DNA from: an uncultured Anaerolineales bacterium
GTDB taxonomy: Bacteria > Chloroflexota > Anaerolineae > CG2-30-64-16
DNA length: 64,000 bases
Reading direction: 5' to 3'
NCBI GenBank assembly: GCA_964551735.1
Contig: CAZKEF010000017.1
Coordinates: forward strand, 31,007-95,006
Part shown: piece after piece, positions 1 through 64,000 of the stretch
Layout of the letters: every line of letters starts with the position of its first letter
Numbering within the stretch: the stretch's first letter is position 1
Made by a program: the position numbers and the translations under genes
Notes under the pieces: model-generated
Seen by the model: the letters and a program-made list of their open reading frames with translations, nothing else
What the model was told of the DNA's origin: nothing
Database searches by the model: none

Positions 1-462
1 ATGGTCTTCGGCCGACGGGGGGTCTTCGGCCAGGCGTTCGCGCCGCTGGGCATCGCGTTCACCGACACGGTCTGGGGCATCACGGTCGCGATGGCGTTTG
101 TCGGCCTGCCGTTCCTGGTGAACGCGGCCCGCGAGGCGTTCGACGGGGTGGATCGGGAGTATGAGCTGGCCGCGCTGGCCGACGGCGCGTCGCCGTGGCA
201 GGCGTTCTGGCACGTGACGCTGCCGCAGGCGGGGCGCGGGGTGCTCAGCGGCGCGTTGATGATGTGGGCGCGCGGGGTCAGCGAGTTCGGCGCAGTGGTG
301 ATCCTGGCCTACCACCCCAAGGTGGCCCCGGTGCTGGTGTATCAGCGCTTCGAGGGGTTCGGCCTGGCCGCCGCGCAGGGGGTGGCGACCGTGCTGATCG
401 TCAGCGCGCTGCTGGTGTTCGTGCTGCTCAACCTGGTCGGCCGGCGCCAGGGTTCAGGTTAA
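1..462 (+). CDS. ABC transporter inner-membrane permease, C-terminal part (5' end lies outside window); molybdate/tungstate/sulfate-type
   Basis: ORF open from window edge; multiple hydrophobic TM segments and permease-like cytoplasmic loop; immediately followed by a TOBE/Mop gene as in mod/wtp loci. Confidence 0.55.
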   Translation: MVFGRRGVFGQAFAPLGIAFTDTVWGITVAMAFVGLPFLVNAAREAFDGVDREYELAALADGASPWQAFWHVTLPQAGRGVLSGALMMWARGVSEFGAVVILAYHPKVAPVLVYQRFEGFGLAAAQGVATVLIVSALLVFVLLNLVGRRQGSG

Positions 463-568
463 GCGCAAAGTAATGCAGGTGTCAGAAATCGGGGCAAAAT
501 GTGCTATAGTGAGGGTCGTGATAGCCGGTGACCCGGCAATTTCTGATCTACACCACAAGGAGGGCAGT

Positions 569-772
569 ATGCTCAGCGCACGCAATCAGTTCGCAGGCAC
601 AGTCAAGTCAATCAAGCTCGGCAACGTGATGGCCGAGGTCGTCATTGTCGTCGGGGAGTTGGAGTTCGTGGCCGCGATTACGCGCGGTTCGGTGGAAAGC
701 ATGAATCTGCAGGTCGGCGACGAGGTGCGGGCGGTCGTCAAGGCGACCGAGATGATGGTGGCGAAGGACTGA
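569..772 (+). CDS. TOBE (Mop-like) molybdate/molybdopterin-binding domain protein
   Basis: Start ATG at 569 with AAGGAGGG RBS; sequence MLSARNQFAGTVKSIKLG...VKATEMMVA matches the classic Mop/TOBE single-domain pattern; upstream part of the track ORF (473..) is 5' UTR. Confidence 0.6.
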   Translation: MLSARNQFAGTVKSIKLGNVMAEVVIVVGELEFVAAITRGSVESMNLQVGDEVRAVVKATEMMVAKD

Positions 773-1037
773 GTCCGGCGCAATCCGGCGGATTGCGGTA
801 CTGCTCGACCAGGCGCTCTTTGTGCGCCCGGTCGAGTTTTTTTATAGCCCATTCGCGGCGCAGCGCGGCCGAGCGGTCGGGGACATCTTCGCAGTAGACC
901 AGCTCGACCGGACGGCGGGTGCGGGTGTATGCTGCGCCGCGGCCAGCGTTGTGCTGGGCCAGTCGTAACACCGCGTCGGTCGTCCAGCCGGTGTAGAGGG
1001 TGCCGTCGGCGCAGCGCACCATGTAAACGGTGGGCAC
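738..1037 (-). CDS. GIY-YIG nuclease superfamily protein (UPF0213/YhbQ-like)
   Basis: VYMVRCADGTLYTGWTTD...RL.QHN motif typical of short GIY-YIG proteins; convergent 35-nt overlap with TOBE gene. Confidence 0.5.
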   Translation of the reverse strand: MPTVYMVRCADGTLYTGWTTDAVLRLAQHNAGRGAAYTRTRRPVELVYCEDVPDRSAALRREWAIKKLDRAHKERLVEQYRNPPDCAGLSPSPPSSRSP

Positions 1038-1045
1038 GCGGCCCC

Positions 1046-2032
1046 CTACTTACGTTTGGATTTCTCGCCCGGCAAGCGCATGCGGCCCATGAACAGCTCG
1101 CGCATGGAGCGCCCCATCGTGGGGATCTCTGTCTCTGGCGCCTCATCCCAGACGCCGCGCTCGTAGGCTGAAACCCAACGGCGGCCGGTCACTAACCCGT
1201 CCTCGAGCCGGGCAGCCAACTCTGCTTCCTGGCCCGCCTGCAACTGCGCCTGCCAGACGCCCAACTCAGCGATCAGCGTCTCGATCCAACGGAGCAGCGG
1301 CTCGCGATTGGCGATCAACCCGGCTGCGGCGTCTTTGCCGGTACGGGCCATCACCTGGGTGCCCGCAAAAAACTGCATGCCGGCCAGTTTGCGCATGTCG
1401 TGCCAACTCGTGCTGTGGCTGGCCGCGGCCATCAGCGCTCCCGCCAGCACGGCCGGCAGATGCTCCACTGCGGCCGCCATGCCATCGTGCTCCACCGGGT
1501 CAAGGAAGAACGGCTGCGCGCCCAGCGCTTCCACCAGGTCGGCGGCCAGATGCACGGCCCCGTCGTGGGTGGTCGTGTCGGCAGTCAGGCAGAAGAGCTT
1601 GCGCTCGAATAGATCGGCGCGAGCAGCCTCGCTGCCTTCGGGGTCGGCCAGAACCACGGGGTGGCCGCCGACGAAGTGAACGCCCGGTGGCAGCAGCTCG
1701 GCCGCCCAAGCCATCACCGGCGCCTTGATGTCCGCGGTATCAACGATCACACAGCCGGGCTTCAGGTCCTGGGCGATGAACTTCAGGGTGTCCCGGATCT
1801 CGCTGGCCGGCAGCGCCAGCAGCACGCGGTCGGCGCCATTCACCGCGCCGACCAGGTTCCAGTCGGTGCGATCCACCGCGCCCAGCTTCTTGGCGTGCCC
1901 TGCCGCGCCCGGATCGCGATCGTGCCCCACCACGGTCACTTTGTCCTGGTAGCGCCGCAGCGCCAACCCGGCCGAGGTTCCGATCAGCCCCAGGCCCACG
2001 ATGGTCACTTGTAGTTTGTCGGTCATGGTCAT
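1046..2032 (-). CDS. tyrA: prephenate/arogenate dehydrogenase
   Basis: N-terminal Rossmann GxGxxG ([10 protein letters not shown]), PDH-family core and C-terminal dimerisation region. Confidence 0.7.
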
Positions 2033-2037
2033 CTCTT

Positions 2038-2628
2038 TCAGTTGTCGTCATCGGCCGCTTGCAGCGCGGCCAGGAGTGCGTTCAGGGATTGGAAATCCCC
2101 GTCTGAACGTGAGAAGCCCCCGCAGGGGCTAACGGATAAGGCTACCCGTTCCTGGTGTCGCCGGATCAGCAGCACAGCCAACGGATCGCAGCCCGCGGCG
2201 GCGGCCATGTCAGCCCCGGTCGTCGGATGATTGGCGTGCGCCCAGAACGGGTAGCGCAGATCGGCGCGCGGCGGGTGCGGCAGGGCCGCCCACGCCGCTA
2301 ACACCTGCGGCCGGAACGCCTTCAGCAGCACGATCGCGACCCGGTGCAGCAGCGTCAGGCCGGCGAAAGCTTTCGCGGCGTCGTGCAGCAGCGCGGCCTG
2401 CAGGAGGGCCGGCTCACCGTGGCCCGCGGCCCGCAGCGTCCGCAGCACCGCCAGGCTGTGGCGCTGATCGTTGCGCGGCATCGCGTCGAACAACGGCTGC
2501 GCCCCGGGGGGCAGGGCCGCGTGCGCCTCGGCCCGCTCGTCGTCGGTCAAGGGCGCCAGATAGGCGGCCACTGCCCGAAAGAACTGCCTGACCCGGTAGG
2601 CCGCGCGCACCGGCACGGTGGCGTTCAC
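2038..2628 (-). CDS. HD-domain phosphohydrolase-like protein
   Basis: H...HD motif (HSLAVL...LLHDAAK); GTG start overlapping stop of upstream M50 gene by GTGA; N-terminal part of longer track ORF is overlap artefact. Confidence 0.45.
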   Translation of the reverse strand: MNATVPVRAAYRVRQFFRAVAAYLAPLTDDERAEAHAALPPGAQPLFDAMPRNDQRHSLAVLRTLRAAGHGEPALLQAALLHDAAKAFAGLTLLHRVAIVLLKAFRPQVLAAWAALPHPPRADLRYPFWAHANHPTTGADMAAAAGCDPLAVLLIRRHQERVALSVSPCGGFSRSDGDFQSLNALLAALQAADDDN

Positions 2629-3260
2629 CCCATCCCCAGCAGCGCGCGCGTCAATGCCGTGATGCCCGTGCCCAGGAAGCGGCCCAGGATGTCCAGCCGG
2701 GGCGAAACGTAACCGATGAGGAACAGCCCCAACAGGATCATCGGGCCGTACATCTGTAGCGGTTGCAAAACCTGCGCGGCGCGCTCGCCTATCACGCCGC
2801 GCAACACGCTGTTGCCATCCAGCGGCGCCAACGGGATCAGGTTGAACAGGAACAGCGCCACGTTGATGGCGACGAACCTCCAGAAGAAATCGAGCACGTC
2901 GGACGGCATCCCGGCCAGCAGCCCCAGCCGCCACGGCACGGCCACCAACGCGGCCATCAGCAGGTTGCTGGCGGGGCCCGCGGCCGAGACCAGCGCATGG
3001 CCCACCCGCGGCCCGAAACGCAGCCGCCATGGGTTCACCGGCACCGGCTTGGCCCAGCCGATGAAGCTCGCCACGAGCAGCAGGGAGCCGACCGGGTCCA
3101 GGTGCGCCAGGGGGTTGAGCGTCAGCCGGCCCTGCCGCGCAGCCGTGTCATCGCCCAGGAGGTAGGCCGCGTAGGCGTGCGCGGCTTCATGGATCGGAAA
3201 GCCGACCAGGAGGATGACGAGCTTGGCGAGCAGGGAAGGGAGATCGAAGAAATCGAGCAA
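2625..3260 (-). CDS. site-2 protease family zinc metalloprotease (peptidase M50)
   Basis: HEAAH zinc motif inside TM helix, LDG motif, polytopic membrane profile. Confidence 0.65.
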   Translation of the reverse strand: MLDFFDLPSLLAKLVILLVGFPIHEAAHAYAAYLLGDDTAARQGRLTLNPLAHLDPVGSLLLVASFIGWAKPVPVNPWRLRFGPRVGHALVSAAGPASNLLMAALVAVPWRLGLLAGMPSDVLDFFWRFVAINVALFLFNLIPLAPLDGNSVLRGVIGERAAQVLQPLQMYGPMILLGLFLIGYVSPRLDILGRFLGTGITALTRALLGMG

Positions 3261-3395
3261 GAAAACCTCTTTGAAAACGGCTCAGCCTGTTCCTACCGTG
3301 GCAAGTATACGATGCGCATGAACCTATGTCAAACCCATCCCGCGCGGCCGCCCATCAGCTTACCTTTTTGCCCTTGCACGTGCTATCATCACACC

Positions 3396-6077
3396 ATGAC
3401 CCGCCGCACCCTTGACCTCAGCACCCTGCCCTGGCAGTTCGGCCCCGTCGAGCGCCAGCCGTTTACTGCGCAGCCGGCCGATGACCGCGCGGCCGCGGCC
3501 GAGTGGCTGCCTGCACGCGTGCCCGGCGACGTGCGCGCGGACCTGATCGCGGCCGGCCGCATCCCACCCCTCGACACGCCCGAAGGGATCGCCGCGGGCG
3601 CGTGGATTGATGACCGCGATTGGTGGTATCGCGTGACGCTGCCCGGCGGCCTTGCGCCGGATGAGGTTGCGATCCTGGAAGCGGACGGCATTGACTTCTA
3701 CAGCGCGATCTGGCTGGATGACCGCCTGCTCAGCACGCACGCGGGGATGTTCAGCCGGCAGACGGCCGTTTTGACACCCACCTTGAACGCTCCCGGCCCG
3801 CACGAGTTGGCGATCCGCATCTGGGGCGCGGGCGCGCTGCCGAGGGGGGCGAACCGGCCCTGGCGCCGGGCGATCCGTTGGCTGCTGGGTAAGGTCAGCC
3901 CGGCGGCCGAGTACTTCCCCGACCGGCTGCTGACCCCCAAAGCGCAGTTCAGCTTCGGGTGGGACTTCGCCCCGCAGGTGCTCAGCACGGGCATCTGGGA
4001 CGAGATCCGGTTGGTGGTGGCGCGGGGCGCGTATGTCGAGGATCTGTGGGTGGAGGCAGAGCCGGTAGTGGGAGAAGGTGAGCAGAGGGGCGGAGGAGCA
4101 GGGGCGCGGAGGAGCAGGGGGGCAGAGGAGAAAGGGAGCGGGGGAGAAGCAGAGACAGTCATGGCGCGCTTTCGCATGCACTTGCGTTTGCGACGCTGGC
4201 GGGCGCGGCCTTTGCGCGTTGATGTTTCAATCGTCCGCGCACACGACGCTTCATTGGCAACCGATGTCACACTCAGTTACTCATCCCACCGCGGCAACGT
4301 GCGCCCAGAACGACAGCTCTCTTATGTCATGCTGAACGGGTCCACAATTCAAGACACATTGCAGCGCACCACCAGTGAAGCATCTCCACAATGGGAGTTT
4401 CCTGCTGGCGTCACCGAAGAAGATCTCGCTTTAGAGTGCGACCTTCCCGCCGCGCGGCTCTGGTGGCCGTGGGATCAGGGCGAGCCGTGCTTGTACCGGG
4501 TGACCGTACGGCTGGTGGGCGATGACAGCGTGCTGGACGAGGTCAGCCGTGTGGTGGGCGTGCGTTCCGTGCGCCGGGAGCCGCTGCCGGAGGGCAACGG
4601 CTGGCGCTTCGTGATCAACGGCCGGCCCGTTTTCCTGCGCGGGGCCAATTGGGCGCCGGCCGACCTGCTGCCAGGGCGTGTGACCCAGGCTGACTACGAG
4701 CGGCTGCTGGCCCAGGCGCGCTCGGCCGGGATCAATTTCCTGCGCGTGTGGGGCGGCGGGGTGCGCGAAAAGCGCTCGTTCTGGGAGACGTGCGACCGGC
4801 TGGGGATCATGGCGTGGCAGGAGTTCCCGCTGGCCTGCACGTTCCTGGATCACTACCCACGGGATGGAACTGGTTCTGAGGATTGGACGCGGACGAGCGC
4901 GGATGAACGCGGACAGTTCAGATTTTCCGCGCTTGTCCGCGCTCGTCCGCGTCCACACCCAATCACATCCGGTGATGCGAGCAGCTACCTGGCGCTCCTG
5001 GCCTCGGAAGCGCGAGGGATGATCCGGGCGCTGCGCAACCATCCCAGCCTGATTGCCTGGTGCGGCGGCAACGAGATCAACCCCGGTCGCGAGCGCCTGC
5101 CCCTGGCCGCCATCCAGAACGTGCTGGCCGAGGAAGACCCCGACCGGCCGTGGCTGCCCGCGTCGCCGGCTGCGGGGGACGTACACCGCTGGGACGTGTG
5201 GCACGGCTTCGCGCCGTGGACAGCACTCCAACACGAAACCGCGGGGCTGGTGAGTGAGTTCGGCCTGCAGGCGTTGCCCGATCCGGCCACCGTGGCCGAG
5301 ATGTTCCCCGACGGCAACCCGACGGGCCTGACCGACCCGCGCTGGGCCGGCCGCAAGGCCCAGGTCGCCAAGCTGCTGCACTACGCCGGCCCCGAAGCTG
5401 CCAGCCCCCTCGACCGCGCCATCGCCGCCACCCAACGCGCGCAAGCGGCCGGGCTGCAGGCGGGCATCGAAGCGTGTCGCCTGCGCAGGACGACAGAAAA
5501 CGGGACGCGGATGAACGCGGACGGACGCGAAAGACTCCCAGAAGACAGTTTCCGCGCTTGTCCGCGCTCGTCCGCGTCCCATTCGCTGCCAGGCTGCGCG
5601 GGGGTGGTCTTCTGGCAGTTTAGCGAGCCGTGGCCTGCGGTGAGCTGGGCCGTGATTGACCGCGCGGGTCGGCCCAAAGCGGCCTACGCCATGCTCCAGC
5701 GCTGCTTCCAGCCCGTCCTGATCGCCGCGCGTTTCCCCTGGCGTCGCTACGCCGTAGGCGACACCTTCGCCGCCGAAATCTGGCTGGTGAACGATGGGCC
5801 GCTGGCCCGCGCAGGCTGCCGCGCTGAAGCCGCGCTGGATGGCCAGGCGGTTTGGGCAGAGGAAGGGATCGCGCTGCCCGCGGCCGGCAGCGTCCAGGCC
5901 GGCGAGTTGACGGTCAAGCTGGAGGCCGCGCCGCGCGCCCTGGCCCTGCGCCTGCTCTGCGCGGGTGAGGTGCTGGCGACCAACATCTACGACCTGGCGG
6001 TCCACCTGCCCGGCCGGCAGCCGTTGCGCCCGCGCATCCTCCAATGGATCGCTGAACTGCTTTTGATGTCCCGTTGA
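3396..6077 (+). CDS. glycoside hydrolase family 2 (beta-mannosidase-like) with three in-frame repeat insertions
   Basis: ATG at 3396 (residue 212 of track ORF; upstream part overlaps M50 gene on other strand). GH2 N-terminal sugar-binding region (LPWQFGPV...WLPARVPGDV...WWYRVT), TIM-barrel region (INFLRVWGGG...WQEFPLAC... CGGNEI). Reading frame stays open across a G-rich minisatellite (4072-4155) and two palindromic elements (4885-4954, 5501-5579). Confidence 0.65.
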   Translation: MTRRTLDLSTLPWQFGPVERQPFTAQPADDRAAAAEWLPARVPGDVRADLIAAGRIPPLDTPEGIAAGAWIDDRDWWYRVTLPGGLAPDEVAILEADGIDFYSAIWLDDRLLSTHAGMFSRQTAVLTPTLNAPGPHELAIRIWGAGALPRGANRPWRRAIRWLLGKVSPAAEYFPDRLLTPKAQFSFGWDFAPQVLSTGIWDEIRLVVARGAYVEDLWVEAEPVVGEGEQRGGGAGARRSRGAEEKGSGGEAETVMARFRMHLRLRRWRARPLRVDVSIVRAHDASLATDVTLSYSSHRGNVRPERQLSYVMLNGSTIQDTLQRTTSEASPQWEFPAGVTEEDLALECDLPAARLWWPWDQGEPCLYRVTVRLVGDDSVLDEVSRVVGVRSVRREPLPEGNGWRFVINGRPVFLRGANWAPADLLPGRVTQADYERLLAQARSAGINFLRVWGGGVREKRSFWETCDRLGIMAWQEFPLACTFLDHYPRDGTGSEDWTRTSADERGQFRFSALVRARPRPHPITSGDASSYLALLASEARGMIRALRNHPSLIAWCGGNEINPGRERLPLAAIQNVLAEEDPDRPWLPASPAAGDVHRWDVWHGFAPWTALQHETAGLVSEFGLQALPDPATVAEMFPDGNPTGLTDPRWAGRKAQVAKLLHYAGPEAASPLDRAIAATQRAQAAGLQAGIEACRLRRTTENGTRMNADGRERLPEDSFRACPRSSASHSLPGCAGVVFWQFSEPWPAVSWAVIDRAGRPKAAYAMLQRCFQPVLIAARFPWRRYAVGDTFAAEIWLVNDGPLARAGCRAEAALDGQAVWAEEGIALPAAGSVQAGELTVKLEAAPRALALRLLCAGEVLATNIYDLAVHLPGRQPLRPRILQWIAELLLMSR
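4072..4155. repeat. G-rich octamer minisatellite (GGAGCAGG/GGGGAGCA-type units), in-frame inside GH2 gene
   Basis: Tandem 8-nt units readable directly; encodes GEGEQRGGGAGARRSRGAEEKGSGGE; related arrays at 6241-6300, 6908-6960, 11778-11820. Confidence 0.6.
4885..4954. repeat. palindromic MITE/RPE-like element copy 1 (arms GGACGCGGACGAGCGCGGA / TCCGCGCTCGTCCGCGTCC), in-frame in GH2 gene
   Basis: Left arm ggacgcggacgagcgcggatgaacgcggac, right arm ttccgcgcttgtccgcgctcgtccgcgtcc are reverse complements; encodes WTRTSADERGQFRFSALVRARPRPH. Confidence 0.7.
5501..5579. repeat. palindromic MITE/RPE-like element copy 2, in-frame in GH2 gene
   Basis: gggacgcggatgaacgcggacggacgcg ... ttccgcgcttgtccgcgctcgtccgcgtccc; same arms as copy 1; encodes NGTRMNADGRERLPEDSFRACPRSSAS. 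Confidence 0.7.
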
Positions 6078-6112
6078 CATATCGCACGGTTTGGGCTATC
6101 CTACAACTTGTC

Positions 6113-7201
6113 ATGCGCATCGTCATCAACGGCTGGTTTCACGATCAACTTGCCACCGGCAGTGGCCAATACCTCGCCGCCCTGGCCGAGTGGCTGCCGC
6201 GCGTTGGGCAGGAGCATGAGTTTGTGGTGGTGCAACCGGGCGGGGGAGCAGAGGGGCGGAGGAGCAGGGGAGCAGGGGAGCAGGGGGGCAGGGGGGCACC
6301 TGAGTACGGCGAATCGGTGAATCAGCGAATCAGCGAGTCAGCGAGTCAGCGAATCGGCGAATCTCGAAAGACACCATCCGCCATTCGCCATTCGCTATTT
6401 GCTATTCGAACCCCCTTCGACCGCCTCGACCCGAATCTGGCCAAGCTCTGGTTCGAACAGGTCGGGTTCCCCCTGGCGTGCCGGCGGCTGCGGGCCGATG
6501 TGGCGTTCGTGCCCTATTGGGGCTCGCCGTGGTGGTCCCCCTGCCCGGTCATCGTTACGATCCATGACCTGATCCCGCTGCTGCTGCCGCAGTACCGGGG
6601 CGGGCCGCTGCAGCGCGCGTACACGGGGCTGGTGGGCCGGGCCGCGCGCCGCGCGGCCTCGGTGCTCACCGATTCCGAGGCCAGCAAGCGTGACATCATG
6701 GCGCACCTCCGCATCCCGGCCGAGCGCGTCCACGCGATCCACCTGGCGGCCGACCCGCGTTATCGCCCCGTGACCGATCCCGCGACGCTGGCAACCGTGG
6801 ACACAAAGTACAACTTATCGGACAGGCCGTTCGTATTGTATTTGGGCGGTTTCGACGCGCGGAAGAATGTGGTGCGGATGGTGGAGGCGTATGCGCGGCT
6901 GGTGGAACAGGAGCCAGGAGGCAGGAGGCAGGGGGCAGGGGGTGGGGGGCAGGGGACCGGGGTCAGGTTGGTGATCGCCGGGAAGTTGCCGGAGGTGGAC
7001 AGCGCGTTCGCGCCTGACCCGCGGCCGGTGGTGGCGCGGCTGGGGCTGGCGGAGCGGGTGCATTTCACCGGCTGGGTGGACGAGGCGGACAAGCCGGCCC
7101 TCTATTCGCTGGCGGCCGCGACGGTGTTCGTGAGTGAGTACGAGGGGTTCGGCCTGCCGGTGTTGGAGGCCATGGCGTGTGAATCTCCTCCCGAAATGTA
7201 G
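6113..7201 (+). CDS. GT4 family glycosyltransferase, apparently truncated shortly after the EX7E motif; carries in-frame minisatellite insertions
   Basis: ATG at 6113; GT4 N-domain then ...YEGFGLPVLEAMACESPPEM* stops about 12 aa after EAMA where GT4 enzymes normally continue about 90 aa; stop is immediately followed by MITE-like element E1; possible pseudogene/disrupted gene. Confidence 0.5.
   Translation: MRIVINGWFHDQLATGSGQYLAALAEWLPRVGQEHEFVVVQPGGGAEGRRSRGAGEQGGRGAPEYGESVNQRISESASQRIGESRKTPSAIRHSLFAIRTPFDRLDPNLAKLWFEQVGFPLACRRLRADVAFVPYWGSPWWSPCPVIVTIHDLIPLLLPQYRGGPLQRAYTGLVGRAARRAASVLTDSEASKRDIMAHLRIPAERVHAIHLAADPRYRPVTDPATLATVDTKYNLSDRPFVLYLGGFDARKNVVRMVEAYARLVEQEPGGRRQGAGGGGQGTGVRLVIAGKLPEVDSAFAPDPRPVVARLGLAERVHFTGWVDEADKPALYSLAAATVFVSEYEGFGLPVLEAMACESPPEM
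6241..6410. repeat. composite minisatellite: GGGGAGCA octamers x~6, then GAATCAGC octamers x~6, then CCATTCG heptamers x~5 (in-frame in GT4 gene)
   Basis: Direct reading of tandem units; same composite organisation (G-rich octamers followed by A/T-richer units) recurs at 11778-11878. Confidence 0.6.
6908..6960. repeat. G-rich tandem repeat (GGAGGCAG / GGGGGCAG units) in-frame in GT4 gene
   Basis: ggagccaggaggcaggaggcagggggcagggggtggggggcagggg; encodes EPGGRRQGAGGGGQG. Confidence 0.5.
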
Positions 7202-7340
7202 CGGAGCACCCTGAGCGGAGCCGGGTAGGGCTCCGGCGGAGTCGAAGGGTGCAGAGCGGTCGTCGCGCAAGGCCGCATCCTTCGACTGGTGATCATTTGT
7301 CAAGTAGGTTAGTTCGTAGACCCGCTCAGGATGCTTGCTC
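7202..7340. repeat. MITE-like element E1 with terminal inverted repeats containing CCGCTCAGG(A/G)TGCT core and an internal hairpin (gtcgaagggtgc...gcatccttcgac)
   Basis: Left end gagcaccctgagcgg is inverted copy of right end ccgctcaggatgcttgctc; reverse complement of E1 aligns along its length with element E2 at 8850-9050. Confidence 0.45.
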
Positions 7341-7388
7341 CTTTTCCAAACAAGCTGCTTGTCGCTTTGGATTCTAGTCGGAGTTCTA

Positions 7389-8828
7389 ATGCCCAACCAG
7401 GACAGCCTGAACCGGGCCGTAAGCAACATCTTGGGGCGCACTTTTAACCTGCGCCGCGACCAAAACCTGCTGGTCTTCGTCGAGGCAGGCGCCCTGGAGG
7501 TCGTGGAGGCGCTGGCGCGGGGCGGTCGCGAGCTGGGGATCTCCGTAACTGCTTTCTTCGTGCCGCGCGTCTTACAAACCGAGAGCCGACAGGGGAAGGG
7601 GCTGCCGCTGCCGGTCGAGGCGGCCATCCGTGAGGCCGACGCCATCCTGAGCTGCCTGTCGGACCAGCCGGAGCTGCGTGATTATGGGCTGCGGGTGCTG
7701 CACACGAGCTGGAGCCGCCGCGCCAAGGTGGCCCACGCGCCAAACCTCACCCTGGAGGGCTTGCGCCTGGCCGATGTGGACTACAACCCGCTGGCGGAAC
7801 AGGCCCGGGTTCTGGCGCTGACGCTGATCCTGGGCAAGCGCATCGAGATCGCCACCACCGACAGCCGCAAGCAGGAGCACCGGCTGAGCCTGCGTATCAG
7901 CGGATGGAGCAACCCGCCCGGCATCAACGACGGCGTGCTGCGCGACGGCTCGTGGGGCGACCTGCTGCCCGGCCAGGTCTACATCGTGCCGCGCACCGGC
8001 GAGGGCCAGATCGTGGTCAACGGCGCCCTGCCGGGCCGGGTGCTCGGCGCCAACGAGGAGCTGATCCTCACGTTCCGCGATGGCCGGCTGGCCGGCATCG
8101 AGCCGGAAGACAGCCCGGCGGCCCGGCATCTGCGCGACACGCAGTTTGCTTATGCCGAGCGTCGCGGGGACCCCAATTGGGGCAGCCTGGCCGAGATCGG
8201 CTTCGGCCTCAACCCTGCCGTGCAAGACCTCTGCGGGGTCAGCGCGATGGACAACAAAAAAGCGCACACCATCCACATCGGCCTGGGCCAGAACACCACC
8301 ATCGGCGGCGACATCGAGTCCCTGATCCATTGCGACCTGGTCATCCGGCGGCCCACGGTCTTCGTGAACGGCCGCCTGATCATGAAGCGCGGGGACTGGC
8401 GGATCAACGAGGCCGACTGGCGCCTGGATCATCGCACGGCCGCCGCGCCGGCCGGCTGGTGGGATCAGTTGGCCCTCTTCGGCCGGAGCGGGGTGCGCAC
8501 CGAGCGCGAGGGTGGGCGGCTGATGTGCGCGTGGAACGCGGGCCGAGGCCGGTGGGACAGCGCGGCGGTCGGCGTCGAGGGGACCGCGCGGCTGGCGGCA
8601 CGGCTCTATGACCTGCTGCCGGAGACCGGCGCCCTGGTGCCTCGTGACCGGCTCCTGGCCGACGCCACAGATGCCAGCATCCCGGAGGGGGTCTTGCCGG
8701 GGCTGTTCTGGGTATTGCAGCAGTTCGACCTGGTGCGGCTGGTGGCCGGCGGCGAAGCCGCGGCCGGCGCCCCGCGACCGGCGGGGAGCGGGAATCCTGT
8801 CTTGCGCCGGCACGTGGGGCCGGTGTAA
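7389..8828 (+). CDS. M29-family aminopeptidase (AmpS / aminopeptidase T-like) with about 130-aa C-terminal extension
   Basis: ATG at 7389; C-terminal signature AHTIHIGLGQNTTIGGDIESLIHCDLV matches M29 HIAxG...GGN.S.IHxD motif region. Confidence 0.55.
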   Translation: MPNQDSLNRAVSNILGRTFNLRRDQNLLVFVEAGALEVVEALARGGRELGISVTAFFVPRVLQTESRQGKGLPLPVEAAIREADAILSCLSDQPELRDYGLRVLHTSWSRRAKVAHAPNLTLEGLRLADVDYNPLAEQARVLALTLILGKRIEIATTDSRKQEHRLSLRISGWSNPPGINDGVLRDGSWGDLLPGQVYIVPRTGEGQIVVNGALPGRVLGANEELILTFRDGRLAGIEPEDSPAARHLRDTQFAYAERRGDPNWGSLAEIGFGLNPAVQDLCGVSAMDNKKAHTIHIGLGQNTTIGGDIESLIHCDLVIRRPTVFVNGRLIMKRGDWRINEADWRLDHRTAAAPAGWWDQLALFGRSGVRTEREGGRLMCAWNAGRGRWDSAAVGVEGTARLAARLYDLLPETGALVPRDRLLADATDASIPEGVLPGLFWVLQQFDLVRLVAGGEAAAGAPRPAGSGNPVLRRHVGPV

Positions 8829-8849
8829 GTTGCCTTACAGCAAGGAACT

Positions 8850-9050
8850 CCCTTATGTCACGGCTTTGCCGTGAGCGGGTTAACGACTCAAAGCTCATTA
8901 CGGCAAATGTCCAGCGAAGCATCTATCAGGCCGAAGCTTCTCTTGCACTGCGACGAGACCCTTCGCTGGAATCGCGCCGCAACGCACCTCACGGGACGGA
9001 CCCGCTCAGGGTGACAGAAGCAAGTTTCGCGGTATTGCGTTGTCTTTGCT
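8850..9050. repeat. MITE-like element E2, inverted relative to E1, in 5' UTR of ATPase operon
   Basis: cgtgagcgggttaacgactcaa ... ccagcgaag...cttcgctgg hairpin ... gacccgctcagggtgacagaagcaag aligns with reverse complement of E1. Confidence 0.4.
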
Positions 9051-9063
9051 AAGGAGCGTCATC

Positions 9064-10602
9064 ATGTTTGCCACCAAGACGCCGTGGCGCCAGCAGATGC
9101 CGGAGTTCCTCCAGTTCCTGGAGGCCGACCTCGGGCATCCCGTCCGCCTGCACGAAGAGGTGCTGGGCTACCACCTCTACTTCCTTGACCTGTCCGATTG
9201 GAAGCTGCGCTTCTCCGATCGCACCCCGGTGATCTGGGTGACAGCCAACGACCTGGCGGCCATGTCGGTCCGCGAGCTGGCCCAGAGCCTGGCCGACGTG
9301 GTGCGCGCCCGCAGCCTGGCCGAGCGCAACCCCATCGTCGCGCTGCCGGGGCCGGGCGTGGAGCTGCACACGCTGATCAGGACCGCGTACCTGCCGCTGC
9401 TGATCCTCGACCAGGACGCGCAGCGGGCGGTGCGCGAGTCGCGGCGCCCCTCCGGCGAGCTGCTGGATCGGCTGAGCGCCCAGCTCGACCTGTCGCTGCT
9501 GACCCCTTACGAGACCAGCAAGCCCGTCACCGGCTCGCGCTTCTTCGGCCGCGAGTTCGAGATCCGGCGCATCCTCCAGTCCAACGACACCAACTTCGCC
9601 ATCATGGGCATCCGGCGCATCGGCAAGACCTCGCTCATGCGGGAGATCGAGCGCCAGCTCCGCAACCAGGCGCAGGATGGCGGCGACGAGAACGCGCAGG
9701 AGCGCATCCTTTTCATGGATTGCAGCGCGCTGAGCTCGCCCGCCGGCTTCGTCCAAGAGATCGTGCGCAAGCTGCGGCCGCAAGAGCTCACCCGGTTGTC
9801 CAGCAAGCAGTATCCCATCTTCTTCCCCGACTTCCTGGAGCGCATGGCGCAGCGCTACGGCGGGCCGGTGGTGTTCTTCCTGGACGAGTTCGACAAGGTG
9901 CTCACCTGGCACTACGAAGATGACACCCTGCTGAACGCGCTGCGCGCGTCCAGCAACCAGGGGCACTCCCGCTACATCGTCGGCGGATTCCGCGAAGTGA
10001 TGCGCGCGTTCTCGGACCTGGAATCGCCGCTGTACAACTTCGCCCGGCCCATCCGCCTGAAGGAGTTCAGCCGCGAGCAGGCGGCCGGCCTGATCTTGGG
10101 CCCGCTGGAGCGGTTGGGGGTGCGCTTCGAACGGCGCAACGATGTGGTCAACCGCATCTTCGACGAGACCGCGGGCCAGCCCAACCTGGTGCAGTTCTAT
10201 TGCAGCATCCTGGTGGAGCGGCTGGATCGGGAGGGCGTGCGCGTTGTTGCGCCGGAGAGCCTGTTCGACGTCTACACCAACGACGACTTCCGCGCGTTCG
10301 TGCTCAGCACCTTCATGGACAACACCACCCATCTGGAAAAGGCCATCGTCTTCGCGGTCATGGCCGACATGGACGCGGAGATGCCGTTCAGCGTCAAGGC
10401 GATTGACGACGCGTTGGAGCGCCGTGGCGTCGAGGTGCCGCTTTCGGACCTGGACCTGGCGTGCCGCAACCTGGAGCTGGCCGGCACCCTCACCGCCCGC
10501 GGCCCGCTCTACCGCTTCGCCACCCCCGTCTTCCCGCGCATGTTGAACGAGAACTATGATGTGGGGTATTTGTTCAAGAAGGTGGTGCAGGAGGGGATTT
10601 GA
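9064..10602 (+). CDS. AAA+ ATPase of the Arch_ATPase (PF01637-like) type with C-terminal winged-helix-like region
   Basis: ATG at 9064 preceded by AAGGAG; FFGREFEIRRIL then Walker A GIRRIGKTS, Walker B VVFFLDEFD; TTGA stop/start overlap with next gene. Confidence 0.6.
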   Translation: MFATKTPWRQQMPEFLQFLEADLGHPVRLHEEVLGYHLYFLDLSDWKLRFSDRTPVIWVTANDLAAMSVRELAQSLADVVRARSLAERNPIVALPGPGVELHTLIRTAYLPLLILDQDAQRAVRESRRPSGELLDRLSAQLDLSLLTPYETSKPVTGSRFFGREFEIRRILQSNDTNFAIMGIRRIGKTSLMREIERQLRNQAQDGGDENAQERILFMDCSALSSPAGFVQEIVRKLRPQELTRLSSKQYPIFFPDFLERMAQRYGGPVVFFLDEFDKVLTWHYEDDTLLNALRASSNQGHSRYIVGGFREVMRAFSDLESPLYNFARPIRLKEFSREQAAGLILGPLERLGVRFERRNDVVNRIFDETAGQPNLVQFYCSILVERLDREGVRVVAPESLFDVYTNDDFRAFVLSTFMDNTTHLEKAIVFAVMADMDAEMPFSVKAIDDALERRGVEVPLSDLDLACRNLELAGTLTARGPLYRFATPVFPRMLNENYDVGYLFKKVVQEGI

Positions 10603-13600
10603 GCAATAGTGTCTCTTCCTGGCAGATTATTTCCTGCACAGACACCGCGTCCTTCAAACGCGTGCGCGTCCGCGACGACGCGCGCATCCAGGCCGTGGTG
10701 CGCCACCTGCAGGCGGATGAGTGCGTGGCGCTGTTGGGGCCGCCTCTCAGCGAGAAAAGCCACCTGCTGCACGACATCGCGGACGCGCTGCGGGCCACCG
10801 AGCGCTTCCTGCCGCTCTACCTGGACCTCTGGCGCGCCAACTCGGAGGACGAGGCGGTCTTCTTCACCAGCGTGGCCCGGCTGATCGCGGACGCGCTGGC
10901 CGCGGATCCGCTGCGCCGGGGTGCGGTGGCGCCGGTGGAAGGGGTGGCCGACCCGCGCGACTTTCAACGTTTTCTGACGGAACGCGCCGGCCGCAATGGC
11001 GCGTCCCCGCCGGCCGGCGGCCTGAACCTGGCGCTGCTGATTGACCACCTGCAGGCGCTGCCGCATGACCTGGTCCACAGCCTGCTGCTGGCGCTCCGTT
11101 CCACCTACATGGAGCGCGAGGCGGACGCGCCGCATCAGGTGGTGGCCGTGGTGGCCGGCGGCATGAACCTGGTCGGCCTCTCCACCGGGCCCACCTCCCC
11201 CTTCAACATCGCCAAACCGGTGGTGGCCGCGCCGCTCACCGAGGCCCAGAGCCGCGCGCTGGCCGAGGCCAGCCTGGCGGCCGCAGGCTGCCACGCCTCG
11301 GCCCAGGGGCTGGCGCGGCTGCTCGCCTGGGCTGGGGGCGACCGCTACCTGCTGCCCCGCCTGTGCGCGTGGAGCGCCGCGCTGGTGCAAGACTATCGCC
11401 GCCCGGTGGTCACCTGCCCCGTGGTCGAGCGCGCGGCCGAGCAGGTCTGGCGCGCAGCCGAGATCTTGCCCCCCGTCCGCGAAGCCATCCGCATGATCGA
11501 AGAAGATCCGGACAGCATGCTGGACATCCTGCACCTGCTGGATCACGGCGCGCTGCCCCGCGCCCGGGCCCGGCAGATGATCACCCGCACCGGCGCCGAC
11601 CGGCTCCAGCTCTCCGGCGCGGTCACGCTGGCCGAGGGGTGCTACCTGCTGATCAACCAGGCGTACCGGCTGGCGCTGGCCGAGCACTTCACCACCGAGC
11701 GCGTCGGCCACGTCCTGCGCATTGCCGGCCGCTGGGAGGAGGCGATCCAGTACCTGGCGCCGAGGTTGGCGGTCGAGCAGGGGAGCAGGGGAGAGGGGGA
11801 GCAGGGGAGAGGGGGAACGGGCGACGCAGCACGCAGCGTTCAATCCGAAATTCGCAATTCACAATCCGCAATCCATTCCGCCCGCCCCCAACTCCTCGAA
11901 GCCATCGTCCAGTCGCTGTATGCAACCGATTCGGTCGAGCAGGGATGCGAGACCCTGGCGAACGGCCTGCGGCTGGGTTTCGGGCTGGCGCAGGTCTCGA
12001 TCTACCTGGCGAACCCCGCACAGGGCCGCCTGGACCTGGCTTACCCGCCCGCGCGCGCCACCGGCCCCATCGGCCACCAATCTACCAATCCCCAATCTAC
12101 CAATCCCCAATCTACCGCCTCCGTTGACCTGAACGACCCGGCCTGCGTCGAGGCGCAGACGTACCATTACGGCAACTATGCGCTGCGCGGCACGGCCGAC
12201 GACGCGCGGCTGGTGGCGGCCCTGGCCTCGCAGAACCGGCCGCTGGGCGTGGTCACGGTGGAACACTACATCCAGGCCCGCGACCCGCACACCCTCCCCG
12301 ATGAGCTGCCCGACCTGCTGGGCTTCCTGCACCACGCGGCCGGCGCGCTGGAGAACGTGATCTTCCGGGCCGCGTACCGCGCCATCGGCCAGGCTGTGCT
12401 GGACGCCCGCGCGCTGCAGCCCACGGTCGAACGCGTGCTGAGCGCGGTCTGCGATGCCCTGGGCAGCCACTATGCCGTCCTCTACCTGGTGGACGACACG
12501 GGGCGGACGCTGGAGATGGCGGCCGGCGTGGGCCGGCCGGTCACGCCGGCGTGGCAGGCGGCGGCCCGGTTCTCGCTGGCGGGCCGGCACCCGGCCGCGG
12601 CCGCGCTGCGCGACCAGCGCCTGCAATCCGTGCGCGGCACTGCGGACGGGCCGGACGCGCCCCTGATGGAGCGATTGGGGCTGCACAAGCACACCCGCGT
12701 CTTCCTGCCGTTGGCCGCGGCCAGCGAGGCGCTGGGCACGCTGGAGCTCGGTTACGCGGCCGGCGCGCGGCTCCGCCTGACCGAAGCGGCCCGGCGCACC
12801 TACACCGCGTTCGCCAACCAGGTCGCCATCGGCGTCCACAACATGCAGCTCCTGCGCCGCACCGACGAAGCGCTGACCCGCAAGATGGCCGAGATCTCCG
12901 TGGGCCGCGAGATCCAGCTCAGCCTGCTGCCGAGGTCATGCCCGGCCGTGCCCGGCTGGGACTTCGCCGCGCTCTACCAGGCCGCGCGCATCGTCGGCGG
13001 CGACTTCTACGATTTTTGCGAATTACCCGGCCAGCCCCAGCGGCTGGGCATCGTGATCGCGGACGTCGCGGACAAGGGGGTGCCCGCGGCGCTGTTCATG
13101 GCCCTCAGCCGCACGGTGATCCGCACGGTGGCGCTGAGCGGCCGCGGCCCGGCCGCCGCGCTGATGCGGGCCAACGACGTGATCATGAACGACAGCCAGG
13201 CCGAGCTGTTCCTGAGCGCGATCTACGCGGTGCTGGAGCCCGAAACCGGCCGGCTGACCTACGCCAACGCGGGCCACAACCGGCCGCTGTGGGTTCACGC
13301 CGGGGACGGCACGGTGACCGAGCTGGATCAGCCCGGCATCGTGCTGGGCGCGTTCGAGCACATCGCGCTGACGGAAGGGCAGATCGATCTGGCGGCCGGG
13401 GACGTGGTGGTGTTCTACACCGACGGCATCAACGAGGCGATCAACGCGGACGGCGAGCAGTTCGGCGACGACCGGTTGCGCGACGCCGTGGCTGCGGCCG
13501 CAGCGGGGGGTACGGCGCAGGACGTGCTGACCGCCATCACTGCCGCGCTGGCCGCGTTCGTCGGGGAGACGGAGCAGGCGGATGATGTGACGGGGGTGGT

Positions 13601-13616
13601 GGTGAGGCGGGGGTAG
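10599..13616 (+). CDS. multidomain signalling phosphatase: degenerate P-loop NTPase-like N-domain + GAF + PP2C/SpoIIE serine phosphatase
   Basis: Probable TTG start overlapping upstream stop; N-domain has degenerate Walker A (GPPLSEKSH) and Walker B-like LALLIDH; C-terminus has SpoIIE/PP2C motifs (GIVIADVADKGVPAALFMA ... FYTDGINEA); carries in-frame repeat insertions at 11778-11878 and 12077-12116. Confidence 0.6.
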   Translation: MSNSVSSWQIISCTDTASFKRVRVRDDARIQAVVRHLQADECVALLGPPLSEKSHLLHDIADALRATERFLPLYLDLWRANSEDEAVFFTSVARLIADALAADPLRRGAVAPVEGVADPRDFQRFLTERAGRNGASPPAGGLNLALLIDHLQALPHDLVHSLLLALRSTYMEREADAPHQVVAVVAGGMNLVGLSTGPTSPFNIAKPVVAAPLTEAQSRALAEASLAAAGCHASAQGLARLLAWAGGDRYLLPRLCAWSAALVQDYRRPVVTCPVVERAAEQVWRAAEILPPVREAIRMIEEDPDSMLDILHLLDHGALPRARARQMITRTGADRLQLSGAVTLAEGCYLLINQAYRLALAEHFTTERVGHVLRIAGRWEEAIQYLAPRLAVEQGSRGEGEQGRGGTGDAARSVQSEIRNSQSAIHSARPQLLEAIVQSLYATDSVEQGCETLANGLRLGFGLAQVSIYLANPAQGRLDLAYPPARATGPIGHQSTNPQSTNPQSTASVDLNDPACVEAQTYHYGNYALRGTADDARLVAALASQNRPLGVVTVEHYIQARDPHTLPDELPDLLGFLHHAAGALENVIFRAAYRAIGQAVLDARALQPTVERVLSAVCDALGSHYAVLYLVDDTGRTLEMAAGVGRPVTPAWQAAARFSLAGRHPAAAALRDQRLQSVRGTADGPDAPLMERLGLHKHTRVFLPLAAASEALGTLELGYAAGARLRLTEAARRTYTAFANQVAIGVHNMQLLRRTDEALTRKMAEISVGREIQLSLLPRSCPAVPGWDFAALYQAARIVGGDFYDFCELPGQPQRLGIVIADVADKGVPAALFMALSRTVIRTVALSGRGPAAALMRANDVIMNDSQAELFLSAIYAVLEPETGRLTYANAGHNRPLWVHAGDGTVTELDQPGIVLGAFEHIALTEGQIDLAAGDVVVFYTDGINEAINADGEQFGDDRLRDAVAAAAAGGTAQDVLTAITAALAAFVGETEQADDVTGVVVRRG
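11778..11878. repeat. composite minisatellite (GGGGAGCA/GGGGAGAG octamers then CGCAATYC-type units) in-frame in PP2C gene
   Basis: gcaggggagcaggggagagggggagcaggggagaggggga...caatccgaaattcgcaattcacaatccgcaatccattcc; encodes QGSRGEGEQGRGGTGD...QSEIRNSQSAIHS. Confidence 0.55.
12077..12116. repeat. tandem repeat CCAATCTACCAATCCC x2.5, in-frame in PP2C gene
   Basis: caccaatctaccaatccccaatctaccaatccccaatctacc; encodes HQSTNPQSTNPQST. Confidence 0.55.
13565..13616. repeat. direct repeat copy 1 (3' end of PP2C gene)
   Basis: gggagacggagcaggcggatgatgtgacgggggtggtggtgaggcggggg; near-identical copy at 15207-15258. Confidence 0.55.
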
Positions 13617-13706
13617 GGCGGTCGCCGGATCTGCGGTTTGACAGCGCCGAAGATCTGGTTACAGTATAAGCAGCTTAGACTAAGCTACTTAGGCGAAAGA
13701 GATACG

Positions 13707-15158
13707 ATGCCTCATAAGTTTGTCGGCCGGGGGCGCGATGTTGCCGAGCTGAACGCGATTTTGGCTCGTCCAGGCGCGCAGCTCGTCCTGGTTTACGGCC
13801 GCCGGCGGGTGGGCAAAACCACGCTGCTCCTGGAATGGGCCGCGCAAACCGGCCGGCCCCTCATCTACTGGGTCGCGGCTCGCGATACGCCCGCGCTGCT
13901 CCGCCAGGGCTTCATGCGGAGCGTGTGGCAATGGGCGCACCCCGGCAGCCAGGCGGTCCCCCGCTTCGAGTCCTGGCGTGAGGTCTTCGCGGCAACAGCC
14001 GACCTGATCGGGGATCGGGCTGCGATCCTGATCCTGGACGAGTTCTCCTACGCCGCCGAATCCGACCCTGCCCTGCCCTCGCACTTACAGGCAGCCTGGG
14101 ATCATCTGTTCAAAGCGCGCAACCTCGCCATTGTGCTGGCCGGCTCGCACATCGGCTTGATGGTGGAGCAAATGAGCTACAACGCGCCGCTGTATGGCCG
14201 ATTCACCGCGCAGCTTCCCGTGGGGCCGCTGGCCTTCCCCGCCCTGGCTGACTTCTTGCCCCATTACACCGCGGCGGAACGCGTTGCCGCCTACGCCGTT
14301 GTCGGCGGCATCCCGGCCTACCTGGAGCAGTTCGACCCGGCCCAAAGCTTGAGCGCCAATCTGAAGGGCCTCTTCATGCGGCGCACCGGCCTCTTCCGCA
14401 GCGAGCCGTTCATCCTGATCGGCGATGTGATCCGGCGCGAAACCCAAACCTACGAAGCGATCCTCAAGGCCATCGCCGCGGGCCAGCGCACCCCCAGCGA
14501 CATCGGCGCCATGGTGGATCGCACCAGCGGGTATCTCAGCCCCTACCTGAAGAACCTGGAGGCGCTGCACCTGGTGGAACGCCGCGTCCCGGCCACGGTG
14601 CCGCGCGACCAGCGCCAAGCCAGCCGCAACAGCCGGTACCACCTGGCGGATCCCTATTTGCGCTTCTATTTCCGCTTCATCGCGCCCAACCTCGACCTGG
14701 TGGAGCAAGAGCTATCCGACATGTTGTGGGAGCGCATCGGCGAGCAATTCCGCGCGTTCGTCGGCGCCACCGCGTTCGAAGGCCTGTGCCGTGAGTGGGT
14801 TCGTGTCCAGGCGCGAGCCCGGCGACTGCCCCTGACCCCGGAAGCGATCGGCAGCCACTGGTCGGCCAATGCGCAAGTGGATGTGGTCGCGATCAACTGG
14901 CACGACCGGGCGATCCTGCTGGGCGAGTGCAAGTGGGGGGAGCAACCGGCCGACCGGGGCGTGATCCGGGAATTGGTGGCCAAGGCGCCGAAGGTCGTGC
15001 CGGCCGCGGGCGAGGGCGAGACCGCATGGCAGGTACACTACGCCTTCTTTGCGCGCGCCGGCTTCACCGATGCCGCCCGCGCTGAGGCGGTGGGGCTGGG
15101 CGCGCGGTTGGTGGATCTGGAGAGGTTGGATGGGGATTTGCGGCGCAGAGTAGGGTGA
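13707..15158 (+). CDS. AAA+ ATPase (Arch_ATPase N-domain) with C-terminal DUF234
   Basis: ATG at 13707 after GAAAGAG RBS; Walker A VYGRRRVGKTT, Walker B ILILDEFS; C-terminal region resembles DUF234 of archaeal-type ATPases. Confidence 0.6.
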   Translation: MPHKFVGRGRDVAELNAILARPGAQLVLVYGRRRVGKTTLLLEWAAQTGRPLIYWVAARDTPALLRQGFMRSVWQWAHPGSQAVPRFESWREVFAATADLIGDRAAILILDEFSYAAESDPALPSHLQAAWDHLFKARNLAIVLAGSHIGLMVEQMSYNAPLYGRFTAQLPVGPLAFPALADFLPHYTAAERVAAYAVVGGIPAYLEQFDPAQSLSANLKGLFMRRTGLFRSEPFILIGDVIRRETQTYEAILKAIAAGQRTPSDIGAMVDRTSGYLSPYLKNLEALHLVERRVPATVPRDQRQASRNSRYHLADPYLRFYFRFIAPNLDLVEQELSDMLWERIGEQFRAFVGATAFEGLCREWVRVQARARRLPLTPEAIGSHWSANAQVDVVAINWHDRAILLGECKWGEQPADRGVIRELVAKAPKVVPAAGEGETAWQVHYAFFARAGFTDAARAEAVGLGARLVDLERLDGDLRRRVG

Positions 15159-15206
15159 GGCTGGCGCGAGTTGCTATCCCTCGCTGATACGCTGGCCGGG
15201 TTCGCA

Positions 15207-15258
15207 GAGGCGAGACGGAGCAGGCGGATAATGTGACGGGGGTGGTGGTGGGGAGACG
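15207..15258. repeat. direct repeat copy 2 (intergenic, at left edge of low-GC island)
   Basis: ggcgagacggagcaggcggataatgtgacgggggtggtggtggggagacgggg, about 90% identical to 13565-13616. Confidence 0.55.
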
Positions 15259-15308
15259 GGGAAATCAGTGATCCTGACCTGACTCTCAACACCTCAACCG
15301 TCGGCCAG

Positions 15309-16064
15309 TCAAGGATAGCATTGAGCGATAAAAGCTTTGTCTGTTTCGGACAGTTCGCTGTTCCATGCTATCTCTGTCCCGTCAAGCGTCCAGCGCTTGG
15401 GTATTGGATACACCATAATCGACTTCGGGTCAAACTGAGTGAATTGAGTCTGAGTAAACATATACCTGGCAAGCACGTTCTCACGAATAGTATACTCATC
15501 CCAGTTGTTCGGTGGGCCAGACAGGTCTTTTATCACAGCTTCTTCATTCCATTTCATACCAGAAGCAGGACTCTGGTGTTCATGAATTAAGCCCAGAGCA
15601 TGACCGAACTCATGCAGCACCACCCGCGAAAACTGTGCATCCACAGAGTCAGGTTTCAACCCACTAAGGTTCATTGTAGGTTGACTAAGCGGGACATCAA
15701 CAACCTCCATACCAACATAGGATGACGAAGGCTGATCGGACCTAAACGAGATGCGGATGTCCGCATTTGGGTAATAATCGTAACGGAATTCGAATCTGAG
15801 GTTCGCGTACTGAAGCCACTGCCTGGCGCAGACTTCTACCTGCTTTCGGACGCTCATGCTGCCGCCAATGAAGGTCACTCTTAGAAGTCGCCCAGGCTTC
15901 CAAAACCAGTTTTCGAGCCCGGCAGCCTGCAGAGGTGAAAGCATATTTCGCGGGTTTTCCGAAATCGCAAGTTGGCGTGCAAGGACATAGTCCGCATGAT
16001 GCACTGAGCGGTCAATACAAATGGACATTGATAACCTAGACATAGCACTTCTCACTTCCCCCAT
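15309..16064 (-). CDS. astacin-like metzincin zinc metalloprotease, no signal peptide
   Basis: HEFGHALGLIHEH (HExxHxxGxxHE astacin-type zinc site) and downstream Met-turn SIMVYP (astacin SxMHY); N-terminus hydrophilic, so predicted cytoplasmic. Confidence 0.55.
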   Translation of the reverse strand: MGEVRSAMSRLSMSICIDRSVHHADYVLARQLAISENPRNMLSPLQAAGLENWFWKPGRLLRVTFIGGSMSVRKQVEVCARQWLQYANLRFEFRYDYYPNADIRISFRSDQPSSSYVGMEVVDVPLSQPTMNLSGLKPDSVDAQFSRVVLHEFGHALGLIHEHQSPASGMKWNEEAVIKDLSGPPNNWDEYTIRENVLARYMFTQTQFTQFDPKSIMVYPIPKRWTLDGTEIAWNSELSETDKAFIAQCYP

Positions 16065-16121
16065 CCCATCGAATGTCGTGCCGAGAATGAGCTTCTTCTT
16101 CTGTGTATCTGGGTCTTCACA

Positions 16122-17297
16122 TCAACGATAGGGTAAGTCATCCCTGATTCGAGTTAGGATTGCTGTGATTGGAATACCTTCATTGCCCCTGATATAGGGT
16201 AGCAATGAAGGGCTAGGTGCTTCCGTTTCGCCATGATGCAGCGCAATAATGTCGCCATCCTTATCAAATACAGGTGCGCCGGAAGCGCCGTGCTCAGTAT
16301 GAGTCAAGTACTGCATCCGTCTCCTAGTAGTATCTATGATCAAGTTGTGGAATAAGGCGATCTTCTGGGGCTTGTATCCAGGGTACTGGACAACGAAAGC
16401 CACGCCATACAGTTTGGGAGTCTTCGGGACGAGTCGCACATATCCTATCTCCGGCATGTCTCCAGGTCGTCCCTCGATTCTTAGTAATGAAAAGTCAAGG
16501 TTCTCAGTATCACTTGAACGTACCACATGCTCAACCCAATACTCATACCCCTGCTCGAGAACTCCCTTGCTGCTATATCTGAACCTAAAGCGAACGCGAT
16601 ATGCACGCTGTTTAGCGTTCTTTGGCACAACATGGTTGCAGGTCAAGACTAGATCGGGAGCAACGGCGAATCCTGTCCCAACTGACCTTCCGTCGGGTTC
16701 TTCGATGCGGCAAGTGGCACTGCTGATTCGGCCTACCGACTCTGAAAAGGCAACTTCTAGGAGGTTGACCGTCTGTTGCCATTGACTAAGCATCGTATCT
16801 GGGGCCAATGAGCCATACCACGGGTAAGGAGCACGAGGTTGGTGCCAACCCAGATCAAAGAGCCTATCAGTGGGAGAGATCACTGGAAGAGGGAGTTTGA
16901 CTAGATTGGCAACCTTCTCTCTGAACCGAATCTCGCTGAAATCCTCTTTGAATATCACATCGCCATGATAATCTATCCTGACAGCAGTAGTTAGTTCGTA
17001 ATCTTCGCGCCGCGGGCAAAGACGTGCTCCGTCGGTCACAACCACAACCTTGATACCCCGGTTCACCGCTTTATCAATCATTTCGATGCAGTCTTGACGA
17101 ATCCGCGTATGATTATCTTCCCGATCGTTCAATTGTACATTAAGTACGGCAAGGTCAAGGTGCTCGGAGCGAATCAGACTAATGGCCTGAGATCGCTCGC
17201 TTTCACACAGGATTTCATGACCTAACGGCTCAAGAGCGTCATGAAGCTTATCCATGCGCCATTGTTGGTCATTATCAATGATTAGAATACGCGCCAT
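16122..17297 (-). CDS. response-regulator receiver domain fused to trypsin-like (S1-family) serine protease
   Basis: REC features: IIDND acidic pocket, D in HLDLAVLNV, VVVVTDG, K in IFKEDF. Protease triad: LTCNHVV (His), NLDFSLLRI (Asp), GASGAPVF (GDSGGP-like Ser). Confidence 0.6.
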   Translation of the reverse strand: MARILIIDNDQQWRMDKLHDALEPLGHEILCESERSQAISLIRSEHLDLAVLNVQLNDREDNHTRIRQDCIEMIDKAVNRGIKVVVVTDGARLCPRREDYELTTAVRIDYHGDVIFKEDFSEIRFREKVANLVKLPLPVISPTDRLFDLGWHQPRAPYPWYGSLAPDTMLSQWQQTVNLLEVAFSESVGRISSATCRIEEPDGRSVGTGFAVAPDLVLTCNHVVPKNAKQRAYRVRFRFRYSSKGVLEQGYEYWVEHVVRSSDTENLDFSLLRIEGRPGDMPEIGYVRLVPKTPKLYGVAFVVQYPGYKPQKIALFHNLIIDTTRRRMQYLTHTEHGASGAPVFDKDGDIIALHHGETEAPSPSLLPYIRGNEGIPITAILTRIRDDLPYR

Positions 17298-17330
17298 ATC
17301 AATCTCCGTCAGTTGTTGTCACAAAAAACG

Positions 17331-18152
17331 CTATGATACGACGCGGAGGCCGCTGAGTGCATTCCGTATTGCATCCCGATATCTAACTGGGGAGAACTTA
17401 TGCTTATCCACATAGTAGCACGCCCCATAGTTTCGATATGACTCGCGTATATGCACTGGCGTACCATGTCCGGAGCTAACAATAACCTGAGTAAACCTTC
17501 CCCGTGCATGGTCCAATTCTCTAAGTAGACTCATCAAATACAACCCTTCATAATTCGACTCATCATTTTCAGCTAATCTCAGATCACAAATAACCAGATC
17601 GTAACTTTGCTCCGTAAGGCTCTTCTCCGCTGCAGTGCGACTCGTAGCCGTGTCTATCCTAGCCATTGTTGGTAACGAATCCACCAAGGTCTTAAGCCAG
17701 GTTGGATCATCATCAATTACCAAGACAGTGCCGCTAGAAGTCACTAGAAGTTCACGTCTGTTTGTAACAAGGCGCACAGCGGCGAAAGACTGATCGACCA
17801 GAGCTACGAGTTGATCCTCGTCGTATGGTTTGCCTACACAGTCAAAGGCGCCTTGCTGAAAGACAGATCCCAACTCCTCCAGAGGAGGGTCAACGGCATA
17901 CAGTACAACAGCAGGTATACAGCGATCGGATAACGCGCTCAAGAACCAACGATCCTGAGTTAATGTGTCAAAGTCAACCAGTGTTATAAGATGCTGCAGT
18001 GCGTCGCCTAGGGCATTGAGAATTGCTCGGGCGCTATCTGGCGACGAGGCTGTGGCAACTTGATAGTCTGCCTCGCGCAGTGTAGTGCTGGCGAAATCCA
18101 GCCAATCCTTCTCAGAGTCAACGATCAGCACTTGACTGGCTTCCGTGTTCAT
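17331..18152 (-). CDS. tandem receiver-domain (REC-REC) response regulator without output domain
   Basis: Two REC units: VLIVDSEKD...LVDFD...K and VLVIDDDP...DLVICDLRL...VIVSSG...K. Confidence 0.6.
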   Translation of the reverse strand: MNTEASQVLIVDSEKDWLDFASTTLREADYQVATASSPDSARAILNALGDALQHLITLVDFDTLTQDRWFLSALSDRCIPAVVLYAVDPPLEELGSVFQQGAFDCVGKPYDEDQLVALVDQSFAAVRLVTNRRELLVTSSGTVLVIDDDPTWLKTLVDSLPTMARIDTATSRTAAEKSLTEQSYDLVICDLRLAENDESNYEGLYLMSLLRELDHARGRFTQVIVSSGHGTPVHIRESYRNYGACYYVDKHKFSPVRYRDAIRNALSGLRVVS

Positions 18153-18154
18153 AT

Positions 18155-26220: not shown

Positions 26221-28648
26221 CCTTCTCCTGTTTCGCGCAAGGCAGCTTCACCACGAAGGCAGTCCCGATGAACATCAGGCTTGCTGCCAGGCTCAGGCTC
26301 CCGCCCGTCATCTCGACCAGGTTCCGGCTAATATAAAGACCCAGACCGGCGCCATCGGGGCGTGTGGTGTATCCCATTTCGAATACCCGTTCGTGAAGTT
26401 GTCCGTGAATTCCGGGGCCACTGTCCATCACGGCAATTTCCAGGGGACGTCCTGTGAAACCCTCGATACGTCGTGTTTGAACTATGACCTGCCGAACACG
26501 CGCCAAATCAGCCTGTTCGCCCTGTTCTGCATGGAGTTGTCCAAAGAACTGCATCTTCAATTCGATCTGTTGGATGGAGTTAAGTATCAAATTGGTCAGT
26601 ATTTGCTCAAGTTGCGGCCGGATGGCCAATGCCTTTGGGAGTCCAGCGGAAAGATCTGTGGCAAACATGATTCCTGCAGCGCGCGCCCTGTGTTCCAATT
26701 GACGCAGCACGCCGGTAACCGCTTCATTGACATTCACCAGATCGAGCTCGTGTCGAGCCAGGCGTGTATAACCCTTCACCAAATCCGAAAGACTTCCTTG
26801 CTGTTGTGCAAGCCTATGAACTGAGTCTGCGATCTTTTGTCCCCGTGCCTGATCTGGAGCGGCCTGTGCCTTGTCGCAATATCCCTGTAAGAGCTTTGTC
26901 TCCCAGTTGAGGCCATCGAGCTTGTGGTTCAATTCATGCACCAGGTTCGCCAAGAGTTCACCTCGAGAACAGTGTTCCTGATAACCGCGCATGTGATCGA
27001 GGAGTATCGCGTTCTCAATTGTAGTTGCAAGAAGCCCTGCCCCCAATCGTGCCCGATCGACCTGTTCACGCCCCTCCCTGCTTTTTGTGGAGAAGCCCAG
27101 GATGCGTTCGTCAAAGAGAAAGAGGGCGTGTCGAGTCAGCCGTCCAGGAATCAGGAGCGGCAACCCAAAACAGGAGCGATAACGCAAGTCTGGAAACAGA
27201 TTGCGAAGGCGTGCTTCCTCATAACGAAGCGCCTCAGTGAACCGAAATTCCTGTTCTTCCTCGATCACATTACGTGCCGGACTGTGATATAGGGTGCCCA
27301 CTGCCCTTTCCGCTATCCCCGGAGGTACTGGCGGATCCGCGGCCAGAATCGAAACGATCTTGCTGGCTGTATCCAACTCCAACACCATCGCCTGGCTGAT
27401 CTGGATGGTCTCCCGTAATGTCATCAACGCGTCCAACAAACGCTCATGCAGCGACCGTTTCGCCAGGGATTTAAGGCCAACTCGTTCCAAGAACCCAGAT
27501 TGACTGCCACCAGGCGACGAGCGCGATGCTATGACTCTGGTCCAATAACCCGTACATAACCTGTGCACCCAATCAACGATTTCTTCGTCGGTCTTATCTA
27601 TCAAAGGATCCGTGGGCTTTTCGATCTCCGCAACAACAGGCAACTCAGACCCGTTGATGATGACCGGTGCTTCTGCTCTGTTGAGTTCCGGGTCGTGCGA
27701 TGGCGGGGCGAAATCCAAATCCAGCTTTTCGACGCGCATCCTGCTGACAAACAGCACTGGTAGACCAGGCCTGGCAGTACGCAGCCGAGTGGCCACAGCC
27801 GGTCCAAGCTCACCATCCAAATACACATCAACGATAGCTAATCCGTAGGAATGGCCCCCTCTAACTAGCTCTAGGGCCTGATCCCCGGAACTCAAACCAT
27901 CGACCTCAACGCCGAACTCTCTCTTCAGGGCCTCACAGATACGTTCTCGATCCTGCACATCATCATCCACCACCAAGAAACGATGAGGCCGTGGAATAGG
28001 AGGCAAAAACCGATACGTTTCGGTTAGCCCTTCTTGGTCAGATGAACCGTCCTGATGAGGCAAAGAGGTTGGCTGGGGTTCGGGAGTACGGAGCAAATCT
28101 GCCAGCGCGTGACTCTGCTCCTGAACGCTGGCGAGGCGCCTAAGCTCACCCCACAGGCTGAGGTCAATTTGCCTCAGCGTGGGACTCATCTTCGTTACGA
28201 GGCCGCGCACCCGGTCCCCGATCCAGAGCAGATCCTCCACCCCCAAATCGCGCAAGATGGGGAGATCATCTCGCCAAACTACCGCATCAATCCCCGGTTC
28301 CAACTGGACAAAAGCGCGATCATGTTGGACGTTTACCACCTCGCCTTCAACGCTTTGACCAATTCGATAGCGATACCTCACACCAACATCGTCCCAAGGG
28401 TCAGCGGCCTGGCGCAGGCTCAGAAACACCAACCCACGCTGCGGATCATCTTCCAAGACAATTGCATCGAATTCCGAGCCTACCTGGGGCATTGTTGGCA
28501 TAACGCCGATGCGCCGATCCCACGACAATTCTTTCCGCCGGATGAAACCGGCGCGATTGCTCTTGAGAATCTTGACCCAGACACCCGTGTCTCGGATTTG
28601 GGCAACAGCAACTCGCACGCGAGTTGATGGTAACATAAATGACGCCAT
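26198..28648 (-). CDS. hybrid sensor histidine kinase: two N-terminal S1-like RNA-binding domains + REC + GAF + HisKA + HATPase_c
   Basis: S1-like OB folds: VRVAVAQIRDTGVWVKILKSNRAGFIRRKELSW... and IGQSVEGEVVNVQHDRAFVQLEPGIDAVVWRDDL...IGDRVRGLVTKM; REC (FLVVDDDV...LAIVDVYL); H-box HELNHKL; ATP lid VMDSGPGI...GLGLYISRNLVEMTGGSL. Confidence 0.6.
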   Translation of the reverse strand: MASFMLPSTRVRVAVAQIRDTGVWVKILKSNRAGFIRRKELSWDRRIGVMPTMPQVGSEFDAIVLEDDPQRGLVFLSLRQAADPWDDVGVRYRYRIGQSVEGEVVNVQHDRAFVQLEPGIDAVVWRDDLPILRDLGVEDLLWIGDRVRGLVTKMSPTLRQIDLSLWGELRRLASVQEQSHALADLLRTPEPQPTSLPHQDGSSDQEGLTETYRFLPPIPRPHRFLVVDDDVQDRERICEALKREFGVEVDGLSSGDQALELVRGGHSYGLAIVDVYLDGELGPAVATRLRTARPGLPVLFVSRMRVEKLDLDFAPPSHDPELNRAEAPVIINGSELPVVAEIEKPTDPLIDKTDEEIVDWVHRLCTGYWTRVIASRSSPGGSQSGFLERVGLKSLAKRSLHERLLDALMTLRETIQISQAMVLELDTASKIVSILAADPPVPPGIAERAVGTLYHSPARNVIEEEQEFRFTEALRYEEARLRNLFPDLRYRSCFGLPLLIPGRLTRHALFLFDERILGFSTKSREGREQVDRARLGAGLLATTIENAILLDHMRGYQEHCSRGELLANLVHELNHKLDGLNWETKLLQGYCDKAQAAPDQARGQKIADSVHRLAQQQGSLSDLVKGYTRLARHELDLVNVNEAVTGVLRQLEHRARAAGIMFATDLSAGLPKALAIRPQLEQILTNLILNSIQQIELKMQFFGQLHAEQGEQADLARVRQVIVQTRRIEGFTGRPLEIAVMDSGPGIHGQLHERVFEMGYTTRPDGAGLGLYISRNLVEMTGGSLSLAASLMFIGTAFVVKLPCAKQEKDEHHEQD

Positions 28649-28819
28649 TAATACAGGACCTCTTAAGTCATTTGAATCCCCATGCGGTGGAGAACCACTC
28701 GAAACGCCGAGAAAAAATCTCAGGTCAGAACCCGAATTTCAGAAGTTGCATAAACAGAACACATGTGCTAACCTTGGCTCTAGATCCATCCTGCCACGCC
28801 CGACACTTGGAGGTACAAA

Positions 28820-29062
28820 ATGGCACTAGACATGTGGTTCAAGGAAGATATCAGAAACGTACTCCTATCACTCAACCTGGTTTCAGCAGCCACAAGTCGG
28901 TGGGTTCAAGACGCACGCTTGGATGCCTATCGTCACGGTTATGAAGAGGCGATCGCTGCGGTGGCGCTGGCTTTTGGCCTACCGCCACGTTCGGTGCTCG
29001 GAAAAGATAGAGAGCAAGGCAGCGAATACGACGTGTCTTGGGACCTCAAACTACTGCCCTGA
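28820..29062 (+). CDS. small hypothetical protein (80 aa), divergent from island operon
   Basis: Good RBS GGAGG 7 nt upstream of ATG; no recognisable motif. Confidence 0.3.
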   Translation: MALDMWFKEDIRNVLLSLNLVSAATSRWVQDARLDAYRHGYEEAIAAVALAFGLPPRSVLGKDREQGSEYDVSWDLKLLP

Positions 29063-29077
29063 CATGTGGCTTGCCAG

Positions 29078-29914
29078 TCAGGGAGCGGTCTCAGGTATCA
29101 CGCCGCTGTCAAAGCGCAGGCTGTTCATGACTGTTAGCAGGCTCGGCCACAGTTGATCCCATGCGGCGCTATCGCACATCGCTTCAATAGCGTAAAGACG
29201 CCCTTCATAGCCAACCACTGCTTGATACCACCGCATTTCTTTCTGGCTTAGGCTATCCCTACCCTGTATGTAACGTTCGAGGCAAGCCAGCTTTTCCTTT
29301 CCAACAGTACATGCTTTTGGAAGCCCGACGTCAGCGCCGGAATGAAGACCACTCAGGATGACTTCTTTTCGCTGATCGAGTTGTTTCAGCAACGCTTCGG
29401 CATCAACAGCCGATACTGTATTCAAATAGCAAATGCGATACTGCGCGCGGCTCCACTGCACATCTTCTTGGTCATTGGCAATGTTCGAGAAGACCGTGCC
29501 CCGACAGTCACTGGCTCTTTCCTCCACTTGAAAGGACTGGGCAAGCTGGTCTCTGCCAATGCTGAAGTAATAGAGCTTGTTGACATACGACTGGTTCGCG
29601 ACCTCTGGTGTAGGCGTCTTCAGGGCTGTTGTCACAGGGGTGTTCTCTACAGGCAGTCTGTCCTGGCAACCCCAGGCTGTCAATAAGAGAATACCAAGGG
29701 CCACCACCGTAAGCAAGGCCATGATGAGCGAGGGACTCGACAGACGATCGAGGTTCTTGCCCGACGCCAGGGCTAACTGTCTTAGGTATTCTTTTCTTGA
29801 GGTAGTCACGGTTTCCTCCTTACGACGAATACTCGGCTGCTGCACTAGGTGACATATGGTTGCTGGGGACGCCGTTACGAGGTCGTAATCATGTTTTGCC
29901 TTGGCGGGCCTCAA
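29078..29914 (-). CDS. hypothetical exported protein / putative lipoprotein (alternative start about 29722 giving signal peptide MALLTVVALGILLLTAWGC)
   Basis: Single hydrophobic segment followed by Cys, then a Cys-containing soluble domain with no recognised motifs. Confidence 0.4.
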   Translation of the reverse strand: MRPAKAKHDYDLVTASPATICHLVQQPSIRRKEETVTTSRKEYLRQLALASGKNLDRLSSPSLIMALLTVVALGILLLTAWGCQDRLPVENTPVTTALKTPTPEVANQSYVNKLYYFSIGRDQLAQSFQVEERASDCRGTVFSNIANDQEDVQWSRAQYRICYLNTVSAVDAEALLKQLDQRKEVILSGLHSGADVGLPKACTVGKEKLACLERYIQGRDSLSQKEMRWYQAVVGYEGRLYAIEAMCDSAAWDQLWPSLLTVMNSLRFDSGVIPETAP

Positions 29915-31235
29915 CTATTCTGACCTCGATCACATTTATGCCCCATTGCTGAGAACGCCGATCAAGGTTCGTTTGTAGTTCCTGACAGACCGTACTGACT
30001 TTTGTCGTTTTATCACAGAAGAGATTCTTGAACTCATAGCTCGGTAGTACGTCATATAGTGCCATCGAAATGTCTTCTTTGAGCCGCTTTTCCCATGCAC
30101 GCTTCAATTCGGGAGGCTCAAGAGGGTTGTCCCCTTTCTTATCATGTTCTCTGGACTTCGGAGCCATTATCTCTTGTGCCATGCTAACCGCTTTTCTTAT
30201 GGCCTCTGCCATCAGTTCCTTATCAGTGGTTTCTTGGATTCCGTAGGAGAACGATACTTGGATTTCTACATAAGTACTTGGTCCAGTTGCAACCTTCTGC
30301 TTTTGTGATTGGGTGTAATGATAGCAACTTGGAACAAAAGCCGCGATTTTATCAAATGGACGGCGAGCAAATGGAGTACGACTGAACGAAGGCAGGAGGT
30401 CTCCCCTTCTTTGTAAGACAGTGTAACAGCCAGGACGCACCGGCACTCGAAGCAGCCTATCGAAAACTAGATATAGAACCCATGTGGAAAAACCTAGAGT
30501 AAGTATCATTACCAATCGATCGATGCTCAAACCCATAAGGCTTACAACGACTAGTCCAAAGAGGATAAGTGTAAGGAACAGACTTCCAACGCGAACAACC
30601 CAGGGCAATGTAAGCCCAGCTTTTGGAACTTGCGTGGAAGTACCGTTTGCATTTGATCCATCCGTAGCGGAAGTTACCCCTGGCGCTGATATATCTTCAG
30701 TTGACCCAGGTTTGTCTGAAGATGGTGTCTCTGCCGGCATCTGTTCGATCTCCAAATTATGCCTGATTAGCTTGTCAGATAGTATCTGCCCCCGAAATCC
30801 TGCGCACAATTCCTGCGCGACATCACCTACCTTGGCCTCCTGTCTCTGCCATGCATAAATCAGCCCACAGGCGTAGAGTGCCACATTAGAGTTATAGCCA
30901 TCGAAACCAGTTGAAAATGCCTCCTTTGCGTCAAGATAGTGAAGTAAAGCACCTGCGAAATCTCCCATGGCATGGTGACAAATGGCAAGATACATGGTAA
31001 TGAGACCGCGCGCAGACTGGCTTGCCCCATTAAATCCTTGGTAACCGTACGTACGCTGCAACGCCTTAATAAGCAACTCCTGTGCCGTGAGGTAATCCCC
31101 TTCTTCGATTTTTTCCTTGCCTTCCTTAAGATACTGTGCCAACATTCCATATCCAGATAGGGAAACGACGGATAACAGGCTCAAGATATCCTGCACATCG
31201 GTTTTGTATGCTAGTATCCTCTCGTTTGTCACCAT
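29889..31235 (-). CDS. TPR-like N-domain, two TM helices, C-terminal SPFH/band-7 domain protein
   Basis: C-terminal ...WGINVIEVRIVEA resembles SPFH terminal GIEV..V.I motif; middle hydrophobic stretch LFLTLILFGLVVVSLMGL. Confidence 0.45.
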   Translation of the reverse strand: MVTNERILAYKTDVQDILSLLSVVSLSGYGMLAQYLKEGKEKIEEGDYLTAQELLIKALQRTYGYQGFNGASQSARGLITMYLAICHHAMGDFAGALLHYLDAKEAFSTGFDGYNSNVALYACGLIYAWQRQEAKVGDVAQELCAGFRGQILSDKLIRHNLEIEQMPAETPSSDKPGSTEDISAPGVTSATDGSNANGTSTQVPKAGLTLPWVVRVGSLFLTLILFGLVVVSLMGLSIDRLVMILTLGFSTWVLYLVFDRLLRVPVRPGCYTVLQRRGDLLPSFSRTPFARRPFDKIAAFVPSCYHYTQSQKQKVATGPSTYVEIQVSFSYGIQETTDKELMAEAIRKAVSMAQEIMAPKSREHDKKGDNPLEPPELKRAWEKRLKEDISMALYDVLPSYEFKNLFCDKTTKVSTVCQELQTNLDRRSQQWGINVIEVRIVEARQGKT

Positions 31236-31289
31236 GAAGCAACCTCATCTCGCTAAGTCATCACGCAAAAGATAAGACCCACACAAGGC

Positions 31290-32711
31290 CTAACTGATGG
31301 CATTGCCCACGATTGACTCTTTTGTCTTCTGGATTAGGGCAAGAGAATCGTTCGGCAACAAAATCTTGGTTGCCGGATCACTAGCCATCTTCTCCAATGT
31401 CTCCAAGAAGCGGAGCGACAATAAATACGCAGCAGTATCTCGGCCAGACAAATTCAAAGTTCTGAAGGTAGCTGCCATTTGCTCAACAAGCTGTTTCTGG
31501 GCCTGTGCCCAAGCAACCTCTTTGAGCTTGAGAATCACAGCTTCAGCCTCACCTTTACGGATCATTGCTTCGCGCTGATTCTGAGCTACGCGCACATTCC
31601 ATTCAGCCAGCCAAGTTTCCAGAAGACGATCTTCAGACTCCTTAGGGATTTTGATGCGATTGATATCTACGGAACCGACAACCACCCCCATGAGTTGTTT
31701 AGTAACCTTGTTCATCTCATCAGCCAATATCTTTTTTAGATTAGTCCGAAACGCATCCGAGACAGGAATTATCTCGTCCAGGTCATAGCGCCCTATGACA
31801 TCGCGCGTTGATGTCTCGGCAACTGAGCGAACACCGCCACGCCAATCCGCGCCACTTGGACTCCAGATATTCTTTCGAATAACATCTTCGTTGTATAAAA
31901 ACTGGCCGTCTTCAATGCACTCATCCTTTGGCTCAGAATCAACCTTATGAAAGACCAAGATCTCGAACTCGTCAATCAGGATCTTGTCTTTAGTAGCCAC
32001 CTTTTCTACAATCAGTTTTTCAGTTCGCGTATACAACGGCACCACCATACTGATCCGCTCAAACGGCCTCAGCATCGTGATCCCCCGTCCCACCACACGC
32101 GAGAGCCTGCCGCTGACCTCTAGAATGACCGCATGCCCTTCCTGAACGAGCAAGATCCCCGGCCCGCCAAACCGCGCCAGGCTGCTCCCGCTCTCCCCGC
32201 GCACCTCGGCCTGGCCGTTGCTCACGATCCACGTGCCGCGGTTGATGCCCAGCAGGATGCTGACGGCGCTCATCGCGGCTTCCCACTCGTGTCCTTTGTA
32301 GTTTTCGTACTGGCTGTACAACCCCGGGCCGGCCACGAGACCGTAGGGCAGCAGCAGTACGACAGCAACCAGAACCGCGACCAAGATCCCGCCGATCAAC
32401 GACCAAAACAGGATCAGGCTGGGGCTACCGAACAGGAACCCAAGCACTGTGTTGGCCCCGGCTTCACCTTGGGGTGCCAGCCCGGCAAGCAACGTGCCGA
32501 TAACCCAACGCATGAGGAGCGCAAAGGTCAGGAACACGGCCAGTAAGAAGATGAATCGCGGTGTCACCTGGACGCGTCGCGAAAGGAACGGCAGCTTGAA
32601 TGAGAACGCGACCAGGTACAGCACCACGAACAAGATCGCGCCCATCCAGCCCAGCTTGACGGCCAGGAAAGCGAAGGCGAGGGTGAGGACTATCTCGATC
32701 AGCGTGCGCAT
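31290..32711 (-). CDS. polytopic membrane protein with SPFH/band-7 (flotillin/HflK-like) domain and C-terminal coiled coil
   Basis: About 4 N-terminal TM helices; SPFH-like block GPGILLVQEGHAVILEVSGRLSRVVGRGITML...; Ala/Glu/Lys-rich C-terminal helix. Confidence 0.45.
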   Translation of the reverse strand: MRTLIEIVLTLAFAFLAVKLGWMGAILFVVLYLVAFSFKLPFLSRRVQVTPRFIFLLAVFLTFALLMRWVIGTLLAGLAPQGEAGANTVLGFLFGSPSLILFWSLIGGILVAVLVAVVLLLPYGLVAGPGLYSQYENYKGHEWEAAMSAVSILLGINRGTWIVSNGQAEVRGESGSSLARFGGPGILLVQEGHAVILEVSGRLSRVVGRGITMLRPFERISMVVPLYTRTEKLIVEKVATKDKILIDEFEILVFHKVDSEPKDECIEDGQFLYNEDVIRKNIWSPSGADWRGGVRSVAETSTRDVIGRYDLDEIIPVSDAFRTNLKKILADEMNKVTKQLMGVVVGSVDINRIKIPKESEDRLLETWLAEWNVRVAQNQREAMIRKGEAEAVILKLKEVAWAQAQKQLVEQMAATFRTLNLSGRDTAAYLLSLRFLETLEKMASDPATKILLPNDSLALIQKTKESIVGNAIS

Positions 32712-32811
32712 CGCCGCCCTTTCCGAGATGAGATGGCCGGGATCGGCCGCGAGGACTACCGGGGCGCACGGAAACGGCAGGGGCTTGCTTGGTCACAGGC
32801 TATCCCGGCCC

Positions 32812-32857
32812 GCAATAAGAAACGCGGCTACAGGAACCGGAGTTTACTGTAGCCGCG
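32812..32857 (-). terminator. rho-independent terminator downstream of LTD-protein gene (minus strand)
   Basis: Hairpin cgcggctacag-N13-ctgtagccgcg followed on minus strand by TTTCTTATT. Confidence 0.5.
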
Positions 32858-33071
32858 CGCAAGCCGCGATGCGATCAACGATCAGGTGATAGGATAAGCA
32901 CAACGATAACGGATGCTCCATAGATAGCCTTCCGTTTCCTGTGAGCGCCCAAAGCAATAGAACATGTGTTCTTGTATCTACAATTACATATCATATCACA
33001 AGGTTTTTCGGTATGCAAAAAACTCCAAACGCCATGTATCTTTCCCTCCGGAGTTGTCGCGCGGCGCGAAG

Positions 33072-36000
33072 TCAAAAAGGGGACCCCGTCACCGGCAGCC
33101 ACGCAGGCGGCGGGCTGACGTCGGCCCGGAAGCGCGGGAGCAACCGGTAGCCGCCGACCCACGGCGGGCCATCGAACGCGTACTGCCCCACCACCCCCTG
33201 CGCAACCCAGAATTCACCGAGGTTGACATACGGCCGCCGCCAGGGCAGGTCGCCGGGGAAGTAGATGCGCGCGGGGCCGCTGCCATCGTCCAACACCAGC
33301 GCCTGGCGCTCGAACTTCGTAACGCGGCCGACGATCAGCACGAGTTGGCCCTGGTGCGCCTCGCCCATGTCGCCGGTGGCGATGCGGGCAGCGATCGGGA
33401 GTTGGCCGGCGCCCAGGCGGGTCAGGTAGCCGGGGTTGGGGACCGAAAGCTCGGCCTCGCCGCGGAAGTCGCGCGTCCAGCCGGTGGCCTGCACCACGTC
33501 ACCCACTGCCAGGGCCGGGTAATCGCCGCTCCGTAGGTAGACCTTGATGCCGCCGGTCGCATCCTGGAGGTAGATGGTGCGCGGGATCAGGCCGGGCGGG
33601 TAGACCACCGCGCCGGTCACCGTGACGCGCGTGTCGTCCGGCGCGGCCAGGGCCGCGGCAATGGCGGCAGCACCGGACATGGGCGGTGCGCCGCCGCCTG
33701 CGCCTGGCACAGGGGTTGGCCGCAGACGGTTGGGCTGCCCCACGGTCACGTCGCACTCCGTGGTCCAATAGCCGCCGCCGTCCACGCTGCGGCAGAAGCT
33801 GCGATCCTCGCCCGGGCCATTGGTGTACGCGAACTCGTCGGCGGTGACCCCGTCGGGCCGGCGCAGGATGACGTGGTCACGCCGGTCGCCCAGGGACAGG
33901 CCGGTGGCGCGGCGGAAGAGGAGCAGGAAGCTGCGCGGCCAGATCACGGTGCCCTGGGGGATGGTGTACGTCTTGGTGTCGTCCAGCACGGCCCACCCGC
34001 CCAGGTTGGCCGGCGCCGTGCCCGCGTGGTACAGCTCAATCCACTCGTCGTTGAAGCTGGCCTGGCCGTTGCCATCCCAGTCTCCGGCGACCGGGTCCGG
34101 CAGAATCTCGTTCAGCGTGATGCCGGCCGGGATGGGCGTGGCCGTGGCCGTCGCGGTGGGCGTGGGGGTTGGGGTGGGCGCGATGTTCGGGCCTCCCGGC
34201 GACGGCGCGTAGGTGTCGGTCCACGCGCCGGCGCCGTCCACCGTCCGGCTGTACGAGCGGTCGGGCTGCGTCTTGCTGTAGGCGAACGCATCCACCTCGA
34301 CGACATCCGGGCCCAGCAGGCGCACCGTGTCGCTGGTGTTGTTCAGTACGAGGCCGCTTTGTGCCTGAAACACCAGCAGGAACGCGCCCGGCGCCAGGGT
34401 CACGCCTGCCGGGAAGACGTAGGGGGTGCTGCCGCCGTCGGCGCTGTCGTCCAGCAGCCAGCCGGCCAGGTCTACCGCCGCCGCGCTCCGATTGTAGACC
34501 TCGATCCATTCGTCGCCAGCATCGGCTGTGCCATCCCCGTTCCAGTCCACCGCGCTGGGGGCGGGCAGGAACTCGTTCAGCCGGAGCGCATCGGGGTCGT
34601 AGATGACCGGCGTCGCGGTGGGCGTCGGCGTCGGCGCCAGGTTGGGGCCGCCCGGCGACGGTGGGTAGCTGTCCGTCCACGCGCCCGTCCCATCCACGGC
34701 CCGGCTGTAGCTGCCGTCAGGCCGCGTGGTGGTGTAGGAGAAGTCATCCACCTCCGCCCCGTCCGGGCCGAGCAGGCGGACGGTATCGGTGTCGTTGTTC
34801 AGCGCCAGGCCGCTCTGAGTGCGGTAGATGACCAGGAAGCCGCCGGGAGCCAGGGATGCGCTGGCCGGGAAGACAAACGGCTTGCTGCCGCCGTCGGCGA
34901 TATCGTCCAGCGCCCAGCCGGCCAGGTTGACCGGGGTCAGGCCCAGGTTGTACAGCTCGATCCACTCATCGGCCGCGTCCGCCGTGCCGTCGCCGTCCCA
35001 GTCCACCGCGCCTGGCGCGGGCAGGAACTCGTTGAGGCGGATCGCGTCAGGGTCGTAGATGACCGGTGTCGCGGTAGGCGTCGGGGTCGGCGGGACGGTC
35101 CAGGTGGGCGTCGTGGTGGGTGTGCGCGTCGACGTCGCGGTGCGAGTCGCGGTGGGCGTGCGCGTCAGCGTCGGGGTGCGGGTCGCGGTGGGCGTGCGCG
35201 TCAGCGTCGGGGTGTAAGTCAGTGTCGGCGTGAATGTGGGTGTCGGCGCGGGAGCGATGTTTGGGCCGCCCGGTGACGGCGGGTAGGCGTCAGTCCATAC
35301 GCCGGCGCCATCCACGGTCCGGCTGTAGCTGGTGTCCCGCTTGGGGCCGCTGTACGCGAAGGTGTCCACCGCGCTGCCGTCCGGGGCCAAAAGCCGCGCG
35401 GTGTCCGCGTCCTGGTTCAGCGCGACCTTGGTCTGCGAGCGGTAGAAGACCCGGAAGCCGCCCGGCGCCAGCCAGGTGTCCGCGGGAAAGACGTAGGGCT
35501 TGCTGCCGCCTTCGATGTCATCCAGCGCCCAGCCGCCCAGGTCCATCGCTTCGGCGCCCAGGTTATAGATCTCGATCCACTCATCTTCCGCATCCAGGGT
35601 CCCGTTCCCGTCCCAGTCCACGTCATAGGGGTAGGGCAAGACCTCGTTGAGGCGCACAGCGGACAGCGGGGTGGGTGGGGCCGTCGCTGCGGGTGTGCCG
35701 GTCGGCGTGGGGGTGCCCGTCACCGGCAGGACAGTCGGCGTGTGCGACAGCGTAGCCGTCGGCAAGCCGGTGGGCGTGGCGGTGTCGGTGGCCGCGGGTG
35801 TGCCGGATGGCGTGGCCGTGCCGGTCGCGGTGGGGATCGGGGTCAGGCTCGCGGTCGCCGTCGGCGTGACGGTGGGCGTGCCGGGGTGGGGAGCTGTGGG
35901 TGTATGGGTGTGTGTGGATGTCGGTGTTGGGGTCAACATTGTGCCCGGCGCGCCCGGGTTGGGTATCGCCTGCGCCAGCCAATCGTCGCGCGTGTCGGTG

Positions 36001-37301
36001 TCCCGGTCGGGCGGCACGCGGGCCAGCGATTGGCCGGGTGCGACCGTGGGGCACGCGGGCGCAAAGGCGCTGGTGTCGCTGCCGTAGCTCATCGCGTCCA
36101 CGAGCACGGCGTCGGGGGCGTATAGCCGCAGCGCATCGCCGGTGTTGCTCAGCCCGGCGCCGATGGGCCCATTCAGGTCGAGCAGGTGGCCGGTGAAGCC
36201 GGGATGGTTTTCCCGAAAGCTGGTTTCGTCCGCCACGACGACCACATACCCGCCCGGCCCCAGGGTGAATGCGGGCAGCGCGTCCTGTGCGCCGGCGTCG
36301 CCTACGGCCCAGCCCGCGAGATCGACGGCTGCCCCTGTGGGGTTGTGGATCTCGATCCATTCCCAGTTGCTGTCCACGCCGCTCTGCACGGCGTCGTACA
36401 ATACTTCGCTCAGCAGCAGACCGGGCGCCGGCGACGGAGGCAAGGTGGGGGTGGGCGTCCATGTTGGCGTGGGTGACCCGGACAGCGTCGCTGAAGGGGT
36501 CACACTGGGCGCCGCAGCAGATGTGGCCGTAGGGGTTGCGGTCGCCGATGGCGTGGGTGTGACCGGCGCTGTCGCGAGGGGAGTAAGGCTTGCCGTCGCG
36601 GTTGGCGTGGCCGTGGTGACCGCGGTCGCGGTGGGTGTCGGGGTGTGTGCAGGTGTGCGCGTGTGCGTAGATGTAGGCGCCGGCTCAGCGCCAGGCCCGC
36701 CGGGGTTGGGCGCTGCCTGGGCCGCCCAGTCGGCCGCGCTATCGGCGTCCTGGTCCACCGGCACGCGCACCAGCGATTGGCCTTCGGGGACATCGGGACA
36801 TGCGGGAGCGAAGACGGTGGCGTCCGTGCCATAGCTCATGGCGTCGATCTCCGCGCCGGCAGCATCGAGCAGCCGGACGCGATCGCCGGTGTTGCTTAGC
36901 CCGTTGCCGATGGGGCTTTCCAGGCCGACGAGGTTGCCCGTGAAGCCCGGATAGGTCTCCAGAAAGGCCGACTGAGACGAGGCGATCACCAGGAAGGCGC
37001 CCGGATTCAGGCTGAAAGCGGGGATTGTGTCGGTCGAGCCGTTGTCGCGCAGCTGCCAGCCGGACAGCGCGACGGCAGCTGCGGTCGGGTTGTGAAGCTC
37101 CACCCACTCTGCGCCGGGTTCCGTCCCGACCGGATCATACATGACTTCGCTGATCACCACGTGGCCCGCGGGCTGGGCGCGACCGAGGGCAGGAAGAAGC
37201 GCAATGATAAACGCACTGATGAGGACGAGCCTGATGAACAGGTGAAACCGAGAAATGGTCATGGTTCTCCCTCCTTCCGCGACAAAGCAGATGGCCCACA
37301 C
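33072..37301 (-). CDS. large secreted lamin-tail-domain (LTD) repeat protein: signal peptide, five LTD modules separated by Pro/Thr-rich linkers, C-terminal OB-fold-like domain
   Basis: N-terminal hydrophobic signal; five repeats of (V/L)xxEVMYDPVG...WxELxNP...LxGWxLxD; long TPTPTATAT linkers; C-terminal TVTGAVVYPPGL...YLQDATGGIKVY...GDVVQATGW..FRGEAEL resembles OB-fold domains of extracellular nucleases. Confidence 0.7.
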   Translation of the reverse strand: MWAICFVAEGGRTMTISRFHLFIRLVLISAFIIALLPALGRAQPAGHVVISEVMYDPVGTEPGAEWVELHNPTAAAVALSGWQLRDNGSTDTIPAFSLNPGAFLVIASSQSAFLETYPGFTGNLVGLESPIGNGLSNTGDRVRLLDAAGAEIDAMSYGTDATVFAPACPDVPEGQSLVRVPVDQDADSAADWAAQAAPNPGGPGAEPAPTSTHTRTPAHTPTPTATAVTTATPTATASLTPLATAPVTPTPSATATPTATSAAAPSVTPSATLSGSPTPTWTPTPTLPPSPAPGLLLSEVLYDAVQSGVDSNWEWIEIHNPTGAAVDLAGWAVGDAGAQDALPAFTLGPGGYVVVVADETSFRENHPGFTGHLLDLNGPIGAGLSNTGDALRLYAPDAVLVDAMSYGSDTSAFAPACPTVAPGQSLARVPPDRDTDTRDDWLAQAIPNPGAPGTMLTPTPTSTHTHTPTAPHPGTPTVTPTATASLTPIPTATGTATPSGTPAATDTATPTGLPTATLSHTPTVLPVTGTPTPTGTPAATAPPTPLSAVRLNEVLPYPYDVDWDGNGTLDAEDEWIEIYNLGAEAMDLGGWALDDIEGGSKPYVFPADTWLAPGGFRVFYRSQTKVALNQDADTARLLAPDGSAVDTFAYSGPKRDTSYSRTVDGAGVWTDAYPPSPGGPNIAPAPTPTFTPTLTYTPTLTRTPTATRTPTLTRTPTATRTATSTRTPTTTPTWTVPPTPTPTATPVIYDPDAIRLNEFLPAPGAVDWDGDGTADAADEWIELYNLGLTPVNLAGWALDDIADGGSKPFVFPASASLAPGGFLVIYRTQSGLALNNDTDTVRLLGPDGAEVDDFSYTTTRPDGSYSRAVDGTGAWTDSYPPSPGGPNLAPTPTPTATPVIYDPDALRLNEFLPAPSAVDWNGDGTADAGDEWIEVYNRSAAAVDLAGWLLDDSADGGSTPYVFPAGVTLAPGAFLLVFQAQSGLVLNNTSDTVRLLGPDVVEVDAFAYSKTQPDRSYSRTVDGAGAWTDTYAPSPGGPNIAPTPTPTPTATATATPIPAGITLNEILPDPVAGDWDGNGQASFNDEWIELYHAGTAPANLGGWAVLDDTKTYTIPQGTVIWPRSFLLLFRRATGLSLGDRRDHVILRRPDGVTADEFAYTNGPGEDRSFCRSVDGGGYWTTECDVTVGQPNRLRPTPVPGAGGGAPPMSGAAAIAAALAAPDDTRVTVTGAVVYPPGLIPRTIYLQDATGGIKVYLRSGDYPALAVGDVVQATGWTRDFRGEAELSVPNPGYLTRLGAGQLPIAARIATGDMGEAHQGQLVLIVGRVTKFERQALVLDDGSGPARIYFPGDLPWRRPYVNLGEFWVAQGVVGQYAFDGPPWVGGYRLLPRFRADVSPPPAWLPVTGSPF

Positions 37302-37412
37302 CGGGACGGAAGGGGGGAACTTCCGGGTAGATTATATGCGAAGGGTCAAATCTCTGTCAAGAAGACATTTTTCGGCCTGGCCTCTCAATTTGCGCCCTTT
37401 CACTGTCTGCCC

Positions 37413-37445
37413 GATCAAAAAGAGCCCGCCCATGCGGGCGAGCTC
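37413..37445 (-). terminator. rho-independent terminator of rpoD
   Basis: Minus strand reads gagctcgcccgcatgggcgggctc then TTTTTG. Confidence 0.5.
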
Positions 37446-37469
37446 TCTGTATCCACAAGAATGTCCGGT

Positions 37470-38687
37470 TCAGCTCAGGTAATCGCGCAGCTTGCGGCTG
37501 CGGCTGGGGTGACGCAGCCGTCCCAACGCCTGGGCCTCGATCTGGCGGATGCGCTCGCGCGTGACCCCGAACTTCTTGCCCACCTCTTCCAGGGTGTACG
37601 AGTAGCCGTCCACCAGGCCGAAGCGGAGCTGCAGGATGCGCACCTCGCGCGGGGTCAGCGACTCGAAGATCTCGTCAATCACCTGGCGCAGCATGGTCTG
37701 TGAGGCGGAGTCGGTCGGGCTTTCGGCTTCATCGTCCTCGATGAAGTCACCCAAATAGCTATCCTCTTCCTCGCCCACCGGCATCTCCAGCGAGAGGGGC
37801 CGCTGCGACACGCGGATGATCTGCTCGACCTTGCGCGGGGGCACGCCCAGCCGGTCGGCGATCTCCTCGGTGGTGGGGTCGCGGCCCAGCTCCTGCACTA
37901 ACTGGCGGCTGGTGCGGGTCAGTCGGTTGATCTGTTCGTACATATGGACCGGCACGCGGATGGTGCGGCCCTGGTCAGCGATGGCGCGCGTGACGGCCTG
38001 GCGGATCCACCAGGTGGCGTAGGTGCTGAACTTGTAGCCCCGCCGATAATCGAACTTCTTGACCGCGCGGATCAGCCCGATGTTGCCCTCCTGGATCAGG
38101 TCTAGAAACGGCACGCCGCGGCCCACGTATTTCTTGGCCACGCTCACCACCAGGCGGGAGTTGGCCTTGATCAGGTGCTCTTGCGCTGCCTGGCCATCAC
38201 GCACTGCGGCCAACAGGCGGTCGCGTTCGTTCAGGTCATCTATGCCCAGGGTCAGCCGCTGGCGGGCTTCACGGCCCCGCTCCATGCGCTTCGCGAGGCT
38301 GACCTCTTCGTCCGCGGTCAGCAGCGGCACCCGGCCGATCTCTTTCAGGTAGAGGCTGATGGAGTCATCAATGTCGATGAGGTCCAGGTCAATGGTGGTC
38401 TCCGTCGATTCGCCACCGCTGTCTTCGGACCCTTGTTCGCCCTCATCTTCTTCCCGAAACGCGCTGACCTCGATGCCCTGTTCGAAGAGATTCGCGAACA
38501 GGTCCTCGAGTTGTTCCATGTTGGCCTCGGCTTCGGGGAAGGCGCTGAGGACGTCATCGTAGGTCACGAACCCCTGGTCGCGGCCCAGAATAACGAGTTG
38601 TTGGGTCACCTCAGTCGAGCGCCGGGCGGTCTCATCTTGAGGATCGTCGTCTAGCTGGAAGTCCAAATCGTCGTCTTGTGCGTTCAT
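37470..38687 (-). CDS. rpoD: primary sigma-70 factor
   Basis: Acidic region 1.1; region 2 [40 protein letters not shown]; region 4 C-terminus; start at MNAQDDD (residue 26 of track ORF). Confidence 0.8.
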
Positions 38688-38836
38688 GCGCACGCACTCC
38701 TCTGCGCAAAAAGCCGGCGCAATGCCATGCCCTGGCTTGACCGTCCACACCCTGCCGCACACAAGGTGATAAGCGTATCAAGCGATGTTATCTCGGCCAT
38801 TTTATTGTAACTTTGTTAACGACATAATTACGTGGG

Positions 38837-39787
38837 CTAAGTTACCAGTTCTTGATTAATGTGCCGGCCTGCCGTTATGGGCGTCTTGAAGTCATAAATC
38901 CCATCGTCAATGCCCCACGCAGCATCGCAACCCCTGCAAAGCAGCACCGCGGGCCCGTCCTCTGCCAGTCGGCCGCCACAGGTGGGGCAGCAAAAGAGCG
39001 GGCCCTCGGTGGCTGCGCCGGAGCCGGCGGCTTGAGCCTGCAGAAAGATGCTGGGTGTCAGTTTCCATGTCGCGCCCACGCGTTGGATTGCTCCGTCCAG
39101 CGCGGCCAGCGTTCGCGCTGGCGCCGCTCGCTTGAACACATCGGCGCGGAAGTGTGAGACCGCCAGCCCGGCCCGGATCACGAATCCGGCGCGCTGCACC
39201 TCGGCCGTCATCCAGGCGGGATGAAAATTGAAGTTCAGGGATGCGAATTCGTAGGGCTCCAGTGCAAACGGCGACCATGTTTGCCGGTGCAGCAGGTAAC
39301 GGGCGATCGCTTTGAGGTTGCGTTTGTTGGCATACTCAAGAAGATAAACGCCTCCCGGCTTGAGCGCAGTGGCCACCTGTTGTAGGGCAGCCGGCACATC
39401 CACCATGTGGTGCAGCACGCGCACGGTGATCACAGTATCGCATGTGGCAGGACACAGGGGCAGGCGATACAAATCGGCGGCAACATAGGTGAAGCGCCCT
39501 GCCGCGCCCAGGCGCGCCTGGGCCTCGCGCAAGCCTGACTTGGCGTAATCCAACAGCACGACCTGCTCATAGCCCGCATACAGGTCGGCCAGGCGGCCAA
39601 ACCCGGCGCCGATCTCGATCAGCCGGCGGCCGCGCGGGGGCAACAGCTTGCGTATTGCAATACGCTCGGCCAGGTCCTCATAGTCTCGCCCCTGGCCTTC
39701 CCAAAATCGAGCTCGATAGCTCGTGCCTTCATAATCACAGACCGCGTGGTCTTGCTCCAAAACGCGCTCCGTCCCTGGTTGATGCAT
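38837..39787 (-). CDS. class I SAM-dependent methyltransferase with C-terminal Cys4 zinc-ribbon
   Basis: SAM-binding motif I LIEIGAGFGRL, motif post-I VVLLDYA; C-terminal CPTCGG...CRGCD. Confidence 0.55.
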   Translation of the reverse strand: MHQPGTERVLEQDHAVCDYEGTSYRARFWEGQGRDYEDLAERIAIRKLLPPRGRRLIEIGAGFGRLADLYAGYEQVVLLDYAKSGLREAQARLGAAGRFTYVAADLYRLPLCPATCDTVITVRVLHHMVDVPAALQQVATALKPGGVYLLEYANKRNLKAIARYLLHRQTWSPFALEPYEFASLNFNFHPAWMTAEVQRAGFVIRAGLAVSHFRADVFKRAAPARTLAALDGAIQRVGATWKLTPSIFLQAQAAGSGAATEGPLFCCPTCGGRLAEDGPAVLLCRGCDAAWGIDDGIYDFKTPITAGRHINQELVT

Positions 39788-39833
39788 GTTTCACGTGAAA
39801 CATCCGGCAGGCGCAAGGCCTTCCTTAAATTAA

Positions 39834-39861
39834 GCCAAAAGGCGGTGGCTAACCCACCGCC
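39834..39861 (-). terminator. rho-independent terminator downstream of infA
   Basis: ggcggtgg-ctaac-ccaccgcc hairpin followed on minus strand by TTTTGGCTTAATTT. Confidence 0.5.
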
Positions 39862-39992
39862 CTCTCAGGCTTGCGCTGCTGCGCCATTATTATAACACGC
39901 CCTGTCAACCCCTGGCGCGATGAAAGCAACAAAAGACGCCGCGCGATCTTCCTGCATCGGGAAGCTGCACGAAGCGCGCCCCGGCAACCGTC

Positions 39993-40232
39993 TTATGCCG
40001 GACTGCTCGGATTACGATGGCGGTAGACGATGCGCCCCTTGGTTAAGTCGTAGGGCGATAGCTCCACCCGAACCCGATCGCCAAGCAGGACGCGAATGTA
40101 ATACTTGCGCATCTTGCCGGACAGGTACGCCAGGACCTCATAATCATTTTCCAGCTTCACCCGGAACGTTGTGTTAGGTAGCGCTTCAACGACCTTACCG
40201 TCCAGGGTCAGCTTATCTTCTTGCTTTGCCAT
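39993..40232 (-). CDS. infA: translation initiation factor IF-1
   Basis: [71 protein letters not shown] is near-canonical IF-1. Confidence 0.85.
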
Positions 40233-40366
40233 GCACACTCACCTTCCTGCCGGCGGAGAACTGACCGATTCGACACGATTTACATCAAGGATGTGGAGAC
40301 AGTTCGTTTGCTGCCCAACTGTCTCCACATGCATTTACACATCGATTTCCCAAAGAGGCCGCGCTT

Positions 40367-40588
40367 CTAGCGCATGCTGTCGCGTCCCTCGCGACGACGC
40401 TGAGCCTGGCGGGCCTTGCGGATCGCCTTCTGTTTCTTCAACCGGCGCAACTCGCTCGGCGGCGTGAACCAGCGCTTCTTGCGGACGGTCGGCAGGATGC
40501 GCTCCTTCATCACCTCCTTGCGGAAGCGCTTCAGCAACGAATCCTGGGATTCGCCTGCACGTAGTGTTACGGTAGCCATCTGTTTCAC
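40367..40588 (-). CDS. rpsU: 30S ribosomal protein S21
   Basis: MATVTLRAGESQDSLLKRFRKEVMKERIL...KAIRKARQ matches bS21. Confidence 0.85.
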   Translation of the reverse strand: MKQMATVTLRAGESQDSLLKRFRKEVMKERILPTVRKKRWFTPPSELRRLKKQKAIRKARQAQRRREGRDSMR

Positions 40589-40898
40589 CCCCTTCCCGCC
40601 AACGATTAGATGTCACACGTTTGCTTCTTAACAACAGCAAACCTCACCTTGCGGTGAGGCCCAAACGCTGCACTTGCCTGCCACAACCCATGACGCATCG
40701 GACGGGAAGCTCACCTGCCGTGCTTCGCCGGACCGGCGTCGTTACCGTATGATCGTTTCATTCAGGCCATGCGCGCTCCTGTCTCAGGAAACGTGTTTGT
40801 TCCTAGGGCCATGTGAAGTATAGCGTAAACTGAGATGGCTGTCAAAAAGCCTCGTCCAGGTGCTTTGACGTGGCCGGCCGCCACGCTCGAGGCGGAGG

Positions 40899-42536
40899 TT
40901 ATGACCTCTCAGCGCCGGCATGACGGCGCAGCGCCCGCATCACCCGGCGCCAAATGTCGTGCGCCGTGTGCAACTGCCCGGCCTCGACCGGTTGGTTGGC
41001 GTAGCGCGCAGCTATGAATGCCTCGGTGAGCGCCTGGGTGTCCGCTTCGGCCTCCGGCCACGCCGAGGCAAGGTCGTCCAGGAACTCCTGTGGCGTCTTG
41101 TGGGGCGGCCGCACGAGGCCCCGCTCGGCCGCGCGGCGCACCGCCAGCAAGTAGAAATAGCGCACCCGTTCTTGTGGGGAAAGCGCCCGGATCCGCAGGA
41201 CGTTCCCCGGCAGCCGCAGGGTGGACGGTCGGGTGGACGGCAGGCGTAACCGCGCCAGCCCGCCGCGCACCGCCGCCCCGAATCGCCAATGGCGTGATCG
41301 CCAATAGCCTCGCCAGCGCGCCAGCAAGGCGGGCCAACCGGTCAATAACCCATTGGCCTGCAGGAAGTTCCACAATAGGTAGCCGGCAACCAGCGCCACG
41401 AGGCTCCACACCAGGACGCCGCCCAACCAGTCGGGGAGATGGCTGGCTGCCTCGGCCTGCGTTGGCATGACCAGGGCAGGCGGTTCGGGCGGCAATCCTG
41501 GGGCTGTGTCCTGTCCGATGAGCCGGCTCAGGGGGGCGAGCAACAGCATCAACAACCGGTTCAGCAGGTAATAGAGCAACATGCCGATCCAGGCCAACAG
41601 CCCGAGAAACCATAACAGCGCCTTGGTCAGCCCGCCCAACGAGCCAAGCGGCAGGGTGAGCGCCAGCAGCGCGCCCAGGCCCACCAGGAGCGCGCTGTTG
41701 ATCCGCCAACGCTTCAACACCGGCGGCGTTACCGTTATCTGCTGCGTGAACCATTGTGCGCGCAGCACTGCCAGCCGGGCCTCGCTGATTAGCAGCAGGC
41801 CGGACAGGAAGTAGGCCAGCAACCCGCCCAGCACCACCGGCGGCAGGCCCAGGTTGCGCAGCCCTACCCGGAACAACCCGACTGAACTGACCTGCACATC
41901 CAGTCGCACCAGGCCTGCCATTACAATCAGCGTCACCCCGCCCCAGAGCCACCGCCGGGCGAATCGGCCCAAGATATCGCTCCTGGCCAGGGGCCGGACC
42001 GCACGCCGATCGCTCAGGCTCTCACCGTAGCCCAGTGGCTGCTGCGCCGCGATCTCATCCGGCTGCAGCGCCAGGTCGAGGAAATCGCTGGCTGAGTTGA
42101 TGGCGGTCACCCAAACGATGAGCAACGTGACCGTCGTGAACAGGAACGGGCCGTCCAGGAAAGACAAAGGTGCCCGGAGCCACGCGCCCAGATCCGTAGG
42201 GGTCGGCCAACCGCCGTCAAGAGCCCACGTGGCGATCCGTGCCAGCAGCAACAGGCCCACCGCTTCCCCCAGGCGGTAGGCCAGGCCGCGGTGCTGACGC
42301 CAGGACGGCCGGCCCAGGCGCTCGGTCGTGGCGGTGCCCAGGGCCGCCGCCGCCGCTGCCAAGGCCAGCACGTACGCGGAGGAGCGTCCACTCAACGCCT
42401 GCCACAGCACCAACGGGCCGGATGCTATGCTGGCGGCCAACACCACCAACGCTAAGCTGCGGTAGCGGCTGCCCTGCCACGCATGATCCTGGAGGTCGGC
42501 CAGGGCGGGGCGCTCCGGCGGCACAGGCGGCGTCAT
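40899..42536 (-). CDS. polytopic membrane protein with C-terminal DUF4129-like domain
   Basis: Many TM helices; C-terminal RALSPQERVRYFYLLAVRRAAERGLVRPPHKTPQEFLDDL typical of DUF4129; genomic partner of DUF58 and MoxR. Confidence 0.5.
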   Translation of the reverse strand: MTPPVPPERPALADLQDHAWQGSRYRSLALVVLAASIASGPLVLWQALSGRSSAYVLALAAAAAALGTATTERLGRPSWRQHRGLAYRLGEAVGLLLLARIATWALDGGWPTPTDLGAWLRAPLSFLDGPFLFTTVTLLIVWVTAINSASDFLDLALQPDEIAAQQPLGYGESLSDRRAVRPLARSDILGRFARRWLWGGVTLIVMAGLVRLDVQVSSVGLFRVGLRNLGLPPVVLGGLLAYFLSGLLLISEARLAVLRAQWFTQQITVTPPVLKRWRINSALLVGLGALLALTLPLGSLGGLTKALLWFLGLLAWIGMLLYYLLNRLLMLLLAPLSRLIGQDTAPGLPPEPPALVMPTQAEAASHLPDWLGGVLVWSLVALVAGYLLWNFLQANGLLTGWPALLARWRGYWRSRHWRFGAAVRGGLARLRLPSTRPSTLRLPGNVLRIRALSPQERVRYFYLLAVRRAAERGLVRPPHKTPQEFLDDLASAWPEAEADTQALTEAFIAARYANQPVEAGQLHTAHDIWRRVMRALRRHAGAERS

Positions 42537-43810
42537 CGGCGTCCGCCTCCTGCCGCGAGCAGGGCGTGACCCTGGCGTCCGGTTTGCCAGCGCACCAGGT
42601 CGGCCTCGCTCCAGGCGGGATGCGCGGCTACGCCCAGCCGCCGCGCGCGCTCCTGCACAGCCCCGAAGCGCGCATATGGCTCAACGACCAGCAGCACAGG
42701 GTTGAGCCCCGCGCGGCGCAGCCGATGCAGCGCGCGGCACATCTCTTCGTCGCCGGTAGGGGTCACCGCGACCACCGTGGCGCCCCACGGTAGATCCGCG
42801 GTAGCGGTAGCCAGCCAGCCGGTCAGCGGGCTGACCTCGGCCAACTGCACGCGCGCCAGCCACTCCAGCACTTTCATCAGGTGCGCTCGGCCGGTGTGCG
42901 AGGCGATGCGCCACCCCGTCGCACCGCTCAACGAGTCGGCGCCGTTGGACGCCAGGCCCACAGCCTGGCGTTGGCTGCTCAGATAATTGGCTACTGAAGC
43001 CGCCACCACCACGGCCCACTCACTGGCGCTGGCCTGCAGCGCACGGGTATATGCTGTCCTGTTCATTTCGAGAAAAATGACCGTGGTCAGCGATACAGCA
43101 GGTTCGTACTTCTTGACTTGCAGGCTGCCGGCGCGGGCGCTGGTCTTCCAATCTATGCTGCGGAGCGGATCGCCGGGAGAATAGTCTCGGGTGCCGCTGA
43201 TCCGGGTCGGATCAGCGAAAATGGGGTGGGCGCTCTTGATGACGCCGTGGGGCGCCTGTGAGGTCAGGCCGGGATGGGCCAACGGTATGACGCGGGGGTA
43301 AACGGTGAGATGGCGCGGCTCTTCGTATAGACCTTCGGCCTGGGCGAACCCGAAAAGATCGCCCGTGATGAGCCGGCCGGGTCCGATGGGGTAATAGCCC
43401 CGCTGTTGACCCACCACATCATAGCTGAAACGCCAGCGCTGCTTGGGCCGCAGCGCGATCACCTGGCGCAGCGCGGTGCTGGAGGCCAGTTGGCCCGGCG
43501 GCGCTTCTTCGTAGCGGAGCCAGGGCACCGGCCACCATTCGCTGTTGACCACCTCGACCTCGATCTGGGCCGTCTCGCCGTGGAAAATATGGTCGGTGAA
43601 ACGCCGGCTGACCCGCAACCTGGGGAGGATGCGCCGCGTCCGCCAGCGCGCCAGCAGATACGTGCCGGTCAGCACGTAGACCACATAGTAGATGAAGTCT
43701 ACCTGCAACAGGATCGCGACGGCCAACAGGATCAGCAGGATCAGGGGCAGATCGGACATGGCTCGTTGCCTGCGCGGGGTGCTATTGGCCGGCTCCTGCC
43801 ACCACCACAA
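42533..43810 (-). CDS. DUF58 domain protein (vWA-like; MoxR-associated)
   Basis: [34 protein letters not shown] block characteristic of DUF58; 4-nt overlap with downstream gene. Confidence 0.6.
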
Positions 43811-44450
43811 CGTACTCGCCCTTGGGCGGCGTTGCCCGCACGGCGGCCAGCAGTTCCGACAGCGGGCCGCGCTGGACCGACTCGTGGAACTTGGTCAACT
43901 CGTGGGCCAGGGCGGCCTGCCGGTCGCCGTAGACGGCCAGCGCATCGGCCAGCAGCGCCTCCAGGCGGTAGGGACTTTCGTAGAACACCAGGGTGTGCGG
44001 TGAATCGCGATCAACCTCCAGGAAGCGGCGCCGCGGCCCAGCCTTGTGCGGTGGGAAACCTCGATAGGTGAAGCTGTGGACCGGCAGGCCGGAGAGCACG
44101 ACCGCCATGATCACCGCGGCAGGGCCGGGGATCATGGTCACCTCTTCACCGGCCGCGATGGCGCGCCGCACGATGGAGTAGCCGGGGTCGGAGATGCCCG
44201 GGGTGCCGGCCTCGGTGACCACGGCAACCGATTTGCCTTCCGCCAGAACCGCCATGATGCGCTCACCGGCCCGGTCTTCGTTGTGCTCGTGAAAAGCCAT
44301 CTGCGGCTTGCGGATGTCGAAGTGCTTCAGCAGCAGGCCCGTCTTACGCGTGTCTTCGCTGGCGATCAAGTCCACGCTGCGCAGCACCTCTAACGCCCGC
44401 AGGGTAATGTCGCCAAGATTGCCGATAGGGGTCGCGACCAGGTACAGCAT
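43782..44450 (-). CDS. rsmI: 16S rRNA (cytidine1402-2'-O)-methyltransferase
   Basis: [35 protein letters not shown]... tetrapyrrole-methylase fold typical of RsmI. Confidence 0.65.
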
Positions 44451-44451
44451 C

Positions 44452-45396
44452 TCACACCTTGCCGATATCGAGAGGCGTCTGGTCGAGCAGCTCGGCCACG
44501 ATGGCGTCGGCCGACCGGCCGCGGAGGGCGCTTTCCGGGTGCACCAGGCAGCGGTGCGCCAGGGCCACCGGCGCGAAGCGTTTCACGTCGTCGGGCAAGA
44601 CGTAGTCGCGGCCGTGGAGCGCGGCCCAGGCCTGGCAGGCCTTGTACAGGGCCAGGCTGCCGCGCGGGCTGGCCCCCAGCAGCAGGTCGGGATGTGTGCG
44701 CGTGGCGTTGACGAGGCGCACGATGTAGTCACGCACGGTATCATCCACGTGCACTTCCCAGGCCAGTCGGGCCAACTCAGGGACTTGGCCGCCGTCGGCC
44801 ACGGCTTGCAACGTCTCGATGGGGTGCTGCCGGCGCAGGTTGAGCAGCATCTGGCCCTCGGCCGCAGGCGGCAGATAGCCGAGCTGGAGCTTCAGCAGGA
44901 ACCGGTCCAGTTGGGCCTCCGGCAGCGGAAAGGTACCCTCGAACTCGATGGGGTTCTGTGTGGCCAGCACGATGAACGGCCGCGCCAGGGGCCGCGTCAC
45001 CCCGTCCACGGTCACCTGGTGCTCGCCCATGCACTCCAGCAGGGCCGCCTGGGTGCGCGGGGTCGCCCGGTTGATCTCGTCGGCCAGGAGCACGTTGGCG
45101 AAAACAGGGCCGGGCACGAATTCGAAGCGCGCTGACTGTTGGTTATAGACCGAGACGCCGGTCACGTCGTTGGGCAGCAGGTCGGGGGTGCATTGCAGGC
45201 GCCGAAACGCGCCGCCCAGCGAGATAGCCAGCGCGCGGGCCAACATGGTTTTGCCCACGCCCGGCACGTCCTCGATCAACACGTGGCCTGCGCACAGCAG
45301 CGCAGTCAGGAGCAGTTCGATGGCCTCTCGCTGGCCCACGATGACCTGCTCGACGTTGGCGATGACCTTTTCGGCGAAGGTGCGGAGATCGTCCAA
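44452..45396 (-). CDS. MoxR-family AAA+ ATPase (start uncertain: TTG about 45396 or ATG 45603)
   Basis: [33 protein letters not shown] Walker A, Walker [13 protein letters not shown], sensor regions; N-terminal 100 aa of track ORF has no MoxR homology. Confidence 0.65.
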
Positions 45397-45690
45397 AGTA
45401 ACGGCCTTTCGTATCGTGTCCTCGAAGGAACTCCCCCGATTTGCTGCCCCACTATAGCACAGTTGCGGCCACGCGCAAGGCGGCACGCGTTTGTCACCCC
45501 GAACGGGTCTGCCAGCCACGGTGCGTAACGGCAAGACACCGATGAAGGGACTGTCTGATCGTGCGCCACGAGATGCTTCGGGCCACACGACGGAACCCAG
45601 CATGACACATTGGGCGGCGCGCTCTAGCGCTGAACCGCGGCGCGGCTTTGGGTTATCACCACGAGTTTTGGAATTCTTGCGATATCCCTC

Positions 45691-45719
45691 TTGACAAACG
45701 AACAAGTGTTCGCTATAAT
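45691..45719 (+). promoter_or_regulatory. sigma-70 promoter (TTGACA-17-TATAAT) with embedded LexA/Cheo-type SOS box CGAACAAGTGTTCG
   Basis: ttgacaaacgaacaagtgttcgctataat read directly; GAAC-N4-GTTC palindrome lies in spacer; 50 nt upstream of lexA start. Confidence 0.65.
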
Positions 45720-45768
45720 AGAGTCATCAGAACAAACATTCGACTCAGGAGATCACAGGAGGCCTGCG

Positions 45769-46422
45769 ATGACTCTCTCCGATCGACAAGTACGCATCCT
45801 AGCGTTCATCCGCCGTTACCTGGCGGAGCACAACTACCCGCCCACCATCCGCGAGATCGGTAAGGACGTGGGCATCCCCTCGACTTCGGTGGTGAAGTAC
45901 AACCTGGAGCGCCTGCAGGACAAGGGTTACATCGAACGCAGCGAGGAAGTATCGCGAGGTTTACGCCTGAAGGATGGCCCGTCGCTGGCTGCGGCCCTGG
46001 GCAGCCTCGCGCCGCGGCTGGTCGAGATCCCGAAGCTAGGCATCATTTCAGCCGGCACCCCCATCGCAGCCTACGGCCAACAGGAAGACCCCTTCGCAGG
46101 CGACACGCTGACCTTGACCGCTGAGCTGGTCCCTGAGGGCAGAAGCCTATACACGTTGCAGGTCAAGGGCGACTCGATGATCGACGCGCTGGTCTACGAC
46201 GGCGACTGGGTGATCATCCAGCACCAGCAGACGGCCGAGCGCGGGGAAATGGTCGTGGCCTGGCTGAGGGATCGGGAAGAGACGACGCTCAAGTATTATT
46301 ACCCTGACGGCGAAACGGTCGAGCTCCGGCCTGCCAACCCGGCCTATCAGCCGATCCCGGTGCCGGCGGATCAGCTCGAGATCCAGGGCAAGGTTGTCGC
46401 TGTCGTGCGGCAGTTGAACTGA
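45769..46422 (+). CDS. lexA: LexA repressor
   Basis: ATG 45769 after CAGGAGG; N-terminal wHTH, Ala-Gly cleavage region, S24 peptidase Ser (GDSM) and Lys (VAWL) signature. Confidence 0.85.
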   Translation: MTLSDRQVRILAFIRRYLAEHNYPPTIREIGKDVGIPSTSVVKYNLERLQDKGYIERSEEVSRGLRLKDGPSLAAALGSLAPRLVEIPKLGIISAGTPIAAYGQQEDPFAGDTLTLTAELVPEGRSLYTLQVKGDSMIDALVYDGDWVIIQHQQTAERGEMVVAWLRDREETTLKYYYPDGETVELRPANPAYQPIPVPADQLEIQGKVVAVVRQLN

Positions 46423-46459
46423 GCAGCCCTAGCGCCACAGCCCAGAGAAAACCCTGGTT

Positions 46460-47056
46460 ATGCTCTGCGCCATGCCAACTTCGTTCTCCGGCCAACGGCT
46501 GCCGGCTGAATTCTACGCACGCGACACCATAGCGGTGGCGCGCGATCTGCTGGGCCAGCGGCTGGTGCGCGTACTGGGCGGCGTGCGCCTGAGCGGGTTG
46601 ATTTGCGAGACGGAAGCCTACGGCGGGCCGGACGATATGGCCTCCCACGCGTACCGGCGTACGCCGCGCAGCGCGATCATGTATGGTCCGCCCGGCCACG
46701 CTTACATCTACTTCATTTACGGGATGCACTACTGCCTGAACGCCGTGACCGCGGCCGACGGCTGCCCCGGCGCGGCCCTGATCCGCGCCATTGCGCCGGA
46801 TGAAGGGGTAGACGTGCTCCGCCAACGCCGGGCCGGCGTGGCCGAGCGCGGCCTGACCGACGGGCCAGGCAAGCTGTGCGCCGCGCTGGCGATCACGACC
46901 GCGCTCAACGGCCGCTATCTGCCGACCGATGCCGAATTGTTCATCGAGGCCGGCATCACCGTGCCCGACGCCGAGATCATCGCCACGCCCCGCTGCGGGG
47001 TGCGCGGGGATGAAACCGCGCTCACGCGGCCCTGGCGCTTGGTGTGGCAAAAGTAA
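46460..47056 (+). CDS. mpg: DNA-3-methyladenine glycosylase (Mpg/AAG family)
   Basis: ARDLLG..L......G.I.ETEAY.G..D.ASH...R.T.R...M.GPPGH.Y.Y..YGMH.C.N matches AAG fold family. Confidence 0.75.
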   Translation: MLCAMPTSFSGQRLPAEFYARDTIAVARDLLGQRLVRVLGGVRLSGLICETEAYGGPDDMASHAYRRTPRSAIMYGPPGHAYIYFIYGMHYCLNAVTAADGCPGAALIRAIAPDEGVDVLRQRRAGVAERGLTDGPGKLCAALAITTALNGRYLPTDAELFIEAGITVPDAEIIATPRCGVRGDETALTRPWRLVWQK

Positions 47057-47118
47057 CGCAATCCGCTGGATTGCGGCTTCGTATGACGAAAAGAACGCAA
47101 TCCGCCGGATTCCGTTAC
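47057..47118. terminator. pair of related hairpins (CGCAATCCG-N-CGGATTGCG) between convergent mpg and murJ; probable bidirectional terminators
   Basis: cgcaatccgctggattgcg and aacgcaatccgccggattccgtt; second followed on minus strand by CTTTTCG. Confidence 0.4.
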
Positions 47119-47119
47119 A

Positions 47120-48772
47120 TCAGCGCCGCGGCGCCAACCGGCGCAAGATCGCCAGCTCCGGCATGCGCAGGAGGACGGCTACGGCCAGAAAGATGAGCAC
47201 ACCGGCAGCCAGGCCGGCCGGGGCAACGAGCAAGACAGGCACCCCGGCCCAGCGGCCGGCCGCCCAGGCCAGCACCACGGCCATCGCTGCCGCGGCCGCG
47301 CCGGCCTTGAGGATCGTGCCCCACAGTTGTGGCCATTCCAGCCCGCCCAGCCGGCGCGAAAGCAGCCACAGCAGCAGGATCATTTCCGCGGTGGTCGCCA
47401 ACGTGTTGGCCAGCGCCAGCCCTGCATGGGCCAACGGACCTCGCAACAGCAGGCTGAGGACCACGTTGGCTGCCATTGCGCCCACGCCGACCGCCACGGG
47501 GGTGCGCGTGTCGTGCAGCGCATAGAACGCGCGGGCCAGGATCTCCACCGCGGAGTGGCCGATCAGCCCGAAGGCGTAGAACGCCAGCGCCGCGGCGGTC
47601 AGCTCGGTGGAGCGGGCCGTGAACTCCCCCCGCTCCAGCAGCAGCCGGATCAACGGCACGCGCCAGGCGAAGAGCCCTGCGGCCGCGGGGATCGCCAGGA
47701 ACAACACCCCGCGCAACGCACCGCTGAGCGCGCGGCGCAGCTCGGCCCGTCGGCCCTGGGCCTCCAGCGCGGCGAAGGTGGGGAAAGCTGCGGTGGCCAC
47801 CCCCTGGGCGACGATGCCCTGGGGCAGCAACATCAGCAGCCAGGCGTAATTCAGCGCCGACAGGCTGCCGGCCGGCAGGGCTGACGCCAACAGGGTGTTC
47901 ACCCAAAAGTTGATCTGCACGACCGCCAGGCCGAGCACGCGCGGGGCCATCAGCCGGCCGACCTCCCGCACGTGCGGGTCACGCAAGCCCAGGGCCGGCA
48001 CGTAGCCGGCACGGTAGCGCCATAAACCGAAGACCTGCGTTTCCAGGTGCAGCCCGGCGCCGACCACGACGCCGATGACCAGCCCGTAGACGCCCAGGGT
48101 TGGGGCCAGGAACCAGGCGCCGGCGATGATGCTCAGGTTATAGAGCACGGGCGCCAGCGCGGGGAGCAGGAAGTGCTGGAAGCTGTTCAGCACGCCCATC
48201 GCGATGCCGCTGACCCCGAACAGGACGGTGCTGACCAGCATCCACCGCATCAGCTCGGCGGTGAGGGCCTGCTGATCCGGGGTGAAGCCGGGCGCCAGCA
48301 CGGTGCGCACCAGCCAGGGCGCGGCCAGCGCGGCCAGGCCCGCCAGGATGGTCATGACGATCACGACCAGGTTGGCGACCGCGCTGAACAGCCGCCAGGC
48401 GCCGGTCAGGTCACGCCGGGCCAGGCAGCCGGTGAACACGGGGATGAACGCGGAACCCAACGCGCCACCCGCCACAAGCTGGAACAGCAGGTCGGGCACG
48501 CGGAACGCGGCCAGGTAGGCGTCCAGCTCGGCGCCGGTGCCGAACCGCGCGCCGATGATCATCTCGCGCGCCAGGCCGGCCACGCGGCTGAGCAGGAACA
48601 GGGCCATCACCAGCGCCGCTGCGCGCGCGATCTGGCGGGTGGAGGAGGCAGGGGTAGTCGTCATGGGGGCGATTATAGCACCGGGGATGGACGGAGGCGC
48701 AATTGAAAGAAAGGCCGCATCCCCTTCGGCTCCGCTCAGGATGCTCGCGCTTTTCAGATCAGGAGGATTCAT
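47120..48772 (-). CDS. murJ: lipid II flippase MurJ/MviN
   Basis: About 14 TM helices, conserved Arg-rich N-terminal helices typical of MurJ. Confidence 0.7.
   Translation of the reverse strand: MNPPDLKSASILSGAEGDAAFLSIAPPSIPGAIIAPMTTTPASSTRQIARAAALVMALFLLSRVAGLAREMIIGARFGTGAELDAYLAAFRVPDLLFQLVAGGALGSAFIPVFTGCLARRDLTGAWRLFSAVANLVVIVMTILAGLAALAAPWLVRTVLAPGFTPDQQALTAELMRWMLVSTVLFGVSGIAMGVLNSFQHFLLPALAPVLYNLSIIAGAWFLAPTLGVYGLVIGVVVGAGLHLETQVFGLWRYRAGYVPALGLRDPHVREVGRLMAPRVLGLAVVQINFWVNTLLASALPAGSLSALNYAWLLMLLPQGIVAQGVATAAFPTFAALEAQGRRAELRRALSGALRGVLFLAIPAAAGLFAWRVPLIRLLLERGEFTARSTELTAAALAFYAFGLIGHSAVEILARAFYALHDTRTPVAVGVGAMAANVVLSLLLRGPLAHAGLALANTLATTAEMILLLWLLSRRLGGLEWPQLWGTILKAGAAAAAMAVVLAWAAGRWAGVPVLLVAPAGLAAGVLIFLAVAVLLRMPELAILRRLAPRR
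48721..48750. repeat. solo copy of CCCTTCG...CCGCTCAGGATGCT core (same core as E1/E2 ends) 20 nt upstream of NUDIX start
   Basis: ccccttcggctccgctcaggatgctcgcgc. Confidence 0.4.
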
Positions 48773-49283
48773 GGGTCGAGAAGATCAAGGTGTGGCAGTG
48801 AGCCGCCAACGCTACCAGGTGATCCCGCGCACGCTGTGCTTCGTGAGGCACGGCAACGACGTCTTGCTGCTGCTGGGCGGGCCGCACAAGCGGATCTGGG
48901 CGGGCCGCTACAACGGCGTGGGCGGCCACATCGAACCGGGGGAGGACGTCTACGCGGCGACGCTGCGCGAAGTCGCGGAGGAGACCGGGCTGGCGGTGCG
49001 CGAGGTGCGGCTGCGCGGGGTGGTGCACGCGGACGCAGGCGATCCGGCGGTCGGGATCCTCTTCTTCGTCTTCACCGCAGCGGCCGATAGCGGGGAAACA
49101 GCCCCCTGTCCCGATGGCACACTGGAGTGGTGGCCGGTTGACCAGTTGCCCATCGAGAGACTGGTCGAGGATCTGCCGGCCCTGCTGCCCAGGGTGCTGG
49201 CCATGGGGCCGGCCGCCCCGCCCTTTTTCGCCGCGTACAGCTATGACCAGGACGACCGGCTGGTTATCCGGTTCGCGGGATGA
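48771..49283 (+). CDS. NUDIX hydrolase
   Basis: ATG 48771 after AGGAGG; Nudix box GGHIEPGEDVYAATLREVAEETGL. Confidence 0.65.
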   Translation: MGREDQGVAVSRQRYQVIPRTLCFVRHGNDVLLLLGGPHKRIWAGRYNGVGGHIEPGEDVYAATLREVAEETGLAVREVRLRGVVHADAGDPAVGILFFVFTAAADSGETAPCPDGTLEWWPVDQLPIERLVEDLPALLPRVLAMGPAAPPFFAAYSYDQDDRLVIRFAG

Positions 49284-49424
49284 TCGCCTATACGAACCCG
49301 CGCCTTCATAAGAGAGCAAAGCTGTCCGTCCGGAATCGAGGCTTCAGCCGGTTTGATGCTCAATGCAAGAGACCGGCTAAAGTTTCGACTCCAGAATGGG
49401 GCGATGAGTGGCGCCGAGCGAAAG

Positions 49425-50219
49425 TCACCTCGCAAACCGGATTAAGCCTCGCAAGGCCGCGTTCACCGCGCGCGGGTTTTCCATGGGACTGAGATGCCCC
49501 GCCCCAGGGATCGTCACCAGCCGCGCGCCGGGGATGCCGGCTGCCATCGCCGCGGCATCGGCCGGGGGTGTGATCGCGTCGTGCTCACCGACCACGACCA
49601 ACGCCGGCACGGTGATGGTGGGCAAGGTGGGTCGGCTGTCCTCCCGGTCGCGCAGGCCGGCCAGTGCGCCGACGATGCCTTCAACAGGCTGCTCGACCAG
49701 CATGCGCCGCGCAGCGCCCGCGAGTTTAGGGGCCGCCAGGTTAGCAGGGGCCAGCAGCCGGGGCAACATCTCATCGGCGATGGCGGCGGCGCCGGCCTGC
49801 CACACCCGGACCGCGGCCGCGTCCCGGTTGGCGCGCGCGATGACACTGTCCGCCTCGGCCCGGGTGTCCAGCAGCGCCAGCGCCTGCACCCGGTCACGAT
49901 GCCGCCGCCAGAACGCGAACGCCACGTAGCCGCCCATGCTCAGGCCGGCAACGATCGCCTGCCGGATGCCCAGGTGATCCAGCAGCGCGGCCAAGTCGTC
50001 GGCGTGCCCCGCCATGGTGAGCGGCCCCGGCGTCAACTCGGACTGGCCGAAGCCGCGCAGATCGGGCGCCAGCACGCGCACCTCGGTTGACAGCCCTCGC
50101 AACTGCGCCTCCCACAGCCGGTGGTCCAGCGGGAAGCCGTGGATCAGCAGCAGGGTCGTGCCGTGCGCTTTGCCTCGCTCGAAATATGCCATGTGAATGT
50201 TGTTGATATGGGCGTACAT
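49425..50219 (-). CDS. alpha/beta-fold hydrolase
   Basis: HGFPLD, nucleophile elbow GLSMGG, C-terminal His. Confidence 0.6.
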   Translation of the reverse strand: MYAHINNIHMAYFERGKAHGTTLLLIHGFPLDHRLWEAQLRGLSTEVRVLAPDLRGFGQSELTPGPLTMAGHADDLAALLDHLGIRQAIVAGLSMGGYVAFAFWRRHRDRVQALALLDTRAEADSVIARANRDAAAVRVWQAGAAAIADEMLPRLLAPANLAAPKLAGAARRMLVEQPVEGIVGALAGLRDREDSRPTLPTITVPALVVVGEHDAITPPADAAAMAAGIPGARLVTIPGAGHLSPMENPRAVNAALRGLIRFAR

Positions 50220-50239
50220 TGTTCCTCCCGATTTGAGTT

Positions 50240-50274
50240 GCGGACGCGGACGAGCGCGGATAAACGCGGATAGG
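50240..50274. repeat. truncated copy (left arm only) of the palindromic MITE/RPE-like element, intergenic
   Basis: gcggacgcggacgagcgcggataaacgcggatagg matches left arm of copies at 4885, 5501, 62214. Confidence 0.5.
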
Positions 50275-50278
50275 TGCT

Positions 50279-51220
50279 TCAGCCGAGAATAACCGGCTGC
50301 CGCCTGGACGCCACTCGGGTTGTTAGCCCTTCGGCCAGCGCATCCAGCGCCGCGGCGGTGAGGAAGCCTGCGGACGCGGATGCCTCGCCGATCTTGTACG
50401 AGGCAAAGACGATGGCCTTGCGCAGCGCGGCGTAAGGGTCGCCGGTGGCGGCATAACCGTGCGCGAAGGCCGAGAACAGGGCATCGCCCGCGCCGATGGT
50501 GCTCACCACCGGCCGCGTGCGCACGGCCGGCAGCCGCTCCATGAAGTTATCGCGGCGCACCGCCAGCAGCGCGCCCGCCGCGCCCAGGCCGACGACCACC
50601 ACTGCCGCGCCGTAGCGGTTCATCAAGCGCCGGGTCCATGCCTCCGGGGGTTCCGGCAGGCGCTCATGGCTCAAAAAGAGCACGTCGGCCGCATCCATGA
50701 AGTCGCGGTTGTAGTCGTCCTCCAGGTCGGCGATGGCGTGGACGTCGGTGGCGACCGGCACGCCCAGGCTGCGCGCCTGCGCCAGGAACGGCCGCGAGAA
50801 GTTGATGTTGCAAAGCACAGCCAGCGCACAGCCGGCAATGGCTTCCTCGAATTGCTCCGCCGGATAACCACGATCCTGGACATCCTTCAGATCAACGTGG
50901 ATCTGCCGCCGGCCTGTGCCATCATATAGGATGACCGATTGGGCTGTTTGTGCCAGGAGGGGGAGGACAAAACGGTCCGAGATGCCGTCTCGCGCCAACG
51001 CCTGGGCCGCCAATATCCCGGCTGCGTCCTGGCCGATCAGCGACAGGAACCGGACATCGTCGTCCAGGGCCGTCAACGCCGCAGTGATGTTGTAGCCCAC
51101 GCCCGATACGCTGCTGCCGATGCCGAAAAACGGGTAGCGGACAGGGAAATGGGGAATGGGGAAATCGTCGACGCGCAGTGTTGTCTCGATGTTAATCAGC
51201 CCCGAAACCAGAATTCGCAT
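50279..51220 (-). CDS. PfkB-family carbohydrate/nucleoside kinase
   Basis: Ribokinase-like fold; C-terminal TIGAGDALFSAF anion-hole motif. Confidence 0.6.
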   Translation of the reverse strand: MRILVSGLINIETTLRVDDFPIPHFPVRYPFFGIGSSVSGVGYNITAALTALDDDVRFLSLIGQDAAGILAAQALARDGISDRFVLPLLAQTAQSVILYDGTGRRQIHVDLKDVQDRGYPAEQFEEAIAGCALAVLCNINFSRPFLAQARSLGVPVATDVHAIADLEDDYNRDFMDAADVLFLSHERLPEPPEAWTRRLMNRYGAAVVVVGLGAAGALLAVRRDNFMERLPAVRTRPVVSTIGAGDALFSAFAHGYAATGDPYAALRKAIVFASYKIGEASASAGFLTAAALDALAEGLTTRVASRRQPVILG

Positions 51221-51315
51221 CAAAATGCCCTCCGAGAACACTTCAAGCCTGGAACCATTTGCCCGCGGCCGGCGTCCGGTTAGCGTACTGATTCTCACGC
51301 TGAAAGGATTATGCT

Positions 51316-51459
51316 ATGGACATCCCATTGCTGATCGCATTGATGGCCCTGCTGGCCTGGACACTGCTGCCGCAATTGGACCGCTACGTTGAGACCGAGC
51401 TGCCGGTAGAGACCAAACCTTCGCCCCTGCAACGCCTGGCACGCTGGATCAATGAGTGA
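51316..51459 (+). CDS. possible small membrane peptide (47 aa)
   Basis: AAAGGA RBS-like; hydrophobic N-terminus MDIPLLIALMALLAWTLL; below ORF-track threshold; weak. Confidence 0.2.
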   Translation: MDIPLLIALMALLAWTLLPQLDRYVETELPVETKPSPLQRLARWINE

Positions 51460-51709
51460 TCGCTGAAACAACAAGTATCCAGTTGCGCCGCAACGGATGA
51501 ACCAAGTTTATCACGTTGCGGCGCACGCGCAAACGCCCAGACAAATCTGCAGCATCCCAAAACCCCGCCCCTTTACCCTCATGCTGAACACAAACACCAC
51601 TCAAACAAAGATTGGACAAAGCCTTACAGAAGAAAAGCGCCCCTGCCCCAAATAATGTAACCGTCCGCCAAAGTACAACGAAGTCACGGTTGAAAGCGAG
51701 GATGTGAAG

Positions 51710-52414
51710 ATGTTTGGGTTTGAAAGTTGGGGACTCTATTTGTTGTTCAGCCTGCCGGCCCTGGCTTTGGGGCTGTGGGCGCAGTGGAAGACACAATCGG
51801 CGTTTCGGAAGAACGCGCAAATCCGCACCGCGCGCGGATTGACCGGCGCGCAGGTGGCGCGCACGGTGTTGGATGGCAACGGCCTATACGACGTGCAGGT
51901 GGAACGCGTCGGGGGTTTTCTCAGCGATCACTATGACCCCAGCAAGCGGGTGCTGCGGCTGAGCCCGGATGTGTACGACGGCCAGAGCCTCTCGGCGGCC
52001 GGTGTGGCGGCGCACGAGGCTGGCCACGCGATCCAGCACAAGCTGGCTTACGCGCCGCTGCAACTGCGCAGCATGATGGTGCCGACGGTGCAGGTCGGTA
52101 GCTGGATCGGGCCGATCATCTTTATCGTCGGGTTCCTGATGGCCGGTGCACTGGGCACGACGCTGGCCTGGGTGGGCGTGGGCCTGTTCGCTGCCATCGC
52201 GTTGTTCGCGCTGGTCACGCTGCCGGTGGAGTTCGACGCCAGCCGTCGGGCTAAGCAGCAGCTTGTCGCCAGCGGTGTGGTGATCGGCAACGAGATGCGG
52301 GGGGTCAACGCGGTGCTGGACGCGGCCGCCATGACCTATGTGGCCGGCGCGGTGCAGGCGATCTCCACGCTGTTCTACTATGTGTTCCTGTTGATGGGCC
52401 GGGGGGACGAGTAG
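51710..52414 (+). CDS. YugP-like putative zinc metallopeptidase (membrane-anchored)
   Basis: ATG 51710 with GAGGA RBS; HEAGHAIQH zinc motif; N- and C-terminal TM segments. Confidence 0.6.
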   Translation: MFGFESWGLYLLFSLPALALGLWAQWKTQSAFRKNAQIRTARGLTGAQVARTVLDGNGLYDVQVERVGGFLSDHYDPSKRVLRLSPDVYDGQSLSAAGVAAHEAGHAIQHKLAYAPLQLRSMMVPTVQVGSWIGPIIFIVGFLMAGALGTTLAWVGVGLFAAIALFALVTLPVEFDASRRAKQQLVASGVVIGNEMRGVNAVLDAAAMTYVAGAVQAISTLFYYVFLLMGRGDE

Positions 52415-52537
52415 GGGTGAGCCTTGCGGCTGCCAGATGTAGGCAGGCGCAAGGCCATGCCCCTGCGGCATGAGAAATGAGGGGCAGTTCAGCGCAAGCA
52501 CTGGCTGCCCCCTTTTGTTGGCAAAGGGGGAAACTTC

Positions 52538-55252
<2,715 letters not shown>

Positions 55253-55296
55253 GGCCACGGCAGCCTGGACGCCCATTGGGATGATAGGAGCAGCGT

Positions 55297-55644
55297 ATGG
55301 ATCCGAAAGTGACCGTTGGCATGCGCCGGCCGGCCGCGAACGTAGCGACGCTGGCGATCCACGGTGAGCTGACCCGCCTGGCTGAGAGGCCGTTGGACGC
55401 GGCTGTAGCGGAGGCGGTTGCCGGGGGCGCGCAGGGGATCCTCCTCGATTTCGGCGGCCTGACCTACATGAACAACAAGGGGATCGGCCTCCTGGTGCGG
55501 CTGGAGGCCAGCCTGCGCGGCCAGGGACGGCGGCTGGCCGTCATCGGCCTGAACGATCACTACCGCCGCGTCTTCCGCACGACCGGTCTGGATGAGGGCA
55601 TCCGGGTCTACGGGACCGAGGTAGAGGCAGTCGAGGCCCTGTAG
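55297..55644 (+). CDS. STAS-domain anti-sigma-factor antagonist-like protein
   Basis: SpoIIAA-like profile (...ILLDFGGLTYMNNKGIGLLV...). Confidence 0.6.
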   Translation: MDPKVTVGMRRPAANVATLAIHGELTRLAERPLDAAVAEAVAGGAQGILLDFGGLTYMNNKGIGLLVRLEASLRGQGRRLAVIGLNDHYRRVFRTTGLDEGIRVYGTEVEAVEAL

Positions 55645-55671
55645 GGCAAGATAGCATCTTGCCCTACAGGG
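55637..55671. repeat. 35-nt perfect palindrome CCCTGTAGGGCAAGAT-AGC-ATCTTGCCCTACAGGG overlapping STAS stop codon
   Basis: Read directly; second partial copy TGTAGGGCAAGATAGAATCTTGCCC at 58405-58429 inside a CDS. Confidence 0.55.
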
Positions 55672-55692
55672 TTGAATAAACAAGGAGATGCT

Positions 55693-56466
55693 ATGCCTGA
55701 CGCCAACCGGGAGTCCTCCCAGTCCAAATCCTCCCACCCCTACTGGGCGCAGCGTGTGGACGAGCTCAAAGCGCCCGACGCGCCGCCTGAGGCGCTTAAC
55801 CTGAACGTGGCGGGCCGCCGCGCGGTGGGGCCGCTCCAGGGCTTCGGCCAGCTCTGGCAAAAGACCTTTCGCATCCGGCTCGAGGGCGCGTCCGTGACCC
55901 CGGCCGAGGTGATCGCCGAGTGGAAGGATGAGCTGCCCCGCTTCAAGCCGGCTGAGAATCGCTTCTACCCCTCGAAGGGTGGCATCGCGCCGGGCGAGGT
56001 GGTGCTGATCAACGCGTGGACGCCGGGCGGGCCCCTCGCCACCGGCGTCGTGGTGCTCTACGCCGACGACGAGTCGTTTACCCTGATGACGCCGGAAGGC
56101 CACCCGGAGGCGGGTTGGGTGACCATGAGCGCGTACACCGAGGACGGCGTCACCGTGGCGCAGGTGCAAGGCCTGGCGCGCGCCAGCGACCCGATCTACG
56201 AGCTGGCGTTCCGGGTCATGGGTTCGCGGCTGCAGGACTACATCTGGGAGCACGTGTTGACCGAGCTGGCCGCGCATTTCGGGGTCAGGGGGCAGGCGGT
56301 GGAGGTGGATCGCTGGCTGCTGGACCCGAAGGTGCAATGGCGCCGCGCGGGCAACGTCTGGCACAACGCGCAAATCCGGACGATCCTGTATCAGCTCGCG
56401 GCACCGGCGCGGTGGGTGGGACGGGTATTGACCCGTAGGAAGCCGGCCGGCGCATCACGCGGTTAG
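55693..56466 (+). CDS. conserved hypothetical protein (possibly DUF1990-like)
   Basis: ATG 55693 after AAGGAG; no catalytic motif recognised; family assignment tentative. Confidence 0.4.
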   Translation: MPDANRESSQSKSSHPYWAQRVDELKAPDAPPEALNLNVAGRRAVGPLQGFGQLWQKTFRIRLEGASVTPAEVIAEWKDELPRFKPAENRFYPSKGGIAPGEVVLINAWTPGGPLATGVVVLYADDESFTLMTPEGHPEAGWVTMSAYTEDGVTVAQVQGLARASDPIYELAFRVMGSRLQDYIWEHVLTELAAHFGVRGQAVEVDRWLLDPKVQWRRAGNVWHNAQIRTILYQLAAPARWVGRVLTRRKPAGASRG

Positions 56467-56617
56467 CAGATTACCGACACAACTCTCGCCTTGTTGCATC
56501 ATCTTGCCGGCGTTATAATAAAAGACAGACAGGCCCTGAGCGCATAAGCTTTTCTCCTTCAGCAAGTTGCATATCAAAGATGTGAAGCGCCAGGCCCCAC
56601 ACCCAGGGAGACCTATC

Positions 56618-56851
56618 ATGAGTACAATAGAGATGCTTGAGTCGGTGCAGTTTGTTGTAACCCCTGATGGCCGGCCAGCGGCGGTACAGATGAGCATGGG
56701 GGCGTGGAGAGACTTGCTAGATTGGCTCGAAGATGTCGAGGATCGAGCAACGGTGAAGGCCCTTCTTCCCAAGCTGCGCGAGGGGCCCCACAGCAGCGGG
56801 GCATTGCGTTGGGACGACATTGAGAGCGAGTGGGATGTCTCGGCCAAGTAA
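56618..56851 (+). CDS. type II antitoxin (Phd/YefM-like or related)
   Basis: ATG 56618 after AGGGAG; small acidic protein; overlaps downstream RelE/ParE-like gene. Confidence 0.45.
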   Translation: MSTIEMLESVQFVVTPDGRPAAVQMSMGAWRDLLDWLEDVEDRATVKALLPKLREGPHSSGALRWDDIESEWDVSAK

Positions 56852-57170
56852 ACCGCGATCGCGTTATGAGCTACTTATCGAGCCGGAAGCACACGAGGCC
56901 CGCGCCCACTTACCAGGACACATCCGGCAACGGATAAGACGAGCGATTGCCGATCTGGCCATCACCCCGCGACCCTCGGATAGTCGCGATCTGGATGTTT
57001 CAGGGGTGGACATCCCACCTGGCATCGAGTTGCGCCGGCTGCGCATGGATCCCTGGCGCGTCGTCTATGCTGTAAACGATGAAGATGGCTGGGTTTGGGT
57101 GTTGGCGATCCATCGTCGGCCGCCGTATGATTACGAGGATCTGGCAGAGTTGACTGGCAGATTCCGGTAA
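56835..57170 (+). CDS. type II toxin, RelE/ParE superfamily
   Basis: C-terminal LRRLRMDPWRVVYAVNDEDGWVWVLAIHRRP resembles RelE/ParE core (R.RvG.yRviY.i.d....v.vl.v.hR). Confidence 0.55.
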   Translation: MSRPSKPRSRYELLIEPEAHEARAHLPGHIRQRIRRAIADLAITPRPSDSRDLDVSGVDIPPGIELRRLRMDPWRVVYAVNDEDGWVWVLAIHRRPPYDYEDLAELTGRFR

Positions 57171-57197
57171 TCTCAGTAGATCACAGATTCAAGCTCG

Positions 57198-57245
57198 CAG
57201 GGGGTCTGTGACCCCCGACAGCCGGTCACAGACCGGCTTGGAGCA
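57198..57245 (+). promoter_or_regulatory. hairpin-containing repeat (GGTCTGTGACC...GGTCACAGACCGGCTTGGAGC) immediately upstream of oxidoreductase gene
   Basis: gcagggggtctgtgacccccgacagccggtcacagaccggcttggagc; second copy at 58763-58810 upstream of next gene. Confidence 0.45.
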
Positions 57246-57253
57246 TCAAATTT

Positions 57254-58774
57254 GTGTCTGCTGAATCTGAATCACAAGGACGACATCACGTGCCACACAG
57301 CCAACCCTACGACGCCATCATCATCGGCGCGGGGCCAAACGGGCTGGCCGCGGCGGTGATGCTGGCGCGTGCGGGACGGTCGGTGCGGGTCATCGAGGCC
57401 GCGGCTACCGTGGGCGGGGGGACCCGTACGGCTGAGCTGACGCGGCCCGGCTTCCGCCACGACATCTGCTCCGCAGTGCATCCGTTGGCCCTCTCGTCGG
57501 CCTTCTTCCGCGACCTGCCCCTGGACCGCTACGGCCTGCGCTGGATCCACCCGCCCCTACCGTTGGCCCACCCCCTGGACGATGGCACCGCGGTTGTGTT
57601 GGAACGATCGGTGGACGCCACCGCCGCGGGGTTGGGCCAGGACACGGCCGCGTATCGCCGGCTGATGGGACCGCTGGTAAAGCGTTGGGACGCGGTAACC
57701 GAGGATCTGCTCGGTCCGCTGCCGCTGCCGCCGCGCCATCCGCTGGCGCTCATCGGATTTGGGATCGGGGCGCTGCTGCCCGCGTCCCTACTGGCCCGGC
57801 TGTGGTTCCGAGGAGAGCGGGCGCGGGCGCTCTTTGCCGGCATGGCTGCGCACTCCGTTTTGCCATTGGAACGACCCGGCAGCGCCGCCTTCGGCCTCAT
57901 CCTGGGCATGGCCGGGCACGCGGTCGGCTGGCCCATCGCGCAGGGCGGCTCGCAAGCCATCGCCGACGCGCTGGCCGCGTATCTGCGCGAGCTGGGCGGC
58001 GAGATCGTCACCGGCCAGCCCGTGGCGTTGCTGGCCGAGCTGCCGCCCGCCAGGGCACTCCTGTTCGACGTCAGCCCGGTCAACCTGCTGCGCATCGCCG
58101 GCGACCGGCTGCCCGCGGCCTACCGGCGCCGGCTGGCGCGCTACCGCCACGGCCCGGCCGCGTTCAAGCTCGACTGGGCGCTGGATGGGCCGATCCCGTG
58201 GGCCGCCGACGCGTGCCGCCGCGCGGGTACGGTGCATCTCGGCGGCACGCTGGCCGAGATCGCCGCTTCGGAGCGGGCCGGCTGGCAGGGGCAGCATCCG
58301 CAGCAGCCCTACATCATCCTGGCGCAGCCCAGCCTCTTCGACCCGACCCGCGCGCCGGCTGGCAAGCACACGGCCTGGGCCTATTGCCATGTGCCGAACC
58401 TCCATGTAGGGCAAGATAGAATCTTGCCCCACCAAATGATCGACCGCATCGAGGCGCAGGTCGAGCGCTTCGCGCCCGGCTTCGGGGCGCGCATCCTGGC
58501 GCGCCACGTCATGACCCCGGCCGACTTCGAGGCGTACAACCCCAACTACGTGGGCGGCGACATCGTCGGCGGCGCGCAAGACCTGCCGCAGTTTTTCGCC
58601 CGACCGGTGCTCAGCCGCAATCCGTATGCCACGCCTGCCGAGGGCATCTACCTGTGCTCGTCGTCTACCCCGCCCGGCGGCGGCGTCCACGGCATGTGCG
58701 GCTACCACGCGGCGAGGGCGGTGTTGAAACAAGCCTCAGCAGGTCGCGATTCCAAGCTCAAAGAGGGTCTGTGA
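57254..58774 (+). CDS. FAD-dependent oxidoreductase of the phytoene desaturase (CrtI)-like family
   Basis: N-terminal dinucleotide-binding IIGAGPNGLAAAVMLARAG...E; CrtI-like length; contains palindrome insertion encoding HVGQDRILPH. Confidence 0.55.
   Translation: MSAESESQGRHHVPHSQPYDAIIIGAGPNGLAAAVMLARAGRSVRVIEAAATVGGGTRTAELTRPGFRHDICSAVHPLALSSAFFRDLPLDRYGLRWIHPPLPLAHPLDDGTAVVLERSVDATAAGLGQDTAAYRRLMGPLVKRWDAVTEDLLGPLPLPPRHPLALIGFGIGALLPASLLARLWFRGERARALFAGMAAHSVLPLERPGSAAFGLILGMAGHAVGWPIAQGGSQAIADALAAYLRELGGEIVTGQPVALLAELPPARALLFDVSPVNLLRIAGDRLPAAYRRRLARYRHGPAAFKLDWALDGPIPWAADACRRAGTVHLGGTLAEIAASERAGWQGQHPQQPYIILAQPSLFDPTRAPAGKHTAWAYCHVPNLHVGQDRILPHQMIDRIEAQVERFAPGFGARILARHVMTPADFEAYNPNYVGGDIVGGAQDLPQFFARPVLSRNPYATPAEGIYLCSSSTPPGGGVHGMCGYHAARAVLKQASAGRDSKLKEGL
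58405..58429. repeat. second copy of GGGCAAGAT-N3-ATCTTGCCC palindrome, inside oxidoreductase CDS
   Basis: tgtagggcaagatagaatcttgccc. Confidence 0.5.
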
Positions 58775-58810
58775 CCCTCGACCGCCGGTCACAGACCGGC
58801 TAGGAGCCTC
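58763..58810 (+). promoter_or_regulatory. second copy of GGTCTGTGACC...GGTCACAGACCGGCTAGGAGC repeat, overlapping oxidoreductase stop and just upstream of NOX-like gene
   Basis: agagggtctgtgaccctcgaccgccggtcacagaccggctaggagcctcaag. Confidence 0.45.
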
Positions 58811-58819
58811 AAGAATACC

Positions 58820-60163
58820 ATGAGCCAGACCACAAAACGCACCTTTCAGGGCATTCTCTGGATCGCCCTTTACCTGCTCCTGACGCTTGCGCCGCTGTTC
58901 CTGCTGCTGGTCGGACCGACGCCAGCAGGGCGGGGCTTCTGGCGCGAGTTCTCGGTGGCGCTGGGCTTCGCCGGGCTGGCGATGATGTGCCTCCAGTTCG
59001 TGCTGACCGCGCGGTTTCGCTGGCTGAAGGCGCCCTACGGCAGCGACATCGTTTACACCTTCCACCGGCAAATCTCCCTGGTGGCGTTCGTCATCGTGCT
59101 GGCCCACCCGCTAATCCTGTTCATCGAGGACCCGGCGCGGCTGGGCCTGCTGAACCTCGTCGCTGCGCCCTGGCGGGCCCGCTTCGGGGTCACGGCGGCG
59201 CTGGCGCTGATCGCGCTGGTGACGATCTCCCTCTGGCGGCAGCGCTTCAGGATCCACTACGACGCGTGGCGCATCTGGCACGGCATCCTGGCGACCGCAG
59301 CCGTAGCGTTGGCGCTGGGACACATCGTGCTGGTGGGCTACTACGTGGCCGCGCCCTGGAAGCAGGCGTTTTGGATCGCCTACAGCGCCTTTTGGGTGGG
59401 GCTGTTGGCCTACGTGCGAGTGCTCAAGCCGTGGCTGGAGCTGCGCCGGCCCTACGTGGTGACGCAGGTGAAGCCGGAGCGTGGGGACGCGTGGACGGTG
59501 ACGCTGCGGCCGGAAAGCCATGCCGGGATGACGTTCCACCCCGGCCAGTTCGCCTGGCTCACGCTGCGCAGCTCCCCCTTCGCCGACCGGGAGCACCCCT
59601 TCTCGTTCTCCTCCAGCGCGGCCCGGCCCGGCGAGCTGGCGTTCACCATCAAAGCGCGCGGGGATTTCACGCGGCAGATCGGGCAGGTGCGGCCCGGCGA
59701 GCGCGCGTACCTGGACGGCCCCCACGGCAGCTTCACCACAGACCGCCACCACCACGCGGCCGGCTTCGTCTTCATCGCGGGCGGCGTCGGCATCACCCCC
59801 GTCATGAGTATGCTGCGCACCCTGACCGACCGCAGCGACCGGCGGCCGCTCCTCCTGATCTACGCCAACCGGGACTGGGAGGGCGTCACCTTCCGGGAGG
59901 AGATCGAGGCGTTGCAGGCGAGCGGCCGGCTCGACCTGCGCGTGGTTCATGTGCTAGAGCGGCCACCGAAGGGCTGGGATGGCGAGACCGGCTATGTCAC
60001 CGCCGAGATCCTGCGGCGCCACCTGCCCCCCATGGAAGGGCGCAACGTCCACGAGGTCTTCATCTGCGGCCCGCAGCCGATGATGGATGCGGTAGAGCGC
60101 GCGCTACTTGGCCTCGGGGTCGCCGGGGGTGACATCCATACCGAACGGTTCGACCTGGTGTAA
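58820..60163 (+). CDS. NOX/ferric-reductase-like membrane oxidoreductase (6-TM heme domain + FAD- and NAD(P)H-binding FNR-like domain)
   Basis: N-terminal TM helices with conserved His pairs; FAD motif HPFSFSS; NAD motif FIAGGVGITP; CG motif near C-terminus. Confidence 0.6.
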   Translation: MSQTTKRTFQGILWIALYLLLTLAPLFLLLVGPTPAGRGFWREFSVALGFAGLAMMCLQFVLTARFRWLKAPYGSDIVYTFHRQISLVAFVIVLAHPLILFIEDPARLGLLNLVAAPWRARFGVTAALALIALVTISLWRQRFRIHYDAWRIWHGILATAAVALALGHIVLVGYYVAAPWKQAFWIAYSAFWVGLLAYVRVLKPWLELRRPYVVTQVKPERGDAWTVTLRPESHAGMTFHPGQFAWLTLRSSPFADREHPFSFSSSAARPGELAFTIKARGDFTRQIGQVRPGERAYLDGPHGSFTTDRHHHAAGFVFIAGGVGITPVMSMLRTLTDRSDRRPLLLIYANRDWEGVTFREEIEALQASGRLDLRVVHVLERPPKGWDGETGYVTAEILRRHLPPMEGRNVHEVFICGPQPMMDAVERALLGLGVAGGDIHTERFDLV

Positions 60164-60173
60164 GGAGGCAGAT

Positions 60174-60266
60174 ATGCGACAACGGCTTTCGACGGCGCTG
60201 GCCCTGGGCATTGGCACCCTGATCCTGGCGCTGTCGGCGATCTTCGCCTTCTTGCAGAACCGCTAG
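60174..60266 (+). CDS. possible 30-aa hydrophobic peptide
   Basis: AAGGAGG RBS 6 nt upstream; MRQRLSTALALGIGTLILALSAIFAFLQNR; below track threshold. Confidence 0.25.
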   Translation: MRQRLSTALALGIGTLILALSAIFAFLQNR

Positions 60267-60287
60267 ATCACAAAGGATAAGTAAACG

Positions 60288-61763
60288 GTGGTGCTTCAAA
60301 TCTCTCTGGAAACCCTCTTACTCGGCGCCGCGGTCCTGCTGCTGGTCAGCATCGTCGCCAGCAAGGCGTCAGGGCGGCTGGGTGTGCCCGCGCTGGCGCT
60401 GTTCCTGGTGGTCGGCATGTTGGCCGGCTCCGATGGGCCGGGGGGCATCTACTTTGACAACCCGCGTCTGGCGCAGTGGTTGGGCGTGGTCGCCCTGGTC
60501 TTCATCCTCTACGCCGGCGGTCTGGACACCGATTGGGCGCGCATCCGGCCGGTGCTGGGCCACGGCCTGGCGCTCTCCACACTGGGCGTGCTGTTGACCG
60601 CCGCTCTGATGGGGCTGTTTGCGGTCCTCGCGCTCGGGTTCTCACCGCTGCAAGGGTTGCTGTTGGGCGCCATCGTCTCGTCCACCGATGCGGCGGCGGT
60701 ATTCACCGTACTGCGCGCCCGCAGCGTGCGCCTGCGCGAGCCGTTGGAGCCGCTGCTCGAGCTGGAATCGGGCAGCAACGACCCCATGGCGGTCTTCCTC
60801 ACGGTCGCGCTCACCGGGCTGCTGACCAGTCCCGAGGCCAACCTGCTGCGCCTTGTACCCGCGTTTTTCCAGCAGATGCTGCTGGGCGCCCTCTTCGGTT
60901 ACGGGATGGGCAGGGCGATGGCCTGGATCGTCAACCGCGTGCGGCTGCACGTCGAAGGGCTCTATCCCGTCTTGACGGTGGCGCTGACGCTGTTGACCTA
61001 CGCCAGCACGGCCGTCCTGGGTGGCAACGGCTTCCTGGCGGTCTACCTGGCCGGCCTGATCATGGCCCGCGGCGATTTCATCCACAAGCGCAGCCTGCTG
61101 CGTTTCCACGACGGTCTGGCGTGGCTGATGCAGATCGCCATGTTCCTCGTGCTCGGCCTGCTGGTTTTTCCCTCGCGGCTGCCTGCGGTGGCCGGCGTGT
61201 CCTTGCTGGCCGCCCTGTTCCTGATCTTCGTTGCCCGGCCCATCGGCGTTTTCCTGACCCTGCTGCCGTTTAGGCTGCCCCTGCGCGATCAGACGATGGT
61301 GGCCTGGGTGGGGCTGCGCGGCGCCGTGCCGATCATCCTGGCGACCTTCCCGCGGCTGGCCGGGCTGCCCCAGGCGGAGTTGATTTTCAATATCGTCTTC
61401 TTTGTCGTCCTGACTTCGGTGTTGATCCAGGGGACAACGATCACGCTGATGGCCCGCTGGCTGGGCGTCACGGCCAGGCCGGCGCTTCCCCCGCGCGCCC
61501 CTCTTGAGGTGACAGCGAGCGACCTCAAAGGCGATTTGTTGGAGCTGGTCGTGCCCGCGGGTTCGGCAGCGGTCGGCCGGCAGATTCTCGAGCTGGGCCT
61601 GCCCAAGGGCGCGCTGATTGTATTAATCGGCCGGGGCAAGGAGCACATCGTGCCCGATGGCAACACCGTGTTGGCGCCGGGCGACCACCTGCTGATCATG
61701 TCGGATCAGGCTGCGCTGGAGACAACGCGGCAGGTTTTCACGCAAAGGCCCAAGGCGACGTAA
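60288..61763 (+). CDS. K+/H+ (cation/proton) antiporter, CPA1 NhaP2-type with C-terminal TrkA-C domain
   Basis: GTG start; about 12 TM Na_H_Exchanger fold; C-terminal RCK_C region [33 protein letters not shown]...GDHLLIM. Confidence 0.7.
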
Positions 61764-61863
61764 CGCAACGGGTCAAGCCGCCATTGTTAACCCGCAACTT
61801 CAGATTGCACAAGAGAATCATTCTTCTTGCACTCATCTGGTATCCTATTGTATCATTCATAAC

Positions 61864-64000
<2,137 letters not shown>

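What the first reader, a model, noticed from the sequence alone, without database searches (positions are those of the whole stretch)
16122..17297. Receiver domain fused directly to a trypsin-like serine protease
The N-terminal about 120 aa carry the hallmarks of a phospho-accepting REC domain: acidic DND pocket, Asp in HLDLAVLNV, Thr in VVVTDG and Lys in IFKEDF. The C-terminal half has an intact His/Asp/Ser triad (TCNHVV / DFSLLRI / GASGAPVF) of the chymotrypsin fold. Response regulators whose output is a protease are rare. Here the gene sits directly after a REC-REC protein and two kinases, which implies phosphorylation-gated proteolysis.
Basis: seen in the sequence. Interest (0 to 1): 0.7.

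Follow-up and report, generated by a model that had tools for sequence, protein, structure and literature searches.

The report
Pseudo-receiver fused to a serine protease
The gene does encode a receiver-like domain fused to an intact trypsin-like protease, but the receiver has asparagine where the phosphorylated aspartate should be, and it is the end effector of a recurring kinase / receiver / pseudo-receiver / protease gene module that I did not find described in the papers I could search.

Summary

This Asn defines a distinct clade, here called REC*. 23 of 24 strong members have it, with the acidic pair, Thr/Ser/Ala and Lys kept (query: D8 but N9). Other REC* proteins carry effector-associated adaptor domains (EAD1/8/11), EAD8-trypsin, or sit next to caspase or CHAT genes.

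In all 10 independent loci a canonical Asp receiver lies immediately upstream of REC*. A GAF-rich histidine kinase precedes it in 9 (the tenth contig ends). The query is the EAD8-less, directly fused form.

Direct phosphorylation gating is not supported. Indirect gating through the receiver/pseudo-receiver pair is my inference. The gene sits in a 17-kb low-GC island. Its six-gene cluster, including an AlaRS paralogue, recurs in a metagenome contig.

The parts
16122..17297 (-). Whole ORF, 391 aa: REC* pseudo-receiver, pre-protease extension and trypsin-like protease. The stop codon is 16122-16124.
   Evidence: ORF listing. Coordinates of key codons verified. A 100% identical protein, P0001, is in NCBI-derived data.
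16896..17297 (-). REC* pseudo-receiver domain, aa 1-134, (beta-alpha)5 fold.
17139..17141 (-). Codon of Asn53, the position of the phospho-acceptor Asp in canonical receivers.
   Evidence: Profile alignment to solved receivers. hmmalign table: 23 of 24 strong REC* members have Asn here. Codon checked.
16716..16895 (-). Linker and conserved pre-protease extension, aa 135-194 (motif LGW..P.(F/Y).W..L..W followed by two helices). The EAD8 adaptor that relatives carry just upstream of this segment is absent from the query.
   Evidence: BLASTP to P0039 aligns query aa 133-385 with P0039 aa 297-551 at 34% identity, E=3e-49, skipping P0039's EAD8 segment. The same motif occurs in the EAD8-trypsin proteins of L044 and L045. 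AF2 pLDDT is below 50 for aa 135-160, with helices at 166-194.
16125..16715 (-). Trypsin-like (PA clan, S1-type) serine protease domain, aa 195-391. Triad codons: H222 at 16632-16634, D268 at 16494-16496, S339 at 16281-16283.
17331..18152 (-). Partner REC-REC protein, 273 aa. The second receiver (aa about 140-270) belongs to the same sequence clade as REC* but keeps Asp190.
   Evidence: Pfam Response_reg in two stretches. The REC* HMM scores REC2 at 53 bits over its full length, while other window receivers score 18 bits or less. Orthologues lie upstream of REC* in every locus.
18155..21382 (-). Cytoplasmic 5xGAF histidine kinase, 1075 aa, with a conserved AHRIG H-box.
   Evidence: Pfam GAF x5 and HATPase_c. 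The kinase core aligns with the kinases of L001, L032, L038, L041 and L042, including the conserved His.
15309..16064 (-). Metzincin-like zinc protease (HEFGHALGLIHEH), directly downstream. A possible second effector or substrate.
   Evidence: Pfam Peptidase_M10 and Astacin. 58% identical gene downstream of the orthologue in L002.
21445..28648 (-). Upstream half of the conserved six-gene cluster: AlaRS catalytic-domain paralogue (21445-22863), REC-6xGAF protein (22894-26220) and S1-REC-HATPase hybrid kinase (26198-28648).
   Evidence: Pfam. Same gene order, domains and similar sizes in metagenome locus L038.

Best explanation
The gene encodes a cytoplasmic effector with two parts. The first is an aspartate-less (Asn53) pseudo-receiver of a distinct clade (REC*). 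The second is a catalytically competent trypsin-like serine protease of the clade that otherwise serves as the EAD-recruited effector of bacterial conflict or cell-death systems.

It is the last signalling step of a conserved module: soluble multi-GAF histidine kinase, then canonical Asp receiver (REC or REC-REC), then REC*(Asn), then protease.

In relatives, REC* is linked to the protease in one of three ways:
- through a matching pair of adaptor domains on two proteins (REC*-EAD8 plus EAD8-trypsin, or REC*-adaptor plus adaptor-caspase);
- in one chain (REC*-EAD8-trypsin);
- next to a CHAT gene.

The query is the most compact form. EAD8 is lost and the protease is fused directly to REC*.

Shown: domain identities, Asn at the acceptor site, purifying selection, the conserved gene order and the series of architectures.

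Inferred:
- The kinase phosphorylates the neighbouring Asp receiver, not REC*.
- The phosphorylated receiver, a sequence relative of REC*, or the kinase itself, then binds REC* and changes its oligomeric state.
- This brings protease domains together or releases autoinhibition.
- The resulting intracellular proteolysis causes growth arrest or death, or another drastic state change.
For: - Protease identity and triad.
- Receiver fold.
- Asn at the acceptor column in the query, in its orthologues P0002 and L003, and in 23 of 24 strong family members, with DD, T/S/A and K retained.
- REC* is the most constrained part of the gene (pN 0.115, pS saturated).
- REC* relatives carry EAD8, EAD1, EAD11, EAD8-Trypsin_2 or Metallophos.
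- The query aligns with REC*-EAD8-trypsin P0039 over both REC* (34% identity) and aa 133-385 (34% identity, E=3e-49).
- The C-terminus of the L032 REC* protein is homologous to the N-terminus of the adjacent caspase.
- The split form (REC*-EAD8 plus EAD8-trypsin) occurs in L044 and L045.
- An Asp receiver lies immediately upstream in 10 of 10 independent loci, and a GAF kinase in 9 of 10.
- The kinases are orthologous (shared AHRIG H-box).
- REC2 of the neighbour scores 53 bits on the REC* HMM, against 18 bits or less for other receivers in the window.
- Heterodimers of a pseudo-receiver with a receiver are an accepted model (WhiI/BldM, CmrT): PMC12632262.
Against: - No physical evidence for a REC-REC* interaction. 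No multimer model could be run, and too few sequences exist for a covariation test.
- The near-perfect retention of the acidic pair, Thr and Lys around Asn53 hints that the pocket still binds something (metal, phosphoryl mimic, nucleotide or phospho-His). The heterodimer model does not explain this.
- The substrate is unknown.
- The death or conflict role is inferred only from the kinds of effectors (trypsin, caspase, CHAT, EADs). No other island gene matches a PADLOC defence model.
- The AF2 model of the N-terminal domain has only moderate confidence (pLDDT 63-82, below 50 for aa 90-112).
- One relative (L003) has a truncated REC*, so the domain can be lost.
Confidence: 0.5

Rival explanations
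1. Direct phosphorylation-gated protease. The kinase phosphorylates the N-terminal receiver, and the alpha4-beta5-alpha5 change switches the protease on. This could be rescued only if Asn53 is first deamidated to Asp, a one-way licensing step.
For: Receiver fold with T88 and K117 retained and an adjacent kinase. The ALR paper notes that Asn at this site can in principle revert to Asp by deamidation (PMC4395418).
Against: The acceptor is Asn53 in the query and in 23 of 24 strong family members. Asn cannot form an acyl phosphate. A canonical Asp receiver of the same clade is always encoded next door, so a phospho-acceptor already exists. From general protein chemistry (my knowledge), Asn followed by Val, Ile or Leu, as here, is among the slowest deamidation contexts. 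The query also has N9 in the metal-binding pair.
Confidence: 0.07
2. REC* is a kinase-independent ligand switch, for example nucleotide- or metal-responsive, as proposed by Aravind and co-workers for receiver domains in conflict systems. Under this model the adjacent two-component genes only control expression or act in parallel.
For: The pocket residues D, D, T/S and K are strongly conserved around Asn53, which suggests ligand binding. Kaur et al. 2021 predict such a role for receivers in EAD systems (PMC8195603).
Against: Those authors described the receivers as occurring independently of histidine kinases. This clade instead has a receiver upstream in 10 of 10 loci and a kinase in 9 of 10, in tight operon-like spacing (2-33 nt gaps in the window). 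None of the linked receivers has a DNA-binding output, so transcriptional control by them is not evident.
Confidence: 0.15
3. REC* is a kinase-docking decoy or substrate trap. It binds the phosphorylated kinase dimer through its intact pocket but cannot take the phosphoryl group. The active kinase therefore acts as the platform that dimerises and activates the protease, while the Asp receiver acts as a competing phosphate sink that sets the threshold.
For: The pocket is conserved except for the nucleophile. Kinase dimers would give proximity-induced activation. Kinase, Asp receiver and Asn receiver always occur together. Binding competitors of this kind are discussed for pseudo-receivers (PMC12632262).
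Against: There is no direct evidence. It is as untested as the heterodimer model.
Confidence: 0.15
4. REC* is only a structural oligomerisation or stabilising domain of a constitutively active protease, and the island is a recently transferred, possibly non-functional passenger.
For: The gene lies in a low-GC island. One relative has a truncated REC*. Many characterised aspartate-less receivers do not depend on their pocket residues (PMC4395418).
Against: There is strong purifying selection on REC*. The kinase-receiver-REC* order is conserved across proteins as divergent as 30-37% identity. The triad is intact. An unregulated cytoplasmic protease would be expected to be harmful.
Confidence: 0.08

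Closest known systems
EAD-linked trypsin-like effectors of NTPase-dependent conflict systems (Kaur, Burroughs, Iyer, Aravind, eLife 2020 PMC7159879 and eLife 2021 PMC8195603). Example: nSTAND1-EAD8-FGE plus EAD8-trypsin (PMC10907252).
   Same: The protease domain and its conserved N-terminal extension are homologous to those of EAD8-trypsin and EAD1-trypsin proteins. The N-terminal REC* domain occurs elsewhere fused to EAD8, EAD1 or EAD11. Both follow the same logic of a regulatory module coupled to a cytoplasmic protease effector.
   Different: The query has no EAD. No STAND, MoxR-vWA or GAP1 NTPase core belongs to the module. The trigger module is a GAF histidine kinase plus an Asp receiver. 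The published work describes receivers in these systems as kinase-independent, whereas this clade is kinase-linked in every locus where the upstream sequence was present (9 of 10).
Aspartate-less receiver (ALR) or pseudo-receiver domains, e.g. RitR (Asn53), FrzS, WhiI and CmrT (PMC4395418, PMC12632262).
   Same: Receiver fold without the phosphorylatable Asp. Asn is a known substitution, 16% of ALRs. Operon linkage to a normal two-component pair resembles CmrRST, and the proposed receiver/pseudo-receiver heterodimer resembles WhiI/BldM.
   Different: The output is a protease or a death-fold-like adaptor, not a DNA-binding domain. Neither the ALR paper (main text) nor the pseudo-receiver review mentions a protease output. 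Unlike many ALRs, the rest of the pocket (DD, T, K) is conserved across the clade.
Receiver-controlled proteolysis through adaptors (RssB, CpdR with ClpXP). This comparison rests on my own knowledge.
   Same: A receiver-family domain decides whether proteolysis happens.
   Different: RssB and CpdR are phosphorylatable adaptors that deliver substrates to a separate AAA+ protease. Here the protease is fused to the receiver-like domain, which is not phosphorylatable at the canonical site.
Defence-system protease effectors in PADLOC: RT-Protease class XI, LmuA protease variant, Avs1b.
   Same: The protease domain gives significant partial matches, E 5e-10 to 6e-5.
   Different: Only the protease domain matches. 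There is no reverse transcriptase, Lamassu or Avs partner, and none of the other nine island proteins matches a PADLOC model, apart from a weak, partial receiver-domain match of the REC-REC protein (PDC-M60C, E=3.8e-6).

Membership tests
Phospho-accepting receiver domain (REC, Pfam PF00072) | Score at or above the curated Pfam gathering threshold | tested here: not met
   15.2 bits against a cut-off of 30.2, covering only aa 4-59. NCBIfam response-regulator models all have E of 0.015 or worse.
Phospho-accepting receiver domain (REC, Pfam PF00072) | (beta-alpha)5 CheY-like fold | tested here: met
Phospho-accepting receiver domain (REC, Pfam PF00072) | Asp at the C-terminal end of beta3 (the phospho-acceptor) | tested here: not met
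   Asn53 aligns with D53 of RR468 and of PhoP. Asn is present in 23 of 24 strong clade members.
Phospho-accepting receiver domain (REC, Pfam PF00072) | Acidic pair after beta1 (metal binding) | tested here: inconclusive
   The query has D8 and N9. The wider clade has DD.
Phospho-accepting receiver domain (REC, Pfam PF00072) | Thr/Ser at the end of beta4 and Lys at the end of beta5 | tested here: met
   T88 and K117. K is conserved in all strong clade members; the beta4 position is Thr in most, Ser or Ala in the rest.
Aspartate-less receiver / pseudo-receiver | Recognisable receiver fold that lacks the phosphorylatable Asp | tested here: met
   Definition taken from PMC4395418 and PMC12632262.
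Trypsin-like serine protease (PA clan; Pfam Trypsin_2 PF13365) | Score above the curated threshold and a chymotrypsin fold | tested here: met
Trypsin-like serine protease (PA clan; Pfam Trypsin_2 PF13365) | His/Asp/Ser catalytic triad in register | tested here: met
   D268 and S339 are invariant and H222 is at least 90% conserved in a 26-sequence alignment, with the GxSGxP motif present.
Trypsin-like serine protease (PA clan; Pfam Trypsin_2 PF13365) | Proteolytic activity | not testable with these tools
   Requires an enzyme assay.
EAD-mediated NTPase conflict systems (Kaur et al. 2020/2021) | Effector-associated adaptor domain on the effector | tested here: not met
   No EAD in the query. The closest two-domain relatives have EAD8 between REC* and the protease.
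EAD-mediated NTPase conflict systems (Kaur et al. 2020/2021) | Core STAND, MoxR-vWA or GAP1 NTPase with a matching EAD in the neighbourhood | tested here: not met
   The island genes are kinases, receivers, GAF proteins, an AlaRS paralogue, a metzincin and Band_7 proteins. The nSTAND1-like ATPase at 9040-10602 lies in the host high-GC flank and has no EAD.
EAD-mediated NTPase conflict systems (Kaur et al. 2020/2021) | Protease of the same sequence clade as the EAD-linked trypsin effectors | tested here: met
   The best non-family homologues are EAD1- and EAD8-Trypsin_2 proteins.
Two-component system (as the module the gene belongs to) | Histidine kinase with a conserved His box and ATPase, next to a receiver with Asp | tested here: met
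   HATPase_c plus a conserved AHRIG motif. REC-REC has D60 and D190. The arrangement is conserved in 9-10 of 10 loci.
Known anti-phage defence systems (PADLOC-DB 2.0) | Match of the full gene set to a defined system | tested here: not met
   Only partial matches: the protease domain, plus a weak receiver-domain hit of the REC-REC protein (PDC-M60C). The other eight island proteins have no hit.

The most novel reading that the evidence does not exclude
The receiver(Asp)/pseudo-receiver(Asn) pair downstream of a soluble multi-GAF kinase may be a previously unrecognised trigger module. In this reading it replaces the STAND or MoxR NTPase core of bacterial apoptosis-like systems and couples two-component signalling to death-type proteases. 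The coupling is through EAD adaptors (trypsin, probably caspase), by adjacency (CHAT), or, as here, by direct fusion. In the six-gene version, the conserved AlaRS catalytic-domain paralogue and the S1-domain hybrid kinase would make the input an RNA or tRNA-related signal.
Probability: 0.3. Interest if true: 0.85.

Novelty: new variant of a known kind. Interest (0 to 1): 0.62.

Why it matters
Response regulators with a protease output are essentially undescribed. Here the receiver is an Asn pseudo-receiver that always comes paired with a normal receiver and a kinase.

If the pair works as inferred, it would give a tractable example of how a pseudo-receiver is switched. The 2025 review calls that mechanism a mystery for bacterial pseudo-receivers (PMC12632262).

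It would also link two-component signalling to the EAD, caspase, CHAT and trypsin effector repertoire. That repertoire has so far been tied to NTPase cores, and its receivers have been described as kinase-independent.

The fused 391-aa protein is the simplest member. It has no adaptor and a single chain, which makes it the best candidate for biochemistry.

Tried and rejected
- Genome-contig scan with the three-member family alignment found nothing, so the source genome is not in that collection.
- The second genome-contig scan used a REC* alignment. The tool picked the generic N-terminal receiver motif and returned 28 ordinary receivers (L004-L031), which were of no use.
- The search for homologous proteins with the REC* profile returned only three true members, because of the word index.
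- The metagenome scan with REC-REC gave one good locus (L038). It also gave two distant loci (L039, L040); the receivers checked in L039 have Asp and are not REC*.
- The look-up of encoding contigs found no record for the exact window protein P0001, so the organism stays unidentified.
- The AFDB fold library was unavailable, so I could not survey UniProt for REC-trypsin architectures.
- Island borders: no tRNA and no flanking repeats beyond chance 14-mers. No integrase was noticed among the ORFs I scanned.
- Literature searches for receiver-trypsin outputs, orthocaspase plus two-component systems, and pseudo-receiver plus caspase found no description of this module. Galperin's 2006 response-regulator census is not held.
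- I considered D48 or another nearby Asp as an alternative acceptor and rejected it. D48 is the common Asp at the start of beta3 and is not in the pocket.
- I considered gene decay after loss of EAD8 and rejected it because of purifying selection.
Full report
**1. The observation**

ORF 16122-17297 on the minus strand encodes 391 aa. It has an ATG start and a GGAG 9 nt upstream.

The C-terminal half is a genuine serine protease.
- Pfam Trypsin_2 covers aa 207-353 at 70.6 bits, E=3e-19.
- In an alignment with 25 database homologues, D268 and S339 are invariant and H222 is at least 90% conserved.
- The AlphaFold model of this half has pLDDT around 90.

The protein has no signal peptide, because its N-terminus is the receiver-like domain. 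I therefore take it to be cytoplasmic (inference).

**2. The N-terminal domain has a receiver fold but is not a phospho-acceptor**

Pfam Response_reg reaches only 15.2 bits (cut-off 30.2) and covers only aa 4-59. NCBIfam response-regulator models and PDB DivK give equally weak hits to the same 60 residues.

An exhaustive HMMER search with the N-terminal profile against 1.84 billion representatives found 34 proteins at E<=1e-3. The strong hits share the motif LIIDDDxxWR ... FDLVVLN[IV]xL ... IVVTS ... DFxxKEDF.

A profile of this family hits solved receivers at E down to 7.5e-10. It places the family's 'dlvvlNvkL' on 'DLVILDIEM' of T. maritima RR468 and on 'DLIVLDVML' of PhoP. Asn53 therefore occupies the phospho-acceptor column.

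An hmmalign table shows Asn in 23 of 24 strong members. The acidic pair (DD in the relatives; DN in the query and its orthologue P0002, DA in P0045), Thr (Ser or Ala in a few) and Lys are retained. Weaker hits, which are ordinary receivers, have Asp. The query has D8 and N9, T88 and K117.

I call this clade REC*. It fits the published category of aspartate-less or pseudo-receivers, in which Asn makes up 16% of substitutions (PMC4395418).

**3. What the relatives look like**

Only two close relatives of the whole protein exist among 5.8 billion clusters.
- P0002 is 67% identical and full length, with N9 and N53 kept.
- P0003 is 55% identical. Its contig shows 'LAILNIEL' but has a stop codon upstream, so its REC* is truncated.

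Against the P0002 gene, synonymous sites are saturated (pS 0.74-0.88). pN is 0.115 for REC*, 0.19 for the protease and 0.35 for the linker. Both domains are therefore under purifying selection, and REC* is the most constrained.

Other REC* proteins have these architectures:
- REC*-EAD8, REC*-EAD1 and REC*-EAD11;
- REC*-EAD8-Trypsin_2;
- REC*-Metallophos;
- REC* with an unknown 450-aa domain.

BLASTP of the query against REC*-EAD8-trypsin P0039 aligns REC* at 34% identity. It also aligns query aa 133-385 at 34% identity, E=3e-49, including the conserved pre-protease extension (LGW..P.(F/Y).W). The alignment skips P0039's roughly 160-aa EAD8 segment. The query is therefore the EAD8-less form of that architecture.

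The protease domain also gives partial PADLOC hits to the protease modules of RT-Protease_XI, LmuA and Avs1b. The next-best homologues in the first search are EAD1-Trypsin_2 proteins.

EADs are the adaptor domains that Kaur et al. proposed to recruit effectors by homotypic interaction in NTPase-dependent conflict systems (PMC7159879, PMC8195603, PMC10907252).

**4. Gene neighbourhood**

| # | Locus | Gene order |
|---|---|---|
| 1 | Window | 5xGAF kinase (1075 aa) / REC-REC (273) / REC*-trypsin / metzincin |
| 2 | L001, L002 | kinase / REC-REC (276) / REC*-trypsin / metzincin |
| 3 | L032-34 | GAF kinase (1917) / REC-REC (271) / REC*-adaptor (240) / caspase (510) |
| 4 | L035-37 | REC-REC (contig end) / REC* (128) / CHAT |
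| 5 | L038 | GAF kinase (1090) / REC-REC (276) / REC* |
| 6 | L041 | large upstream ORF whose C-terminus aligns with the kinase core of the other loci / REC-REC (281) / REC*-EAD8-trypsin |
| 7 | L042, L043 | GAF kinase (1485) / REC (142) / REC*-EAD8-trypsin |
| 8 | JGI contig | GAF kinase (907) / REC-REC (273) / REC*-EAD8-trypsin |
| 9 | L044 | GAF kinase (1457) / REC (142) / REC*-EAD8 (361) / EAD8-trypsin (384) |
| 10 | L045-47 | large upstream ORF (1120+ aa, not scanned; presumed kinase) / REC (137) / REC*-EAD8 (254) / EAD8-trypsin (380) |

In locus 3, the C-terminus of the REC* protein is plainly homologous to the N-terminus of the caspase.

A canonical Asp receiver precedes REC* in 10 of 10 loci. 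A kinase, or a large upstream ORF in the kinase position, precedes that in 9 of 10, and the tenth contig ends before it could be seen. Kinase domains were verified in eight of the nine (Pfam in the window, L032, L038, L042, L044 and the JGI contig; kinase-core alignment for L001 and L041); the upstream ORF of L045-47 was not scanned. In the six loci aligned, the kinase cores align and share a conserved AHRIG H-box.

The REC* HMM scores the second receiver of the window's REC-REC at 53 bits over its full length. Other receivers in the window score 18 bits or less. The partner receiver and REC* are therefore sister clades that differ at the acceptor residue. None of these receivers has a DNA-binding output.

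Kaur et al. described receiver domains in EAD systems as occurring independently of histidine kinases, and found no kinases among the effectors. This clade is the opposite. I found no paper describing the module.

**5. Wider cluster and island**

The window's cluster is six genes long: S1-REC-HATPase kinase, REC-6xGAF protein, AlaRS catalytic-domain paralogue, 5xGAF kinase, REC-REC and REC*-protease. All six recur in the same order, with similar sizes, in metagenome locus L038. There the AlaRS paralogue is 51% identical, more than the REC-REC at 37%.

The cluster lies in a block of GC 0.45-0.57 from about 15300 to 32100. The flanks are at GC 0.65-0.72 and include an RpoD-like sigma factor. There are no tRNA genes or flanking repeats, and I noticed no integrase among the ORFs I scanned. 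Relatives' contigs have GC 0.46-0.65. Horizontal acquisition is the simplest reading (inference). The organism could not be identified.

**6. Mechanism**

Shown:
- a pseudo-receiver with Asn at the acceptor site;
- an intact protease;
- obligatory genomic pairing with a kinase and an Asp receiver;
- a modular series running from adaptor-mediated coupling to direct fusion.

Inferred (confidence about 0.5 for the overall model, lower for any single step):
- The kinase phosphorylates the adjacent Asp receiver.
- That receiver, or the kinase, engages REC*.
- REC* changes oligomeric state and activates the protease by proximity or by release of autoinhibition.
- The output is drastic intracellular proteolysis, as proposed for the EAD, caspase and CHAT relatives.

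Receiver/pseudo-receiver heterodimers and kinase-binding competitors are both discussed as general pseudo-receiver mechanisms (PMC12632262).

What this model does not explain is why the pocket (DD, T, K) is so well conserved around Asn. That keeps three rivals alive: a ligand switch, a phospho-His-trapping decoy, and deamidation-based licensing. I consider licensing unlikely, because Asn is followed by Val, Ile or Leu (my knowledge of deamidation rates).

**7. Verdict**

It is not a phosphorylatable response regulator, so 'phosphorylation-gated proteolysis' in the direct sense is not supported. A two-component system very probably does control the protease, through a conserved receiver/pseudo-receiver pair.

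It is a new variant that combines two known kinds: aspartate-less receivers and EAD-type protease effectors. The module context appears undescribed in the literature I could search.

Interest is 0.62. It is limited by the lack of any functional evidence and by the small number of loci (10).

Noticed in passing
window 21445-22863 (-); L038 5237-6694: A 472-aa paralogue of the alanyl-tRNA synthetase catalytic domain. Pfam tRNA-synt_2c gives E=1.2e-57, and NCBIfam alaS gives 194 bits against a cut-off of 457. The match stops at about position 420-436 of the full-length AlaRS profiles, and the protein is too short (472 aa) to hold the editing and C-Ala domains. It sits in the middle of the signalling cluster. 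It is 51% identical to the gene at the same position in metagenome locus L038, making it better conserved than the adjacent REC-REC. Its role is unknown.
   Followed up: partly
window 26198-28648 (-); L038 2-2269: A hybrid kinase with S1 RNA-binding domains, a receiver and HATPase_c heads the six-gene cluster in both the window and L038. Together with the AlaRS paralogue this hints at an RNA or tRNA-related input.
   Followed up: no
window about 15300-32100: A 17-kb block of GC 0.45-0.57 in a host of GC 0.65-0.72. All candidate genes in it are on the minus strand. No tRNA or flanking direct repeat, and no integrase noticed among the ORFs scanned. The right-hand GC step (about 32100) falls inside ORF 31290-32711 (Band_7), whose first roughly 200 codons are high-GC. 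That ORF start is probably over-extended, or the gene is chimeric.
   Followed up: partly
window 15309-16064 (-); L002 1481-1777: A metzincin-like protein (HEFGHALGLIHEH; Pfam Peptidase_M10 and Astacin; NCBIfam 'AbsR1' E=1e-32) lies directly downstream of the REC*-protease. It is conserved (58% identity) downstream of the orthologue. It could be a second effector or a substrate.
   Followed up: partly
L032 9180-11533: The last roughly 100 aa of the REC* protein and the first roughly 95 aa of the adjacent Peptidase_C14 caspase are clearly homologous (RGKLCDKIDLHSTAQDIRRFQQA... against RGQLCDILDDHSTDLDIRKLQQA...). No Pfam EAD model matches either one, so this may be an undescribed adaptor domain.
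   Followed up: partly
P0029, P0034, P0041 (C-terminal about 450 aa): Three REC* proteins carry a shared, Pfam-unassigned C-terminal domain with the motifs YRDHVxHS and FHDIGY, which resemble an HD-type phosphohydrolase. The REC* gene in L038 (P0030) looks like a truncated copy of this type.
   Followed up: no
L032, L041, L044, L045: In four loci the kinase/REC/REC*/protease module is followed by an SBP_bac_5 gene; Opp-type permease genes follow that in L032 and L044 (the L041 and L045 contigs end too soon to tell). In L032 and L044 it is preceded by a DDAH/ADI gene. This may be plain synteny or a functional link to peptides.
   Followed up: no
window 9040-15158 (+): The host flank encodes an nSTAND1-like ATPase (9040-10602), overlapping by 4 nt a 1005-aa GAF-SpoIIE (PP2C) protein (10599-13616), and then an ATPase_2/DUF234 protein (13638-15158). 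This looks like a separate NTPase-based system next to the island.
   Followed up: no
window 33072-37301 (-): A 1409-aa protein with six lamin-tail domains (LTD, E=2.6e-107) lies immediately right of the island, next to an RpoD-like sigma factor (37470-38762).
   Followed up: no
L003 1-300: In the third family member (P0003) the REC* reading frame is interrupted by a stop codon 12 codons before 'ILAILN'. Beta1 to alpha2 are therefore missing. This is either a decaying copy or an assembly error.
   Followed up: partly
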